The notes: generated from the sequence alone by a model not told the origin. A DNA stretch of 64,000 nucleotides from an uncultured bacterium (GCA_965368975.1 CBDUPA010000011.1:184155-248154), one strand, 5' to 3'; shown: positions 1 through 64,000, counted from the stretch's first letter. Numbers and translations are program-made.

Positions 1-2
1 TC

Positions 3-1076
3 GACCGCGACAATTTCGCCGCGGCGGTCACCGAAGCGCTTGCCCAGCATCCGCGCATCGAGCTGCGCCGTGGCGAGGTGACGGAGTTGCCCGAGGGTGA
101 TGCGGTGCTGGCCACCGGGCCGTTGACCTCGGACGCGCTGGCTGCGCGGCTGCAAGCGCTGCTGGGGAACGACTACCTTTACTTCTATGACGCCATCGCG
201 CCGATCGTCGACGCCGAGAGCCTGGACATGTCCAAACTGTTCGCCGGCTCGCGCTACGACAAAGGCGACGGCGACGACTACCTCAACGCGCCGATGACGC
301 CCGAGCAGTACCAGGTGTTCTACGAAGCGCTGACCAGTGCCGAGCTAGCACCCTTGCCCGCCTTCGATGAACTACCGGATGACGGCAGCAAGCGCAAGAA
401 TCCCTTCTTCGAAGGCTGCCTGCCGGTCGAGGAGATGGCGCGCCGCGGTGTCGACACCCTGCGCTTCGGCCCGATGAAGCCCGTCGGTCTGAGGCCGCCG
501 GACGGCTCCAGGCCACACGCCGTTGTGCAGCTGCGGCAAGAGAACCTTGCGCGCAGTCACTACAACCTGGTGGGTTTCCAGTCGCGTCTCAAGTGGGGCG
601 ACCAGAAGCGCGTGCTGCGGCTGATTCCCGGTCTCGAGAACGCCGACTTCGTGCGTCTCGGGCAGGTGCACCGCAACACTTTCATCAATGCGCCGCAATA
701 CCTGTTGCCGACCTACCAGCTACGGCCGCGGCCGAACCTGCGCCTGGGCGGTCAGATCACTGGCGTCGAGGGCTATCTGGAATCCGCTGCCACCGGTTTG
801 GCGATCGCGCTCTACTTGATGCTGGAACGGCGCGGCGTCGACTTCGAGCCCTTCCCGGCGACCACGGCTTTCGGCGCCATGAACCGGCACCTGGTCGAGT
901 CGATGGCCAAGCACTTCCAGCCCGCCAACATCAACTACGGCCTGTTCCTGTCGCTCGAAGGTCGCGTACCACGCAAGAGCCGCAAGCAGGCCTACGCCGA
1001 GCGGGCGCATGCCGAGTTGCTGGCTTGGGCGCAGCGCCACGGCGTCGACCTCGAAGCAGATCTGTGCGCGGCCTGA
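3..1076 (+). CDS. trmFO: tRNA (uracil-5)-methyltransferase TrmFO (Gid), 5'-truncated by window edge
   Basis: Motifs ATGPLTS, YFYDAIAPIV, FFEGCLPVE, LRFGPMKPVGL, GQITGVEGYLES; frame open from the window start; usual position upstream of xerC-hslVU. Confidence 0.95.
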   Translation, partial: DRDNFAAAVTEALAQHPRIELRRGEVTELPEGDAVLATGPLTSDALAARLQALLGNDYLYFYDAIAPIVDAESLDMSKLFAGSRYDKGDGDDYLNAPMTPEQYQVFYEALTSAELAPLPAFDELPDDGSKRKNPFFEGCLPVEEMARRGVDTLRFGPMKPVGLRPPDGSRPHAVVQLRQENLARSHYNLVGFQSRLKWGDQKRVLRLIPGLENADFVRLGQVHRNTFINAPQYLLPTYQLRPRPNLRLGGQITGVEGYLESAATGLAIALYLMLERRGVDFEPFPATTAFGAMNRHLVESMAKHFQPANINYGLFLSLEGRVPRKSRKQAYAERAHAELLAWAQRHGVDLEADLCAA

Positions 1077-1999
1077 TCGACGACTTTCTCGACCACCTGC
1101 GCCACGAGCGGCGCTTGTCGGAGCACACGGTGCGCGCCTATGGCGGTGACCTGCGGCGTTTTCTCGACTTCTTGGCCGGTGAGTACTTGGGGGTCGAGGT
1201 CGCCGATGCCGCGGCGGCGGATGTCGATGCCGCGGCGGTGCGGGCCTACCTGGCGCACCTGGCGCGCGGCAAGCGCAGCGCGCGCACACAGGCACGAGCG
1301 CTGGCAGCGGTCCGCAGCTGCTTACGTCACGGCTGCCGCCTCGGCATCGTGGACGCCAATGCCGCCGAGGCGGTCAGAACGCCGAAGCTGCCCAAGAAGC
1401 TACCGCGGCAGTTGCGTCCGGCCGAGATCGAGACGCTGCTCGCGGCGGTGGACGGTGAGGACGAGTTGTCGCTGCGCGACCGGGCGCTGCTCGAACTGCT
1501 CTACGCCACCGGCCTGCGCGTGGGAGAGTTGGTCAGCCTCGACTGGCGCGACCTCGACCTCGACGGGCGCCGTCTACGCGTGGTTGGCAAGGGCAGCAAA
1601 GAGCGGCAGGTCCACTTCGGCCGGCCGGCGGCGCAGACGCTGAGTCGCTGGCTCGACGTCTGGGACCAGGTGCGCCAGCGTCGCGCGCAGGATCTGCCCG
1701 AGGACGGGGATCCACTGTTCCTGCATCACCGCGGTGGCCGCCTGAGCGACCGTTCGGTACGCCGCGTGCTGGACAAACGGGTGCAGGAAGCGGCACTGAC
1801 CGCCGGTGTGCATCCGCACGCGCTGCGCCACACCTTCGCCACCCACTTGCTGGAGGCAGGAGCCGACCTGCGCACCATCCAGGAACTGCTGGGCCACAGC
1901 TCGCTGTCCACCACGCAGCGCTACACCCACCTGGATCTGGACCGTCTGTTGGGCGTTTACCGCGAAGCCCATCCCCGTGCCCGCCGCGGTTCCTCGTGA
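1064..1999 (+). CDS. xerC: Tyrosine recombinase XerC
   Basis: LLYATGLRVGEL, GKGSKER, HPHALRHTFATHLL, LGH..LSTTQRY catalytic set; GTG at 1064 overlaps the trmFO end; lies between trmFO and hslV. Confidence 0.9.
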   Translation: MRGLIDDFLDHLRHERRLSEHTVRAYGGDLRRFLDFLAGEYLGVEVADAAAADVDAAAVRAYLAHLARGKRSARTQARALAAVRSCLRHGCRLGIVDANAAEAVRTPKLPKKLPRQLRPAEIETLLAAVDGEDELSLRDRALLELLYATGLRVGELVSLDWRDLDLDGRRLRVVGKGSKERQVHFGRPAAQTLSRWLDVWDQVRQRRAQDLPEDGDPLFLHHRGGRLSDRSVRRVLDKRVQEAALTAGVHPHALRHTFATHLLEAGADLRTIQELLGHSSLSTTQRYTHLDLDRLLGVYREAHPRARRGSS

Positions 2000-2040
2000 G
2001 CTGCTACAATCCGGCCTCTATGCACTACAATGCCCGACCT

Positions 2041-2619
2041 ATGCAGGCGCAAGACGCAGATCAGCAGGACCGCCCTTTCTACCCTCGAACCCGCGCCACG
2101 ACCGTGCTGGTCGTGCGTCGCGACGGTCGATTGTGTATGGCCAGCGATGGCCAGGTGACCCTCGGCGATACGGTCGCCAAGAGTTCGGCCGCCAAGGTCA
2201 AGCGCGTTGGCAAGGACAACGATGTCCTGGTCGGCTTCGCCGGCGGTGCCGCCGACGGCCTGGCGCTCATCGACCGCTTCGAAGAGAAGTTGGGAGAGTT
2301 TGTCGGCAATGTCGAGCGCGCCGTTGTCGAACTGTCGCGCGACTGGCGGATGGACCGCGCGCTGCGCCAGCTACAAGCGCTGATCGTGGTCGCTGACCGG
2401 CGCCAGAGTTTCTTCGTCTCCGGCAACGGTGACCTGATGCAGCCGGACGAGGATGGCATCATGGCTATCGGTTCCGGCGGCAACTACGCGCTGTCGGCAG
2501 CGCGAGCTCTGGTCCGTCATACTGATCTCAGCGCCCGGCAGGTGGTGGAAGAAGCGATGAAGATCGCTGCCAGTATCTGCATCTACACCAACGATCACTT
2601 GACTATCGAGGAGCTCTGA
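2041..2619 (+). CDS. hslV: ATP-dependent protease subunit HslV (start uncertain, 1996-2041)
   Basis: [39 protein letters not shown]; followed by hslU. Confidence 0.95.
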
Positions 2620-2621
2620 GC

Positions 2622-4032
<1,411 letters not shown>

Positions 4033-4043
<11 letters not shown>

Positions 4044-5139
4044 CACCTCTCCGCGTCGCGCCCTGTTGTTCGTTCTGCCGCTGGCGTTGCCGCTGCTGTT
4101 GACAGCCTGCGGCAAGAAGGGAGATCCGCGGCCCCCGATCCGTGCCGTACCGGCCGCCGTGCAGGATCTGGCCGTGCGCCAGCAGGGGCAGGATTTCCTG
4201 CTCGAGATGAGCTACCCGAAGGTCACCACCAGCGGCATGGCATTGCCCGCGCTTGATCGTGTCGAGGTGCTGCAACTGCTGCGTCCTGCGCCCGCCGAGG
4301 GTTTCCAGCCCGAGGTCGACGCGCTCGAGTTCAACACCAGTGCCGAGGTGCTGCGCGTGTTGGGCGGCAATGACCTGAGCCTGGCCACCAGCGGCGACCG
4401 CCTCTACGTGCGCTTGCCTGTGCCCGCACTTGCGGCGCCACCGACCGCGTCCGATGAAGGTGCTGCAGCGATGCCGCAGCAGCACGCTTTCGCTGTGCGC
4501 TCGATCACCGGTGCTGGTGAGGAGTCGGCGCTGTCGAACTTCGCTCTCCTGGTGCCGACGACGGCGCCGGAACCGCCCACCGGCATCAACCTGGTGCCGG
4601 GGCCCGAAGGTATCGAGATCACCTGGACCCCCCCCGCGGATGAGGTCGAGGGCTTCCACGTCTATCGTCGCGACGCTCGCAGCCGTGCCTATCCGCGCAC
4701 GCCGATCCGCGTCGAGGGTGATCAGCCCAAGGCGATGGATACCTCGGCCCGCTTCGGCAACCGCTACATCTACACCGTGACCACCGTGACGCAGCGCACA
4801 CCACTGATCGAGAGCCGCCTATCCGGCGAAGCCGAGGTCAGCTACCAGGACCGCTTCCCGCCCGCGGTGCCCGGCGGCTTGGTGGTGCTGGCCGAGATCG
4901 GCCGCGTGCGTTTGACCTGGGACCGCAGCCCGTCCGCTGACGTCGCCGGCTACTACGTCTACCGGCGTGGTGGCGGAGAAGGCGACTTCCGACGGCTCAA
5001 CGCCGAGTCGCAGACGCGCCGAGAGCTGGTCGACGAAGACGTCACCTCCGGCCGCACGTACACCTACCGCATCACGGCGGTCGACGCTCTGGGCAACGAG
5101 AGCGCGCCCAGCAACGAGGTCTTGACCACCGTCCGCTGA
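4033..5139 (+). CDS. Lipoprotein with fibronectin type III-like domains and N-terminal [10 protein letters not shown] motif
   Basis: Lipobox LLTA-C; FN3 hallmarks (ITWTPP..GFHVYRR; LTWD..GYYVYR; [14 protein letters not shown]). Confidence 0.8.
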
Positions 5140-5168
5140 GCCCGGTGGGTCAACGCTGCCGAAACAGA

Positions 5169-6056
5169 ATGAGCCGGTTCTTCAAGGTCTCCGGTGGTGG
5201 CAACGACTTCCTTGCCCTACCGGAGCCGGACACTCGTCCCAGCCCGAGCACCATTCGGGCCTGGTGCCAACGCGGTCACTCGCTGGGTGCTGACGGCATT
5301 TTCCTGCTGCAGCGGGCGGCGCCCGCGACCGACGGCGTATCTGTCGTCACCATGGAGTACGTCAACGCTGACGGTAGCAGTGGCGAATTGTGTCTCAACG
5401 GCACCCGCTGCGCCGCCCGCCTGGCCTTCCACCTGCGCTGGGCGGAGTCCGAGGTCGAGGTGCGTACCGGCGCAGGTCCGATCCGAGCCCAGGCGGCGGC
5501 CGGCGGCCTGATCGCCTTGACCATCCCGCCGCTGCAAACGACGCTGCAGCAGGTGAGTGCAGCCGTCACCTCGGCTGGAGCGCACGGAGCGACCGAGTAC
5601 CAGGGCTGGCATCTCGATGTCGGCGTGCCGCATTTCGTCCTCCTATGGCCGCACGATCTGGAGACCGCGCCGGTTCACGATCTCGGTCAGCGCCTGGTGC
5701 ACCATCCGGTCTTCGCCACGGCTGGCGCCAACATCGACTTCGTGCGCTACCCCCGCCGCGATTTGATCGAGATTCGTTCGTTCGAGCGAGGCGTCAATGC
5801 GGAGACCCTGGCCTGTGGCACCGGGGCTATCGCGGCCGCTGCCGTGGGGCTTCACCTGGACGCCCTCGACTTGCCTGCCCTCGACGTCAGTGTCGACGTC
5901 CACACGCGCGGCGGTTTCCCGATGCGGGTCGCCGCGGCTACCGCAGACCAGCGTCGAGTGACCCGCTGGTCTCTCACCGGTGATGCTCGCTTGCTGGCCA
6001 CCGGCACCTTGCTACCCGAGGCCGCGGACGCCAATGAGCGCCCGCGGTGGGGTTGA
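5169..6056 (+). CDS. dapF: Diaminopimelate epimerase
   Basis: FFKVSGGGNDF, NADGS..ELCLNGTRC, GVPH, FERGV..ETLACGTGA with both catalytic Cys. Confidence 0.93.
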   Translation: MSRFFKVSGGGNDFLALPEPDTRPSPSTIRAWCQRGHSLGADGIFLLQRAAPATDGVSVVTMEYVNADGSSGELCLNGTRCAARLAFHLRWAESEVEVRTGAGPIRAQAAAGGLIALTIPPLQTTLQQVSAAVTSAGAHGATEYQGWHLDVGVPHFVLLWPHDLETAPVHDLGQRLVHHPVFATAGANIDFVRYPRRDLIEIRSFERGVNAETLACGTGAIAAAAVGLHLDALDLPALDVSVDVHTRGGFPMRVAAATADQRRVTRWSLTGDARLLATGTLLPEAADANERPRWG

Positions 6057-6084
6057 CGGTCAGGAACGCGATAGGATCCACTCT

Positions 6085-7101
6085 ATGTGGATCACCAGTC
6101 TGTTACTCCAATTCGTGCTGCCGTCCCTGGTGGCACAGGCACCCGCAGAGCCCGTACGCATGGCGACCCGGGCTTTCGACTCCCGAGTCGAACTCGAAGT
6201 GCGCGATCTGCCGAGCACGGACGCCGAAGCGGCGATCCACGCGGCGATCGCGGAAATTCATCAGGTGCAGTACCTGGTGGACCCGGAGCGGCGAGTAGAA
6301 GGCAGCCTGGGCTGGCTCAATGGTCATGCGGGTGACGGTGCCCAGCGGGTGGATCCGCGCCTGCGCGCCATGCTGGAGCGTGGCTGGCACTTTTGCGTTT
6401 GGTCCCGCAACGCGCACGGGCCCCTGGCGGGGGAACTCTACGAGCTGTGGGGGCTGCGCAAGGATCGCTTGACGCGCCACCCGCGGCCGAGCAAGGTCTT
6501 CGAGAGCACCCGCCGGGCGGCGTGCAATCGCCTGCGGATCAACCTCAACGAAGGCACCGTGATCCTGGAAGAGGAGAGCCAGCTCGACCTCTGGGGCTTT
6601 GCCAGCGGCTACGCGGTGGATCGCGCGGTCGATGTGCTGCGCGACCACGGTGTGACCAATGCCTGGGTCGAAATCGGCCGTGTGCGCCGAGCGCTGGGCA
6701 GTGGTCCGGAAGGCCGCGGCTGGCCGGTGCTGCTGCCGGTACTGCCGGGCACCACCGAACCGCTGGACGAGATCTACCTGCAGGATCGCAGTCTGGTGAC
6801 CCTGATGAACGACGACTTCCTGTTCGAGGTCGGCGACGACGCCTACCCGGCCTTCATCGACCAGCGCTCGGGCCAGCCGGCGCAGGGCGTCCAGGGAGTG
6901 CTGGTGGTCACCGATCTGGCGGCGGACGCCGAACCGCTGGCAGTGTCCATGTTGATCACCGGGTACCGCGAGGGGCAGATGCGCCTCGGTGGTCTCAAGC
7001 CGACCCCGGCGGTGCTCTGGTTCTTGGGCAGTGAGCAAGGTTCGCCGCTATTGGCCAGCTACCACTGGTCGAGCTTGGTGACGGGCGTCGTACCGCACTG
7101 A
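6085..7101 (+). CDS. ApbE-family FAD:protein FMN transferase-like protein with divergent motifs
   Basis: N-terminal hydrophobic signal; ApbE-like layout (LYELWG, LDLWGFASGYAVD, GWPV, FIDQRSGQP, ADAEPLA). Confidence 0.7.
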   Translation: MWITSLLLQFVLPSLVAQAPAEPVRMATRAFDSRVELEVRDLPSTDAEAAIHAAIAEIHQVQYLVDPERRVEGSLGWLNGHAGDGAQRVDPRLRAMLERGWHFCVWSRNAHGPLAGELYELWGLRKDRLTRHPRPSKVFESTRRAACNRLRINLNEGTVILEEESQLDLWGFASGYAVDRAVDVLRDHGVTNAWVEIGRVRRALGSGPEGRGWPVLLPVLPGTTEPLDEIYLQDRSLVTLMNDDFLFEVGDDAYPAFIDQRSGQPAQGVQGVLVVTDLAADAEPLAVSMLITGYREGQMRLGGLKPTPAVLWFLGSEQGSPLLASYHWSSLVTGVVPH

Positions 7102-7107
7102 ACCTGC

Positions 7108-7605
7108 CTAGTTGGTCGCCGTACCCGTTGCCGTCTGGGCCTGCGAACGAGGCTCCGAACGAGCACGTTGCAGCCGCTTGGCCGCGTTCTGCGCCATCGA
7201 CACCATGCTGGTCAAGCCCATGCTCTTGCCCATCGACAACTCGTTGCCGAAGATTTCGTAGACCACGTCCGCCGACACCTGCTCGACCTGTTCCAGCGGC
7301 GTCCCGGAGAGGCTCTCTTCCAGGATCACCGCCATCGCCTTGGCCGAAATCCCCTGCGGATTCTCGACCGCGAAATGGAAGGCGAGGGTGCCGTCCGGGC
7401 GCGGCACCGCCCACATGTAGGCCTCCGATTCGCAAGCCGGCACCCGATTGTCAGCGCTGAAGGGTGGCTTGGCGATGCTGTCGGGTACGCACCGGAAGCG
7501 TTCCGCGATGCCGATCAGCATCTGGATGCGATCCGCGCGGTCGGGAAACAGCGCCAGCGTGTCCAGCACTTCTTGTAGCTTCTCCGGGTGCTGCTTCTCG
7601 CTCAT
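7108..7605 (-). CDS. SufE-family sulfur acceptor protein
   Basis: RIQMLI..AE, NRVPACESEAY (acceptor Cys), ISAKAMA; directly downstream of a rhodanese gene. Confidence 0.8.
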   Translation of the reverse strand: MSEKQHPEKLQEVLDTLALFPDRADRIQMLIGIAERFRCVPDSIAKPPFSADNRVPACESEAYMWAVPRPDGTLAFHFAVENPQGISAKAMAVILEESLSGTPLEQVEQVSADVVYEIFGNELSMGKSMGLTSMVSMAQNAAKRLQRARSEPRSQAQTATGTATN

Positions 7606-7639
7606 CTTCGACCCTCGCTCATCATGATTCGATCGGCGG

Positions 7640-8503
7640 TCATTTCTCGATTGGGACGCCCACAAGGTTGCCCCACTCGGTCCAGCTACCGTCATAGTTG
7701 CGCACCCGAGGGTATCCCAGCAGGTAGCTGAGCACGAACCAGCTGTGACTGCTGCGCTCGCCGATGCGGCAATAGACGACCACGTCATCGTCGGGGGCCA
7801 GGCCTTGCTCCTGCTCGTAGATGGCACGCAACTCGTCGGCGTTCTTGAACGTGCCGTCGTCGCTGTTCACTGCTCTGCCCCACGGGACGTTGCGCGCGCC
7901 GGGGATGTGCCCGCCACGCAGGGCACCCTCGTTGGGATACGCCTCCATGTGCAGCCGCTGGCCGCTGTACTCCTCCGGACTCCGCACGTCGACCAGCGGT
8001 AGACTGCGGTCAACGTGTCCGAGCACGTCGTCCCGGAACACCCGCACTTTGGAATCGTTGCGTTCCGGTGCTGCGTAGTCGGTCGTAGCGTAGGCCGGTA
8101 CTTCCTGGGTCAGCTCGCGCCCCTCTAGGTGCCACTTCAACCGCCCGCCGTCCATCACCTTGACCTTGTCGTGGCCGAACAGCTGGAAGACCCACAGGGC
8201 ATAGGTCGCCCACCAGTTGTTCTTGTCGCCGTAGAAGATAACCGTCGTGTCGGTGCCGATGCCGATGCGTCGCGCCAGCGCCTCGAAAGCGTCGCGACCG
8301 AGATAGTCCCGGCGTAGCGGGTCGTTGAGGTCACGCGTCCAGTCCACTTCCACCGCGCCGGGGATGTGCCCGGACGGGTAGAGCAGTGGATCCTCGTTGG
8401 ATTCGACCAGTCGTACGTTTGGGTCGTCGAGGTGCTCGGCGACCCACTCGGTGGAGACCAGGACGTCCGGCTGGCTATAGCCGCGGTGTGCAATATCGCT
8501 CAT
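7640..8503 (-). CDS. Tandem-domain rhodanese / thiosulfate sulfurtransferase (SseA/CysA2-like)
   Basis: LVSTEW, GHIPGA in both domains, active-site [19 protein letters not shown]. Confidence 0.93.
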
Positions 8504-8790
8504 AGGATTCAACCTTCCTTGGATTCTCGGATTCGCTGCGGTTCGTTCCGCGTGTGGACCGGCCGACAAGTAGAATACTTGATCAAACTAGTCATGAATA
8601 GTCCAATTCCTGGGTCACGAGCACGGCGGCAACACTCATGGCAATTCTGTGAACGCCGGGGTCGGGTGCTGCGAAGTCCGCGGTTTTGCAGGTACACTGT
8701 AAGGGTGGCTCACCCATAAAGACCTCCTGATAACTGGAGTACACCAGGATTCTACGAGCTCAAGAGCGAAGCCAAGAGGAACAAGTCGTC

Positions 8791-9651
8791 ATGCAAGCCC
8801 ACGCCGCCGCGCCCTCCAAGCCAGAGCCCTCGCAAACGGACGACGAGCTGACCGCGATCGAGGCGGGTTACCCGTGCTGTCCGGAGCAAGTTCCAGAAAC
8901 GACGCTCGAACAAGGTCGCTATCTACTGCGGTTCGCCCGCACGCCCGCGGAGGTGCGGACCGTCCTGCATCTGCGCTTCCAGGTGTTCAACCTCGAGCTT
9001 GGTGAGGGCCTGGAGTCGTCGCGCGATTTGGGCCTTGATGTGGATGGTTTCGACGCCGTCTGCCATCACCTGATGGTGCAGGACAAGACCACTGGTGAGA
9101 TCGTCGGTACGTACCGCCTGCAGACCCACGACATGGCGGCCGCGCACAAGGGGTTCTACTCCTCGGGAGAGTTCGATCTGTCCGTGCTTCCCGCTGACAT
9201 CGCGGGGGAGTGTGTCGAGCTGGGGCGTGCCTGCATCGCCCTGTCGCACCGCAACCGGCAGGTTCTGTTCCTGCTGTGGAAGGGGCTGGCGCTGTACTTG
9301 ACCTGGAACCGCAAGCGCTATTTGTTCGGCTGTTCCTCCTTGACCAGCCAAGATCCCCGGGACGGGCTGGAAATGCTACAGTACCTGTCCGATCGCGGCC
9401 ACTTGCACCCGACGCTGGTCGTGCCGCCGTTACCCGGGTTCGAATGCGAACTACCCGCCGACGCTCCGCCGATCGTCTCTGACGACGTCGAGGTCCCCGG
9501 GTTGTTCCGCAGCTACCTGCGCTACGGTGCCAAGATCTGTGGTGCACCGGCTATCGATCGCGAGTTCAAGACCATCGATTTCTTCATGCTGTTCGACCTC
9601 GGTGGCCTCGACGACCGGCGATACCAGATCTACTTCGACGCACAGCGCTGA
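8791..9651 (+). CDS. GNAT-family N-acyltransferase, OlsB-like (aminolipid N-acyltransferase)
   Basis: LRFQVFNLELGEG, DGFDAVCHHL, VGTYRL, ELGRAC, LFGCSS, YLRYGAKICG.PAIDREF.TIDF. Confidence 0.85.
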   Translation: MQAHAAAPSKPEPSQTDDELTAIEAGYPCCPEQVPETTLEQGRYLLRFARTPAEVRTVLHLRFQVFNLELGEGLESSRDLGLDVDGFDAVCHHLMVQDKTTGEIVGTYRLQTHDMAAAHKGFYSSGEFDLSVLPADIAGECVELGRACIALSHRNRQVLFLLWKGLALYLTWNRKRYLFGCSSLTSQDPRDGLEMLQYLSDRGHLHPTLVVPPLPGFECELPADAPPIVSDDVEVPGLFRSYLRYGAKICGAPAIDREFKTIDFFMLFDLGGLDDRRYQIYFDAQR

Positions 9652-9743
9652 GTTTCGGCGACCGCGGAGGAGGTCGCCGTTGTGGCCCGTTTGCCGGCCT
9701 TCGAGGTCAGTCTATCGGACGTCTCGTGTAACCGGCGCCTTCC

Positions 9744-10535
9744 ATGACCTGGCTGCTCCTCGCCCTACGCGTTGTCTTGGTACTTTCCTACACACTCGGC
9801 TGTTACCTGACGCTGATCGTAGGACGTGCCCTGCTATGGCTCGTGCGGCGCTCGTCGCAGCATTGGTCCGACGAGATCTATCGCCTTTGGGGCGCTGGCA
9901 TGACGCGTCTGTTGGGGATCCGTGTCGACGTGCGTGGTCCCACGCCACCCAGACCATTTCTGCTCGTCTCCAACCACCTGAGCTATGTCGACATCTTCTT
10001 GCTCGCCGGCCTGTTCGGCTGTGTCTTTGTCGCCAAGTCGGAGATCGCGCGCTGGCCGCTGATCGGCCACCTGTGTCGCGCCGTTGGCACCATCTTCGTC
10101 GACCGTCAGAGCCGCCGCGATGCACTGCGCGTCGGCACGCAGATCCACGAAACGCTGGCTGCTGGGCGCAGCGTGGTGGTCTTTCCCGAGGGAACGACCT
10201 CCGGCGGCGAAACCGTGGAGCCGTTCAAGGCGTCGTTGCTCGCTCCCGCGGCCGCGCAAGAGGTGCCGGTCTACGGCGCGGCTCTCAGTTATCAGACCCC
10301 GGCGGACGTCCCGCCGGCTCGCCTCTCCGTGTGCTGGTGGGCAGATATGCAGCTGGTTCCGCACCTGTTCGGCCTTTTCCGCTTGCCATCGTTCTGTGCT
10401 AGCGTCAACTTTGCCGAAGCACCGATCCAAGATTCGGATCGCAAGCGACTTGCTCGCCGTTTGCACACGGCAATTCTCGCCAAGTTCACCCCGGTGACCG
10501 GGTCGGAGGACGGATGCAACCTCAAGAACTCTTGA
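9744..10535 (+). CDS. Lysophospholipid acyltransferase (PlsC/OlsA-like)
   Basis: NHLSYVD (HxxxxD), FVAKSEI, GTIFVDR, VFPEGTT. Confidence 0.9.
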   Translation: MTWLLLALRVVLVLSYTLGCYLTLIVGRALLWLVRRSSQHWSDEIYRLWGAGMTRLLGIRVDVRGPTPPRPFLLVSNHLSYVDIFLLAGLFGCVFVAKSEIARWPLIGHLCRAVGTIFVDRQSRRDALRVGTQIHETLAAGRSVVVFPEGTTSGGETVEPFKASLLAPAAAQEVPVYGAALSYQTPADVPPARLSVCWWADMQLVPHLFGLFRLPSFCASVNFAEAPIQDSDRKRLARRLHTAILAKFTPVTGSEDGCNLKNS

Positions 10536-11047
10536 CGTTGAAGAATATCGAGTTTCTCAAGCAGGGCTCTGCCCTGATCGAACAGTTGGATGACGAGGTG
10601 TACTCTGCCCCGACACCCCCTCTCGGCAACAGCGGCGTCGGCGCACACTTCCGGCACTGCCTCGACTACTATCGCTGCTTCCTCTACGGTGTCGATAGTG
10701 GCAAAGTCGACTACGACGCGCGTCACCGCGACCCACGGGTCGAGGTGGATCGCCGGCATGCCCAAGCGTGCATCGATGATTTGATCGAACGTCTCCGAGC
10801 CGTGTCGAGGCTCGATGCCGCTCAGGAGCTGGAAGTCAGCGTCGACAGCCCGGAGCGTGAGCTGCGCCATCTGCAGTGGAGCCGTTCGACCCTACTGCGT
10901 GAACTGCAGATGCTGGTGAGCCACACCGTGCACCACTATGCTCTGATTGCCGTTCTGCTGCGTTCCCGAGGCCTCGATCCAGGTGCGGAGTTCGGCGTCG
11001 CACCCTCCACCCTCGACCATTGGCAGCAGACCGCCGCAGCCTCCTGA
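10514..11047 (+). CDS. DinB-family protein
   Basis: GAHFRHCLD, DYDARHRD, RELQMLVSHTVHHYALI, FGVAPST; overlaps the upstream gene. Confidence 0.8.
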   Translation: MQPQELLTLKNIEFLKQGSALIEQLDDEVYSAPTPPLGNSGVGAHFRHCLDYYRCFLYGVDSGKVDYDARHRDPRVEVDRRHAQACIDDLIERLRAVSRLDAAQELEVSVDSPERELRHLQWSRSTLLRELQMLVSHTVHHYALIAVLLRSRGLDPGAEFGVAPSTLDHWQQTAAAS

Positions 11048-11109
11048 CGCTGGCAGTTTTAGCGCCCGGCGTCTTCTGACCCGCGTCCCCTGCCGAGCCG
11101 TCCGCGATC

Positions 11110-13749
11110 GTGTCGACCAAGCTTCGCGCCCTGCTCGTTGTCTACTTGCTGCTGCTGGGGGCGTCGCACGTGGTGCGGTTGCTGTTCCCGCAGCCCGGAC
11201 CCGAACGGCCGCCGATCCAGCTCCCCGGGCACGCGGTTCTGCAAGCCGCTGCCGTCGACGACACCGATCTGCTGCCCCGCAAGCAGGTACGTCTGGCCTA
11301 CCGCTACTGGCGTGCGGAGGAGGCCTCGCCTGCAGCCGATATCGACGCCAGCGCCGAGCGTCCTACCGTCCTGCTGATCCACGGCAGTCCAGGCGGCGCC
11401 AGTAACTTCGATGGCATGGTGCCCGACCTGCGGCGTCGCTACGATGTCCTGGTGCCGGACCTGCCCGGCTTCGGTGACTCGCAGCTCGACATTCCGGACT
11501 ACTCCTTCCGCGCGCATGCGCGCTACTGCCTGCAGCTGCTCGATGACCTCGGCATCGAGCAGGTCCATGCCGTCGGTTTCAGCATGGGCGGTGGGGTGGT
11601 CCTGGAGCTGGCCGAGCAGCGTCCCGACGCTATCGCCTCTCTGACCCTCTTGGCCGCTATCGGGGTGCAGGAGATGGAGCTGCTGGGCAACTACCAGCTC
11701 AACCACGTCGTGCATGGGCTGCAAGTCGGTTTTCTCTGGCTCTTGGGCGAGGGAGTGCCGCACTTTGGTGCCTGGGATGGTGCCTTTTTCGGCATCCCCT
11801 ACGCTCGCAACTTCTACGACAGCGACCAGCGTCCGCTACGAGGCTACTTGCAGCGCTACGACAGACCGATGCTGATCGTGCACGGCCAGGACGACATGCT
11901 GGTGCCGGTCGGGGCAGCGATCGAGCACGCACGCCTGGTGCCGCAGAGCGAGCTGCAGCTGCTCGACCGCAATCACTTCTTCGTCTTCTCGGAAGGGCCG
12001 CGGCTGGCTGCTACCTTCGAAGCCTTCTTCCAGCGTGTTGATGCCAGCGACGTCGCCACCCGTGCCACTGCAGCACCCGAACGGATCGCGCGAGCCACCG
12101 CACCCTTTCGTCCCGAAGACCTTCCGCCGCTCGACGGTTTCGCACTGGTCATGCTGCTCTTCGTCATCGCTGTTTCCACCCTGGTCAGCGAAGACCTCAC
12201 CTGCATCGCCACTGGCCTGCTCGTCGCCGCCGGCCGTATCTCCTTCCTGCCCGGCACCCTGGCCTGCCTGGTCGGCATCTTCGTCGGAGATATGTTGCTC
12301 TATGCCGCCGGCCGCTTCATTGGGCGCCCTGCCCTCCTCCGTGCTCCCCTGAAATGGATGCTGCGTCCAGCCGATGTCGAACGCAGCTCCAAGTGGTTCG
12401 AGGAGAAAGGCCCCACCGTCATCATCCTCAGCCGCTTCGTGCCCGGCACCCGCTTGCCTACCTACTTCGCCGCCGGCCTCTTCCGTACGCACGCCCTGCG
12501 CTTCGTCTTCTACTTCCTGCTCGCTTGCATCGCCTGGACACCGGTGCTGGTGGGTCTAGCCATGTGGTTGGGAGCAGAGATGTGGCACTACTTCGAGCTC
12601 TTCGAAGACTACGTCTGGGTCGCGGGGGTGGGCTTGGTGCTGTTGATCCTGATCGGTACTCGCATCCTGCTCCCCGCCGCCACCTGGCGCGGTCGCCGCC
12701 TGCTGCGCGGGTCGCTGCGTCGCAAACTGCGCTGGGAGTACTGGCCACCCTGGGTTTTCTACCCACCGCTGGTTCTCTGGATCCTCTGGCTCGGTATGCG
12801 CTTCCGTGGCTTCACCCTGTTTACCGCCGCCAATCCGGGCATTCCGGCCGGCGGAGGGATGGTCGGTGAGTCCAAGTCACAGATCATGCAGGGCCTGTGC
12901 GGCGGCGTTGAGCAACCGCAACCTCCGGAGCTGGCCCGCTTCGACGTACTGCAAGCCACGGCATCGACAGATGCCCGCGTCGAGCAGTTGGAGGCCTTCC
13001 TACAGCGGATCGATTCCGTTTACCCTGTCGTCCTCAAGCCGGACACCGGTGAGCGGGGTGCCGGCGTCCAGGTGGTGGCGTCGCGGCAGCAGGCCTCCGA
13101 GTATCTCGAAGCTGAGCCTGATCCGGTCATCGTTCAGGAGTACATCCCCGGCCGCGAGTTCGGTGTCTTCTACATGCGTCTACCGCAAGAAGAGAGGGGC
13201 TTCGTCTTCTCGATCACCGACAAACGCCTACCGTCCATCGTCGGCGATGGGGAACGCACCGTCGAGGAGCTGATCCTGGCCGATAAGGATCTTCTGGCCA
13301 TGGCGCGCTACTACCTACGCGTCCAGGAAGCACGCGTCGACGAGGTGTTGCCGGCCGGCGAGGAGCTGACCCTGGTACAACTCGGTACCCACTGCCGCGG
13401 CGCCGTCTTTCTAAGAGGAAGCCACCTGATCACCCCGGACCTAGAAACCGCCATCGACCGTGTCAGTCAGCGCTTCGAAGGCTTCTACTTCGGGCGCTAC
13501 GATGTGCGCACTCCGTCGGAGGAAGACTTGCGTCAGGGGCGCTTCAGAGTCCTGGAACTGAACGGCATCACGTCGGAGTCGACGGACATCTACGATCCGC
13601 AGAACTCGCTGTGGGAAGCGTACCTAGTGCTGTTCCGGCAGTGGCGGTATGCCTTCGAGATCGGGCGGCAGAACCGGGATGCGGGGGAGCAGGTGATGTC
13701 GTTGGGGGCGTTCTTGGGAATGGTGGGGCGGCACTTTCTGAGCCGGTAG
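11110..13749 (+). CDS. Fusion of alpha/beta hydrolase, DedA/VTT membrane domain and ATP-grasp-like domain
   Basis: HGSPG and GFSMGG nucleophile elbow; SEDLT..G, SRFVPGTR (DedA); YPVVLKPD.GERG.GV, QEYIPG, GRYDVR, LELNG (ATP-grasp). Confidence 0.85.
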   Translation: MSTKLRALLVVYLLLLGASHVVRLLFPQPGPERPPIQLPGHAVLQAAAVDDTDLLPRKQVRLAYRYWRAEEASPAADIDASAERPTVLLIHGSPGGASNFDGMVPDLRRRYDVLVPDLPGFGDSQLDIPDYSFRAHARYCLQLLDDLGIEQVHAVGFSMGGGVVLELAEQRPDAIASLTLLAAIGVQEMELLGNYQLNHVVHGLQVGFLWLLGEGVPHFGAWDGAFFGIPYARNFYDSDQRPLRGYLQRYDRPMLIVHGQDDMLVPVGAAIEHARLVPQSELQLLDRNHFFVFSEGPRLAATFEAFFQRVDASDVATRATAAPERIARATAPFRPEDLPPLDGFALVMLLFVIAVSTLVSEDLTCIATGLLVAAGRISFLPGTLACLVGIFVGDMLLYAAGRFIGRPALLRAPLKWMLRPADVERSSKWFEEKGPTVIILSRFVPGTRLPTYFAAGLFRTHALRFVFYFLLACIAWTPVLVGLAMWLGAEMWHYFELFEDYVWVAGVGLVLLILIGTRILLPAATWRGRRLLRGSLRRKLRWEYWPPWVFYPPLVLWILWLGMRFRGFTLFTAANPGIPAGGGMVGESKSQIMQGLCGGVEQPQPPELARFDVLQATASTDARVEQLEAFLQRIDSVYPVVLKPDTGERGAGVQVVASRQQASEYLEAEPDPVIVQEYIPGREFGVFYMRLPQEERGFVFSITDKRLPSIVGDGERTVEELILADKDLLAMARYYLRVQEARVDEVLPAGEELTLVQLGTHCRGAVFLRGSHLITPDLETAIDRVSQRFEGFYFGRYDVRTPSEEDLRQGRFRVLELNGITSESTDIYDPQNSLWEAYLVLFRQWRYAFEIGRQNRDAGEQVMSLGAFLGMVGRHFLSR

Positions 13750-13835
13750 TGTCACGAAAGACGCGGGCCACAGCACTCCTAGGATGGTGCGGCGGCGCTC
13801 TGCTCGTGCCAATTTATGCAGCATAGGAGGAATCA

Positions 13836-14024
13836 ATGATTCGGCGAAGTCGCAAGAAGCGCTTGAAGCTGCACCGGGAGATGCTCGGCTCTTTGGTGGA
13901 ACAAGAGCTAGGCCAGGCGAAGGGTGGAAGTACCGTGCTTTGTACCCAAAGCGGTTCCTCCCAGGCCATCGAATCTTGTCCAGCCCTATTCTCGGGCTGT
14001 TGTCCCATTGCTGAGGGGCGTTAA
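13836..14024 (+). CDS. Peptide precursor P1 (62 aa), double-glycine leader and Cys-rich core
   Basis: RBS AGGAGG; MIRRSRKKRLKLHREMLGSLVEQELGQAKGG|STVLCTQSGSSQAIESCPALFSGCCPIAEGR. Confidence 0.8.
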   Translation: MIRRSRKKRLKLHREMLGSLVEQELGQAKGGSTVLCTQSGSSQAIESCPALFSGCCPIAEGR

Positions 14025-14070
14025 ATGCAAAAAAATCGTATTTATGCGCAATTACGGAAGGAAGTCGTAG

Positions 14071-14241
14071 ATGAAGCGCAAAGTAACCGAAAAGCGCACT
14101 TTGAGGTTGGTTCGTGAGACCCTCAAGGCACTCGAGAGCGCTGACTTGCCCAAGGTGCGTGGCGCTTACCACAGCTCACAGTTGTCTATCCCTACCATCG
14201 ACGACGGTGACTCTTGTACTTGCTTCAGTCTGGGTATTTGA
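14071..14241 (+). CDS. Peptide precursor P2 (56 aa), not in ORF track
   Basis: RBS GGAAGGAAG; manual translation MKRKVTEKRTLRLVRETLKALESADLPKVRGA|YHSSQLSIPTIDDGDSCTCFSLGI*. Confidence 0.8.
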   Translation: MKRKVTEKRTLRLVRETLKALESADLPKVRGAYHSSQLSIPTIDDGDSCTCFSLGI

Positions 14242-14276
14242 AACCTGTTACGCACTATGCCCGAAGGCCGGCCGAC

Positions 14277-14405
14277 TCACCGCCAGTCTCCATGGACCTG
14301 GAACGCTGCCCAAAGCAAACTGCGTCCGCGACGCTTCCCCAGCGGTACCACGCAGCAACTCAAATTTGTGCCTGGCGTAGGGCCGTGGCCCTGGGCAGTC
14401 CTGCT
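14277..14405 (-). pseudogene. Decayed duplicate of the 3' end of CHAT protease 2
   Basis: tcaccgccagtctccatggacctggaacgctgcccaaagcaaactgcgtccgcgacgcttccccagcg..ccacgcagcaactc..tgtgcctg closely matches 18373-18500, with substitutions and indels. Confidence 0.85.
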
Positions 14406-14461
14406 GTCCCCAAGAGACGCAAACGCAAGCGATGCCTGCCCCGTTTCTGTCCATAGCCTTA

Positions 14462-14739
14462 GAGGCCGGGGAGTATCTGGCCGCCAAGCCCGGTCCGATC
14501 ATTGCTCAGGAGTACGTCTCCGGCCGCGATTCCTGGAACTGAACGCCACTACGTCCGAGTTGGCGGACATCCACCATCCGCAGAATTCGCAGTGGGAAGC
14601 GTACCGAGTGCTCTTCCGCCAGTGGCGGGTTGCCTTTGAGATTGTGTGGCAGAATCGGGAAATGGGCGTCGAGGTGATGTCCTGGGAGCGCCCCTGAAGA
14701 TGGTGGCGCTGTACTTTCTGGGGCGGCAGTGTCACGAAA
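14462..14739 (+). pseudogene. Decayed, internally deleted duplicate of the 3' part of the hydrolase-DedA-ATP-grasp gene
   Basis: Matches about 13091-13158 joined to about 13549-13759 (LELNATTSELADIHHPQNSQWEAYRVLFRQWR versus LELNGITSESTDIYDPQNSLWEAYLVLFRQWR), including the downstream agtgtcacgaaa. Confidence 0.88.
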
Positions 14740-14826
14740 TGTCGAATTTCCGCACTCCTCGGTTGAGCGAGCTTTGCACTTCGTGCCGGAGCGCAACTTC
14801 TATTGCTTCGCGGTTCTGGAGGAGCT

Positions 14827-14986
14827 ATGCGCAACCTGAAACGGCTTGAGCAGCGTCTTCACCTGAGCAAGGAAACCTTGAAAAGGCTAGAAGCCCCCGA
14901 TCTCCAGTTGGCTGTAGGTGGCAGTGTCAACAAATAGTGGTGCTTGGGTTTCCTGCCCCTCGTGTCCCACTTCTGCCTTGATGTGA
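14827..14986 (+). pseudogene. Peptide precursor P3: intact leader, core interrupted by TAG at 14935-14937, probably from a one-base insertion
   Basis: RBS GGAGGAG; MRNLKRLEQRLHLSKETLKRLEAPDLQLAVGG|SVNK*; removing one A in CAAATAG gives core SVNNSGAWVSCPSCPTSALM* ending at 14986. Confidence 0.7.
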
Positions 14987-15072
14987 AGTGAAGAAATTGA
15001 GGTGCTCCCGGCTTCTACAGTGCCGGTATCTTGGGCAACAAATGGCTGCCATCAACGAATAGGAAGTGAATC

Positions 15073-15240
15073 ATGAAAAAGAACAAGTTCAGCGAAAAAC
15101 TCGTGTTGCACCGTGACACGCTAGTTCAACTAGAGAATGGGAGACTAGTTACGGCCGTGAAAGGCGGGGGAGAAGAGTCGACAATAACAAGGAGCGCTGG
15201 CACTATGTCGTGTACGTCTGTTTGTATTGGTGCTATTTAG
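15073..15240 (+). CDS. Peptide precursor P4 (55 aa), not in ORF track
   Basis: RBS AGGAAG; MKKNKFSEKLVLHRDTLVQLENGRLVTAVKGG|GEESTITRSAGTMSCTSVCIGAI*. Confidence 0.8.
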   Translation: MKKNKFSEKLVLHRDTLVQLENGRLVTAVKGGGEESTITRSAGTMSCTSVCIGAI

Positions 15241-15268
15241 CTCGCGCTGGCGTGGCGAATATTCCTTT

Positions 15269-18241
15269 TTAAGCGTAGTTTCCGTAAAACAGAAATGCTC
15301 CCCATGCATAGGGGGCAGAGAGTTCTGGATCCCCGCTGCCTATCATCTCGATCTGTACCTGTTGGAGAGCAAGGATCGGCGGTGTTCCCGAAGCGAGTTT
15401 TTTATAAAACCTTGTCATTATTACGGCCGTCGATCTGTCAGCAATCGGCCATAAGGAACCGATCACTGCGCGGGCACCCACTACCTGAAACGCTAGAGCT
15501 AGACTGAGGGGCCCGTCGCCTCGCATTTCTCTGCCTAGAGCACTTTCGCAAGATGACAGCACAACAAGGTCTGTTCCTTGCAGACGGGTCTCGCTGAGAA
15601 TCTCCCTCATCTCAAGAATGCCGTTATCTTTGCCAACTTCGACTTGCTCGGGTAGTGAGAGTAAGAGCGCTGGATGCAGTGGCCATTGTGAATCCGATAA
15701 CGTGTGAGTTGCAAAATGCAGATACCGAGTTCGAAGGGTACCCTTGGCACGCTCTTCGATGGCGTCAGGTCCAAAGAAAATGCGACTTCTAGAACCGAAG
15801 AGCGCTCCGACCTGTTCGACTTCTGCCTGACTAAATGGCAGTTGGCGCAGCTTGAAGCCGCGATTCAGGGCGGCAAATACTTGCCCGTTGTCCATTAGCT
15901 GACCGTCGGCGGACTCAAGATGGATGGGAAACGACGGATTGCCGAATGCCGTAAACTCTACCGGTGGTAACTCTGATGAGCTTCTTGATCTCAGCTCTGA
16001 ATAGGACGATCCAGACAGGCCGAAGAAAAGGGCAACTTTCTCGATCAGGTAGTGGTCGTCAGTGCGTAGAGTGGACCAAGGCAGGGAATGCAAAGCTCCG
16101 TCAGGGAGGATCAGCAGTCTTTCGAAATCGCTTAGTGAGTGCCGCAACGCGGGTGGAAAGAGAGCGATGAAGAGGTCTCGACCAACGACGCGAAGTCTGT
16201 CGAGTTTCTGTTGCCACTGCGGATGTTGCGGGTGCGCGCTGAGTATGAGAGATCGTATTTGTTGAACTTTTCTCTGTACTTCGCCTTGGTTGATTGGCAG
16301 TGAATAGGTTGCCAGTTCCTGTCTGTTGCCGAGAGTAAAGACGAAGGACTCTTGCTCCGCAACGAAGAATGAAACCAAGAGCGTCTCTTGGTCGAGGGAA
16401 CTCTGCATATCGCTGACTTGCTTGCCTTGATCTTGGGCACTGCTACGGGGGCTGAGTTGTAAGGGCCGTACAGTGAACTGGCGAAGAAGTTTCTCGTAAT
16501 CAAGCTTTGCCTGGAATAGCTCATCCCTGAGAGACTGTTCTTGCTGCCCTTGGTTCTGAGTTCTACCGACTAGGAGTTCGAATCGAAGCGAGTTCAGTTG
16601 CTCTTCCAACTTGAGTTTCAGGTGCTGAACAGTGGCAGGAACATCCATTAGCTCCTTTGAAGCTTCATGCTCTGCTCGCATGATTCGGAAGCCCTGGGCT
16701 CTAGATCGCTCCAAAGTCTCAAATGCTTTGGTTGGCTGCCCTCCCCGAATAAGGGCTAGAACCAGATGCTGATAATAGTCATGGTGCCATGAACGATAGT
16801 CGACCCTCGATTGCGCCAGATGAGAGATCTGATGCTCTAGTGTGTTAACTGCATCTTGTAGCCATCTCAAGCTAGCGGTAGGGTTTCCGCCGTTGGCCTC
16901 TAGGAGTCCTCGATCTCTTTGAAACTCTGCTAGCCACAAGGTTTCTGAGGCTAGCTCCTGCACGATCTCAATGCCACGATCAGAGGCTTTCCGGGCTTCG
17001 GTAAGTTCTCCAGATTCCCACAAAATCTTGGCGAGCTGATTTTCCGTCTCGGCGGTCCAATACGAGTTTCGACTTTCCTGAAGTCGGATCTCGCGAGCCT
17101 GAAGAATCAGGGCTCTTGCCATCTCCAAGTTACCTTGAGCTTGATGCAGTCGAGCCAGTAAGACGAGTGTGTTAGCAATACGCGGTGATTCTGTTGTACC
17201 TTCCGACCTTCTACTTAGAGCCAGTGATGCAGTCGCAAGGCGGATACCTTCTTCGATAGTGTTGGTTAATAGACAGATTCTAGCGGAGCGCATTAGTAGC
17301 TCGGCTGTTCGGTGGCTTTCTGGGTGGTGTTGCTGCAGGATCCTTAGTGCAGTTGTGTAGTGTGACGAAGCTGAAACCGGCCTTCTTCGCCATTCGTCCA
17401 ATTTTCCTAGTTGCCGGAAAGTCTCTGCAAGTAAGACTGGACGGGCGTTGCCCGCTTGAAAGTTACGAAGAGCCCTCTGAAGCCAATACTCGGCTCGGTC
17501 GTGCTCTGCTTGCATGCGAGCAGTGACGCCCAGTTGAAGGTAAGTACCTCCGAGTAGATAACTCTTCGGTGCCCTAGTCTCAAGGATGTCTTGCGCATAT
17601 TCTAGATATGTCTGTGACTCTTCTAATGCGAGTTCTTGTCCCAAGATGAGTCCCAGGCAGCCGAGGGTGTAAGCTTTCTCAACGCTATCTACTTTGACCT
17701 GTTGAATGGACTGTAGTGCGCGCCGGCAGAGAGCTTCACCTTGATTCCAGTCTTCCTGCAGGAAGAGGATGATACCAAGTCGAAAGTATGCTCTTGATCT
17801 TAGTCTTGGTTCTTCTTGCCTCTCAGAGAGCAGCACAGCTTGCTCGTAGTACCAGCGTGCACCTGTGAAGTCATCGCGATCTTCTGCTAGGTTGCCGAGG
17901 GCAATTTGTACTTCCGCCTTCTCTGATGGGTAGACGGTCCAGTTTAGAGTCGTGCGAAGTACCCGCTCGGCCAGTTGATATTCACTTTCTGCATTCGTCC
18001 ATTCTTCAGGGTGCAGTATTTCCTGTGCTTGGTTCCACAATGCTTGAGCCAGCGGTAGGCTAAAACTGGCTCGCGTATAGAGTGGAGACAGCTCCTGCCA
18101 AGGCACTACAGCTTCTGCTCCTTGTGCTGCTGTGAATCCCTGTGATGTTCCTCGCTTCAGCAATAACGACAAAAAGAGGAGACAGATCAAGCCCAGGTCA
18201 GGGAACCTTGGGTGCTTGGACATCATGCAGGGCTGCTTCAT
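15269..18241 (-). CDS. TPR-repeat plus CHAT-domain (caspase-like) protease 1
   Basis: Multiple TPR-like helices; AFETLERSRAQ linker; LLILPDGALHSLPW, YLHFATH, LVVLSSCESALG, SLWPIAD, PYAWGAF; N-terminal hydrophobic stretch; visibly lower GC than the flanks. Confidence 0.92.
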   Translation of the reverse strand: MKQPCMMSKHPRFPDLGLICLLFLSLLLKRGTSQGFTAAQGAEAVVPWQELSPLYTRASFSLPLAQALWNQAQEILHPEEWTNAESEYQLAERVLRTTLNWTVYPSEKAEVQIALGNLAEDRDDFTGARWYYEQAVLLSERQEEPRLRSRAYFRLGIILFLQEDWNQGEALCRRALQSIQQVKVDSVEKAYTLGCLGLILGQELALEESQTYLEYAQDILETRAPKSYLLGGTYLQLGVTARMQAEHDRAEYWLQRALRNFQAGNARPVLLAETFRQLGKLDEWRRRPVSASSHYTTALRILQQHHPESHRTAELLMRSARICLLTNTIEEGIRLATASLALSRRSEGTTESPRIANTLVLLARLHQAQGNLEMARALILQAREIRLQESRNSYWTAETENQLAKILWESGELTEARKASDRGIEIVQELASETLWLAEFQRDRGLLEANGGNPTASLRWLQDAVNTLEHQISHLAQSRVDYRSWHHDYYQHLVLALIRGGQPTKAFETLERSRAQGFRIMRAEHEASKELMDVPATVQHLKLKLEEQLNSLRFELLVGRTQNQGQQEQSLRDELFQAKLDYEKLLRQFTVRPLQLSPRSSAQDQGKQVSDMQSSLDQETLLVSFFVAEQESFVFTLGNRQELATYSLPINQGEVQRKVQQIRSLILSAHPQHPQWQQKLDRLRVVGRDLFIALFPPALRHSLSDFERLLILPDGALHSLPWSTLRTDDHYLIEKVALFFGLSGSSYSELRSRSSSELPPVEFTAFGNPSFPIHLESADGQLMDNGQVFAALNRGFKLRQLPFSQAEVEQVGALFGSRSRIFFGPDAIEERAKGTLRTRYLHFATHTLSDSQWPLHPALLLSLPEQVEVGKDNGILEMREILSETRLQGTDLVVLSSCESALGREMRGDGPLSLALAFQVVGARAVIGSLWPIADRSTAVIMTRFYKKLASGTPPILALQQVQIEMIGSGDPELSAPYAWGAFLFYGNYA

Positions 18242-18372
18242 TCGTTTCCTAAACCGACACCGCTAGTCGTCGTAACCTGAAGCGACACGCCAGTGTGCCT
18301 TTCATTCCTAGAGATGGGCTAGGGCCGGGCGTGAGCAGTTGGCGATAGTCGACGTGTTCAGACGGTGTCAGC

Positions 18373-21351
18373 TCACCGCCAGTCCCCATAAACCTGAAAG
18401 GCAGCCCAAGCAAACGGCGTCCGCGACGCTTCCCCAGCGTCGCCACGCAGCAACTCGATCTGTGCCTGACGCAGAGCCTCGGCCTTGGGCAGCCCTGCGT
18501 CCAGGTGCTGGTAGAAGCGCCGCATCAGTTCTGCCGTCGAGTCGTCCTGCACGTTCCACAGGGATGCAACGACCGAGCGCGCGCCGGCGATGTGGAAGGC
18601 TCGTGTGAGCCCCATCATGCCTTCGCCGCTCAGCTCCTTGCCGAGGGCAGACTTACAGGACGACAGCACCACTAACTCGGTGCTCTTGAGCTGGATGCCC
18701 TCGAGGATTTCCCATACCTCCAGCAGGCCGTTCTCCTGCCCATCCTCTAACTGCTCCGGAATGCTCAGTGCCAGGGCAGAGTGCAGGGGCATGCGGGAAT
18801 CGACGATGGCGTGCGTGGCGAAGTGGAGATAGCGTGCCTGTGTCGTCAGTTTGGCTTGCTCCTCGGTCGCTGCTGCACCGAGGTAGGCACGCGAGCGGCT
18901 GCCGAAGAGGCGGGAGATGCCTTCCACTTCCAGCTCACTGTAGGGCAACAGCTGCAGCGCGAAGCTGCGCTCGACCACGGAGCGCAGCTGAGGGTTGCGG
19001 AGGCTGTTGCTGTCGGTATCCATGAGCCGTTGTGGATACTCAGGACCACCGAAAGCGGCCAGCATGACGGGAGTCGCTGTTGGACGATGGCGGTTCTTCA
19101 GCTGCGCGTAGGCGGAGGCGGACGGGGCGATGTGGAGCTGCTTGTCTTGGATCAGGAAGTGATCTTCCGAGGACTGCAGAGCTGACCAGGGGAGCTCGTG
19201 CAGCTGACCGTCGGGCACGATCAGGATGCGCCGCGCGGTATCGATACGTGGCTGCAGTGGCCCGAGCAGGGCTTGATAGAGACGCAAAGCTTCCGGGCCC
19301 AGATTGCGCAGGGCCTGCTGCTGTCGTGGCATGCTTGTGCGGGCCTCGGAAATCTGCTTGTGGAAGGCGTCGACTCGATCTTCTATCTCCTCGGAACCTA
19401 TCTCGAGGGTGTGGACGTCGAGACCTTCGTCTCGGCTGACGGAGAAGACGAGGGTTTTGTGCGTCAGCGTGCTGAAGGAGATCAGCAGAGTGCCTGGGTC
19501 CAGAGAGTGGCGCACCGCGGTCAGGTCGAGCACGGGAGCCTGAGTATCCAGGATGGTCTGCTGCCGGTGTTCTCGAACCCGCCGCTGAAAGCTCTCGTAC
19601 TCGAGCAGGGCGTCGACCGTCTCGTCTTCGTAGTGTGCGATGGCGTCCGTGTCGTTGCGCCGCTTGGCGTCCAGCAGGTCGTACTGGATCCGGTCGCGGT
19701 ACTGCTGTAGCTCTTCCTTGCGTGCGTGTAGCGCGGGTGGCAGCCTGTCGCCGGAGACGGCTGCATGCTCGGCGACAATGGCCCGGAAGCTCTGTGCGAG
19801 CGAACGTTCGAGCGTCAGGAAAGCGCTCTCCTGCGCACCGAGTTCGAGCTGTGTCTCCAAGATGTGGTGGTAGACACTGTGGAACTCGGAGCGGAAGCCA
19901 GCCTGGATCTGGCGAGAGCCCCCCAGTTCGGCGGTCTGGATCTCCAGCATGTCCGCGGCTTCCTGCAGCCATTGCAGGCTGACTAGGGGCCGGCCGGCTT
20001 TGGCTTCCAACAGACCGCGTTCGGAGAGACCTTCGATCAACCAGAAGCTCGTGCGCCTGTCGCGGCGATAGTGGGCGAGTGCCTGATCCGAAGCTTGGCG
20101 GGCTGCCTCGAAGTTTCCAAGGTCCGCCTGCACGCGGGCAATGGCCCCTTGGGTGTACCCGATCCAGAAGTCGTCTGCATGCTCCCGCAGGACCTCCAGC
20201 GCCAAGCTGTACTCGGCGAGCGCGTCCCGCGGCTGCCCCTTCTGCTCGTAGTAGTTGCCGAGCAGGGCTCGGCTGTTGGCCGTCGCTCCGAGATCCCCGT
20301 CGACCCTGACCTGCTCCTCGCGCAGGCGCAGAGCTGCCTGTGCTTGCTGATGCCCCGTTTCGAAGTCGCCACTCTCTAGAGCCATCTTGCCGAGTCGTTC
20401 GTGCAAGGCTGCCAGTTGCGCCGTGCCCGCACGAGCCTGTTGATAGCTTTTCAGGGCTTGTTGAAAGTAGTCCGTTGCACTGTCGAAGTCACGCGCCCAA
20501 TGTGCGTTTTTGCCGCGCTGAACCAGCGCGAAGGCACGATCCGGCAAGGGGGCCTGGTTGTCTTCGAAGATCTCGAGAGCACGTTCCAAGAGACGGTCCG
20601 CGGTCTCGTAGGCACGCTGCATGCGGTAGACGACACCCAGCTGAATGTAGGAATGGGCCAGTGCTCTGCCGTCGCCCAGGCGTTGCTGAAGCTTGATTGC
20701 GGACTCCAGCAGTGCCCGCGCCTCCTCGAGTTCGGGCTTCTGACCGAGAATCAACCCAAGGCAGTTCAGCGTTTCCGCCTCCTCGAGGCCGCCGGCTGGT
20801 TGCAGCGTCCGCTGGGTGGCCAGTGCCCTGCGACACAGGAGTTCTCCTTCCTGCCACTTGCCGACCGCGAAGCGGACTGATCCCTGGCGGGCCCAGGCCT
20901 GGGCCAGCAGCCACGGATCGTCAGCGTCATTGAGGAGGCTCACCGCAGTGTCGTAGTGGTCAGCTGCGGGACCGAAGCGCCGGTTCTTCTGCTGAACTCG
21001 CCCGAGTGTGAGGTGGAGGAGGGCCCGGGTCTGGGGAGCACTGCTATAGCGGAGAGCGGCCAACAGCGCCTGTTCTACCGCTGGATCCGCAGTGCCCGGA
21101 GGCAAGGTCTCGAGCTGCTCGGCATGCTGCCAGAGAGCTGCGGCGATCCGCGAATCAAAACGGCTGTCCGGTTGGGAGGCTGCCGTAATGGAGCTGGTAG
21201 AAACATTTGGTATTGTGCATGCGTCAAATTGCCTGCTCGCCAAGCCAGAGGCCAGGAGCAGTGCTGTCGAAAGGAGGGTCCAAACCGTAAGGCGTCTGGC
21301 AATCTGAAAGGAGTTTGCAATGCGCAAGCGAAGTTCCCGTTCTAAGTCCAA
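18373..21351 (-). CDS. TPR-repeat plus CHAT-domain (caspase-like) protease 2 (start uncertain: TTG at 21351 or 21327)
   Basis: TPR array; ILIVPDGQLHELPW, YLHFATH, LVVLSSCKSALG, GLTRAF..AGARSVVASLWNVQD, PFAWAAFQVYGDWR; paralog of protease 1. Confidence 0.92.
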   Translation of the reverse strand: MDLERELRLRIANSFQIARRLTVWTLLSTALLLASGLASRQFDACTIPNVSTSSITAASQPDSRFDSRIAAALWQHAEQLETLPPGTADPAVEQALLAALRYSSAPQTRALLHLTLGRVQQKNRRFGPAADHYDTAVSLLNDADDPWLLAQAWARQGSVRFAVGKWQEGELLCRRALATQRTLQPAGGLEEAETLNCLGLILGQKPELEEARALLESAIKLQQRLGDGRALAHSYIQLGVVYRMQRAYETADRLLERALEIFEDNQAPLPDRAFALVQRGKNAHWARDFDSATDYFQQALKSYQQARAGTAQLAALHERLGKMALESGDFETGHQQAQAALRLREEQVRVDGDLGATANSRALLGNYYEQKGQPRDALAEYSLALEVLREHADDFWIGYTQGAIARVQADLGNFEAARQASDQALAHYRRDRRTSFWLIEGLSERGLLEAKAGRPLVSLQWLQEAADMLEIQTAELGGSRQIQAGFRSEFHSVYHHILETQLELGAQESAFLTLERSLAQSFRAIVAEHAAVSGDRLPPALHARKEELQQYRDRIQYDLLDAKRRNDTDAIAHYEDETVDALLEYESFQRRVREHRQQTILDTQAPVLDLTAVRHSLDPGTLLISFSTLTHKTLVFSVSRDEGLDVHTLEIGSEEIEDRVDAFHKQISEARTSMPRQQQALRNLGPEALRLYQALLGPLQPRIDTARRILIVPDGQLHELPWSALQSSEDHFLIQDKQLHIAPSASAYAQLKNRHRPTATPVMLAAFGGPEYPQRLMDTDSNSLRNPQLRSVVERSFALQLLPYSELEVEGISRLFGSRSRAYLGAAATEEQAKLTTQARYLHFATHAIVDSRMPLHSALALSIPEQLEDGQENGLLEVWEILEGIQLKSTELVVLSSCKSALGKELSGEGMMGLTRAFHIAGARSVVASLWNVQDDSTAELMRRFYQHLDAGLPKAEALRQAQIELLRGDAGEASRTPFAWAAFQVYGDWR

Positions 21352-21496
21352 GTTACAACTCCATCGAGAATGGCTGACGCTTCTAGACGCTCAGCAGCTG
21401 ACTGCGGCTACGGCTGCAGCTACGCAGGATCCGTCTTCCACGGCGATCTTTTCCTGTCCGCAATGTGGGATGAATACATTTCCCATCGACGTCTAA
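21320..21496 (+). CDS. Peptide precursor P5 (58 aa), not in ORF track
   Basis: RBS AAAGGAG; MRKRSSRSKSKLQLHREWLTLLDAQQLTAATAA|ATQDPSSTAIFSCPQCGMNTFPIDV*. Confidence 0.75.
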   Translation: MRKRSSRSKSKLQLHREWLTLLDAQQLTAATAAATQDPSSTAIFSCPQCGMNTFPIDV

Positions 21497-21625
21497 TCGG
21501 TGCGTCGGCCGCTGGTTTTCGTGTTCGGGCCAGTGGCTGCCTTACAAGTAGACGCGCAATCTGGGGCAGGAAGTGTCAGACAAGGAGCACAAACATATGG
21601 ATGCATGTATCCAAGAGGTGTCACA

Positions 21626-21790
21626 ATGCGAAGATTCACGAAGAAGCGCTATTCGATTCGACTGCACCGAGAGACCTTGGTGCGGCTCGAGGACGCTCAC
21701 CTGAAGCAGGTTGCCGCGGCAAGTATCAAGGCATCGTGTCCGCTGACCGACACGGGAGCCCCTGCGGTCAGCCCGGGGAGCTGCTGCTAG
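21626..21790 (+). CDS. Peptide precursor P6 (54 aa)
   Basis: RBS AAGAGGTG; MRRFTKKRYSIRLHRETLVRLEDAHLKQVAAA|SIKASCPLTDTGAPAVSPGSCC* (3' part of track ORF 21500-21790). Confidence 0.8.
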   Translation: MRRFTKKRYSIRLHRETLVRLEDAHLKQVAAASIKASCPLTDTGAPAVSPGSCC

Positions 21791-21952
21791 AAACAAAAAA
21801 AGCGTCCTTGTGGACGCTGGGGAGCAGAAGTACCTTGTTGTCCGACCCTTCTGAGTCGCGGAGCACCACGTGAGTGGCGGCTCTGTACTTAGACGCGCAA
21901 GCAGCGCGGAAAAGTGTCAAACGCGGCGCAGAAATTTTTCGAGGTCGGCACT

Positions 21953-24589
21953 TTAGCGTTCCTGTTCCGGGCTCTGGGGCTCCAGCTTCTGTAAGCGCTG
22001 CCAGGCTCTTCGAGTCTTGGGAGCGTCGGGCCCCAGAGCCTGGAGCAGGCTTTCGTAGCCTTGTCGGAGCAACAGGGTCGCGGCTTCGGTGTCGCCCAGC
22101 GCCAGCAAACAAGCTCCCAGGACGCTATCGACTTCCGCCAATGACACCTGAGGGTGTTTGTAGACCTCTTCCAGGGTCTGCCTGGCCAGCCGCGCTTGCT
22201 GTAGGGCCTCGTCCAATCTTCCTTGCGCGAGCAAGATTTCGGCATAGTTGCGCAGGAATGCGCCAAGGTTCGGTCTGCCGATTCTCTGTTGGGACCGCTG
22301 AATCCGCAGAGCCTCCTCGAGGTGAGCCTGCGCACCGGCCAGATCCTGTCTCAGGAAGAGGACGTAGCCCAAGTTGTTGTGTGCGGGGGCCAGTTTCCTA
22401 TGGAGCGGTTGCTTCTCGTAGACCTTCTGTCGCAGTTCGAGGCTCCTTCGCAGTTCTTCCTCTGCCGCTGCCAGCCGTCCCTGGTATTGCAGGATCCGAC
22501 CTAGATTGCTGTGCGTCGTGGCAAGCGCCGTCGGGGAAACCTGGAGGTCGATTCTCGTCTCGAGCGCTTTGCGGCCCAGGGCCTCGGCCTCCTCGAGCTG
22601 GCCGAGTTCGAGGAGCAAGGTAGAGAGGTTGTGCCGAACAGTCGCGATGAACTCGGCATCCACGTCGGCTTCTGCGAGTCCGAATTCTAGGGCTTTGCGA
22701 AAATTGACTTCAGCCTTGCTCGGCGGCCCAATACGGCGGCGGATACCGCCGAGGTGGTTGAAGGCTTCGGCGAACTGCGCGCGACTTCCGTGATGCTTCT
22801 CGAGCAGTTCGATGGCTTCGAGGATGTACGGTTCGCCGGCTTTGTGGTCACCGAAGTAACTCAGGTTGCCTCCCAGGTTGAGCAGCGTTTCGGCCAGCTG
22901 GTGCGGCTGGTCCAGCTGACGTCCCAGGTTGACGGCCTCGCGGTAGAGAGGCAGGACTTCTTCGGCGCCCCGGCCCAGGTCTTTGAGAAGTCTGCCAACT
23001 TCGTCGAGCAGGTGAACGCGGATCTCCGGGTCCTCGCCCAGCATTTCTGGGAGTTCGTCCAGGACCTGCTGGATCAGCTCACCGACGGTGAGTCCTGGGT
23101 CGCCGGTGTCCGGGCTGGCGCCTTCAAGGATCCGCGTGGTGATGTTCAGGGCGCCCCTGGCGACCCGCTGTTCCGTTTGCGCTTGCACGGCAGCCTTGCG
23201 GGCTCGCTGTCGCAAGACTTCCGCGTAGACGCTGAAGCTGGTGAGCAGGAAGATGAAGGTTGCCGCTGCGGCCACAGCCAGGGCGTTTCTGCGCACAAAC
23301 TTCCAGGCTCTGTAGATGGGCGTGCTCTGGTGCGCCCTGACCGGCAGGCCTTGGAGGTAGTTCTGCACATCCTCGCTCAGCTGCTCGACGGAGGCGTAGC
23401 GCCGGACGGGCTTCTTCTCTAGCGCCATGAGCACGATGCTGTCGAGATCGCCACTCAGCCGCCGCCGCAGGCTGGGGGCGTCGAGGTCACGGCTGGTGCT
23501 GACCGACGCGGGATCGAGATGCAGCACCGAGCCGTCCGCACGCTCGCGTGTCTCGTCACGATCGATCGCCTGGCTCGGAGGTTCCGGTTCCTCGTTGCAC
23601 AGGCGCTCGAGCTTGGCGGGCAGAGACGTGGTGGGACGGTGTGGACGGTGTCCGGAGAGCAGCTCGTAGAGCAAGACGCCAAGGGCGTAGACATCGCTCG
23701 CCGTGGTCACCGCCTCACCCCGCAGCTGTTCGGGACTGGCGTAGTCGAGGGTCAGGGGGGCGGGACCGCCGGTATGCAGAGCGGTCGGAGCCATGGTCCG
23801 GTCGGGTACGTCGCCGGCCAGCAACTTGGCGACCCCGAAGTCGAGGAGTTTCGGTTCGCCCTCGGCCGTGATCAGGATATTGCTCGGCTTGAGGTCGCGG
23901 TGCAGAACCAGGCTCTGGTGGAAAAAGTGAACGGCGGAGCAGATCTTGCGGAACAGGTGCAGCCGCTGCGTGATGCTCAGACGGTGGCGGTCGCAGTACT
24001 GGTCTATCGGTTCGCCCTCGATATGTTCCATGACCAGGTAGGGACGGCCGTCCTCGGTGCTGCCACCGTCGAGCAGGCGGGCGATGTTCGGGTGGTTGAG
24101 CTGGGCCAGGATCCGCCGCTCCTGCTGGAAACGCAGCACGGTCTGTTGGGCGCTGGCGCCGTGCAGGAGCTTCAGGGCTCCCTTCTGTATGAAATCCTCA
24201 TGGATCCGCTCGGCGAGGTAGACCGTCCCCATTCCCCCGCGCCCCAATTCGTGTAGGACGCGCCAGCCCGCGACTTGGGTTCCGGAGGCCAGTTCCGGCA
24301 CCAGGGCGCCTCCCTCGAGGCTCACCTCCCCGCGAGGCGCGCCGGCGACCGCCGGCTGTTCCAAGAACTCGCCCATGTCACCGTGGGAAGCGACCAGCGA
24401 CGAGACTTCACGGAACAGGTCTTCATCTTCGGCGCAGGCGCTGCGCAGCCAGCCGAGCCGTTGGTTGGTGTCGACATCGAGCGCTCGGTTGAGTAGGTCC
24501 TCAATGTGCAGCCAGCGTTCCGGCGTCATCGGGGTCGAACCGGTTCCAGCGTCTGGTGTGGGAGCTGGATTGTCGCATTCCGGGGGCAT
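21953..24589 (-). CDS. Hanks-type Ser/Thr protein kinase with transmembrane helix and C-terminal TPR array
   Basis: LGRGGMGTVY, ALKLL, HRDLKPSNIL, DFG, YASPEQ, DVYALG; TM segment ALAVAAAATFIFLL; TPR motifs (HNLS, HSNLG, HNNLG). Confidence 0.95.
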   Translation of the reverse strand: MPPECDNPAPTPDAGTGSTPMTPERWLHIEDLLNRALDVDTNQRLGWLRSACAEDEDLFREVSSLVASHGDMGEFLEQPAVAGAPRGEVSLEGGALVPELASGTQVAGWRVLHELGRGGMGTVYLAERIHEDFIQKGALKLLHGASAQQTVLRFQQERRILAQLNHPNIARLLDGGSTEDGRPYLVMEHIEGEPIDQYCDRHRLSITQRLHLFRKICSAVHFFHQSLVLHRDLKPSNILITAEGEPKLLDFGVAKLLAGDVPDRTMAPTALHTGGPAPLTLDYASPEQLRGEAVTTASDVYALGVLLYELLSGHRPHRPTTSLPAKLERLCNEEPEPPSQAIDRDETRERADGSVLHLDPASVSTSRDLDAPSLRRRLSGDLDSIVLMALEKKPVRRYASVEQLSEDVQNYLQGLPVRAHQSTPIYRAWKFVRRNALAVAAAATFIFLLTSFSVYAEVLRQRARKAAVQAQTEQRVARGALNITTRILEGASPDTGDPGLTVGELIQQVLDELPEMLGEDPEIRVHLLDEVGRLLKDLGRGAEEVLPLYREAVNLGRQLDQPHQLAETLLNLGGNLSYFGDHKAGEPYILEAIELLEKHHGSRAQFAEAFNHLGGIRRRIGPPSKAEVNFRKALEFGLAEADVDAEFIATVRHNLSTLLLELGQLEEAEALGRKALETRIDLQVSPTALATTHSNLGRILQYQGRLAAAEEELRRSLELRQKVYEKQPLHRKLAPAHNNLGYVLFLRQDLAGAQAHLEEALRIQRSQQRIGRPNLGAFLRNYAEILLAQGRLDEALQQARLARQTLEEVYKHPQVSLAEVDSVLGACLLALGDTEAATLLLRQGYESLLQALGPDAPKTRRAWQRLQKLEPQSPEQER

Positions 24590-24601
24590 CGCGGAGCCTC
24601 C

Positions 24602-25234
24602 TCAGGACGGCTGCAGCGCACGGTGCAGCCAGCTCTTGGCTGCCCGCCACTTGTAGCGGACGGTCGAGGTGGAGATATTCAGTACGGTAGCGATCTCGTC
24701 ATGGGTGAGGCCGGCGAAAAAACGCATCTCGACGATTCGACTGCCTTCGGGGTTGAAGCGTGCTAGGTCTTCGAGCGCGACGTCGAGGCGCAGTAGCTCG
24801 TGGTCGCTCATCTCGGCTTGCAGCAAGACGCCATCGTCAGCCAAGGCGTCCAGCGAAATCGGCACGTTGTCACCGCCGCGCTTGACGGCGGTGCGCCGGC
24901 GTGCGTGGTCGACCAGGATGCGCCGCATCTGCCGTGCCGCAAAGCCGAAGAATTGGGCACGGTCATGCCACTGTACGCGGCGCCGGTTCATCAGGTCGAG
25001 GAAGAGCTCGTTGACCACCGCAGTCGGTTGCAGGGTATGGCTCTGGTTCTCGCGCACGAAGTACCCACGCGCGATCCGCTGCAGCTGGTCGTAAACCAGT
25101 GGCGTCAACCGCTCCAGGGCGTCGGGTTTGCCGTCGCTCCAGGCGTGTAGCAGGACGGTGATGTCCCCGCGTGGCGAACTGCCGGTTCTTTCCGGTGTGG
25201 CGTCGCGGGATGGAGCTGGGGTGTCGTCGTCCAT
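24602..25234 (-). CDS. ECF sigma factor, kinase-associated type (TIGR02999/ECF43-like)
   Basis: DITVLLHAWSDG, LVYDQL, HTLQPTAVVNE, QMRRILVDHAR, IVEMRFFAGLT..EIA; directly upstream of the kinase. Confidence 0.92.
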   Translation of the reverse strand: MDDDTPAPSRDATPERTGSSPRGDITVLLHAWSDGKPDALERLTPLVYDQLQRIARGYFVRENQSHTLQPTAVVNELFLDLMNRRRVQWHDRAQFFGFAARQMRRILVDHARRRTAVKRGGDNVPISLDALADDGVLLQAEMSDHELLRLDVALEDLARFNPEGSRIVEMRFFAGLTHDEIATVLNISTSTVRYKWRAAKSWLHRALQPS

Positions 25235-25237
25235 AGG

Positions 25238-27433
25238 CTACTCCGTGGAGGGGGCGATCAGCTCGAGGTCGTAGGTGGCGGTGCGCGTGGCGTCGCGTAA
25301 TCGAAAGACCTGCAACTCGAGGCGGGTCCCCGGTTCGACGCCAGTGAGTCTGAAGAGGATCTCTGCATGCCCGTCCGATACCGCGTGCAACCGCTCCTGG
25401 CGTTTGTGCTTTGCGTCAACCAGGTCGATGCGATAGGGCTCGCTAGCTTCTTCGACCTTGATGCTCAGAGTCAGTTCGCCCTGACGGACTACGACCGGGA
25501 ACGTGTCATCGAGACTCCTGGTCACTGAAGGCAACGGTAAGTCCGTGCGCTCGAGACCGTATATGGCCATGGCATCGCCGGTGCTCTGGAGCCACCGATG
25601 GCGCAGCTCTCCGAGCTGGTTGTGCTGCCCGATCACCGTGCTCAGCAGGCCGAGGCTGACGGTGAGTAGCACGGCTGCAGCCCAGGCCAGGCGTTGTTGC
25701 CAGGCGCGCGAGCCTTGCGCGGCCGTTTTGCTCGGTGCGGGGAACGGATGGACCGTTGCCGAAGCGCCGACCGCTCGCTCGAGCGCGGCACGGGCTGGCA
25801 GCACGGCGTCGGAAAGCCAGAAGTCAACTTCTGGGTCCGCGTTCGGGACGTCTTCATTGCCGTGGCTCCTGCTGGCCCGCCAACACGCCCGCACGCGCTC
25901 GAGGTGAGCGGGCTCGAGCGTAGCGTAGCGATGTTCAGCCGACAGCGCCTGGGAAGGCACCTGGAGCGCCAGGCCGCAGCGCAGTGTCATCGGGCCGCCT
26001 TCGGAGGCGGGGATGTCGACGTCAGCCGAAGTGAACAAGGGCGCATCGTCAACGGGTACCAGCCACAGAGTCTCCACACCTGCCTCTTCAGCGTGCAGCA
26101 CCAGCCAGTCGACACCGAGGGTGGCCGTCTCGGGGCGTCGTAAGAGGTCGCCGGTCTCCAGTGGGCGCGCAGCCCCCTCTTGGGCATCCCCCTCAGCCAG
26201 AAAGCGCTGGTGTCGAAGGATCGCAGCCCTGTTGAGGTGAGCACTGAGGCTTGCGAGCTTCGTTTCGTCGTCGACCATCGTCGAGCCTTTCTGAGCGGCC
26301 TCGTCGGGAGGTTCGGGTGCCGTGGTCGCTTCGCCACTTTCTTGACACAGGCGGCTGAACTCTCGCAGCTGATCGTACAGGGCTCCCATGGAGTTGCGCG
26401 GAATCCCCAGCTGTTCCGCCAGCGCGCGGCGCGACGGTACCTTCCGCGTCTCTGGATGGCTCGCGTACAGGCTCAGGAACTGCCAGAGCCTCTCTAGGTG
26501 TTCACGCACTTTGGGCTTCAAGTCGGCAGCCGCCAGGTGCTGGTCGACGCAGCGCAGCAGGAACGCGAAGCTTTCACGCTCGGCCAGCGAAGTGTCGGGT
26601 TGCACGCGCCGGACCAGGCGCAGGAGGCCGGGTTCTTCACCCTCCTCGAAGGCGCTCTCGCCCTGCTCGGTGTCGAAGAGAGCGCCCCAACGGTGGCGAA
26701 CGTCCAGCTTGATCGGCTCTATCAGGTCGCGGAAGCGGAACAATGCGACGTGCTGTTGGGGAAGCTGCTGGAACAGGCCGCGAGCCGTTTCCTGCAGTTC
26801 GACCAGGCCACGGCCTTGTGCCGTCAGCAAGTCCGGCAGTAGCTGGTCGTTCCAGGCCGGCACGAGTTCGGTAAGGCGCGCGCGAATCTCTGCCTCTTCT
26901 GCTTCGGTGGGGCCGTCGATCGCAGGGTCGAAACCCACCAGCGTGATGTTGCGCAGGCGCTCGTCACCATCGAGCACGAAGAGTCGACCGGTGTTGATCA
27001 GCTCCAGCGCCGCCTTGCGCAACACACTGAAGACGCGGAAGCCGAGAGGGTCGTGCTTCTTCTGGGTGTCGTGCACGAAGTTGCGCACGTTGCGCCGCAC
27101 CAGGCCTTCCACATTGGCTCCGGCCTGCAACTGGCGCACGAGGTAGGCATAGCGGTCCAAGAAGATGTACCGGAAGCACTCGGCGACCAGTTCCCAGGCC
27201 TCGCTGCGGAAGATGTCCGGAGGTTGCGTCGCTTGCGACCACGAGGAAACCCCGTACACCCCTAAGTATCCCGGTTGCCGGAGCCACAAGCCGCGCCGCC
27301 GGAGCTCCGCTTGGATCAGACGCCAAAGCGCAGTCAGGACAGCCTCGACCCGCTGGTCCGGTGGAGGTTCGTTCGAAACGGCCAAGGCCTCTAAGTAGTC
27401 GGTGAAGTGTCCTTCGCCGGAACCGCGATACAT
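25238..27433 (-). CDS. Hypothetical 731-aa protein: helical N-terminal region with HTH, central domain, one TM helix and a C-terminal beta-rich domain
   Basis: Long ORF ending 3 nt before the ECF start; HTH-like PSRRALAEQLGIPRNSMGALYDQLR; TM LAWAAAVLLTVSLGLL. Confidence 0.7.
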   Translation of the reverse strand: MYRGSGEGHFTDYLEALAVSNEPPPDQRVEAVLTALWRLIQAELRRRGLWLRQPGYLGVYGVSSWSQATQPPDIFRSEAWELVAECFRYIFLDRYAYLVRQLQAGANVEGLVRRNVRNFVHDTQKKHDPLGFRVFSVLRKAALELINTGRLFVLDGDERLRNITLVGFDPAIDGPTEAEEAEIRARLTELVPAWNDQLLPDLLTAQGRGLVELQETARGLFQQLPQQHVALFRFRDLIEPIKLDVRHRWGALFDTEQGESAFEEGEEPGLLRLVRRVQPDTSLAERESFAFLLRCVDQHLAAADLKPKVREHLERLWQFLSLYASHPETRKVPSRRALAEQLGIPRNSMGALYDQLREFSRLCQESGEATTAPEPPDEAAQKGSTMVDDETKLASLSAHLNRAAILRHQRFLAEGDAQEGAARPLETGDLLRRPETATLGVDWLVLHAEEAGVETLWLVPVDDAPLFTSADVDIPASEGGPMTLRCGLALQVPSQALSAEHRYATLEPAHLERVRACWRASRSHGNEDVPNADPEVDFWLSDAVLPARAALERAVGASATVHPFPAPSKTAAQGSRAWQQRLAWAAAVLLTVSLGLLSTVIGQHNQLGELRHRWLQSTGDAMAIYGLERTDLPLPSVTRSLDDTFPVVVRQGELTLSIKVEEASEPYRIDLVDAKHKRQERLHAVSDGHAEILFRLTGVEPGTRLELQVFRLRDATRTATYDLELIAPSTE

Positions 27434-27750
27434 GCGTTTGTGCCCCCGTAGATTAAATCTCAGCTCAGCAATCTTTGGCTTAAGGATTCTAGCAGTCCAC
27501 TCGGTTCCTGTTGGAACCTCGAACGAACATCGTCCCCGTGACCCTTTTTTGATCTTTCCGTGCCACTCGCAGAATGCCGTTTGTTAGTTCTCTACAACGG
27601 GCCGGATCCTGCCCCCGAATTCCCAGCCCACGCTGCTACCCCCCCTGAGTATCGGCCTTTGTGCCGGCCGGACGGCGTGTGCTGAAACGTCGAACAACGG
27701 ATGGTTTGGAGGGGTCGCTCTGTCCATCCGGACACGAAGGAGTCAGGATT

Positions 27751-28839
27751 ATGAAGTTGCGAAACGCAGCTGCTGTTGGATCGATGATTGTTGTCTTGAT
27801 TGGATTGTCGGTGATCGATGTCATGGGTGCGGAGAGTGCCCGAGGAGTTGTGACGGAACACATATCTCTCACGGACGCGAGCTACACCCTCCGGGCCAGT
27901 TCGTCGACCACGTTGATCCTCGAGGCCGAGCGGCGAGAGGTTGTGGTGGTAGAGCTTTCGGGGCGCACACCCGAGACCATCGCGAGACTGCGTGCGGACT
28001 CTCTGCCAGAAGTCGAGGTGCTGGAAGCGTCGCTGGGAAGGTGGCTCGTCGCACTGCCGCAGGCGGGAGACTACGAGCTCCTGGTGGAGGCCTCTGGCCC
28101 GTTCGAGGTTCGAATCGAAGCCTTTCGAGGGCGCACGGTGCAGCCGTGGTTCGCGGAGAGCGCGCTGAACGCACCAGAGTCGCCGACGGCGCTGCCGCCC
28201 ACGGAGCCCGCCGTAGAGCCAACCGTAGAAGAACCCGTCGATGGCTCCCTGGAGCCGACCTCGCCGGACAGTGGAGAGCAGTCGGGTGGTGGCACCAGTG
28301 AAACCTACAATGAGGATCCAGTCACCGTGCGCTGGGTACCGAATCAGCCGGAGGGTCAACCGGGGACGCAGTCTGCGACAGTGCACCTACACAACGTTCT
28401 CGTCGAACTTCCCGAGGCGGGTATTTGGATGCGCGTCGAGCAGCAGGGGGCCTTGCGTTTACCGTTCTCGTCACAGGCCCGTGTCTATGCCCTCTGCGAT
28501 AGCTCGACGTCTCTACTGCATCTGTGTGCGGCACCGATGGTTCAGGGAGGTTCGACGCAAGGAGACTTGCGCCCTGCAGACGAGCGGCGCCTCCACGCGT
28601 TCACGCTCGCGGCGCCTGCTCATATCGTCCTGGAAGGTACCGGAGAACCGGATCTGCGCGGCCGTCTGTACGAGGCCACCGGTCGCATGCTGGCGATGGA
28701 CGACGATGGCGGACCCGCGCTCGGCTTCCGTTTCGAGCGTCAGCTACCCGCGGGACGCTATGTGCTGGAGGTTGATGCCGTAGCTGGCGGGGTCGGTCGC
28801 TACACACTTCACTTGGAGACGACCGACACTCAGCCGTAA
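27751..28839 (+). CDS. Secreted protein with Pro/Glu-rich linker and C-terminal PPC-like (pre-peptidase C-terminal) domain
   Basis: RBS GAAGGAG; signal-like N terminus; DLRGRLY..G..LA.DDDGG..GF.....L.AG.Y.LEV. Confidence 0.65.
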   Translation: MKLRNAAAVGSMIVVLIGLSVIDVMGAESARGVVTEHISLTDASYTLRASSSTTLILEAERREVVVVELSGRTPETIARLRADSLPEVEVLEASLGRWLVALPQAGDYELLVEASGPFEVRIEAFRGRTVQPWFAESALNAPESPTALPPTEPAVEPTVEEPVDGSLEPTSPDSGEQSGGGTSETYNEDPVTVRWVPNQPEGQPGTQSATVHLHNVLVELPEAGIWMRVEQQGALRLPFSSQARVYALCDSSTSLLHLCAAPMVQGGSTQGDLRPADERRLHAFTLAAPAHIVLEGTGEPDLRGRLYEATGRMLAMDDDGGPALGFRFERQLPAGRYVLEVDAVAGGVGRYTLHLETTDTQP

Positions 28840-28878
28840 GCGCCACAGTGGCGCCTGGAGCCGATAGAGTCGGCCGTC

Positions 28879-29808
28879 ATGACGACGGTCGACCCTTCCG
28901 CCACCGACGATTCCCCTGCCGGCACTACCGGTGAGCCGCGACCCTCAGCGTCCGGAGCGCAGCAACTGCGCTATTGGACCTGGGGGTTGCCGCTCTTCGC
29001 TGTCGTCTGGCTACTCGGCTATCTCTGGTGGTTTCCGGATCCCGTTGCCCTGGCCCAGCAGAATTGGCCCCTGATCCTCGTCGGCTTCGTGGGTGCCCTG
29101 CTGGGCAACGCGACGGCGGTTGGCGGTGGCTTGGTCTTTGTACCGGTGATGATCTTGGTCTATCACCTGGGGGCCGTGCCGGCGCTCAAGCTGGCGCTGG
29201 CGAGCCAGGCGTTCGGCATGACCAGCGGTGCCTTCGGCTGGCTGCGCCGAGGGGTCGTCCCCTTTGGCCTGGTTCGCCTGACCTTGCTACCAACGCTGGT
29301 TGGCTGCACGTTCGGGACGGTGGTGGTGCAGCCGAGTTCCCTTCTCGTCAAGGGACTGTTCGGCCCGACCTCGATCCTGGTCGGCCTCTCGATGCTGTGG
29401 TTGCTGCGGCACAGCTTCAATGCCGACGACATTCCGCGTCAGGCACGGTTGTCCACGGCACTGGTCGCGGTGCTGGGCGGCGTGCTGACCGCCTGGGTCG
29501 CGGTCGGCATCGGGGAGGTCATCGCGGCCTACCTGATGCTGCGCTACCGGCTGCGTCCGGACCGCGCGATCGGGTTGGGTGTCGTTCTGCTGGCGGTCAG
29601 CTCCATCTATCTGACCCTGTTGCACCAACTGCTCGCGGGCGACATCCCTTGGGATCTGGCGGTATTCACGATCCTGGGCTGTGTTTTCGGTGCACGCCTG
29701 GGGCCCTACCTGAGTCAATGGGTGAGCCCCAAGCGCCTGAAGTTGACCTTCGCGGCCATCGCCATCGTTGATGGCGGGATCTTCCTGGTGCAGTTCCTGC
29801 TGCGCTAG
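28879..29808 (+). CDS. Sulfite exporter TauE/SafE (TSUP) family membrane protein
   Basis: VGGGLVFVP, QAFGMTSG, VGIGE, GA.LG; multiple TM segments. Confidence 0.8.
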   Translation: MTTVDPSATDDSPAGTTGEPRPSASGAQQLRYWTWGLPLFAVVWLLGYLWWFPDPVALAQQNWPLILVGFVGALLGNATAVGGGLVFVPVMILVYHLGAVPALKLALASQAFGMTSGAFGWLRRGVVPFGLVRLTLLPTLVGCTFGTVVVQPSSLLVKGLFGPTSILVGLSMLWLLRHSFNADDIPRQARLSTALVAVLGGVLTAWVAVGIGEVIAAYLMLRYRLRPDRAIGLGVVLLAVSSIYLTLLHQLLAGDIPWDLAVFTILGCVFGARLGPYLSQWVSPKRLKLTFAAIAIVDGGIFLVQFLLR

Positions 29809-30602
29809 CGGACGATGACCGTGACCGTGTCGAGACCAGTGTTGCCGTTCTCCGCCTGGTAGGCGTAGACGGTGACCTCGTAGACACCACCCTCGCTGGC
29901 TTGCAGCTGGCCGCTGAACTGGCTAGCGCTGCCGGCATAGGTGAGATCGAAGTCGAGAGCGGGCTTGCGCTCGCCATTGTGCTTGACGCGGGCACGCACC
30001 TCGAAGGTCTCGGTGTCCCACAGCCCACCCGGTGTCAGCGGGCAGCCGCACATCATCGTGACGTTGGCGTCGACCTGCAGCATCAGCGGACCTTCTTCGG
30101 TACTGGACGTCGCGTGCACCGAGTGAGCCGCGGGTGCCAGTACGTCGACAACCAGGCCTGGTAGTTCGAGCAGGAAGCCGTCGCCGCCGTTGATCGGTTT
30201 GCCCGGCACCACCCACTGCGTCGCACTGACGGTCACCGCCGCCTGACGTTGCCCGAGCGGACCGAAGGCGGTGACTTCGAGGTGCACCGGGTCGTCGATG
30301 TCCAGGGTGGCAGTGAACTGGGCCGAGCCCTCTGTCGCACGCACACCGTGGCGGTCGTGACGGTCGATCATGATGCGTTGGGTGTTGCCGGTGGCGCCGG
30401 CGGTGACGCCCTCGGCCAGCAATTCACCCGTGTCCGCGTTGCGCAGGGTGATGAGCACACCGCCCATCGACGTGCCGACGAACTTGGCACCCTTGCTGAG
30501 CACACGCACCGTGACATCGGTGGGTTCGGCCAGGGAAGGAGTTGTCAGGGTGGGTACAGTGAGCAGGAGCACGAGGCTCCCGAGTAGAAATCTGCGTAGC
30601 AT
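29805..30602 (-). CDS. Hypothetical secreted protein (MMCGCP motif)
   Basis: Signal peptide MLRRFLLGSLVLLL..SLA; AKFVGTSMGG and MMCGCPLTPGGLW; RBS GAGGAG. Confidence 0.7.
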   Translation of the reverse strand: MLRRFLLGSLVLLLTVPTLTTPSLAEPTDVTVRVLSKGAKFVGTSMGGVLITLRNADTGELLAEGVTAGATGNTQRIMIDRHDRHGVRATEGSAQFTATLDIDDPVHLEVTAFGPLGQRQAAVTVSATQWVVPGKPINGGDGFLLELPGLVVDVLAPAAHSVHATSSTEEGPLMLQVDANVTMMCGCPLTPGGLWDTETFEVRARVKHNGERKPALDFDLTYAGSASQFSGQLQASEGGVYEVTVYAYQAENGNTGLDTVTVIVR

Positions 30603-30661
30603 GGTGAGTTCTCCTCGGAGTGGTTCAGACGGCTCGATACAGCCAGGTGGATACAGCCAGG

Positions 30662-31630
30662 TCAATGTAGCCAGGGAAGGTGCCCCAGGTCGACGTTGCC
30701 GCCGGACAAGATGATACCCACACGCTTGCCGTGCACGTCCAGTTTGCCCGCGAACACAGCCGCCAACGGCACCGCGGCGGAACTCTCGATCACCAGCTTC
30801 ATCCGCTCCCAGAGCAGCCTCATGGCAGCCACCACCGCGTCGTCATCAATGGTGACAATGCCGCTGACGTGACGGCGGGCGATGCCGAAGGTCAGCTCGC
30901 TCATCGAGGTCCGTAAGCCATCGCAGATCGTGTCGACCTGTTCATTGCCGACCCGCCGGTTCAGCTGCCACGAGCGGTAGGCGTCGTCGGCACCTTCGGG
31001 CTCCGTGCCCCACACCTCGGTATGCGCAGACAGGTAGTAGCAGCCGAGCGCGGTGCCGCTGAGCAGGCCGCCGCCGCCGACCGGTGCCAGCACCAGATCG
31101 AGGTCGTCGACTTGGTCGAGCAGTTCTTGGACAGCAGTGGATTGACCAGCGATGATGCGCGGATCGTCGAAGGGGTGCACCAGGGTACCGCCAGTTTCCT
31201 CCACCGCTGCCGCCGCTGCGGCTTCACGCGCTTGCTGCGTCGGTTCGCACAGCCGGACTTCCGCCCCATAACCACGAACGGCGTCCAGCTTGACGCGCGG
31301 TGCGTCGCTCGGCATCACGATCACCGCCCGTGTGCCGCACGCTGCCGCGGCGCACGCCAGGGCCTGCGCGTGGTTGCCCGACGAGTGGGTCACCACGCCG
31401 CGCTCCAAGGCCTCAGTGGGCAAGGAGCGCACGGCATTGGTGGCGCCGCGGTACTTGAAGGCACCCACCTTCTGCAGGTTCTCGCACTTGAAGAACAGGC
31501 GCGCACCGGTGAGGTCGTCGAAGGTGGAGCAGGTGAGCACCGGCGTCCGGTGCACGTGCCCCTCCACCCGCTGCCGGGCTGCCAGCAGGTCGTCGCGCGA
31601 AGGTACGGAAGGGGTCGCGATCGTCGCCAT
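30662..31630 (-). CDS. PLP-dependent serine racemase / threonine dehydratase family protein
   Basis: FKCENLQKVGAFKYRGA, HSSGNHAQA, PVGGGGL, LSGGN. Confidence 0.92.
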   Translation of the reverse strand: MATIATPSVPSRDDLLAARQRVEGHVHRTPVLTCSTFDDLTGARLFFKCENLQKVGAFKYRGATNAVRSLPTEALERGVVTHSSGNHAQALACAAAACGTRAVIVMPSDAPRVKLDAVRGYGAEVRLCEPTQQAREAAAAAAVEETGGTLVHPFDDPRIIAGQSTAVQELLDQVDDLDLVLAPVGGGGLLSGTALGCYYLSAHTEVWGTEPEGADDAYRSWQLNRRVGNEQVDTICDGLRTSMSELTFGIARRHVSGIVTIDDDAVVAAMRLLWERMKLVIESSAAVPLAAVFAGKLDVHGKRVGIILSGGNVDLGHLPWLH

Positions 31631-32424
31631 CAGTTGACCCATGGTCCCTGTCGCAGGTTGTCGTCGTCTCCACCTCCGGGCCAGCGCCGTGGTCCAGTGG
31701 AGCCGGAGTGCCGTCGATCCTGCAGGCTTCGTAGCTTCCCCTGGTAGACGCGGTACTTCAAACGTAGCCAGCCACGCTTGAGTTCCTGCAAGGGACCGCC
31801 CGGCTGCAGTGACGCATAGGTGAAGCCCACCGCTGCACACACCCCCAGGAAACCGGCGAAGTCCTTGCTGGAGAGGAACGCGAGGAAAGCGAAGAGAATC
31901 TCGAGCCACAGGAACCAGCGGGCCTTCACCGGCAGCACGAAGAACAGGTAGATCGTCGCATGCTGGTGCAGGGTCGCGAAGGCGGCGATCAGGATCACCA
32001 GCAGCGTGTGCTGCCCCTGCAGGATGAGGAAGGGCGGTAACAGTGGGGGCAGATGCGGGTTGGATCCCAGGCCCACAAGGTAGCCGAGGACGGCAACGGC
32101 TCCCGCGACCAGGGCCGCCGAGCTCAGCAGCCGCCAGAAACGGCGCCGACCGAGGGCCCAGAACACGTCGCGGCTGAACCAGAAGAGGATCAACAAGTTG
32201 AACAGGAACCACAGGTCTGGACTGCCGAAGCCGATGAAGGGGTAGGTGATCAGCTGCCACAGCTGGCCGTGCTCGACGACCCCCGGCGTCAAGCGTAGCC
32301 AGTAGAGAAGCTGCGCTGTGGCGTCGAAGAACTGCATTGAGAAGGTCGCGAAGACCACGGCCAGCAGCACCCAGATATCGAGGCTCAGGGGGGCTTCGCT
32401 GCCGAAGCTGATCGTGCGCATCAT
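31630..32424 (-). CDS. Rhomboid-like intramembrane protein
   Basis: L.LTP..V..GQLWQLITYPF, LFNLL.L.WF, I.LFFVLPVKARW; catalytic GxSG not evident. Confidence 0.65.
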   Translation of the reverse strand: MMRTISFGSEAPLSLDIWVLLAVVFATFSMQFFDATAQLLYWLRLTPGVVEHGQLWQLITYPFIGFGSPDLWFLFNLLILFWFSRDVFWALGRRRFWRLLSSAALVAGAVAVLGYLVGLGSNPHLPPLLPPFLILQGQHTLLVILIAAFATLHQHATIYLFFVLPVKARWFLWLEILFAFLAFLSSKDFAGFLGVCAAVGFTYASLQPGGPLQELKRGWLRLKYRVYQGKLRSLQDRRHSGSTGPRRWPGGGDDDNLRQGPWVN

Positions 32425-32555
32425 GCGGGGTTCACGGCTATACATCACGGTTGCATTCTACCCCGGCGCCGTCGTCTCCGCGCTGCTCGGACCCGCGTCG
32501 TGTCCAAGGGCGCTCTTGCAGATCGGGCCGTCATCCCTTAGCGTGTGGAGCCATC

Positions 32556-33806
32556 ATGGAAAACAACGCGACGCTACCCTGGTATCAGCAACTTCACTGG
32601 CAGATTTTCATCGCGATGGCTCTGGGCATCATCGCGGGCGTCGCTGGTGGCGAGTGGATCGTGCCCAAGGTGTCCTGGTTGGGCACGCTGTTCGTGACCT
32701 TGCTCAAGATGATCATCGTGCCGCTGGTCTTCACCTCGATCATCACGGGCGTGGCATCGGTCGGCGGCGGTCGTGGCGTCGGACGCCTGTTCAGCAAGAC
32801 GATCGGCTACTACGTGCTCACCAGCACGCTAGCAATCCTGGTGGGGCTGCTTCTGGTCAACGTCATTCGCCCGGGTGAAGGCGCGGACATCGTCAACGCG
32901 AAGAGTGCTGAGCTGCCCGACCTGCAGCAACCTAGCTCGGTGGCGGACCTCTTGCTTTCCATGGTGCCCGAGAACGTCCTCGCCGCCGCCGCCAAGCCGG
33001 ACATGCTATCCCTGATCGTCTTCTGCATCCTCTTCGGCATCGCCATCGCCGGCCTACCGCGCCGTCCGAGACGTGTCCTCTTGCACGTCTTCGACGCCGC
33101 CTTCAAGGCCATGATGCGCTTGACCCAGGGAGTGATCCGCGTCGCTCCGATCGGAGTCTTCGGCCTGATCACCACCGCCGTTGGTACTTCGGGGATCGAA
33201 GTCTTCAAGCCGATGGCCGTCTACATGGTGACGATCGCCTTGGGCTTGGCCATCCACGTCCTGGTGACGCTGCCGCTCCTGCTCTATTTCCTCGGCGGCA
33301 TCAACCCGCGCATTCACTTCCGCAACATGATCGAGCCGCTGACCATGGCCTTCTCCACGTCGTCCTCCGGCGCCACGCTGCCCGTGACCATGCGCGCGGT
33401 CGAGGAGAAAGCCGGTGTCTCGAACCGGGTGTCGTCCTTCGTGCTGCCCATGGGCGCCACCGTCAACATGGACGGCACTGCCCTCTACGAATGCGCCGGC
33501 GTCCTGTTCATCGCCCAAGCCATCGGCTTCCAGCTCGACTTCACCGCCCAGCTCACCGTCGTCATCACCGCCCTCCTGGCTTCGATCGGTGCCGCCGCGG
33601 TTCCGTCTGCCGGCTTGGTGATCATCTTCCTGGTGCTCGAAGCCGTCGGCATGCGCGGCGACCAGGTCACCGCCATGGTCGGCCTCATGCTCGCCGTCGA
33701 TCGCCCGCTCGACATGCTGCGCACCGCCACGAATGTCTTCAGTGACTCCTGTGGTGCCGCGATCATCGCGCGGTCAGAGGGGGAGAAGGACGTCGACGCG
33801 GAGTAG
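32556..33806 (+). CDS. Dicarboxylate/amino acid:cation symporter (DAACS, GltP/GltT-like)
   Basis: LKMIIVPLVF, AFSTSSSGATLP, LPMGATVNMDGTA, AVDR.LDM.RT..NV..D. Confidence 0.93.
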   Translation: MENNATLPWYQQLHWQIFIAMALGIIAGVAGGEWIVPKVSWLGTLFVTLLKMIIVPLVFTSIITGVASVGGGRGVGRLFSKTIGYYVLTSTLAILVGLLLVNVIRPGEGADIVNAKSAELPDLQQPSSVADLLLSMVPENVLAAAAKPDMLSLIVFCILFGIAIAGLPRRPRRVLLHVFDAAFKAMMRLTQGVIRVAPIGVFGLITTAVGTSGIEVFKPMAVYMVTIALGLAIHVLVTLPLLLYFLGGINPRIHFRNMIEPLTMAFSTSSSGATLPVTMRAVEEKAGVSNRVSSFVLPMGATVNMDGTALYECAGVLFIAQAIGFQLDFTAQLTVVITALLASIGAAAVPSAGLVIIFLVLEAVGMRGDQVTAMVGLMLAVDRPLDMLRTATNVFSDSCGAAIIARSEGEKDVDAE

Positions 33807-33857
33807 ATGTAGACAAAGATTCGCTCTCGACAATCGTCAGACTTACAAGAGGTAGAC

Positions 33858-34304
33858 ATGATGCTCAAGCGTTCTTGGTTACTGCTTCCGCGCGCTGCCT
33901 TGCTACTGTTACTTCTAGTCAGCTTGCCTGCATGGGCTGTCTCCTATCCTCAAGGTTGCACAGGAACAGGTAGTCATGGTTCAGGTGCATCTCCTCAAAC
34001 CGAAGATTCCGACAACGATGGTGGGAAGGACCGGTGTCATGGAAAGGCAGGCGATGAAGGCACTTGTCTGAAGTCGGAGTCTGGGTACTCACTGGTTGTG
34101 ACTTGCTTCTCCACGGTGGAAACAGGAACTCTCCGCGAGGCCTGTTCTGCACAGACGACCTGCCCTCGAGGGTCCATTGGGTGCGGCAACGGCACGGTCA
34201 AAGAGGCATGGGCTGGCTACGTGTACGACAATGGAGGGAACATCATCAAGAGCTATGTACAGTGTCGAGATGCGAGTGGTGTCGTGAGTGCGACGGATTG
34301 CTGA
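33858..34304 (+). CDS. Small secreted Cys-rich protein (148 aa, 9 Cys)
   Basis: RBS AGAGGT; signal peptide ending AWA; Gly/Cys/Thr-rich mature part. Confidence 0.7.
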   Translation: MMLKRSWLLLPRAALLLLLLVSLPAWAVSYPQGCTGTGSHGSGASPQTEDSDNDGGKDRCHGKAGDEGTCLKSESGYSLVVTCFSTVETGTLREACSAQTTCPRGSIGCGNGTVKEAWAGYVYDNGGNIIKSYVQCRDASGVVSATDC

Positions 34305-37245
34305 ATCCTTGGCAGTGATCACTTGGTGGCGGGGGCTTGCCGCCGCCTTGTATCTCGGACTCGCCTGCGTGGTAGTGGTGAGTGCGGAGGTTCGCATCCA
34401 GGTACCTCTGGTAGGGCCAGCTGAAGACGTTCATTTACAGCTGATGCCCTTGACGCCTGATGGATCGGCCAGAGACGTCACTAGAGAATTGGCTCATGCG
34501 CACATTCTACGCAGTGGCCGTGGCGAGACCGTGACTCTCACTGCTCCAGAGGCTGGCATGTGGGCTGTTCGGGTGGAGGCTGTCGGCATCGCACCGAGCC
34601 TCTTTCGACTCGCGCCGCTAGTCTCTTCGGTGGAGTTGCCCGCACTGGACTTCAAGCCAGCTGCGCGCTTGAGCCTCAGGTTGGTGAACTCGCAGGGGCA
34701 GCCAATTGTTGGAGCCCAGGTTCTTGCCACCGCGAGCGAGAGCAGCGGGTGGACCGTCGCTGATCAAGTGGAGATCTCCAATACAGGTGGTTTTGCCGAG
34801 ATCCTGCTTCGCGAGAACGAGGCGGCGGACCTGACGATTGTGGCGGATGGTTACGCCATGAAGACGGTTGAACATGTCCCCGCTGGAGAGAAAGTCATCT
34901 CGCTCGACGCAGCGATGGGGTACCGACTCCGTTTCGACAATGAGGACCAAGGCAACGTACCGAAGGGCGTGTACGCTCGTGCGATCGGCCATGGTGGAAC
35001 GGTTGCCAGTAGCGACAAGTCTGGAGAAATGCAGCTCTTCTTGCGCGGGGACGAGCAATTGATCCTGGAAAGTACCAGTGGTTCGTGCCTGCAACTAGCA
35101 GCAGCGGATCTGGATGCATCGAAGATCAATCGAGTCGTCCTGCCGGGACGGAGTGTGGTTTACGGCGAAGTCTTGGATTTCGAGACCCGTCAGCCTGTCG
35201 CAGGTGCCCTAGTTTGGCCAGTGCGCAAAGAGGATCGCTTCGTCCAGACCAATGAGCGCGGTGAGTATGCATGGAACCGGTGCCTGGAGCAGGAGTGGCC
35301 ACTAGTGGCTGTGGCACCAGGGTATTCCCAAGCAAGAGCGGTCTTCCGAGACACGGAAGACCGCCAGGGTCCAACTTTGGTGCTCAGGTCGGCAGAGAAG
35401 AACTTGACTGGACGGGTTGTGGATTGGCAAGGGGAGCCAGTGGTAGGGGTCCAGATCCGCTTGGAAATGCACCTTGTCTCCAGGGTTGCTACGAGTGGGT
35501 CTGATGGCCGCTATGCGTTCACAGGGCTGCCTGGTCTAGGTACCGCCACTTTGAGAGCGAATCCGGAAGGCTTCCGTAGGATCTTGCGCAATGTCGATGT
35601 TGCCAGTGCCGAGTCGGATTCACTCATCCTGGTAGCTGAGCCGCTCTTCGAAATTCGAGGTCAGTTGAGAGGGAATGATGGGGCTCCGCTGCCAACCGCC
35701 GCCGTGCAGTTGAAAAGTGGCAACACTGAAATCGCCGTCGGGAAGACGAGCGATTCAGGAGAATTCTCATTTACCAGCGTAGCAGTGGACGGGGGGACGC
35801 TGCATGTTGCGGAGCCCGGCTTTGCCGAGATCGACTACAGATTCCGGGCACCGCGAGGGGAACTGCTGGATATTGGTGAACTCAGGCTTGAGGAGGAAGC
35901 CTTGTTGACCGGCTTCGTTCTCGATGAAGTAGGGCAACCCGCGGAAGGAGCGGAGATTTTTGCTTGGAGAACCGGGAGTAGCGTTTCCTACGATGGCAGC
36001 GGCTATCCGCAGCAGGCCGTGGATGCGGTGAGCGCTGCGGACGGTAGTTTCACGGTCCGAGGATTGCTTCCCGGAACGGTGCTCGATCTGGATGTTCGCT
36101 GTCGCGGTTACTTCCAGAAGCAGCTGACGGGCTTTGCCGGCCCGTTCGATGAGCCGTTGGCTCTCACCTTGACCCGTACGACCCGGATCGCTGGTGAGGT
36201 TGTCGATCAGAAGGGCAGACCGGTCGAGCATGCAAGAGTTCTGGCCCGCGAGATCGGGGAACCAGAGGACCCCTTGCCTCCGCTCCGAAGGCAGTTGCCT
36301 CCGAGTACGAGGACGGACGAAGCGGGTCGATTCGTCCTGCACGATGTGAGAGTCGGGAAGGTACGGCTGGAAGCCACCGGGTTTGGATTCCTGAAGGCTG
36401 AATCCGAGTTCCAAGCGAGAGAAGACAACGTTGCCGAAGAAGTGAGACTCGTCTTGCCAGCTGCTGCCGTTGTCGAAGGCCGAGTTCTGGACGGATCAGG
36501 AGATCCAGCGGTCCTGGCGTCTATCCGAACATTTGCACTTTCTGAACAAGAGTGGGCGGAACGGAATCTCCACTACGAGTCCACTGACGGCGACGGATAC
36601 TTCCGCATCCAAGGCGTGCGACCCGGAACTCAGCTGATCGAAGTCAACCTGGTTGACCATCCGCGCCTGCTCCAGAGGATTGAAGTCCAGCCCGGTGACA
36701 ATTGGATCGACCTACAGCTGGATTCGCAGGAGCTGCAAGATGTCTTCGGCTACGTCGTCGACCAGGACGGAACCCCGCTGTCTGGTGTTGCCTTGACGTT
36801 GACAGCCCATGGACGTCCGATTGTCCCGCGCCAGACACAGACCCATGTCGACGGCTCCTTTGCCTTCTCCGAAGTTGCCGCGGCCGGGTACCTGCTTTAC
36901 GCCGATTTTGAAGGCTACCTCCAGCCGCAGCTGGAGGTCCAGGTGACGGTCGGCATGGACGAGCTGACTCTCGAGCTGATCCGGGCTGCGAGCCTCTCGG
37001 GCCGCATCTCTGGACTCACGATACCGGAGCTGCGGCGCCTGCAACTCGCCTTGACGCGTGATAACGGAGAGACGAGTGGAGCTCGCGTACACGAGGATGG
37101 CACCTTCGAGAGTGCCAGTCTGCTGCCCGGAATCTGGACGTTAACTGCCATCCTTCTCGGAGCGTCGGACTGGCCAGCTGTCGAGGAAACGGTGGTCATC
37201 GACCACGCCGGACAAGAGGTGCGCGTCGACTTGAGCTTTCCATAG
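34288..37245 (+). CDS. Carboxypeptidase-regulatory-like (transthyretin/Cna-B-like) repeat protein
   Basis: Repeated G.V.D..G.P...A.V ... T...G.F....L..G units; overlaps the upstream ORF by 17 nt. Confidence 0.8.
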   Translation: MRRIAESLAVITWWRGLAAALYLGLACVVVVSAEVRIQVPLVGPAEDVHLQLMPLTPDGSARDVTRELAHAHILRSGRGETVTLTAPEAGMWAVRVEAVGIAPSLFRLAPLVSSVELPALDFKPAARLSLRLVNSQGQPIVGAQVLATASESSGWTVADQVEISNTGGFAEILLRENEAADLTIVADGYAMKTVEHVPAGEKVISLDAAMGYRLRFDNEDQGNVPKGVYARAIGHGGTVASSDKSGEMQLFLRGDEQLILESTSGSCLQLAAADLDASKINRVVLPGRSVVYGEVLDFETRQPVAGALVWPVRKEDRFVQTNERGEYAWNRCLEQEWPLVAVAPGYSQARAVFRDTEDRQGPTLVLRSAEKNLTGRVVDWQGEPVVGVQIRLEMHLVSRVATSGSDGRYAFTGLPGLGTATLRANPEGFRRILRNVDVASAESDSLILVAEPLFEIRGQLRGNDGAPLPTAAVQLKSGNTEIAVGKTSDSGEFSFTSVAVDGGTLHVAEPGFAEIDYRFRAPRGELLDIGELRLEEEALLTGFVLDEVGQPAEGAEIFAWRTGSSVSYDGSGYPQQAVDAVSAADGSFTVRGLLPGTVLDLDVRCRGYFQKQLTGFAGPFDEPLALTLTRTTRIAGEVVDQKGRPVEHARVLAREIGEPEDPLPPLRRQLPPSTRTDEAGRFVLHDVRVGKVRLEATGFGFLKAESEFQAREDNVAEEVRLVLPAAAVVEGRVLDGSGDPAVLASIRTFALSEQEWAERNLHYESTDGDGYFRIQGVRPGTQLIEVNLVDHPRLLQRIEVQPGDNWIDLQLDSQELQDVFGYVVDQDGTPLSGVALTLTAHGRPIVPRQTQTHVDGSFAFSEVAAAGYLLYADFEGYLQPQLEVQVTVGMDELTLELIRAASLSGRISGLTIPELRRLQLALTRDNGETSGARVHEDGTFESASLLPGIWTLTAILLGASDWPAVEETVVIDHAGQEVRVDLSFP

Positions 37246-37303
37246 CTCGGGGAACAAGCGCCGTTCGGGACCGACGGGGCTCGACGACAAGCAGCGCAAG
37301 AAC

Positions 37304-37335
37304 CAACAGCCCGGTGGACCTCCACCGGGCTGTTG
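37304..37335. terminator. Hairpin between convergent genes, probable bidirectional terminator
   Basis: Perfect 15-bp inverted repeat caacagcccggtgga-cc-tccaccgggctgttg. Confidence 0.7.
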
Positions 37336-37380
37336 CTGCTCAGAGGGTCGCAACCCTCATCTCAGTGATGCCGCCGAGGC

Positions 37381-39570
37381 TCAGGCCGCGACGGACAGCG
37401 AGCGGGCCATGAGGCCGGCGATGGCTTTGTTGAAGCGCACCTGATCTTCTAGCTCGGAACCCTCGGCGAGCAAGCCGTAGCCGAACAGCAGTTGGGCGTA
37501 GTCCTCAATCGCCGGATCCTCCTTGTCCTTGTCGTAGACCCTCTGCAGGCCTTGCAGGATCGGATGTTCCGGGTTGATCTCGAGGATGCGACGTTGCTTG
37601 GGGCCGCCGCCCTTGCCCTTTTGCAGCAGCTTCTCGAGCTGCGGGCTGTAGTCGTGGTCAGCGCCGACCAGGCACACCGGCGAGCTGGTGAGGCGGTTGG
37701 TGAGGCGGACTTGCTTGACCCAGTCGTCGAGCTTGACCTGCATCGCATCGAGCAGGTCGCGAACGGTCTTTTCCTTCTCTTCGAGGGTCTTCTTCTGTTC
37801 CTCGCGCTCTTCCTCGGTACCCAGGTTGACGGTACCCTTGGCGATTGGCTTGAGGTGCTTACCCTCGTACTCGGTGAAGGTCTGGGTCATCAGTTCGTCG
37901 ACCGGATCGACGAAGTAGAGGACCTCGATGCCCTTCTCGGTGAACGCTTCGAGGTGTGGTGAGCCTTCGGCCTGGGCGCGCGACTCGGCGGTGAGGTAGA
38001 AGATCTCCTTCTGATCCTCCTGCATACGCTCCACGTACTCCTTGAGCGTGGTGGGCTTCTCGGCGTCGTGCGAGGACTCGAAGAGCAGTAGCTCGACGAT
38101 CTTGTCGCGGTTGTCGTAGTCGGCGCTGACGCCTTCCTTGATAGCGCGGCCGAACTGCTCCCAGAACTTGCCGTAGTCCTCGGGCTTGTCCTCTTTCATC
38201 TCGGTGAGCGCGTCGAGCACCTTCTTGGTCAGCCAGCGGCGGATCTGGGTGATGTGACGGTCTTCCTGCAGGCGCTGACGGGAGATGTTCAGCGGCAGGT
38301 CGGCGGAGTCGACGACGCCCTTGACGAAGCGCAGGTAGTGCGGGATCAGGTCCTCGCACTTGTCCATGATCATCACCCGCCGCACGTAGAGTTGCAGACC
38401 GTACTCGTAGGCGACGTAGTACAGGTCGTAGGGTGCGGTGGAGGGGATGAACAGCAGGCTCTGGTACTCGATGCGGCCCTCGGCACGGAACGACAGCTGG
38501 GTCAGCGGATCGTTCCAGTCGTGCGAGATGTGCTTGTAGAACTCTTTGTACTCGTCTTCGGTGACCTCGGACGCCGGCTTGGTCCAGATCGGCTTCTGCG
38601 AGTTGAGTGTCTTGTACTCGATCACCCGATTGGTTTTGCCGTCCTTCTTCGGCATGCCGTTTTCGTCTTGCTCGATCTCGTCACGTTCGTCCTTGAAGAT
38701 GATCGGGTAGTTGACGAAGTCGGAGTACTGCTTGACCACCTTGCTGACCGGGTAGTACTCGGTCCAGTCTTCGATGCCGGCTTCGTTGTCGACTGGCTTG
38801 AGGTGCAGGGTGATCGAGGTGCCGCGGCCGTCGCGCTTGGTCTCTTCCAGGACGTAGCTGCCATCACCGATCGACTCCCAGCGGACGGCGGTCTCCTCGC
38901 CGGCGCGTTGGGTGGTCAAGGTGACCTTGTCGGCGACCATGAAGGCGGAGTAGAAGCCGACACCGAACTGACCGATCAGCTGCGCGGCCGCCTCGGGCGA
39001 CTTGGACTTCTTGATCTTGTCGACCAGCTCGCGGGTGCCGGACTTGGCGATGGTGCCGATGTTGCTGATCACCTCGTCGCGGCTCATGCCGATGCCGTTG
39101 TCGTGAATGGTCAGCGTGCGCTCTTCCTTGTTGCTCTCGAGGCGGATCTCGAGTTTCTCGTCGCCGTCGAGCAGGCTCTTCTTGGTCAGTGCCTCGAAGC
39201 GCAGGCGGTCGAGGGCGTCGGACGAGTTGGAAATCAGTTCGCGCAGGAAGATCTCCTTGTTGGTGTACAAGGAGTGAATCATCAGGTCGAGCAGCTGGCG
39301 CGTCTCGGCCTTGAACTCGAAGGCCTCGCCGGTGCTCGACACGGTGGGCTTCTTGGGCGCGGCGGCCTTCTTGGCAGTTGCCGGCTTCTTCGTAGCCGCT
39401 GGCTTCTTGGTCGCTGCCTTCTTGGCGGGCTCCTTCTTGGCGGTCGAAGCGGCGGCTTTGGCTGCTGGTTTCTTGGCTGCTGGCTTCTTGGCTGCTGGCT
39501 TCTTGGTGGGCGGCTTCTTGTCCGCGGCCGCGGGCTCGTCAGCCGCTGGCTTCTTGGTGCTGGTGCTCAT
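37381..39570 (-). CDS. htpG: Molecular chaperone HtpG (Hsp90) with Lys/Ala/Pro-rich N-terminal extension
   Basis: HSLY.NKEIFLRELISN.SDA, DNGIGM, IGQFGVGFYSAF, GVVDS.DLPLNISR, LEINP.H. Confidence 0.96.
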   Translation of the reverse strand: MSTSTKKPAADEPAAADKKPPTKKPAAKKPAAKKPAAKAAASTAKKEPAKKAATKKPAATKKPATAKKAAAPKKPTVSSTGEAFEFKAETRQLLDLMIHSLYTNKEIFLRELISNSSDALDRLRFEALTKKSLLDGDEKLEIRLESNKEERTLTIHDNGIGMSRDEVISNIGTIAKSGTRELVDKIKKSKSPEAAAQLIGQFGVGFYSAFMVADKVTLTTQRAGEETAVRWESIGDGSYVLEETKRDGRGTSITLHLKPVDNEAGIEDWTEYYPVSKVVKQYSDFVNYPIIFKDERDEIEQDENGMPKKDGKTNRVIEYKTLNSQKPIWTKPASEVTEDEYKEFYKHISHDWNDPLTQLSFRAEGRIEYQSLLFIPSTAPYDLYYVAYEYGLQLYVRRVMIMDKCEDLIPHYLRFVKGVVDSADLPLNISRQRLQEDRHITQIRRWLTKKVLDALTEMKEDKPEDYGKFWEQFGRAIKEGVSADYDNRDKIVELLLFESSHDAEKPTTLKEYVERMQEDQKEIFYLTAESRAQAEGSPHLEAFTEKGIEVLYFVDPVDELMTQTFTEYEGKHLKPIAKGTVNLGTEEEREEQKKTLEEKEKTVRDLLDAMQVKLDDWVKQVRLTNRLTSSPVCLVGADHDYSPQLEKLLQKGKGGGPKQRRILEINPEHPILQGLQRVYDKDKEDPAIEDYAQLLFGYGLLAEGSELEDQVRFNKAIAGLMARSLSVAA
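39355..39560 (-). repeat. Low-complexity KKPAA/KKPAT coding repeats in the HtpG N terminus
   Basis: Repeated ggcttcttggctgct-type 15-nt units. Confidence 0.8.
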
Positions 39571-39847
39571 CGGGGTGGTCTCCTCGGCTGGTGAATCCGC
39601 GGACGCGCACTTCGGGGTCCGCGGTGCGTCGTGCTTGACGTTGTGGACTCAATGGGGGAGATCTGCAGGCTAGATGTGCAGGTCTCAAGGAGGTTAGTGT
39701 ACAAGACTACAGTGGGCGACGCAAGGGTTGAGTGTTTGTGCATCAGGTTGTTGTTTTGGGCCCTTTATGCTGCTCGGTTTCGCGCCACGCACCGAGTGAT
39801 AGCCTTGCGCCGACTAGCTCACCTGATAGCTCTCTTGAGGAGATTCG

Positions 39848-40918
39848 ATGAACGGAATTGCAGTGCGGAGCTTGGGCGGACTCCTGTTGGCGGTGACGAT
39901 GTTCTGGGGGTGCGCTGCGCCGCCCGCGGATCCGGAAGCCAGTTCCGCGACCGCCGCGCCGGCAGCGGCCGGACAGCCCGTGGTCGAGTGGGCGCTGGCT
40001 ATCCATGGCGGTGCCGGCGTTCGGCGTGAAGGGCTTGCTGCCGAAGAGGAGCCGGCGTACCGGGAGGCGTTGGAAGCGGCGCTGCGTCAGGGGCAAGAGA
40101 TCCTGGCGGGCGGCGGTACGGCGCTCGACGCGGTGGAGCAGGTGGTGCGCGTGTTGGAGGACGATCCTCTGTTCAATGCCGGCCGCGGGGCGGTGTTCAC
40201 GAGTGCCGGCACCAACGAGCTGGACGCCGCGATCATGGACGGACGCGACCTCGACTGCGGCTCGGTCTCGGGCATCACCCGGGTGCGCAATCCGATCAGC
40301 CTGGCGCGCAAGGTGATGGCGGAGTCGCGGCACGTCTTCCTGAGCGGTGCCGGGGCCGAGACGTTTGCGTCGAGCACGGGCATCGAGCTGGTCGAGCCGG
40401 ACTACTTCTTCGTGCAGCGACGCTTCGACGCGCTGCAGAAAGCGCAGGAGAAGGAGCGGCGAGACGAAGAGGCGTCGCGGTTGCGGGACGGTACCAAGGA
40501 TCGCAGCACGGTGGGTGCGGTGGCGCTCGACAAGCACGGCAACCTGGCGGCGGCGACCTCGACCGGTGGTATGACCAACAAGCGCTTTGGCAGGGTCGGC
40601 GACGTGCCGATCATCGGTGCCGGTACCTACGCCAACAACCGCACGGCCGCGATCTCGTGTACCGGCTGGGGTGAGAAGTTCATCCGCAATACGGTGGCCT
40701 ACCAGGTCTCGGCGCGTGTCGAGTTCGGTGGCGAGACGCTGCAGCAAGCGGTCGACCACGTGATCGACGATGTCCTGGATGTCGACGATGGAGGCCTGAT
40801 TGCCGTCGGTGCTGATGGCTCGATCGTCCTCGGTCTCAACACTGAAGGCATGTTCCGCGGCGCCGCAGATGCGGATGGTCGTTTCGAAGTACGTATCTGG
40901 AAGGACGAGTCGCCGTAA
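39848..40918 (+). CDS. Isoaspartyl peptidase/L-asparaginase (Ntn hydrolase), probable lipoprotein
   Basis: AIHGGAG, LEDDPLFNAGRG, TVGAVALD, AATSTGG, GRVGD.P, TG.GE; lipobox-like FWG-C. Confidence 0.92.
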   Translation: MNGIAVRSLGGLLLAVTMFWGCAAPPADPEASSATAAPAAAGQPVVEWALAIHGGAGVRREGLAAEEEPAYREALEAALRQGQEILAGGGTALDAVEQVVRVLEDDPLFNAGRGAVFTSAGTNELDAAIMDGRDLDCGSVSGITRVRNPISLARKVMAESRHVFLSGAGAETFASSTGIELVEPDYFFVQRRFDALQKAQEKERRDEEASRLRDGTKDRSTVGAVALDKHGNLAAATSTGGMTNKRFGRVGDVPIIGAGTYANNRTAAISCTGWGEKFIRNTVAYQVSARVEFGGETLQQAVDHVIDDVLDVDDGGLIAVGADGSIVLGLNTEGMFRGAADADGRFEVRIWKDESP

Positions 40919-41673
40919 TGGCGAAGAGGGTCTTCCGCCATGCGCTGATCGTTGGCGCTTCTTCGGGTATGGGCGAGGCTCTGGCGCGGCGTCTGGCGGC
41001 CGCGGGGGCGCGTGTCGCACTGGTGGCGCGGCGGGAGGAAGACCTGCAGCGCATCACGGCCGAGATCAACGATCTGTGCGGTGACGATCGGGCGATTTAC
41101 CAGGTGCATGACGTCACTGATTGTGCCGCGGTGCCGGCCTTGTTCGAAGAAGTGCCGCGCCGCCTGGGTGGGCTCGACCTGGTGGTCTATGCTGCCGGCC
41201 TGATGCTGCCGGTGGCGTTCGACGAGTACGACACGTCCAAGGATCTGGCGATGCTGCGCGTCAACACGGAAGGGGCGGTCGCCTGGCTCAATCCGGCGGC
41301 GCAACGTTTCGCCGCTCTCGGTGCCGGGACCATTGTGGGTATCGGCTCGATCGCCGGTGACCGCGGACGCACCGGGGCGCCGATCTACAACACGTCGAAG
41401 GCGGCGCTGCACACGTACCTGGAGGCGCTGCGCAACCGTGTCTCACGGCGCGGTGTGCGGGTGGTGACGATCAAGCCGGGCTTCGTCGATACCCCCATGA
41501 CCCAGGGGCTGAGCGGCCTGTTCTGGCTGATCAGCGCTGACCGCGCGGCCGAGATCATTCTGAAGAAGGCGGCTAGGGGGGCGGTGTGCGCCTATGTGCC
41601 GGCACGCTGGCGACTGGTCAGCTGGGTGATCCGATCGATCCCGTCGTGGCTGTTCCGTCGTTTGAACGTCTGA
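40918..41673 (+). CDS. Short-chain dehydrogenase, DprE2-like
   Basis: GASSGMG, SIAGDRGR, YNTSK, IKPGFVDTPMT; coupled to a DprE1-like gene. Confidence 0.85.
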   Translation: MAKRVFRHALIVGASSGMGEALARRLAAAGARVALVARREEDLQRITAEINDLCGDDRAIYQVHDVTDCAAVPALFEEVPRRLGGLDLVVYAAGLMLPVAFDEYDTSKDLAMLRVNTEGAVAWLNPAAQRFAALGAGTIVGIGSIAGDRGRTGAPIYNTSKAALHTYLEALRNRVSRRGVRVVTIKPGFVDTPMTQGLSGLFWLISADRAAEIILKKAARGAVCAYVPARWRLVSWVIRSIPSWLFRRLNV

Positions 41674-43130
41674 TGGCGTCTGTAGGTGTGATGGACCCGA
41701 CGCCCGAGGATCGCTGCACGCTCGACCGACTGGAGCGGGTCGAGGGCTGGGGCATGGCGGTATCCGCACCGGGGTACGTCTACCGGCCGTCGACGCTCGA
41801 GGGTCTGCGGTCGGTGGTCGAGAAGGCCCGTCGGCGCAGCGTTCCGCTGGTGCTCCGTGGTGCTGGCCGCAGCTACGGCGATGCTGCGCTCTACCCGGAA
41901 GCGATGGTGCTGAGTCTCGAGCGGATGCGACGCATCCTGGCATGGGATCCAGCGGAGGGTGTCGTCGATGTCGAGCCGGGGGTGAGTATTCGCGACCTGT
42001 GGCGCTTTGCGCTCGGTGACGGCTGGTGGCCGGCGGTGGTGCCGGGCACCATGCACCCGACGCTTGGCGGCTGTCTGGCGATGAATGTCCACGGCAAGAA
42101 CAACTGGCCGCGCGGTACCGTCGGTGAGCATTGCCAGGAGCTGGACTTGCTGCTGCCTTCGGGTGAGTCGGTGACGGTGTCGCCACAGCAGGATCCAGAC
42201 TTGTTTCATGGCGTGATCGGTTCGTTCGGGCAGCTTGCGTTGATCACGCGGGCCCGCATGCGGCTCAAGCGCGTGCACTCCGGGTTGCTCGAGGTACGCG
42301 CCTTGTCTGCGCCGAATCTGGAAGAGATGCTGGCGCTGGTCGACGAGTCGAAAGATCGTTACGAGTACGTGGTCGGCTGGCTCGATGCGTTCGCTGGAAC
42401 CTGGGGGCGAGGTCGCAGCAGTGGGCGTGGGCAAGTACACCTGGCGCGCCACCTGGAGCCGGGCGAGGACCCGGCACCGGCAGCGAGTTTGCGCGTCGAA
42501 GCTCAGGATCTGCCGGACGTCTTCTTCGGCGCTCTGCCCAAGTCGCTGATGTGGAGGTTCATGAAGCCGATGCTGCACCGGCCTGGCATGCGCCTGGTCA
42601 ATGCCGCCAAGTATCGGCTGTCGTCGACGCTCGGCAATGACAAGCTTTACCTCCAGTCGCTCGCCGCCTTCTCCTTCTTGCTCGACTACATCCCGGGCTG
42701 GAAGCGGGCCTACCTGCCGGGCGGCTTGATCCAGCACCAGAGCTTCGTGCCGGCGGCCGCGGCGGCGGAGGTGTTCGGCAAGCAGCTACGGCTGTGTCGC
42801 AAGCGCGGCCTACCGTCTTACTTGGCGGTCCTCAAGCGTCACAAGCCGGACCCGTTCCTGCTCACCCATGCCGTCGACGGCTATTCGCTGGCGCTCGACT
42901 TTCCGGTGACCAAGAGCAATCGGCAGCGACTGTGGCGTCTGGTGGCCGAGCTGGCGGAGTTGACCGTCGAGGCGGGCGGGCGCTTCTATCCGGCCAAGGA
43001 TGCGGCTTTGCCCGGCGAGCTCTACCGCGCGAGTCTTGCCGACGATCAGTTGGCGCGCTTCGCCGAGTTGCGCCGCCGCACCGACCCTGATGGCGTCTTG
43101 GGTTCGTCGCTGGCTCGCCGTCTGCTGTGA
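41673..43130 (+). CDS. FAD-binding oxidoreductase, DprE1-like
   Basis: RGAGRSYGDA, PGT...TLGG...NVHGKN, LAVLK, G.SLALDF, GGRFY.AKD; TGATG overlap with the upstream gene. Confidence 0.85.
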   Translation: MASVGVMDPTPEDRCTLDRLERVEGWGMAVSAPGYVYRPSTLEGLRSVVEKARRRSVPLVLRGAGRSYGDAALYPEAMVLSLERMRRILAWDPAEGVVDVEPGVSIRDLWRFALGDGWWPAVVPGTMHPTLGGCLAMNVHGKNNWPRGTVGEHCQELDLLLPSGESVTVSPQQDPDLFHGVIGSFGQLALITRARMRLKRVHSGLLEVRALSAPNLEEMLALVDESKDRYEYVVGWLDAFAGTWGRGRSSGRGQVHLARHLEPGEDPAPAASLRVEAQDLPDVFFGALPKSLMWRFMKPMLHRPGMRLVNAAKYRLSSTLGNDKLYLQSLAAFSFLLDYIPGWKRAYLPGGLIQHQSFVPAAAAAEVFGKQLRLCRKRGLPSYLAVLKRHKPDPFLLTHAVDGYSLALDFPVTKSNRQRLWRLVAELAELTVEAGGRFYPAKDAALPGELYRASLADDQLARFAELRRRTDPDGVLGSSLARRLL

Positions 43131-43154
43131 CGCCCGCGGAAGCGGGACGTGGCT

Positions 43155-44027
43155 TCAGTCGGTGTTCTTCGAGAAGACGAACTCGTTGCAGCCATGGCCA
43201 CCCCCGCGTGTCGAGAGGTGGGCGAGCGTGAATCCCCGCTGACGGTAGAAGTCGAAGATCTCGTCCGGCTTGGCGGTCTCGAATGGGTAGCCGCCGATCC
43301 AGTCGATCCAGTCGTGCCAGCGCGACATGCCGCGCGAGCGTCGCTTGTCGCGGTAGCGTTGTGCTGGATTGCGCAGCAGAACGAGATCCTTGACACCGCC
43401 CTTGGTCACTTGCACGGCGATGAAAGCGCCGGCAATCAGCCATTTTCCGGGACGCGGTGCTCGGTTGTAGGCGCGCTTCAGGAAAGTCCACATGCGCGTC
43501 CAGTAGACCTGGGAGTTGTAAATGGCGACATAGAGGCGGCCACCATCGGCGACACGGCGTCCAACATTGTCGAGTGCATCCCACATGGCCCCCGTGTGGT
43601 GCAGTACTCCCCAGGAGTACACGATGTCGAAGCTGCCAAGAGCCTCGAGGTAGCCGGGGTCGAGCACCGAGCCTTCTTCGATCGTCCAGTGACTGTCGCC
43701 GTCGAAATAGCGGCGTTTCAGTTCACGGCCACAGGCGACGGAATGAGGGTCGAAGTCGAAAGAATGGACCTCGGCGCCGAGGCGGCGGGCAGCCAGGCTG
43801 AACAGGCCGCTACCCGAGCCGGCATCGAGGAAGCGCTTGCCTGCCAGTGACTCGACGCCCAGAGCTTGGCGCAGGCTGCGCTCGGCTTCCAGAATGCGTC
43901 CGTCGTCGAGCACGGACAAGAAGTCGCTCCAGTTGCGGCCGAACTCGAAGCGCTCGCCTCGTTCGACCTCTCTGGCGTGGTTTCCCGAATCTGCTTGAAG
44001 GCTCATAACGGACGGCGAGTATGCCAT
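43155..44027 (-). CDS. Class I SAM-dependent methyltransferase
   Basis: FLDAGSGSG, FDIVYSWGVLHHTG, DWIGGYPFE. Confidence 0.88.
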   Translation of the reverse strand: MAYSPSVMSLQADSGNHAREVERGERFEFGRNWSDFLSVLDDGRILEAERSLRQALGVESLAGKRFLDAGSGSGLFSLAARRLGAEVHSFDFDPHSVACGRELKRRYFDGDSHWTIEEGSVLDPGYLEALGSFDIVYSWGVLHHTGAMWDALDNVGRRVADGGRLYVAIYNSQVYWTRMWTFLKRAYNRAPRPGKWLIAGAFIAVQVTKGGVKDLVLLRNPAQRYRDKRRSRGMSRWHDWIDWIGGYPFETAKPDEIFDFYRQRGFTLAHLSTRGGGHGCNEFVFSKNTD

Positions 44028-44221
44028 ACCCGCGGCGTGTGCTGCGATACGCAGTTCGACTCGATGGGTGGGCTAGGCCGCGTTTGCGGCCTGTGCTATA
44101 GTCTGCAACTTCCTGCGGCCGCGGGCAAAGCCCTCGTCTGCTCGCAAACGTTCTACTGACAACACCGTCTCGAGACAATATCGTCGCGGCGAGGCTCGAG
44201 ACTCTTGGAGGTCATCCCAAC

Positions 44222-44455
44222 ATGCTGAAGGTTCGTCTTCGCCGTATGGGTCACCGCAACCGGCCTTTCTATCGAGTGGTCGTTTCGGACTCGCGGCGCG
44301 TGCCCACCGGTCCCGCTGTCGAAGAGCTGGGTCACTACGATCCCCGCACGCAGCCGTCGACTGTCAACATCAACCGCGAGCGCCTCGACTATTGGGTGGC
44401 CCAGGGTGCCCAGGTGTCCGAGACCGTCCGCAAGCTGGTCCAGCGCGCTTCCTGA
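44222..44455 (+). CDS. rpsP: 30S ribosomal protein S16
   Basis: MLKVRLRRMG...RPFYRVVV.DSR, ELGHYDP, YW...GAQ.SETV. Confidence 0.97.
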   Translation: MLKVRLRRMGHRNRPFYRVVVSDSRRVPTGPAVEELGHYDPRTQPSTVNINRERLDYWVAQGAQVSETVRKLVQRAS

Positions 44456-44457
44456 TC

Positions 44458-44712
44458 GTGGACGGTTATCCAGAAAGCGTCGAGCACGAGCTGCGCGATG
44501 TTCTCGACCTGCTGGTCGACGAGCCGGACGAGATCGACATCGAGGCCCTGAGCACGCACAAGGACGGTACGGTCTTCGAGGTGCAGGCAGCACCCTCGGA
44601 TATCGGCAAGATCGTCGGCCGGCAGGGGCGCACGGTGCGGGCTCTGCGCACGCTGCTCGCAGTCCGCGGTGAAGTGGACGAGCAGCGCTATGAGCTCGAG
44701 ATCGTCGACTAG
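44458..44712 (+). CDS. khpA: KH-domain RNA-binding protein KhpA
   Basis: LVDEPD, DIGKIVGRQGRT.RALR.LL, LEI; lies between rpsP and rimM. Confidence 0.9.
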   Translation: MDGYPESVEHELRDVLDLLVDEPDEIDIEALSTHKDGTVFEVQAAPSDIGKIVGRQGRTVRALRTLLAVRGEVDEQRYELEIVD

Positions 44713-45316
44713 CACGCCGCGCTCCGGCTCCGCTGAGGCTCCCGGGTCTACCGCAGATCCCGGCTCCGCCCGGCAGTGGCCGGACACGGTCATTGTCGGC
44801 AGGGTCCGCAAGCCGCACGGCGTGCGCGGAGAGGTCCGGATCGAAGTGCTGAGCGACAATGCGGATCGTTTCGTCGCCGGTGTCGAGCTGCAGCTGGTGC
44901 CCAGCGAGCTATCCCGGGGACTAACCCCGCGGACGGTCACCATCGAGCGTAGCCGCCCAGACAAGGGCGATCTGCTCGTGCACTTCGAAGGCATCGAGGA
45001 TCGCGACGCCGTCGAGGGTTGGCGCGGTGCGCTACTCGAGGTCGACCGCGCGTCCGTGCCTGCTGCCGAGGACGGCACGTATTACTACTTCGAACTCGTG
45101 GGTTGCCGCTGCCACGATCGCCAGGCAGGCGACCTGGGTGAAATCGTCGACGTTCTCGAGGACGGCGGCGGCTTGTTGCTGCTGACTCGCCATGGCGACC
45201 GCGAATTGCCCATCCCCTTCGTCAATCGCTTCATCGAACACATCGACATCCAGGCAGGCCGCATCGAGCTAAACCTGCCGCCCGGTCTCGTCGAGCTATG
45301 CACATCCAAGTCCTGA
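44690..45316 (+). CDS. rimM: Ribosome maturation factor RimM (start uncertain)
   Basis: VGRV.KPHGVRGEV, YY..ELVGC, IPFV..FI..ID, PPGL. Confidence 0.9.
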   Translation: MSSRSSTSTPRSGSAEAPGSTADPGSARQWPDTVIVGRVRKPHGVRGEVRIEVLSDNADRFVAGVELQLVPSELSRGLTPRTVTIERSRPDKGDLLVHFEGIEDRDAVEGWRGALLEVDRASVPAAEDGTYYYFELVGCRCHDRQAGDLGEIVDVLEDGGGLLLLTRHGDRELPIPFVNRFIEHIDIQAGRIELNLPPGLVELCTSKS

Positions 45317-46089
45317 CCATCTTCCCGCACTTGTTCGAGCCGTTCCTGGGCACCAGCCTGATCGGCAAGGCGATCGAGCGTGGACAGCTGGATGTCAGCG
45401 TGCACGATTTGCGCGACTTCAGCGAAGATCGACACAAGAGCGTCGACGACGAGCCGTACGGCGGTGGCGGCGGCATGGTGATGACCGCGCCGCCCTTCCT
45501 CCATGCCCACGCCCAGCTGCAGGCTGGGCGCCAGGATGAACCCGCGCACTGTGTCTTGCTGTCACCGCAGGGGCGCCGGTTGGACGAGAAGCGGGTGCGC
45601 GAGCTGTCGCGCCAGCCGCGCCTGCTACTGCTCTGCGGTCGCTACGAAGGTGTCGACGAGCGGGTGCGCGAAGCGATCGTCGACGAAGAGGTCTCGATCG
45701 GCGACTTCGTGCTCTCCGGTGGCGAGCTACCGGCGATGGTGCTGATCGAAGCCGTGTCGCGGCAGCTACCCGGGGTCGTCGGGCATACCGATTCCGTCGA
45801 GCAAGACAGCTTCCGGCGCGGTCTGCTGGACTATCCGCACTACACGCGACCTCGCGAGTTGCAGGGTATGACGGTACCGGACGTTTTGTTGTCCGGCGAC
45901 CATGCTGCCATCGAGCACTGGCGTCGATTGCAGGCCGTGCGGGCGACCGTCGACAAGCGACCCGACCTGATCGCACACCTCGACCCGGGCCAGCTGACCT
46001 CTGTCGAATTGCAAGAACTCACGCGCCTGGGGCAGCCGATCGACGGCACCGGGGCCAACGTAGCCAACAGCACTCCGCGGACCCACTGA
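45298..46089 (+). CDS. trmD: tRNA (guanine37-N1)-methyltransferase
   Basis: VDDEPYGGG.GMV, LSPQG, CGRYEGVDER, SIGDFVLSGGE, YPHYTRP. Confidence 0.97.
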   Translation: MHIQVLTIFPHLFEPFLGTSLIGKAIERGQLDVSVHDLRDFSEDRHKSVDDEPYGGGGGMVMTAPPFLHAHAQLQAGRQDEPAHCVLLSPQGRRLDEKRVRELSRQPRLLLLCGRYEGVDERVREAIVDEEVSIGDFVLSGGELPAMVLIEAVSRQLPGVVGHTDSVEQDSFRRGLLDYPHYTRPRELQGMTVPDVLLSGDHAAIEHWRRLQAVRATVDKRPDLIAHLDPGQLTSVELQELTRLGQPIDGTGANVANSTPRTH

Positions 46090-46195
46090 GTGGCCGACCT
46101 GGAATTCGAGGTTGCACCGCACGTCGCGGATCCGTGATAATTTCCGTTCCCCCGCTCGAAGCGGTGGCCAATCCAAGTAATCGAGGTCTGGATTC

Positions 46196-46561
46196 ATGAA
46201 CAACTTACAGCATGTGGAAAGCCCGTATCTGCGGGACGACGTACCGGAATTTCGCGCTGGTGACACCGTAAAGGTTCACGTAAAGGTCCGTGAAGGCGGC
46301 AAGGAGCGCATTCAGGTGTTCCAGGGCGTCGTGATCGCGCGCCGCGGCGGGGGCACGCGGGAATCTTTCATGGTGCGCAAGATCTCGAGCGGTATCGGGG
46401 TCGAGCGTATCTTCCCGTTGCACTCGCCCTCGCTCGACAAGGTCGAACTGATGCGGCGCGGCAAAGTGCGTCGCTCGAAGCTCTTCTACCTTCGTGGTCT
46501 GCGTGGTCGTGCAGCGCGTATCGAGGAGCGTCGCGACGATCTCCACAAGGCCACCAAGTGA
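46196..46561 (+). CDS. rplS: 50S ribosomal protein L19
   Basis: [43 protein letters not shown]. Confidence 0.97.
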
Positions 46562-46616
46562 CACCACCGGCCCGCGGTGGGTTTGCCATCCGTGGGCCGC
46601 GCGATAGATTCGGCGC

Positions 46617-47267
46617 GTGGCCACCGTCGAACAACTCTTTGCCGAGACCTATCGACTCAGTATACTGCGGAGGCTAGAAACCCTCCTCGGTACATGGGGC
46701 TACCTTCTGGTGGCGGGCGTCGACGAGGCGGGGCGAGGTTGTCTCGCCGGGCCGGTGGTGGCTGCCGCGGTGATACCTGACCCCTCTCGATGCCTGCCGG
46801 GGGTAGACGACAGCAAGCGATTGACCGCCGCTCAGCGGGAGAAGCTGGAGAGAGCGATCCGAGATTCAGCCCTGGCCCACGCCGTCGTCGCGGTCGCGCC
46901 GTCGGTAATCGACCGGATCAATATTCTGGAGGCGACACGGCATGCCATGCGGCAGGCCTTGACTCGTCTGCGGCCGCTACCGGACTGCGCGATCATCGAC
47001 GCGGTTCCCCTGCGCGGAGCCCCTTGCCCGTGCCTGCCCCTGGTCAAGGGAGACTCGCGCTCCTACGCTGTCGCGGCGGCGTCGATACTGGCCAAGACGG
47101 CGCGCGACCGCATGATGGTCGACCTCGATGCGCGCTACCCACAGTACGGCTTTGCCGAGCACAAGGGCTACGGCGCGCCCTACCACCGGCAAGCGCTGCA
47201 GGACTATGGTCCGTGCCCGGCGCACCGATTGACGTTCAAGTCCGTGCTCCCTCGGGGAGAGGTCTGA
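46617..47267 (+). CDS. rnhB: Ribonuclease HII
   Basis: AGVDEAGRG.LAGPV, DDSK.L, KGD..S..AAASILAK, HKGY, HR.TF. Confidence 0.95.
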   Translation: MATVEQLFAETYRLSILRRLETLLGTWGYLLVAGVDEAGRGCLAGPVVAAAVIPDPSRCLPGVDDSKRLTAAQREKLERAIRDSALAHAVVAVAPSVIDRINILEATRHAMRQALTRLRPLPDCAIIDAVPLRGAPCPCLPLVKGDSRSYAVAAASILAKTARDRMMVDLDARYPQYGFAEHKGYGAPYHRQALQDYGPCPAHRLTFKSVLPRGEV

Positions 47268-47270
47268 GCA

Positions 47271-50200
47271 ATGGCGACGTCGATCGAGAAGCGGAAGAAG
47301 GCGGCGGAAAAGTACGTCTCCAAGGGCAAGATCGAAGCCGCGATCAAGGAGTACACCAAGGTCCTCGAAGAGACCCCGAAGGACATCAATATCCTCAACC
47401 GTCTCGGGGACCTGCACGCGCGCATCAAGCGTACCGACGAAGCGGCACGACTGTTCACGGGCATTGCCGAGCAGTACACGGACGAGGGTTTCTTCGTCAA
47501 AGCGATCGCGATCTACAAAAAGATCATCAAGCTCGACCCATCGCGGTTGGAGATCTACGAGAAGCTGGCCGAGCTGTACCACAAGCAGGGCCTGATCAAC
47601 GAGGCGCGCACTCAGTACCAGGTGCTGGCGGACTACTACCTCAAGCACGACAACGCGGCCTCGGCGATCTCCATCTACCAGAACATGGTGCGGTTGGAGC
47701 CGGACAATCCGTCCCACCACGCCAAGCTGGCTGAGCTGTACCATCAGCAGAAGCTGCCCGAGAAGGCGATCGAGCGCTACCAGACGATCGCCGACATCAT
47801 GCTCCGTCACGGCCAGGGGGACCAGGCCGGGCAAGTCTTCGAGCGCGCCTTCGATGTCCATTCCGGCATCGATTTCGTCTCCAGCGCCATCGGCAAGTTG
47901 CGGGAGGCGGGCCATCAGGGCATTGCCGCCCGCGTGCTGGCCAAAGCGATGGAGCACAATCCCGAGGCACGTTCGCTGCTGTCGGGGGATCTCGCTCCCC
48001 CTGAGCCCGCGCCGCCAACTCCAACCGCCGTGCCGCCAACCCCGGCGCCGACCGTGGCCGACGAGCCGGGGGATGCAACAGGGGTCGAGGACGTGGGTGT
48101 CGAGGATCGGGTCGCCCCCCGCCCAGCTGTCGGCGACGATCTCCAGGCGGCCATGGCAGCGGCAGCCGCCAGCGTCGGGGACGAAGCTGCCGATGTGGAC
48201 GAGTCTGACGGTGATGCCTCGCCCTTGGACCTGGAACTCGAGGATTTCAACGAAGACGAGCCCGAGAGCCTGATCCGACCGCCCGAAGACATGGCCGATG
48301 ACGAGGTCACCGGTCTGGGCTTCAACCGAGAGTTCAAGGCCGGCATGGAAACGACCGGCTTCAGTCTCGCTGATGCCGACGACGCCTTCGACCTGGATCT
48401 CGACGATGTGGCAGCCGAGGAGCCTGCTCCGGCAGCCGTCGACGTCGCGGATCTGGAGGAAGAAATCGAGCTCGAGATCGAACTCGAGGACACCAGCTTC
48501 GAGCTAGAGCCGGCGGTGACCAGTGAGCCGGCGACGGATGAGCCGGAGGACGAGGAAGAGACGCCGGCCCTGGCCGAGGACGACATCCTGTCCGAAGCCG
48601 AGGTGATGACCAAGTATGGTCTGCGCGAAAAGGCCCTGGAGCGCATCCATCAAGTATTGAGTCACAACGACCGTAACCTCATGGCACATCGGCTGCTGAT
48701 CCAGATGCATCTGGATGACGAGGATGCCGAAGAAGTGCAAGTGGTGGCCGAGCGCATGGCCGGCATTGCCGTCGAGGTCGGCGACCAGACGGAGTGGCCA
48801 CAGGTTCGCGAGATGCTGCAGGCGGCCGGCTACGGTATCGCCGAGTTGGCCGAAGTGCCAGCAGAGGAGCCAGTTGAGGTTGTATCAGGCGAGGTTGTAC
48901 CAGACGAGCCTGTGCCAGGCGAGGCTGTGCCAGCCGAAGTGGAGCCGATCGAGGTCGAAGCCGCCGATCTGGCGGAAGCCGAAGTCGTCGAGGTCGAGGT
49001 ACAGCCCATACCCAGCGAGCCAGCACCCAGCGGGCCCATACCCAGCGAGCCCGCCGAGCCGGTTGCCCAGGAACCAGCACCCGCCCCCTTCTCGCTCGGC
49101 GACCTTTCCGACGATGAGCCCGTCATCGCGGACGTGCCCGCCGCCGCACAGCCTGCTACGGAACCTGCCGCTGACATGGCTGCTGGATTGACCGCTGAGT
49201 CGGCCACGCCGACCACCGACGCCCTGGATGCCGCCTTGGCCGATGCTGCTGGAGGTGTCGTCCCGCGCCCGGCTGCTTCACCGGCCTCGGTCGAGGAAGC
49301 GGCCGCCTCGATCGAACGCGAAGTCGCCGCGTCCGAGCTCTTCGCGGAAAGCAATTCGGCCTCCGGTGTCGTCGTCGAGTTGCCAGCCGAACAGCCCGTC
49401 AAGTCGGGTGGCCGCTCGGATCGGATCACCCGCCTGCTCGACAACCTGCTGGAGGAAACCTCCGGCCGGAAGAAAAAGAAATCGGCCACAGAGAAGGCGC
49501 TGGAAGAGATGCTCTCCGAGACGCTCGGGGCACGGCCGAAGGCCAAGTCCACCGCGACTTCGAGTGCGCCTGCGCCGCCGGCCGCTCCGGCCGCCGCGCC
49601 TGCCGCCGGATCAATGGACAGTACGGCACCCGTCACGCCGGTGCAGCCGGCAGCCCAGCCTGAGTTCGCCCCAGTTGAAGCTGCGCCAGTTGAAGCCGCG
49701 CCAGTTGAAGCTGCGCCAGTCGCGCCTGTTCCGGCGGCCCCGGCCCAGCCTGCAGCCGCCAGGACATCGGAACCGGGTGCGCCGGTCAAGGTGAAAGCGC
49801 GACCAGCGATCGACGCCGACGACGTCAGTGACATTGACGATGCGCTCTCCTTCCTGGAGCCGATGGCTCCCGCTGACCCTGCCCCGGCCCCAGCTCCGGC
49901 GCAGACCAACCTCAACGACACGGCGGCCAGCGGTATGGACGACACGTCGCCGGCGACGTTCGAGGATACCGGCATGAGCTGGCTCGACGAGGTCGCCGAC
50001 GGTCAGCCGGGGCAGGCGGCGGATGACAACATCTTCGAAGACGAAGAAGGCTTCTTCGATCTCGCCAACGAATTGGGCGACGAGTTGGGTGTCGGTGTCT
50101 TCGACCCCAAAGCGCAGGCGGAGCCCCCCGAAGAGCAGAGTCTCGACGAGATCATTTCCGGATTCAAGCGCGGCGTGGCCGAAAATCTCGGGTCCGAGGA

Positions 50201-50564
50201 TGTCGATACCCACTTCAACCTTGGCATTGCCTATCGCGAAATGGGCTTGCTCGACGAAGCGATCGGTGAGTTCCAGGTGGCCGCCAAGGGCGAGAGCTAC
50301 CTGGTCCAGAGTTGCTCGATGCTCGGGATGTGCTTCCAGGAGAAGGGACTGCCGGAGCTGGCCATCAAGTGGTACACGCGTGGCCTGGCCGCGCCGGGAG
50401 TCAGCGAGAACGACAGCCTGGCACTGCTCTATGACCTGGGTAGTGCTTACCTGGCCACCGGAGACACGCAGAAAGCACGGCAGACGTTCGTCGAGGTCTA
50501 CGGCATCAACTCCAACTATCGCGACGTTTCCGCGAAACTGGCCTCGATCCCGAGCGGTGGCTAG
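47271..50564 (+). CDS. Large TPR protein with acidic/Pro-Ala disordered centre (SgmX-like architecture)
   Basis: N-terminal TPRs (GFFVKAIAIYKKI.KLDP); C-terminal TPRs (THFNLGIAYREMGLLDEAI.EF, NYRDV); EAAPV three times and PIPSEPA twice. Confidence 0.8.
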   Translation: MATSIEKRKKAAEKYVSKGKIEAAIKEYTKVLEETPKDINILNRLGDLHARIKRTDEAARLFTGIAEQYTDEGFFVKAIAIYKKIIKLDPSRLEIYEKLAELYHKQGLINEARTQYQVLADYYLKHDNAASAISIYQNMVRLEPDNPSHHAKLAELYHQQKLPEKAIERYQTIADIMLRHGQGDQAGQVFERAFDVHSGIDFVSSAIGKLREAGHQGIAARVLAKAMEHNPEARSLLSGDLAPPEPAPPTPTAVPPTPAPTVADEPGDATGVEDVGVEDRVAPRPAVGDDLQAAMAAAAASVGDEAADVDESDGDASPLDLELEDFNEDEPESLIRPPEDMADDEVTGLGFNREFKAGMETTGFSLADADDAFDLDLDDVAAEEPAPAAVDVADLEEEIELEIELEDTSFELEPAVTSEPATDEPEDEEETPALAEDDILSEAEVMTKYGLREKALERIHQVLSHNDRNLMAHRLLIQMHLDDEDAEEVQVVAERMAGIAVEVGDQTEWPQVREMLQAAGYGIAELAEVPAEEPVEVVSGEVVPDEPVPGEAVPAEVEPIEVEAADLAEAEVVEVEVQPIPSEPAPSGPIPSEPAEPVAQEPAPAPFSLGDLSDDEPVIADVPAAAQPATEPAADMAAGLTAESATPTTDALDAALADAAGGVVPRPAASPASVEEAAASIEREVAASELFAESNSASGVVVELPAEQPVKSGGRSDRITRLLDNLLEETSGRKKKKSATEKALEEMLSETLGARPKAKSTATSSAPAPPAAPAAAPAAGSMDSTAPVTPVQPAAQPEFAPVEAAPVEAAPVEAAPVAPVPAAPAQPAAARTSEPGAPVKVKARPAIDADDVSDIDDALSFLEPMAPADPAPAPAPAQTNLNDTAASGMDDTSPATFEDTGMSWLDEVADGQPGQAADDNIFEDEEGFFDLANELGDELGVGVFDPKAQAEPPEEQSLDEIISGFKRGVAENLGSEDVDTHFNLGIAYREMGLLDEAIGEFQVAAKGESYLVQSCSMLGMCFQEKGLPELAIKWYTRGLAAPGVSENDSLALLYDLGSAYLATGDTQKARQTFVEVYGINSNYRDVSAKLASIPSGG

Positions 50565-50669
50565 TCTGCGCTGTCCGCTCTGGCGGCTTTGCGGATGGCA
50601 GGCTCGCGATCCCGTTCTCCTCGCGGTAGCAGCGGGAACCGCCACCCAGGATCGAGAGTCTCATCTCCC

Positions 50670-51842
50670 ATGAGTCGAGAACGCAACACCACGACCGTCC
50701 TCATCCTGGTCATCGTCCTGGCCCTGGCGGCGCTGTACTTCTATCCCCGTCTGGAGAAGGAGTTGCAGCCCGAGCTGGTGACCGCCTGGGTCGCCCTCGA
50801 AGTTGAGGGGACCGGCATCGCCGAGGTTGCGCCGCACCAACTCGAAGCCCCGGCTCCGGGCGAGCCCCTGCCCGTACGGTTGCACGCCGTGGTCGAGGCC
50901 ACCACGCGCAGCGGAGAGACGGTGTACTACACCGAAGCTCCCGCGCTGCGCCTACACGGCGAGGACATACCAGCCGAGTCGCTGCGCTCCTGGGATCTCG
51001 CGGGTGTCGTCAAGGTGCTGTGGTTCTCCGTCGAGGGCGGGGCTCCTTTCCTACGGGCGACGAGCACGCCGGACCTGGAGCAGTTCCAGTTCCGCGAGAA
51101 CTTCCGCAGCCGCTGGCCGGAAGCGTGGAGCATTCCTGCTCGTCTGGGCCCCGCTTCGAGCCCAAACAAGCGCTTCCTCTACGGTGAAGACCAGGACGCC
51201 TTCGGCACTCAGCGGTACCACGTTCGCGTCGAGGTCTACGCGCGGGAAAAAGAGCTGGTGCCCGAGCAGCGCGTCAAGTCCTGGGGGGCCGACCAGCTGC
51301 CGGCACGCGCGGCCGAGTTCCCGACGCTGACCGTCGCTCTGCCCGGACACCTGGCACCCGCTTCCAAAATCTTCAATCTGACGCAGATCGAGATCGAGGG
51401 CGACAGCGAAGAGTTTGCCAGCTTGTTGCGTCAGGTCAATCAGCTACACGACCAGCACCTGGCCTTCAACCGCCTCACCGTGGTCAACCAGCTCCTGGAA
51501 GCTACCGGCAGCACGCCGGACGACCTCGACTGGCAGCCACTGGAACTCGATGCCGGTCTACCCTGGGCCCGTAATGGATCGACCGTTCCTGCCGTCGCCC
51601 CCGGCGACCTGCTGCGCGTGCTCGACCGCATCGTCATCCTGTACCGTGACGCCCAACCCGGCGATATCCCGCCCAGCGACGCCGACGCAGGCAACCCTGG
51701 CGCCGTCATTCCTGACACCACCCCTGGCATCCTCGACCGCCAAGACCTGGTCTTCGACTTCGCCCGCGGTGCTGCCGTGCGACCCTTGGAGCACGTCTTC
51801 ACGGGTTCCGGCGAAGTCAGCTGGGTCCACTTCGACGGATAG
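50670..51842 (+). CDS. Hypothetical membrane-anchored protein
   Basis: N-terminal TM VLILVIVLALAALYF; long ORF in operon orientation. Confidence 0.65.
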   Translation: MSRERNTTTVLILVIVLALAALYFYPRLEKELQPELVTAWVALEVEGTGIAEVAPHQLEAPAPGEPLPVRLHAVVEATTRSGETVYYTEAPALRLHGEDIPAESLRSWDLAGVVKVLWFSVEGGAPFLRATSTPDLEQFQFRENFRSRWPEAWSIPARLGPASSPNKRFLYGEDQDAFGTQRYHVRVEVYAREKELVPEQRVKSWGADQLPARAAEFPTLTVALPGHLAPASKIFNLTQIEIEGDSEEFASLLRQVNQLHDQHLAFNRLTVVNQLLEATGSTPDDLDWQPLELDAGLPWARNGSTVPAVAPGDLLRVLDRIVILYRDAQPGDIPPSDADAGNPGAVIPDTTPGILDRQDLVFDFARGAAVRPLEHVFTGSGEVSWVHFDG

Positions 51843-51906
51843 CCCGTCCTCAAGTCAGATAGCCCTCTCGCCCGAAACCCGTTCTTGCCCGAAAGAAGCC
51901 TTCCAG

Positions 51907-52911
51907 ATGAGCACCAAGATCACCCTCCTTCCCGGTGACGGGATCGGCCCCGAAGTCACCGCCGCTGTCGTCCGCATCCTCGACGCCGCCGGCGCCGACC
52001 TGGTCTACGACAAGCATGCCGCCGGCATCGACGCCATGGCCCTCTCCGGTGAGCCACTGCCGGAATCCGTCCTGGAGTCCATCCGCGACAACCGAGTCGC
52101 GCTCAAAGGTCCGATCACCACACCCGTGGGGAAGGGCTTCAAGTCGGTCAACGTCCAGCTGCGTCAGAAGCTCGACCTCTACGCCAACCTACGTCCGGCC
52201 AGCAGCATGCCCGGCGTGCCCAATCGATTCAGCGACGTCGACATCGTCGTGGTGCGCGAGAACACCGAAGGTCTCTACAGCGGCATCGAGCACGAGGTCG
52301 TGCCCGGCGTCGTCGAGAGCTTGAAGATTGTCACCGAGCGCGCCTCCACGCGTATCGCCCAGTTCGCCTTCGAGTACGCGCGCCAACACGGCCGCAAGCG
52401 CGTCACTGCGGTGCACAAGGCCAACATCATGAAGATGTCCGACGGCCTCTTCCTCGACTGCTTCCGCAAGGTCGCTGAAGACTACCCGGACATCGAAGCC
52501 GACGACCGCATCATCGACGCGCTGTGCATGCAGCTGGTGATCCACCCCGAGCGCTTCGACGTCTTGGTGCTCGAGAATCTCTACGGCGACATCGTCTCGG
52601 ACCTGTGTGCCGGCCTGGTCGGCGGCCTGGGAGTCATCCCCAGCGCCAACCTCGGCCACGACATCGCCCTGTTCGAAGCCGTCCACGGCAGCGCGCCGGA
52701 CATCGCGGGCCAGAACCTGGCCAATCCGATGGCGCTGCTGCGCTCCGCCCTGTTGATGCTCGACTACCTGGGCAAGACGGACGTCGCGGCCAACATTCGC
52801 CAAGCGCTGTACCGCACGGTGGTCGACCAGGGGATTCGCACGAAGGATCTGGGTGGCAAGGCGAGCACGACCGAGTTCACCGAGGCGGTGGTGGCGGCGC
52901 TGGAGGGGTAG
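51907..52911 (+). CDS. NAD-dependent isocitrate dehydrogenase (isocitrate/isopropylmalate dehydrogenase family)
   Basis: LPGDGIGPE, LKGPITTP, SVNVQLR, RENTEGLY, HKANIMK.SDG, NLYGDIVSD, FEAVHGSAPDIAG. Confidence 0.9.
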   Translation: MSTKITLLPGDGIGPEVTAAVVRILDAAGADLVYDKHAAGIDAMALSGEPLPESVLESIRDNRVALKGPITTPVGKGFKSVNVQLRQKLDLYANLRPASSMPGVPNRFSDVDIVVVRENTEGLYSGIEHEVVPGVVESLKIVTERASTRIAQFAFEYARQHGRKRVTAVHKANIMKMSDGLFLDCFRKVAEDYPDIEADDRIIDALCMQLVIHPERFDVLVLENLYGDIVSDLCAGLVGGLGVIPSANLGHDIALFEAVHGSAPDIAGQNLANPMALLRSALLMLDYLGKTDVAANIRQALYRTVVDQGIRTKDLGGKASTTEFTEAVVAALEG

Positions 52912-52947
52912 GACGATAGAGGTTTTGCGGGCGGCTACAATTGCCAT

Positions 52948-54345
52948 ATGCGAACCCTCTTCGACGATCAGCTTCCTGCTTCCCCAGAGCCCCAGCCAGA
53001 GCACCAGAGGTCTTCGGGCCCGAGTTCAGCGGCCGGTTCTGGCAAGCTCGACGCCTCCTCTCCCCTCGCCGAGCGCCTCCGTCCCCGCACCCTCGACGAG
53101 GTGGTCGGCCAGGACAAGGTGGTCGGCGCGGACGGTTTCCTACGTCGCGCCATCGCCGCCGACCGTGTGCCGTCATTGATCTTCTGGGGGCCACCCGGCT
53201 GCGGCAAGACGACCCTGGCGCGCATCATTGCCGCCGAGACGCAGAGTCGCTTCGTGCCTTTCAGCGCGGTCACCTCCGGTATCAAGGAAGTGCGCCAGGT
53301 GATGGCGGACGCCGAGCGTTTGCGCCAGGCCAATCAAGCACGAACCCTCTTGTTCGTCGACGAGATACACCGCTTCAATCGCGCGCAGCAAGACGCCTTC
53401 CTGCCGTACGTCGAGAAGGGAGACATCGTGCTCGTCGGCGCGACGACGGAGAATCCCTCCTTCGAACTCAACGCCGCGTTGTTGTCACGCGGCCGGGTCG
53501 TCGTGCTGGAGCCCCTGAGCCTCGACGCTCTGACGTCCCTACTACGCCGAGCCTTGACGGACACCGACCGTGGTCTGGGCGAGCACCGAGTCAATGCCGC
53601 CGACGACGCCCTGGCCCACCTGGCCCAGCTCGCGTCCGGCGATGCGCGCAAGGCACTGAATCTGCTGGAACTGGTCGTCCAAGATGCTGCCGAGGAGGGG
53701 CGCGATCACCTCGACATTGAGGCCGTCCAGCGCGTGGCGCAGCGAAAGGTCTTGCTCTACGACAAGAGCGGCGAGGAACACTTCAACCTCATCTCCGCCG
53801 TCCACAAGAGCCTGCGCGAGAGCGATCCGGACGCCTCTGTCTACTGGATCACGCGCATGCTCGAAGCCGGCGAAGACCCCAAGTACCTGGCCCGCCGTCT
53901 CGTCCGCTTTGCCAGTGAGGATGTCGGCCTGGCCGATCCGCAAGCGCTGCCGCAGACCCTAGCCGCCTGGGACGCCTATCACCGTCTCGGCTCACCTGAA
54001 GGCGACTTGGCCTTGATCCAAGCCGCGATCTACTTGGCGCTGGCGCCGAAGAGCAACGCGGCGTACGTCGCGCACAAGAAGGCGAAGAAGACGCTGGCGG
54101 AGCGTCCAGCCGATCCGGTGCCGCCGGTGATCCGCAACGCGCCGACGTCGCTGATGAAGGATCTGGGGTATGGCAAGGGGTACGTCTACGCCCACGATAC
54201 GGAAGAGGGGGTCGGTGGGCTGGACTGCTTGCCGGAGGCGCTGCAGGGGACGCGCTTCTATGAGCCGAGGGGGGAGGGCGTCGAGGCAGGGTTGCGGGAA
54301 AGGTTGGAGCAGCTCTTGAAGCTGCGGGGCCGGAGGACAAAATGA
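52948..54345 (+). CDS. rarA: Replication-associated recombination protein A (MgsA)
   Basis: PLAERLRP, WGPPGCGKT, VDEIHRFN..QQD, GATTENP, ASEDVGLADP, KSN..Y. Confidence 0.95.
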   Translation: MRTLFDDQLPASPEPQPEHQRSSGPSSAAGSGKLDASSPLAERLRPRTLDEVVGQDKVVGADGFLRRAIAADRVPSLIFWGPPGCGKTTLARIIAAETQSRFVPFSAVTSGIKEVRQVMADAERLRQANQARTLLFVDEIHRFNRAQQDAFLPYVEKGDIVLVGATTENPSFELNAALLSRGRVVVLEPLSLDALTSLLRRALTDTDRGLGEHRVNAADDALAHLAQLASGDARKALNLLELVVQDAAEEGRDHLDIEAVQRVAQRKVLLYDKSGEEHFNLISAVHKSLRESDPDASVYWITRMLEAGEDPKYLARRLVRFASEDVGLADPQALPQTLAAWDAYHRLGSPEGDLALIQAAIYLALAPKSNAAYVAHKKAKKTLAERPADPVPPVIRNAPTSLMKDLGYGKGYVYAHDTEEGVGGLDCLPEALQGTRFYEPRGEGVEAGLRERLEQLLKLRGRRTK

Positions 54346-54588
54346 AGAACCCTGGACGACAGGCTCACACACGGGCAGGTGAGCCCACCGACCAGGGTGG
54401 GGTCTAGGAGGATTCTCTTGCCCCTCAATCAAGTAAGCGGGGAAACGAGAGAGTTTGGGTCACTGACCGCGGAGGGTTGCCCCGAATGAGGACGTCAGCA
54501 TAGGCTTGCGCCCGCCTACCGGGCGATGCTCCGGGCGATGCTGTCGGCCCCGCCTGCGATCTTGAACCTCTACCACAAGGGAGCTCCC

Positions 54589-55587
54589 ATGTCTGCCAAC
54601 TTCAGAGGGCGTAACTTCCTCAAGCTGCTAGATTTCACGCCAGCAGAGATTCGTGAACTACTGACCCTCTCGGCAGCACTCAAGAGTGCCAAGGCGGGGG
54701 GCTACGAACAGAAGAGTCTGGCGGGCCGCAACGTCGCGCTGATCTTCGAGAAGACTTCGACGCGCACGCGCTGTGCCTTCGAAGTCGCGGCCTACGACCA
54801 GGGGGCGGGCGTCACCTATCTCGACCCGAACAGCTCGCAGATGGGGCACAAGGAGTCGATCAAGGACACGGCGCGGGTGCTCGGTCGGTTCTACGACGGT
54901 ATCGAGTACCGGGGTTCGTCGCAGCGAATCGTCGAGGAATTGGGTGCGTATGCCGGAGTGCCGGTGTGGAACGGGCTGACCAACGAGTTTCACCCGACCC
55001 AGATCCTGGCCGACGTGCTGACCATGCAAGAGCACTGCTCCAAGGCACTAGAAGAGATCGCCTTCTGCTACGTCGGCGACGCGCGCAACAACATGGGCAA
55101 CTCGCTGCTGGTGGGGGGCGCCAAGTTGGGGATGGATGTGCGCCTGTGTGCGCCGAAGCAGTTCTGGCCCGAAGACGAGTTGGTCGCGACCTGCCGCGAG
55201 ATCGCCAAGGATACCGGCGCGCGCATCACGATCACCGAGAGCGTGGACGAGGGCGTGAAGGGGGTCGATTACATCTACACGGACGTGTGGGTGTCCATGG
55301 GTGAGCCCGCGGAGGTGTGGAAGGAGCGCATCGCGCTGCTGAAGCCGTACCAGGTCGACATGGCGATGCTCGAACAGACGGGCAATGCGCGCGTCAAGTT
55401 CCTGCACTGCCTGCCAGCGTTCCACAACCGGGAGACCAAGGTGGGAGATCAGATCTTCCAGGACTACGGGCTGGAGAGCATCGAAGTGACCGACGAGGTG
55501 TTCGAGTCCAAGCACTCGATCGTCTTCGACCAGGCCGAAAACCGCATGCACACGATCAAAGCGGTGATGGTCGCGACGATGGGCTGA
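54589..55587 (+). CDS. argF: Ornithine carbamoyltransferase
   Basis: [30 protein letters not shown]; anabolic versus catabolic role not distinguishable here. Confidence 0.93.
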
Positions 55588-55639
55588 ACCGGCGGGGGAT
55601 AGCTTGCCGTCACACGTCCGGCGTCGTAGGCTAGGGGCC

Positions 55640-56443
55640 GTGCACCAGACGGCCCTTTCTTTGTTCCCCCCGCTGCGCGTTGCCATCCTGGGCTCGGGTA
55701 GCCAGGGCAACGCGGTCGTCGTGGAATCGGGGAAGCATCGCATCTTGCTCGACGCTGGGTTCTCCGCGCGCGAGATGGCGCGGCGGATGGAGCCGCTGGA
55801 AGTCGATCCAGACAGCTTCGAGGCGCTGTTGTTGACCCATGAGCACGGGGACCACACCCGCGGCGCGCGGGTCTTCTCGCGCCGCCACAACGTCCCGGTC
55901 TACGCCACCGAAGGCACGCTGGCCGAGACGGAACTGGCTGAGCCCGGACGGCCGCTGCGGTCCGGCGAGATCTGCCAGGTGAGCGACGGCTTCGAGGTCG
56001 AGCCGTTCGGTATTCCGCACGACGCGCGCGAACCGATCGGCATGGTGGTGCGCGACGGCTACGGCCGCCGTGTCGGCTTGGTGGCGGATCTGGGGGCGCG
56101 CAGCCGACTTGCGTGGGGCAAGCTGCGCGACCTCGATGTGTTGATTTTGGAGACCAATCACGACCTGGAACTGTTGCGCCGGGGGCCCTATCCCTGGTAT
56201 CTCAAGCAGCGGGTGGCTGGTCGTCATGGTCACCTGTCGAACCGAGAGGCGGCGGAAGGGATTCCGGAGCTGGTCAACGACCGGCTCCAATGGGTCGTTC
56301 TCTACCACCTCTCGCAGACCAACAACCTACCGGCCCTGGCGGCGGCGGCGGTGGACGAGGCGCTGGATACCTGTGGGTGCCGCGCCAACACCGTCATGAC
56401 CTACCAGGATCGGTCGACTCCCTGGCTGGAGGTATCCGGTTGA
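55640..56443 (+). CDS. MBL-fold metallo-hydrolase (YycJ/WalJ-like)
   Basis: LGSGS.GN, THEHGDH, PHDA, E.NHD, GHLSN, HLS..NN. Confidence 0.9.
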   Translation: MHQTALSLFPPLRVAILGSGSQGNAVVVESGKHRILLDAGFSAREMARRMEPLEVDPDSFEALLLTHEHGDHTRGARVFSRRHNVPVYATEGTLAETELAEPGRPLRSGEICQVSDGFEVEPFGIPHDAREPIGMVVRDGYGRRVGLVADLGARSRLAWGKLRDLDVLILETNHDLELLRRGPYPWYLKQRVAGRHGHLSNREAAEGIPELVNDRLQWVVLYHLSQTNNLPALAAAAVDEALDTCGCRANTVMTYQDRSTPWLEVSG

Positions 56444-56700
56444 AAGCCCGCGTCACGATCTATCCCCGTCCCGAGCTGCTCGATCCGCAGGGCAAGGCCA
56501 TCGGCCATGCACTGACCGGCTTGGGCTTCAACTCCGTTCAAAGTGTACGCGCGGGCAAGAGTTTCGAGGTTGAACTCGACGCTCCTGACGCCGATGCGGC
56601 ACGGGTGCAGCTGGACGAGATGGCCCGCAAGCTGCTCGCCAACACAGTCGTGGAGGACTATGAGATCGCGCTGCTGGCGTCGGAGGAGGGCGCAGCATGA
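56440..56700 (+). CDS. purS: FGAM synthase subunit PurS
   Basis: TTG start; LLDPQGKAI..AL..LG, VR.GK.F, LLAN.V.EDY. Confidence 0.93.
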   Translation: MKARVTIYPRPELLDPQGKAIGHALTGLGFNSVQSVRAGKSFEVELDAPDADAARVQLDEMARKLLANTVVEDYEIALLASEEGAA

Positions 56701-57404
56701 AGTGCGGTGTCGTCACCTTCCCGGGTAGCAACTGCGATCACGATGTCTACCATGTGCTGACTCATGTCTTGGCCTTGGAGGCCACCTTTCTCTGGCACGG
56801 AGAAGACGACCTCAAGGGCTGCGACTTGGTCGTTTTGCCGGGGGGCTTTTCCTACGGCGACTACCTGCGCGGTGGTGCCCTGGCGGCTCGCTCACCAGTG
56901 CTGGCCGCGGTCCGCCGGCATGCCGAGGCGGGCGGTCTCGTGCTGGGCATCTGCAATGGCTTCCAGATCCTGTGCGAAGCTGGATTGCTGCCCGGTGCCT
57001 TGGTGCGCAATCGGAGTCTGCGCTTCGAGTGCCGCGAAGTCCACGTTCGCGTCGAGCGCAACGATCTTCCCTTCACCTGGGAGTACCGTCAGGGACAGGT
57101 GTTGCACTTGCCGATTGCCCACGCCGAGGGCTGTTACCAGGACGAGGCGTCTGCTCTCGACAGGTTGGAGCAGAGCGACCAAGTCGTCCTGCGCTACGTC
57201 GACCCGGATGGACTCGAGGCCGATAAGGCCAACGTCAACGGGTCCGCGCGGGCGATTGCGGGCATCTGCAACCCACGGGGCAACGTACTGGGCATGATGC
57301 CGCACCCGGAGCGCTGTGCCGAAGAGATTCTGGGCAACACAGACGGTCTGGCGCTGTTCGCTGGCCTCGCGTACGCCGCGGCGGAGCGGGCCATCGCCTC
57401 GTGA
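56697..57404 (+). CDS. purQ: FGAM synthase glutaminase subunit PurQ
   Basis: FPGSNCD, PGGFSYGDYLR, GICNGFQ, GMMPHPER. Confidence 0.96.
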   Translation: MKCGVVTFPGSNCDHDVYHVLTHVLALEATFLWHGEDDLKGCDLVVLPGGFSYGDYLRGGALAARSPVLAAVRRHAEAGGLVLGICNGFQILCEAGLLPGALVRNRSLRFECREVHVRVERNDLPFTWEYRQGQVLHLPIAHAEGCYQDEASALDRLEQSDQVVLRYVDPDGLEADKANVNGSARAIAGICNPRGNVLGMMPHPERCAEEILGNTDGLALFAGLAYAAAERAIAS

Positions 57405-57472
57405 CGCTGTAGTACTCCCTCGACTTCCAAGGCCCCTTAGAAACGACCGACCGTCTTCGGAGATTTCCTGCT

Positions 57473-59716
57473 GTGAGCGCACCCTCTGCTGAGTCGAAGC
57501 CTGCTACCGAGATGCCGCCCGAACCGACGGTCGACGCCGAGCTGGCGGCGGCGCACGGGCTGAGCGGCGAAGAATACGAACGCCTCCAGGGCCTGCTTGG
57601 GCGTCAACCGACGTTCACTGAGCTGGGCATCACCTCGGCCCTGTGGTCCGAGCACTGCTCCTACAAGTCGTCGAAGATCTATCTGCGCGAGTTCCCTACC
57701 GAGGGCCCGCGAGTGGTGCAGGGGCCGGGCGAGAACGCCGGTATTGTCGACATCGGCTACGGCTGGGTGGCGGTGTTCAAGATGGAGAGCCACAACCACC
57801 CGAGTTTCATCGAGCCCTATCAGGGCGCGGCGACCGGCGTGGGTGGCATCCTGCGCGACATCTTCACCATGGGCGCGCGGCCGGTGGCCTGCATGGATGC
57901 GCTGCGCTTCGGTGAGATTGACGCGCCGCGCATGAAGTACCTGGTCGACGGTGTCGTTCGCGGCATTGGTGACTACGGCAACTGCGTCGGCATCCCGACC
58001 GTCGGGGGGGAGACCGGCTTCCATCGCTGCTACAACGGCAACATCCTGGTCAATGCCTTCGCCCTCGGCCTGGCGCGCGAAGATGCGATCTTCAGCGCCA
58101 AGGCGGAAGGCATCGGCAATCCGGTGCTCTACGTCGGCAGTCGCACGGGCCGGGATGGCATACACGGCGCCGCTATGGCGTCCGAGAGCTTCGACGCGGA
58201 AAGCGAGGCCAAGCGGCCAGCGGTGCAGGTCGGCGATCCCTTCACCGAGAAGATCCTGCTCGAAGCCTGCCTGGAAGCCATGCGTGGAGACGCGATCGTG
58301 GCGATCCAGGACATGGGTGCCGCCGGTCTCACTTCCAGCGCTTTCGAGATGGCCGGTCGCGGTGAGTGCGGCATGGAGCTGGATCTCGACCACGTGCCGC
58401 TGCGCGCTGAGGGCTTGACCGCCTACGAGATGATGCTCTCCGAGTCGCAGGAACGCATGGTGCTGGTGGCCAAGCAGGGGCGCGAGAAGGAGCTCCACAA
58501 CATCTTCGAGCGCTGGGATCTGGAGTTCGCCGAGATTGGTCGTCTCACCGAGGGTGGGCGGACGGTGATCCGGCACCGAGGCAAGGTCGTTGCCGACATG
58601 CCGGTGCAGCCGCTCACGGACCAGGCGCCCATGTACGAGCGTCCGGTGGCCGAGCCGGCGGACCTAGCGCAGCGACAAGCGGCGCCGGACGTGCCCGAAG
58701 CTGACGATCCCGGCCGCGCCCTGACCCGCTTGCTGACAACGCCTGAATTGGCGTCCAAGGAATGGATCTGGCGCCAGTACGATCACACCGTGCGTACCAA
58801 TACGCGCGTCGGGCCGGGCGGCGACGCGGCCGTCATTCTGGTCAAGGGCACGCCGCAGGCGCTGGCGCTGACCTCGGATGTCAACCCGGTGTACTGCTAT
58901 CTCGATCCGCGGCGCGGTGGCGCGCAAGCCGTGGCCGAGGCGGTGCGCAATCTGGCCTGCGTCGGAGCCGAACCGGTGGGGCTCACGGACTGTCTCAACT
59001 TTGCCAATCCGGAGCGCCCCGAGGTCTCGTGGCAGTTCCGCGAGTGCGTGCGCGGGATGTCGGAAGCCTGCCGCGCGTTGACGGTGCCGGTGATCTCCGG
59101 CAACGTCTCGTTCTACAACGAGAACGAGGAGAGCGCGATCCACCCGACACCGACCGTCGCCATGGCTGGCCTGATCACCAACGCTCTGGAGCATGCGCGC
59201 AGCCATTTCCTGGAAGCCGGCGATCGCATAGTTCTACTGGGCGACGACCACGGCGAGTTTGGTGGTTCCGCCTACCTGCGTCTGCTGTATGACATCGAGC
59301 AGGGCCTGCCGCCCCAGGTGGACCTGGAGGCCGAAGCCAGGCTGGCGCTCCTGCTACGTCGGCTCAACGGTGACCGCTCGATTCGCACCGCCCACGATTT
59401 GAGCGAAGGTGGTCTGGCGGTGGCCCTGGCCGAGGCCTGCTTCGGTGCCGGCCAGGGCATTCGTGTCCGCGTCGAGCACGGTGGCAAGGCTCTGTTCTCC
59501 GAGAGTCAAGCGCGCGCGCTGGTGGCGACGCCGCCGGTGAACGTCGCGCGAGTGCTCGGTGCGGCACAGGAAGCCGGCGTGACTGCGGTCGAATTGGGTG
59601 AGGTCGGGGGTAGCGAGGTGATCGTGCAGGCCACGGACGGTGGCGGGTTTCGCCTACATCTCGACGATTTGCACCATGCGTGGAGCACCGCGCTGCCACG
59701 AGCGCTGGGCCTCTGA
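57473..59716 (+). CDS. purL: FGAM synthase subunit PurL
   Basis: [48 protein letters not shown]. Confidence 0.97.
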
Positions 59717-59808
59717 GACGGGGTCCTCGGACAATCGAGTCTCTGACGACGAGCTTCTGACGGCGGTAGCCGTGACCTTCTTCGAACCACGAAAGCGAGG
59801 CTGAGTCC

Positions 59809-61206
59809 ATGTGCGGCATCTTCGGGATCACCGGCCAGGACGACGCGGCAAACCTCAATTATCTCGGGCTCTATGCGCTGCAGCACCGAGGCCAAGAAAG
59901 CGCAGGCATTGTCTCTTGGGATGGCACGCAGATGCACCTAGAGCGCGGCATGGGCGAGGTGGCAGACATCTTCAAGGCGCGAGCGCTGCAGGCCCTGCCT
60001 GGTCGTTGCTCGATCGGTCACACTCGTTACTCGACGTCCGGCACCAGTGTCGTGGCGAACGCGCAGCCGATTGTGGTCAAGACGTCGCTCGGTCCTCTGG
60101 GCATCGTGCACAACGGCAACCTGGTCAATGATGTGGGGCTGCGGGACGGCCTCGAGCGTCAAGGCGCCATCTTCCAGACCACCAGCGATACCGAAGTCAT
60201 CCTGCACCTGATCGCGCGCAATCCGCAGGCCGGGTTGACGGAAGCGCTCTTGCAGGCGTTGAGTAAGATCAGCGGGGCCTATTCACTCCTGCTGATTGCC
60301 CAAGATCGCTTGATCGCGGCCCGGGATCCGCATGGCTTTCGGCCGTTGATTCTGGGCGATCTGCAGGGCAGTGCCTGCTTCGCCTCCGAAACCTGCGCCT
60401 TCGACCTGCTGGGTGCCAAGGTGGTGCGCGAGTTGGAGCCGGGCGAAGTGGTGGTGGCGCACGAGGACGGCCGCGTCGAGACCTTCCACCTGCCGTCGAC
60501 GCCGCGGCCCACGCGGTGTGTTTTCGAGCACGTCTACTTCGCGCGGCCGGACAGTCAGGTCTTCGGTGACGTCGTCTCCGAAGCGCGGCTGCGCATGGGA
60601 GCACGCCTGGCGCGCGAGGCACCCGCGGATGTCGATGTCGTCGTACCGGTTCCCGATAGCGGCCTGTTCGCCGCGCTCGGCTACAGTCGAGAGTCGGGTG
60701 TGTGCTTCGAGTTCGGCCTGATCCGCAATCACTACGTCGGGCGAACCTTCATCCAGCCGCGCCAGAACATCCGCGACTTTGGCGTCAAGGTCAAGCTCAA
60801 CCCCGTGCGTGGCTTGCTCGAGGGTAAGCGTGTCCTGCTGGTCGACGATTCCGTGGTACGCGGTACGACCTCGCGCAAGATCGTCAGCATGGTGCGCAGC
60901 GCCGGCGCCAGAGAGGTGCACATGCGCATCTCCTCGCCACCGACCGCCTGGCCCTGCCACTACGGAATCGACACGCCGCACCGCGACAACCTCATTGCGG
61001 CACAGCACGACGTCGACGAGATCTGCCGGCACATCGGCGCGGACAGCCTGGCGTACCTCAGCCTCGAGGGGCTCCTGTCGTGCGTCAGCGGTGATGCCGA
61101 CAGCTACTGCACCGCGTGCTGGACCGGTGACTACCGGGTTCGCGTCGATGACCAGAACGAAAACCAGCGAGAGCTGTTTCCGATTCGCACTGAGCAGGAG
61201 GACTGA
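59809..61206 (+). CDS. purF: Amidophosphoribosyltransferase
   Basis: MCGIFG, LQHRGQE, HNGNL, VPDSG, VDDS.VRGTT, C.AC. Confidence 0.97.
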   Translation: MCGIFGITGQDDAANLNYLGLYALQHRGQESAGIVSWDGTQMHLERGMGEVADIFKARALQALPGRCSIGHTRYSTSGTSVVANAQPIVVKTSLGPLGIVHNGNLVNDVGLRDGLERQGAIFQTTSDTEVILHLIARNPQAGLTEALLQALSKISGAYSLLLIAQDRLIAARDPHGFRPLILGDLQGSACFASETCAFDLLGAKVVRELEPGEVVVAHEDGRVETFHLPSTPRPTRCVFEHVYFARPDSQVFGDVVSEARLRMGARLAREAPADVDVVVPVPDSGLFAALGYSRESGVCFEFGLIRNHYVGRTFIQPRQNIRDFGVKVKLNPVRGLLEGKRVLLVDDSVVRGTTSRKIVSMVRSAGAREVHMRISSPPTAWPCHYGIDTPHRDNLIAAQHDVDEICRHIGADSLAYLSLEGLLSCVSGDADSYCTACWTGDYRVRVDDQNENQRELFPIRTEQED

Positions 61207-62372
61207 TGCCTACCAAGAACGGCGTTCACCGTAGCGATCCGAAGAAGAGCCCGGGCGCCTACGCCGCGGCCGGCGTTGACATCGACGCTCAGGACAGGGC
61301 TCTCGCGCAGGTCAAGAAGCTGGCGCGTTCCACCTTCACCGATGGCGTCCTCACCGACATCGGAAGCTTTGGTGGGCTCTTCCGCCCCGATCTGCGCGGC
61401 CTCGAAGAGCCCGTGCTGGTTGCCTCGGCGGACGGTGTTGGAACCAAACTGGCGGTGGCCAAGCTGGCCGGCGACTACAGCACTGTCGGTCGCGACCTGG
61501 TCAACCACTGTGTCAACGACATCCTGGTGCAAGGTGCCGAGCCGCTCTTCTTCATGGACTACGTCGGCGCTGGCGTGCTCGAGCCCGAGTGCATGGTCCA
61601 GCTGCTGCGCGGGGTCGCCGATGGCTGCAAAGCCAACGGCTGTGCCTTGCTCGGCGGGGAAACGGCGGAGATGCCGGGTTTCTACCAGCCAGGTGACTAC
61701 GAGCTGGTCGGTTTCATCGTTGGGCTCGCAGACCGCGCCCGTATTCTCGATGGCAGTCGTGTCCGCCCGAAGGACTTGCTGATCGGGCTTCCGTCTGCGG
61801 GCCTCCACACGAACGGCTACAGCCTGGCGCGCAAGATCCTCTTCGAAACTCTCGGCCTCGGGCTGGACGATGACCTGCCCGGCAGTGGCTTAAATGGCGG
61901 CTCCAATGGGGGCTGCACCGTCGGCCAGGAGCTGCTCAAGCCGCATTTGAGCTACCTCGACGTACTCCGGCCCTTACTGGGCAACGAGGCCGTCCACGCC
62001 TTCGTCCACGTCACTGGAGGTGGCCTGACGGACAACCTGCCGCGTGCCCTGCCCGAAGATACCCACGCCAAGATCCGTGTCGGCGCCTGGGAGGTCCCCC
62101 CGCTCTTTCCGCTCCTCCAGCAGAATGGCAGTGTCGAGCGGGAGGAGATGTTCCAGGTTTTCAACATGGGCATTGGCATGGTGCTCATCGTCGCTCCGGA
62201 AGCGGTTGCCGAGGTGCTGCAGCAGCTGCGCAGTGTCGGCCAGAAGAGCTACCTGATCGGCAGTGTCCAATCAGGGCGCGCAAAGAAGCAGCCGGCGGTG
62301 GACTATGACTTCATTCCGGAAGAACTCGATCCTGAGATTCAGGCCGCCATCGAGCGTGGAGAAGCCGAGTGA
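61206..62372 (+). CDS. purM: Phosphoribosylaminoimidazole synthetase
   Basis: YAAAGVDI, DGVGTK, GGETAEMPG, GLHTNGYSL, HVTGGG, FNMG.G. Confidence 0.96.
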   Translation: MPTKNGVHRSDPKKSPGAYAAAGVDIDAQDRALAQVKKLARSTFTDGVLTDIGSFGGLFRPDLRGLEEPVLVASADGVGTKLAVAKLAGDYSTVGRDLVNHCVNDILVQGAEPLFFMDYVGAGVLEPECMVQLLRGVADGCKANGCALLGGETAEMPGFYQPGDYELVGFIVGLADRARILDGSRVRPKDLLIGLPSAGLHTNGYSLARKILFETLGLGLDDDLPGSGLNGGSNGGCTVGQELLKPHLSYLDVLRPLLGNEAVHAFVHVTGGGLTDNLPRALPEDTHAKIRVGAWEVPPLFPLLQQNGSVEREEMFQVFNMGIGMVLIVAPEAVAEVLQQLRSVGQKSYLIGSVQSGRAKKQPAVDYDFIPEELDPEIQAAIERGEAE

Positions 62373-63013
62373 CGCGACGGAGTTCGTCGGAACCCGCCAG
62401 GCTCGGCATCCTCCTCTCTGGCCGAGGTAGCAACTTCCTGGCACTCCAGGCGGCCATCGACCGAGGAGACCTGCCTGCGCGTATCGTGTTGGTCGTCAGC
62501 AACAAACTTGAGGCCCCCGGCCTCGCCAAGGCGGCCGAGCTAGGCCTGGCCACCGCGGCGATACCTCACAAGACTTCTGACCAGGGAAGCCTGAGCCGTG
62601 AAACGCACGAGCGCCAGATCGTCGAGGCCTTGCAAGCCGCCGATGTCGAATGGGTGTGCCTGGCTGGCTACATGCGTGTGCTGAGCGGTGAGCTGCTGCG
62701 GGCCTATCCCCAGCGCATCGTCAACATCCACCCCAGTCTCTTGCCCGCGTTTCCCGGCCTGCACGCACAACGCCAAGCCTGGGAGTATGGGGTGAGGGTG
62801 GCAGGTTGTACCGTCCATCTGGTGGACGAGGGCGTCGACACTGGGCCGATCGTAGAACAGAGGAGCGTCGAAGTGCGCGATGGGGAGACTGCCGAGGAGC
62901 TAGGGGCGCGGATCCTCCGGCAAGAGCACCGAGCATACCCGTCGGCCATGTGCCGTTTGCTGACCGAGGACTGGTGCGTTGAGGGGCGGCAGCTTCGCTT
63001 TCTCGGGCCGTAA
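62369..63013 (+). CDS. purN: Phosphoribosylglycinamide formyltransferase
   Basis: LSGRGSN, LAGYMR, NIHPSLLP.FPG, GCTVH.VD..VDTGPI. Confidence 0.96.
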   Translation: MTRRSSSEPARLGILLSGRGSNFLALQAAIDRGDLPARIVLVVSNKLEAPGLAKAAELGLATAAIPHKTSDQGSLSRETHERQIVEALQAADVEWVCLAGYMRVLSGELLRAYPQRIVNIHPSLLPAFPGLHAQRQAWEYGVRVAGCTVHLVDEGVDTGPIVEQRSVEVRDGETAEELGARILRQEHRAYPSAMCRLLTEDWCVEGRQLRFLGP

Positions 63014-63068
63014 GCTCATTGTCTTGTGCGGCTTAGCGCCTCCTGGTCAAAAAAGAAGAAGATGGGGG

Positions 63069-63097
63069 TTGACACCCATGGAGACCCTACCTATACT
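63069..63097 (+). promoter_or_regulatory. rRNA promoter P1 (sigma70-type)
   Basis: TTGACA-17 nt-TATACT with an upstream A-tract. Confidence 0.85.
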
Positions 63098-63289
63098 TCG
63101 CATCCTCGTCGCTTGAACGAGCGGCGGGACAACTCGCGGCGGACGAAACACCTCGGTGGGACGGCTGCCAAAACCCCAAGACAGAACACCTCGGAGCTGC
63201 CCAGGCAGCCTTGGCTGCAAGGGAAGTGTCGTGGTGTCTGGGGTCAGCGGGCGGGAGAGAGGGCGAGAGAAAAAGCTGACAAGGGGGGG

Positions 63290-63318
63290 TTGACACGAAG
63301 CCGCGAGCGACATAAGCT
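63290..63318 (+). promoter_or_regulatory. rRNA promoter P2
   Basis: TTGACA-17 nt-TAAGCT with an upstream A-tract and G-run. Confidence 0.75.
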
Positions 63319-63438
63319 TAAAGACCCTCGCGCAAGTAAGCGCAGGTCGCCGAGCGGCTCGGGAGTCACCAAAAGGTGGCAGCGAAAAGCGCGGCAAGCT
63401 CATTGAAAGTGCTCCAGTGACAGCCCAGAAAAAAGGGG

Positions 63439-63467
63439 TTGACAAGCATGAGGCGGATGTAGATAAT
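63439..63467 (+). promoter_or_regulatory. rRNA promoter P3
   Basis: TTGACA-17 nt-GATAAT preceded by AAAAAAGGGG. Confidence 0.75.
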
Positions 63468-63488
63468 TCGCTTCCTGCCCACGGGGCC

Positions 63489-63502
63489 GGTTCTTTGAAA
63501 AC
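63489..63502 (+). promoter_or_regulatory. boxA-like antitermination element in the rrn leader
   Basis: GGTTCTTTGAAAAC downstream of the promoters and upstream of 16S. Confidence 0.65.
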
Positions 63503-63631
63503 TGAATAGAGATAGTCAAGTCCAACGCCAGTGGCGTTTGGCACTCTTCTCTCTGGAGAACGAGGTCAAGCGTACTGTACTCGAGATAGACACAGTGGCA
63601 CCCCTTAGTGGGTAGTCACTTTGCAGGATTT

Positions 63632-64000
63632 AAACTGGAGAGTTTGATCCTGGCTCAGAATGAACGCAAGCGGCGTGCTTAACACATGCAAGTCGAGCGC
63701 GAAAGTCACTTCGGTGGCGAGTAGAGCGGCGAACGGGTGAGTAACACGTGGACAACCTGCCCAGAAGCGGGGGATAACTCAGGGAAACTTGGGCTAATAC
63801 CGCATACGTCCGTGGCTCCTTGGGGCTGCGGGGAAAGATGGCCTCTACTTGTAAGCTGTCACTTCTGGAGGGGTCCGCGCTCGATTAGCTAGTTGGTGAG
63901 GTAATGGCTCACCAAGGCTACGATCGATAGCCGGCCTGAGAGGGTGATCGGCCACACTGGAACTGAGACACGGTCCAGACTCCTACGGGAGGCAGCAGTG
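63632..64000 (+). rRNA. rrs: 16S rRNA, 5' part, truncated by window edge
   Basis: AGAGTTTGATCCTGGCTCAG at 63639, AACACATGCAAGTCGA, ACTCCTACGGGAGGCAGCAG. Confidence 0.99.

Follow-up and report, generated by a model that had tools for sequence, protein, structure and literature searches.

Class I lanthipeptide leaders of the LxLxKx5L type, with a GG end and C39 proteases, are described from Bacteroidetes by Walker et al. 2020, whose examples include 10 distinct precursors in one class I cluster (PMC7268733). Larger precursor sets are represented by the prochlorosins of marine picocyanobacteria, a class II system in which dozens of precursors share a conserved leader and differ in hypervariable cores, many of the genes lie far from the synthetase ProcM, and the double-glycine leader undergoes C39-type cleavage (PMC7268733, PMC12328550). 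Residues −4 and −7 are among the positions reported to matter in C39-cut double-glycine leaders (PMC12328550). From a separate field, regulation of ECF sigma factors by a paired kinase has been described (PMC7826278), and ECF–kinase signaling is also addressed in PMC13147305. Here we analyze six small open reading frames in a 64,000-nucleotide stretch of DNA from an uncultured bacterium (the window; positions are counted from its first letter), where they lie among genes for TPR-CHAT proteins, a kinase, and an ECF sigma factor. We conclude that the six, five of them intact and one frameshifted, are probably orphan class I lanthipeptide-type precursors that belong to a 51-copy family spread over the genome, an assignment made from sequence.

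The preliminary description of this locus reported three pairs of small plus-strand genes, each gene with its own ribosome-binding site. All six exist with unchanged coordinates, and a Shine–Dalgarno-like motif lies upstream of the ATG in each. When aligned along their shared leader, they have in common a basic N terminus and the LxLx[RK][ED]xLxxL leader that had been proposed for them, and the LxLxKx5L motif is present in 6/6. Peptide 1 (13836..14024, +, 62 aa; 41.5 bits against the family HMM described below) is preceded by GGAGG, has a leader ending in GG, and carries four Cys in its core. Peptide 2 (14071..14241, +, 56 aa; 39.1 bits) has a GA leader end and a C-terminal SCTC..G.I in its core, and an identical, nameless sequence is on record in a public protein collection. 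The leader of peptide 4 (15073..15240, +, 55 aa; 38.8 bits) ends in GG and those of peptide 5 (21320..21496, +, 58 aa; 41.8 bits) and peptide 6 (21626..21790, +, 54 aa; 41.3 bits) in AA, with two, two, and three core Cys, respectively. Peptide 3 (14827..14986, +), whose leader also ends in GG, is read as a frameshifted pseudogene because three-frame translation of 14900-15075 places a stop four residues past the GG of its leader ORF (14827-14937) and a Cys/Ser/Thr-rich core in another frame (14918-14986). Thus, the variable Ser/Thr/Cys-rich core that had been attributed to all six peptides stands for five of them and not for peptide 3, where it is out of frame.

A profile HMM built from the six window leaders, as the preliminary description had suggested, was run against the 7.1-Mb genome's set of 65,796 small ORFs with a cut-off of E<=0.01. 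It matched 51 ORFs, the six window ORFs included (38.5–41.8 bits), at 36 loci on 21 contigs, while the same 65,796 ORFs reversed gave no match. A Shine–Dalgarno-like 4-mer at −18 to −4 precedes 51/51 family members, compared with 11% of random 15-mers, and the invariant leader residues are written with three to five synonymous codons (Leu by five; Glu by GAA 24 times and GAG 22 times). The genome-wide matches, the clean reversed control, the uniform ribosome-binding motifs, and the synonymous codon spread together place the six genes beyond chance. At least one Cys and at least one Ser/Thr occur in the cores of 50/51 members; Cys makes up 11.8% of family core residues against a background of 1.1%, and Ser/Thr 19.6% against 10.5%.

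The preliminary description had likened the leader to LxLxKET-type class I and double-glycine leaders, and this comparison proved correct. Five of the six window peptides match NF038153 (lant_leader_L1a), although below its cut-off (12.1–19.4 bits vs 22); peptide 4 gives the best match of the six at 19.4 bits, and peptide 2 gives none. The same model exceeds its cut-off at 16 places in the genome, and these are paralogues of the window peptides, linked to them by the family HMM. In the canonical double-glycine leader pattern, hydrophobic residues also occupy positions −12 and −15. Across 48 aligned family copies, position −4 is A/V/I in 47/48, position −7 is L/I/M/V in 45/48, position −12 is hydrophobic in 47/48, and position −15 is L/I in 47/48, with 26 leaders ending in GG and 14 in GA. 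An NCBIfam scan (E<=1) gave no match of the six window peptides to a Nif11 or NHLP leader. By motif and positional pattern, the window leader appears to belong to the LxLxKx5L double-glycine type known from class I lanthipeptides (NF038153; motif as given in PMC7268733). The AA ends of peptides 5 and 6 may make poor C39 sites.

Precursors of the NF038153 type, as described by Walker et al., resemble the window peptides in leader motif, GG-type end, and Cys- and Ser/Thr-rich cores, and here likewise paralogues adjoin LanB and LanC and C39 proteases are encoded in the genome. The resemblance does not extend to gene context, number, or host: the window copies and 33/36 loci of this genome lie far from any LanB, LanC, or C39; 51 copies in one genome far exceed the 10 precursors of the class I cluster cited above (PMC7268733); and the leaders of Walker et al. 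come from Bacteroidetes, whereas the present host, going by the preliminary description, is not a member of that group.

That the window holds no LanB, LanC, or C39 gene, as originally reported, is borne out by a Pfam scan of its 46 larger ORFs and by the genome-wide survey, in which no LanB or C39 place falls inside the window's stretch of contig C11. The sole place on that contig, at C11:154508-154654 and outside the window, resembles LanC weakly and only in part (24.1 bits). Elsewhere, a search for trans-acting enzymes and exporters found both. The C13 contig carries, at 45-52 kb, a canonical LanB-LanA-LanA-LanC-LanC locus whose LanB (1159 aa) has both N and C domains; solitary LanCs are also encoded; and three C39-ABC_membrane-ABC_tran genes occur with HlyD, one of them also with OEP. 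LanC lies within 260 bp of paralogues of the window peptides at 3/36 loci, the C13 cluster among them (within 5 kb, 0.4 expected, p 0.0085). In 41 related genomes, the family is present in eight (51, 27, 24, 16, 6, 3, 1, and 1 copies). A strong LanB (>=355 bits, that is, at least 355) accompanies it in 8/8, while a LanB above 250 bits occurs in 3/33 family-free genomes; these counts overstate the weight of the co-occurrence because kin genomes are not independent. Linkage is seen as well: LanC or LanB stands directly beside family members in 5/8 family-bearing genomes, and in G010 and G038 a member lies ~2 kb from LanB. The LanC adjacency, the LanB co-occurrence, and the trans-encoded C39 proteins favor the alternative that the preliminary description had itself offered, namely orphan RiPP precursors matured in trans.

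The same evidence bears on a different reading, in which the peptides are double-glycine peptides exported by C39 without lanthionine, either unmodified, disulfide-rich, and bacteriocin-like or modified by an unrecognized enzyme. The canonical leader pattern and the three complete C39-ABC/HlyD systems suit this reading, as do the 33/36 loci without a nearby LanC or LanB, the sub-cut-off NF038153 scores of the window peptides, and the genomes G039 and G011, in each of which no family member is linked to the single LanB. We consider it unlikely, for it leaves aside the placement of LanC or LanB beside the family in 5/8 genomes, the joint presence of family and strong LanB in 8/8, and the enrichment of the cores in Ser/Thr as well as Cys. 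Nor do the exporters point to the family by position: no C39 domain lies within 10 kb of any of the 36 family loci, and no family member was found within 11–12 kb around any of the three C39 loci.

Under the preferred reading, as trans-matured lanthipeptide precursors, each gene, with a ribosome-binding site of its own, would yield a precursor of 54–62 aa; the constraint is visible in the sequence, and expression is predicted. The ~31-aa leader would then recruit the full-length LanB and the LanC cyclases encoded on another contig (C13:45-52 kb), plus solitary LanCs, a step we infer because paralogues adjoin LanC and the family co-occurs with LanB. In the hypervariable core, Ser/Thr dehydration and the addition of Cys are predicted to yield (methyl)lanthionine rings. 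Finally, one of the three C39-ABC exporters, encoded elsewhere with HlyD/OEP partners, is predicted from the canonical −4/−7/−12/−15 hydrophobic pattern to cut after GG or GA and export the product. With these trans-maturation steps, the family would amount to a scattered precursor library of the prochlorosin kind, but one served by class I enzymes. Prochlorosins themselves differ in having a single LanM and a Nif11 leader, whereas here the enzymes would be the two proteins LanB and LanC, the leader is LxLxKx5L, and the chemistry is a prediction.

The large genes around the peptides include two for TPR-CHAT proteins. TPR-CHAT protein 1 (15269..18241, −, 990 aa; CHAT 8e-62 plus TPR) has a signal-peptide-like N terminus and sits in a low-GC stretch (0.51–0.54 vs 0.58–0.68 in the rest of the window). 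TPR-CHAT protein 2 (18373..21351, −; CHAT 6e-75) has an open frame of 992 aa that starts with TTG, and its true start is probably downstream of that codon. The two proteins are 36.5% identical over 941 aa, score 209.7 and 252.8 bits for the CHAT domain PF12770 (cut-off 24), and contain a His/Cys dyad (H846 and C898) that is invariant in 13 sequences. Like them, Csx29 of type III-E CRISPR systems combines a TPR array with a downstream CHAT domain that bears a His/Cys dyad; the likeness is limited, in that the Csx29 model is matched only weakly here (24 bits vs a cut-off of 300), the N termini here are signal-peptide-like, and Csx29 is CRISPR-linked whereas no CRISPR context was seen in the window. 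Further along, a 731-aa protein without a Pfam family (25238..27433, −) is the first gene of a sigma-kinase string and is treated as context to the peptide genes; in G006, a homologue with 30% identity is encoded close to the orthologue of the 879-aa gene (below). It is followed by an ECF sigma factor (24602..25234, −), for which the earlier TIGR02999-type call is confirmed (TIGR02999/PF07638, 187.2 bits vs a cut-off of 126.15), and, after a gap of 13 bp, by an 878-aa Ser/Thr kinase (21953..24589, −; Pkinase 6e-40) with one transmembrane segment (hydrophobic window ~435–460) and a TPR domain. Described ECF43-type pairs likewise set a TIGR02999/PF07638 sigma beside a transmembrane Hanks-type kinase; in the window, position alone connects such a pair with the peptides. 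A crude hydropathy scan, the only basis for the prediction, places the TPR parts of the kinase and of both CHAT proteins outside the cytoplasm, on the side that an exported peptide would reach.

Each peptide pair had been described as converging on the 3' end of a TPR-bearing gene. For the third pair this holds only for peptide 6, which points toward the 3' end of the kinase gene across 163 bp; peptide 5 has its start just inside the 5' terminus of the CHAT2 open frame, and the two are divergently oriented. Since the peptide genes are convergent with or divergent from the large genes, they are not co-transcribed with them. For the first pair, the supposed TPR-bearing CHAT remnant is a frameshifted piece of ~125–134 bp without a TPR part: it corresponds to the final ~41 codons of a gene resembling CHAT2 (14280..14404, −; tblastn pieces in three frames), and its DNA matches 18372-18502 with 83.6% identity across 134 bp. 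Beyond it, 14528..14739 (+) repeats the 3' end of the 879-aa gene, positions 13547-13759, with 79.8% identity across 213 bp; this copied gene end marks a segmental duplication in which peptide pair 2 was carried along. Paralogy links the outer pairs as well, peptide 5 being among the closest paralogues of peptide 1 (45.6% over 57 aa) and peptide 2 being paralogous to peptide 6 (46.7% over 45 aa). The three pairs, with ~46% paralogy and duplicated remnants flanking them, are local duplicates rather than independent instances. At 7/7 orthologous loci in the relatives examined, the block downstream of the 879-aa gene is missing.

Duplication of this kind admits the reading that the window copies are decaying, nonfunctional relics, given the frameshift in peptide 3, the CHAT remnant and duplicated gene end between pairs, and the presence of exact sequences on record as called proteins for only 2/6. 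We regard this as very improbable: five of the six still have an ATG with its Shine–Dalgarno motif, a complete leader, and a core containing Cys, and because paralogous pairs are only ~46% identical yet keep the leader motif, their divergence appears to have been under constraint.

The preliminary description had favored a peptide-receptor or peptide-processing module, in which exported peptides would be cognate ligands, inhibitors, or substrates of extracytoplasmic TPRs and the kinase would phosphorylate the ECF sigma, and had proposed a comparison of enrichment beside CHAT, kinase, or ECF genes with enrichment beside LanBC genes. In five other genomes, CHAT lies within 5 kb of 3/72 family loci (~3.5 expected), whereas LanC lies within 1 kb of 7/72 (~0.2 expected). 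Since homologues of the peptides show no association there with CHAT or kinase genes, the module fails by its own comparison. Within the host genome, which has 23 CHAT places, there is a mild enrichment that speaks for it: a CHAT domain lies within 10 kb of 7/36 loci (2.0 expected, p 0.003) and a CHAT open frame within 5 kb of 4/36 (1.0 expected, p 0.015). Set against this, 29/36 loci are more than 10 kb from any CHAT domain, and a CHAT open frame within 500 bp is found only at the window's two loci, both in one 8-kb block and, like all three pairs, copies of one unit. Kinase proximity is at chance level (6/36 within 5 kb; 4.1 expected, p 0.23), ECF proximity is weak (5/36 within 10 kb; 1.8 expected), and the window's pair of sigma and kinase belongs to a set of about 19, with 19/21 TIGR02999/PF07638 sigmas in the genome having a kinase within 3 kb. 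CHAT expansions also occur without the peptides: five genomes sampled from the same taxonomic family have 21–37 CHAT candidates each and no peptides, and strong CHAT matches occur in 12/33 peptide-free genomes. The module can still draw on the immediate adjacency of peptides to CHAT and kinase genes in the window, the signal-peptide-like CHAT N termini, the transmembrane segment that separates the kinase from its TPR, the intact His/Cys dyad, the gene orders at two further loci (given at the end), and ECF–kinase signaling as an established mode (PMC7826278; PMC13147305). On balance, we consider it quite unlikely.

We conclude that the TPR-CHAT, kinase-TPR, and ECF genes next to the peptides are typical representatives of extensive paralogous families. 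Both groups of genes occupy one lineage-specific, duplication-prone block, and functional coupling is not indicated; the position of the peptides beside protease, kinase, and sigma genes resembles the outcome of local duplication within a variable region more than a dedicated system. An improbable extension of the lanthipeptide reading is that individual family members, once matured by the trans-encoded LanB/LanC and exported, are also signals, read by the cognate extracytoplasmic TPRs of neighboring kinases and CHAT proteases that control ECF sigmas. If true, this would add a peptide-pheromone layer to the sigma/kinase network, diversifying through duplicated peptide-sensor blocks like that of the window.

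Two loci outside the window have gene orders that we record here. At G039:C132, a family member lies directly upstream of a TPR-CHAT gene, which is followed by a gene for a sigma-70 r2 protein, all co-directional. At L013 of the host genome, a peptide gene faces a string encoding a CHAT protein, a 711-aa protein, a sigma factor, and a 471-aa protein.

All six small plus-strand ORFs of the preliminary description (peptides 1 to 6, in pairs starting at 13836 and 14071, 14827 and 15073, and 21320 and 21626) are present and can be aligned over a common leader, which runs from a basic N terminus through L-x-L-x-[RK]-[ED]-x-L-x-x-L to a terminal GG (peptides 1, 3, and 4), GA (peptide 2), or AA (peptides 5 and 6). 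A Shine–Dalgarno-like motif lies upstream of each start, and five of the ORFs carry cores of 21 to 31 residues with Cys and Ser/Thr. The leader ORF of peptide 3 (14827–14937) meets a stop codon four residues past its GG, and the Cys/Ser/Thr-rich core continues in a different frame at 14918–14986; we therefore consider peptide 3 to be a frameshifted pseudogene. Exact look-up of the six sequences found two of them recorded, both without a name, and a search of public sequencing runs found no RNA run and a single DNA run, for which the share of sampled words was 0.05.

These peptides belong to a large family. We built an HMM from the six leaders and iterated it over all small ORFs of the genome (65,796 in 7.13 Mb; E ≤ 0.01), where it converged on 51 ORFs at 36 loci; reversed small ORFs, used as a control, gave no matches. 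Every one of the 51 members has Met-Lys/Arg at model position 1 and a Shine–Dalgarno-like motif at −18 to −4, compared to 11% of random 15-mers. The conserved leader residues are spread over many synonymous codons, indicating that the constraint acts on the protein. The cores are hypervariable, with at least one Cys plus at least one Ser/Thr in 50 of 51, and Cys accounts for 11.8% of the residues in the cores compared to 1.1% in the long ORFs of the genome. A k-mer search, a crude method, for a promoter shared by the 51 upstream regions (200 bp each) yielded only Shine–Dalgarno motifs.

The leader is of a known type. The model NF038153 (lant_leader_L1a, class I lanthipeptide) matched five of the six window peptides, all under its cut-off, and, genome-wide, 45 places at E ≤ 10, 16 of them above cut-off. 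Among 48 aligned family leaders, 26 end in GG and 14 in GA. Positions −12 and −15 are part of the double-glycine recognition pattern, and 47 of these leaders have a hydrophobic residue at −12 and 47 have L or I at −15. Position −4 is A, V, or I in 47 and position −7 is L, I, M, or V in 45, both being positions with a described role in double-glycine recognition (PMC12328550). The family leader thus follows the double-glycine recognition pattern. It also carries exactly the LxLxKx5L motif described in class I LanAs of Bacteroidetes by Walker et al. 2020 (PMC7268733), who report a Gly-Gly leader end and a C39 protease in the cluster for many LanAs of that kind.

Enzymes that could act on such precursors are encoded elsewhere in the genome. 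We found one full-length LanB (1159 aa, with N and C domains), which adjoins two family peptides and two LanC genes on contig C13, forming a canonical class I cluster. Two more family members have a solitary LanC gene nearby, at distances of 205 and 260 bp, so that some LanC-linked precursors must use a LanB encoded elsewhere. Exporters encoded in trans, raised as a possibility at the outset, were also found: three C39-ABC transporters have HlyD partners, one of them also an outer-membrane factor, and no family peptide lies within the 11 to 12 kb taken around each.

The same association is seen in related genomes. The family occurs in 8 of 41 genomes of the order, with 51, 27, 24, 16, 6, 3, 1, and 1 copies (E ≤ 1e-4). 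All eight have a strong LanB match (355–589 bits), and a LanB above 250 bits was found in 3 of the 33 family-less genomes (G009, G025, and G021). Because related genomes are not independent, this co-occurrence is no more than suggestive of a link to LanB. We also observed a conventional multi-precursor class I cluster, in which six tandem family precursors adjoin LanC and LanB (G007:C7:23915–28991). Elsewhere linkage is absent: neither the single LanB of G011 nor that of G039 is linked to any family member, and in G039 the LanB, both LanC genes, and all 18 family peptides lie on different contigs or far apart, so that from its gene content this genome holds a putative class I lanthipeptide pathway that is fully unclustered. 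From the LanC adjacency of paralogues and the co-occurrence with LanB, we conclude that the window peptides are probably orphan RiPP precursors matured in trans, the fallback of the preliminary description and the best explanation of the data.

The preliminary description favored instead an undescribed system, in which the peptides act with neighboring TPR-CHAT, kinase, and ECF sigma proteins. The neighbors it named are all there: TPR-CHAT proteins 1 (990 aa, 15269–18241, minus strand) and 2 (992 aa, 18373–21351, minus strand), a kinase-TPR protein (21953–24589, minus strand), a TIGR02999-type ECF sigma factor (24602–25234, minus strand; 187 bits against a cut-off of 126), and a 731-aa protein without a Pfam family (25238–27433) that is the first gene of the sigma–kinase string. 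The reported CHAT remnant 3′ of pair 1 exists, yet it is just about 134 bp long and frameshifted, and it shares 83.6% identity with the 3′ end of CHAT 2. CHAT 1 is very divergent, with about 30% identity to its best scored relatives.

Several features mark the block as a local duplication. For peptide 1 the closest paralogues include peptide 5 (45.6% over 57 aa), and for peptide 2 they include peptide 6 (46.7% over 45 aa); the three pairs are duplicates of a single two-gene unit. A direct repeat of 213 bp (79.8% identity), which marks a segmental duplication, places a copy of 13547–13759, at the 3′ end of an 879-aa gene, at 14528–14739, before pair 2. GC content is 0.51–0.54 at 14001–18000 (peptides 2 to 4 and TPR-CHAT 1) compared to 0.58–0.68 elsewhere in the window, suggesting that this stretch was recently acquired or turns over fast. 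The 879-aa gene (11110–13749), upstream of pair 1, encodes an alpha/beta hydrolase fused to a VTT/DedA membrane domain and an ATP-grasp domain, and has matches in 14 of 20 related genomes at 46–58% identity (E ≤ 1e-30; 15 of 21 including its own). Downstream of its orthologue in seven relatives we found no CHAT, kinase, ECF, or family peptide gene; the block at 13.8–25.2 kb is therefore a lineage-specific, duplication-prone insertion. The apparent triple coincidence of peptide pairs and TPR-bearing genes is one event multiplied, and local duplication inside large paralogous families can yield striking adjacency in a single window. In G006, a homologue of the 731-aa protein with 30% identity is encoded about 2.5 kb away from the 879-aa orthologue, so that the 731-aa protein may be the ancestral neighbor. 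We ruled out the 879-aa gene as a graspetide-type maturase, since it is found in genomes without the family and the seven orthologous loci examined have no family peptide.

Proximity tests of the 36 peptide loci against random positions in the same genome showed an excess near CHAT domains within 10 kb (7 observed, 2.0 expected, p = 0.003), CHAT open frames within 500 bp (2 observed, 0.13 expected, p = 0.007), and ECF sigma genes within 10 kb (5 observed, 1.8 expected, p = 0.037); for kinases within 5 kb, 6 were observed and 4.1 expected (p = 0.23). The genome has 23 CHAT, 31 PF07638 sigma, and 90 Pkinase places, and a kinase lies within 3 kb of 19 of its 21 strong PF07638 sigmas, the window pair being one of about 19. 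These counts point to a very large sigma/kinase signaling repertoire, and the sigma–kinase pair is a known regulatory module (PMC7826278). Neighbors were annotated with Pfam at 19 of the 34 non-window loci and for three ORFs of a 20th, the rest being covered by coordinate proximity alone. At 12 of the 19 the neighbors are unrelated (Rho, a solute-binding protein, patatin, S9 peptidases, LuxC/E, ClpB/TIR, ABC transporters, NRPS, and others); LanC/LanB was found at three, CHAT at two, and kinase-TPR at two. Homologues of the window's CHAT, 731-aa, and p392 proteins were absent from all 34 loci at E < 1e-6, and paralogues of its kinase and ECF were present at six and two.

It could still be that the exported peptides are occasionally tied in function to a neighboring CHAT/kinase/ECF module. 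In a crude hydropathy scan, the N termini of both CHAT proteins resemble signal peptides and a hydrophobic segment separates the kinase domain of the window kinase from its TPR domain, so that the TPR arrays would lie on the side of the membrane to which peptides are exported; the His846/Cys898 dyad of the CHAT proteins is also conserved. The excess near CHAT is compatible with such a tie, as are two loci outside the window. At L057 (G039:C132:50000–65000), a family peptide lies directly upstream of a 1162-aa TPR-CHAT gene in the same direction, the only co-directional peptide–CHAT pair seen, followed by a 405-aa sigma-70 r2 protein. At L013 (G000:C7:150600–164971, in the window's own genome), a family peptide converges on the end of a one-strand string of CHAT, 711-aa, sigma-70 r2 (213 aa), and 471-aa genes without homology to the window block (E < 1e-6). 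Against this, the two peptide loci of the window's genome that have a CHAT open frame within 500 bp are the window's own, inside one 8-kb block. In five other family-bearing genomes proximity to CHAT is at chance: a CHAT domain lies within 5 kb at 3 of 72 loci, where about 3.5 are expected, compared to LanC within 1 kb at 7 of 72, where genome fractions predict about 0.2. One of these three CHAT-near loci is L057; at the other two, the peptide is the second neighbor of the CHAT gene. CHAT expansions do not need family peptides: five genomes sampled from the same taxonomic family lack the peptides and carry 21 to 37 CHAT candidates each, and 12 of 33 peptide-less genomes show strong CHAT matches. 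Complex prediction for TPR-CHAT 1 (residues 60–990, 13-row alignment) with peptide 4 gave a score of 0.01 (mark 0.32), which speaks in neither direction on binding. A literature search of incomplete coverage found no link between CHAT domains and RiPP precursors. With the CHAT link at chance elsewhere and the window pairs being duplicates, the undescribed-system reading is unsupported, and we regard even an occasional tie as improbable.

Maturation in trans remains our preferred reading, with the family apparently forming a dispersed, hypervariable library of about 50 precursors served by class I enzymes. In architecture this is like the prochlorosin system, although the enzymology differs. 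If maturation in trans is correct, a class I counterpart of that system is present in this genome and in at least three further genomes of the order (G011, G030, and G039 hold 16 to 27 copies each), where a single LanB, together with a few LanCs, would act on tens of hypervariable precursors encoded at unlinked sites. Such LanB/LanC pairs would have unusually broad substrate tolerance, a property wanted for peptide engineering. Nearly all family peptides would also be missed by cluster-based genome mining, which looks just a few genes around LanC (PMC7268733). Our literature search found no description of a dispersed class I precursor family, although supplementary tables of mining papers might list such peptides.

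Other lanthipeptide-related genes were observed in the window's genome (G000). Several LanB-like open frames lie together at G000:C9:118735–128334, among them a 1698-aa frame that matches the N domain repeatedly, with no family peptide nearby; this group may represent another RiPP system or a peptide-aminoacyl-tRNA ligase system. At G000:C22:89168–91078 and at C41:7097–8920, a kinase domain and a LanC domain occur together in a single open frame (class III/IV-like), and a LanC domain lies inside a LanM-like frame of 1191 aa at G000:C18:2723–3760, so that the genome holds other lanthipeptide classes too.
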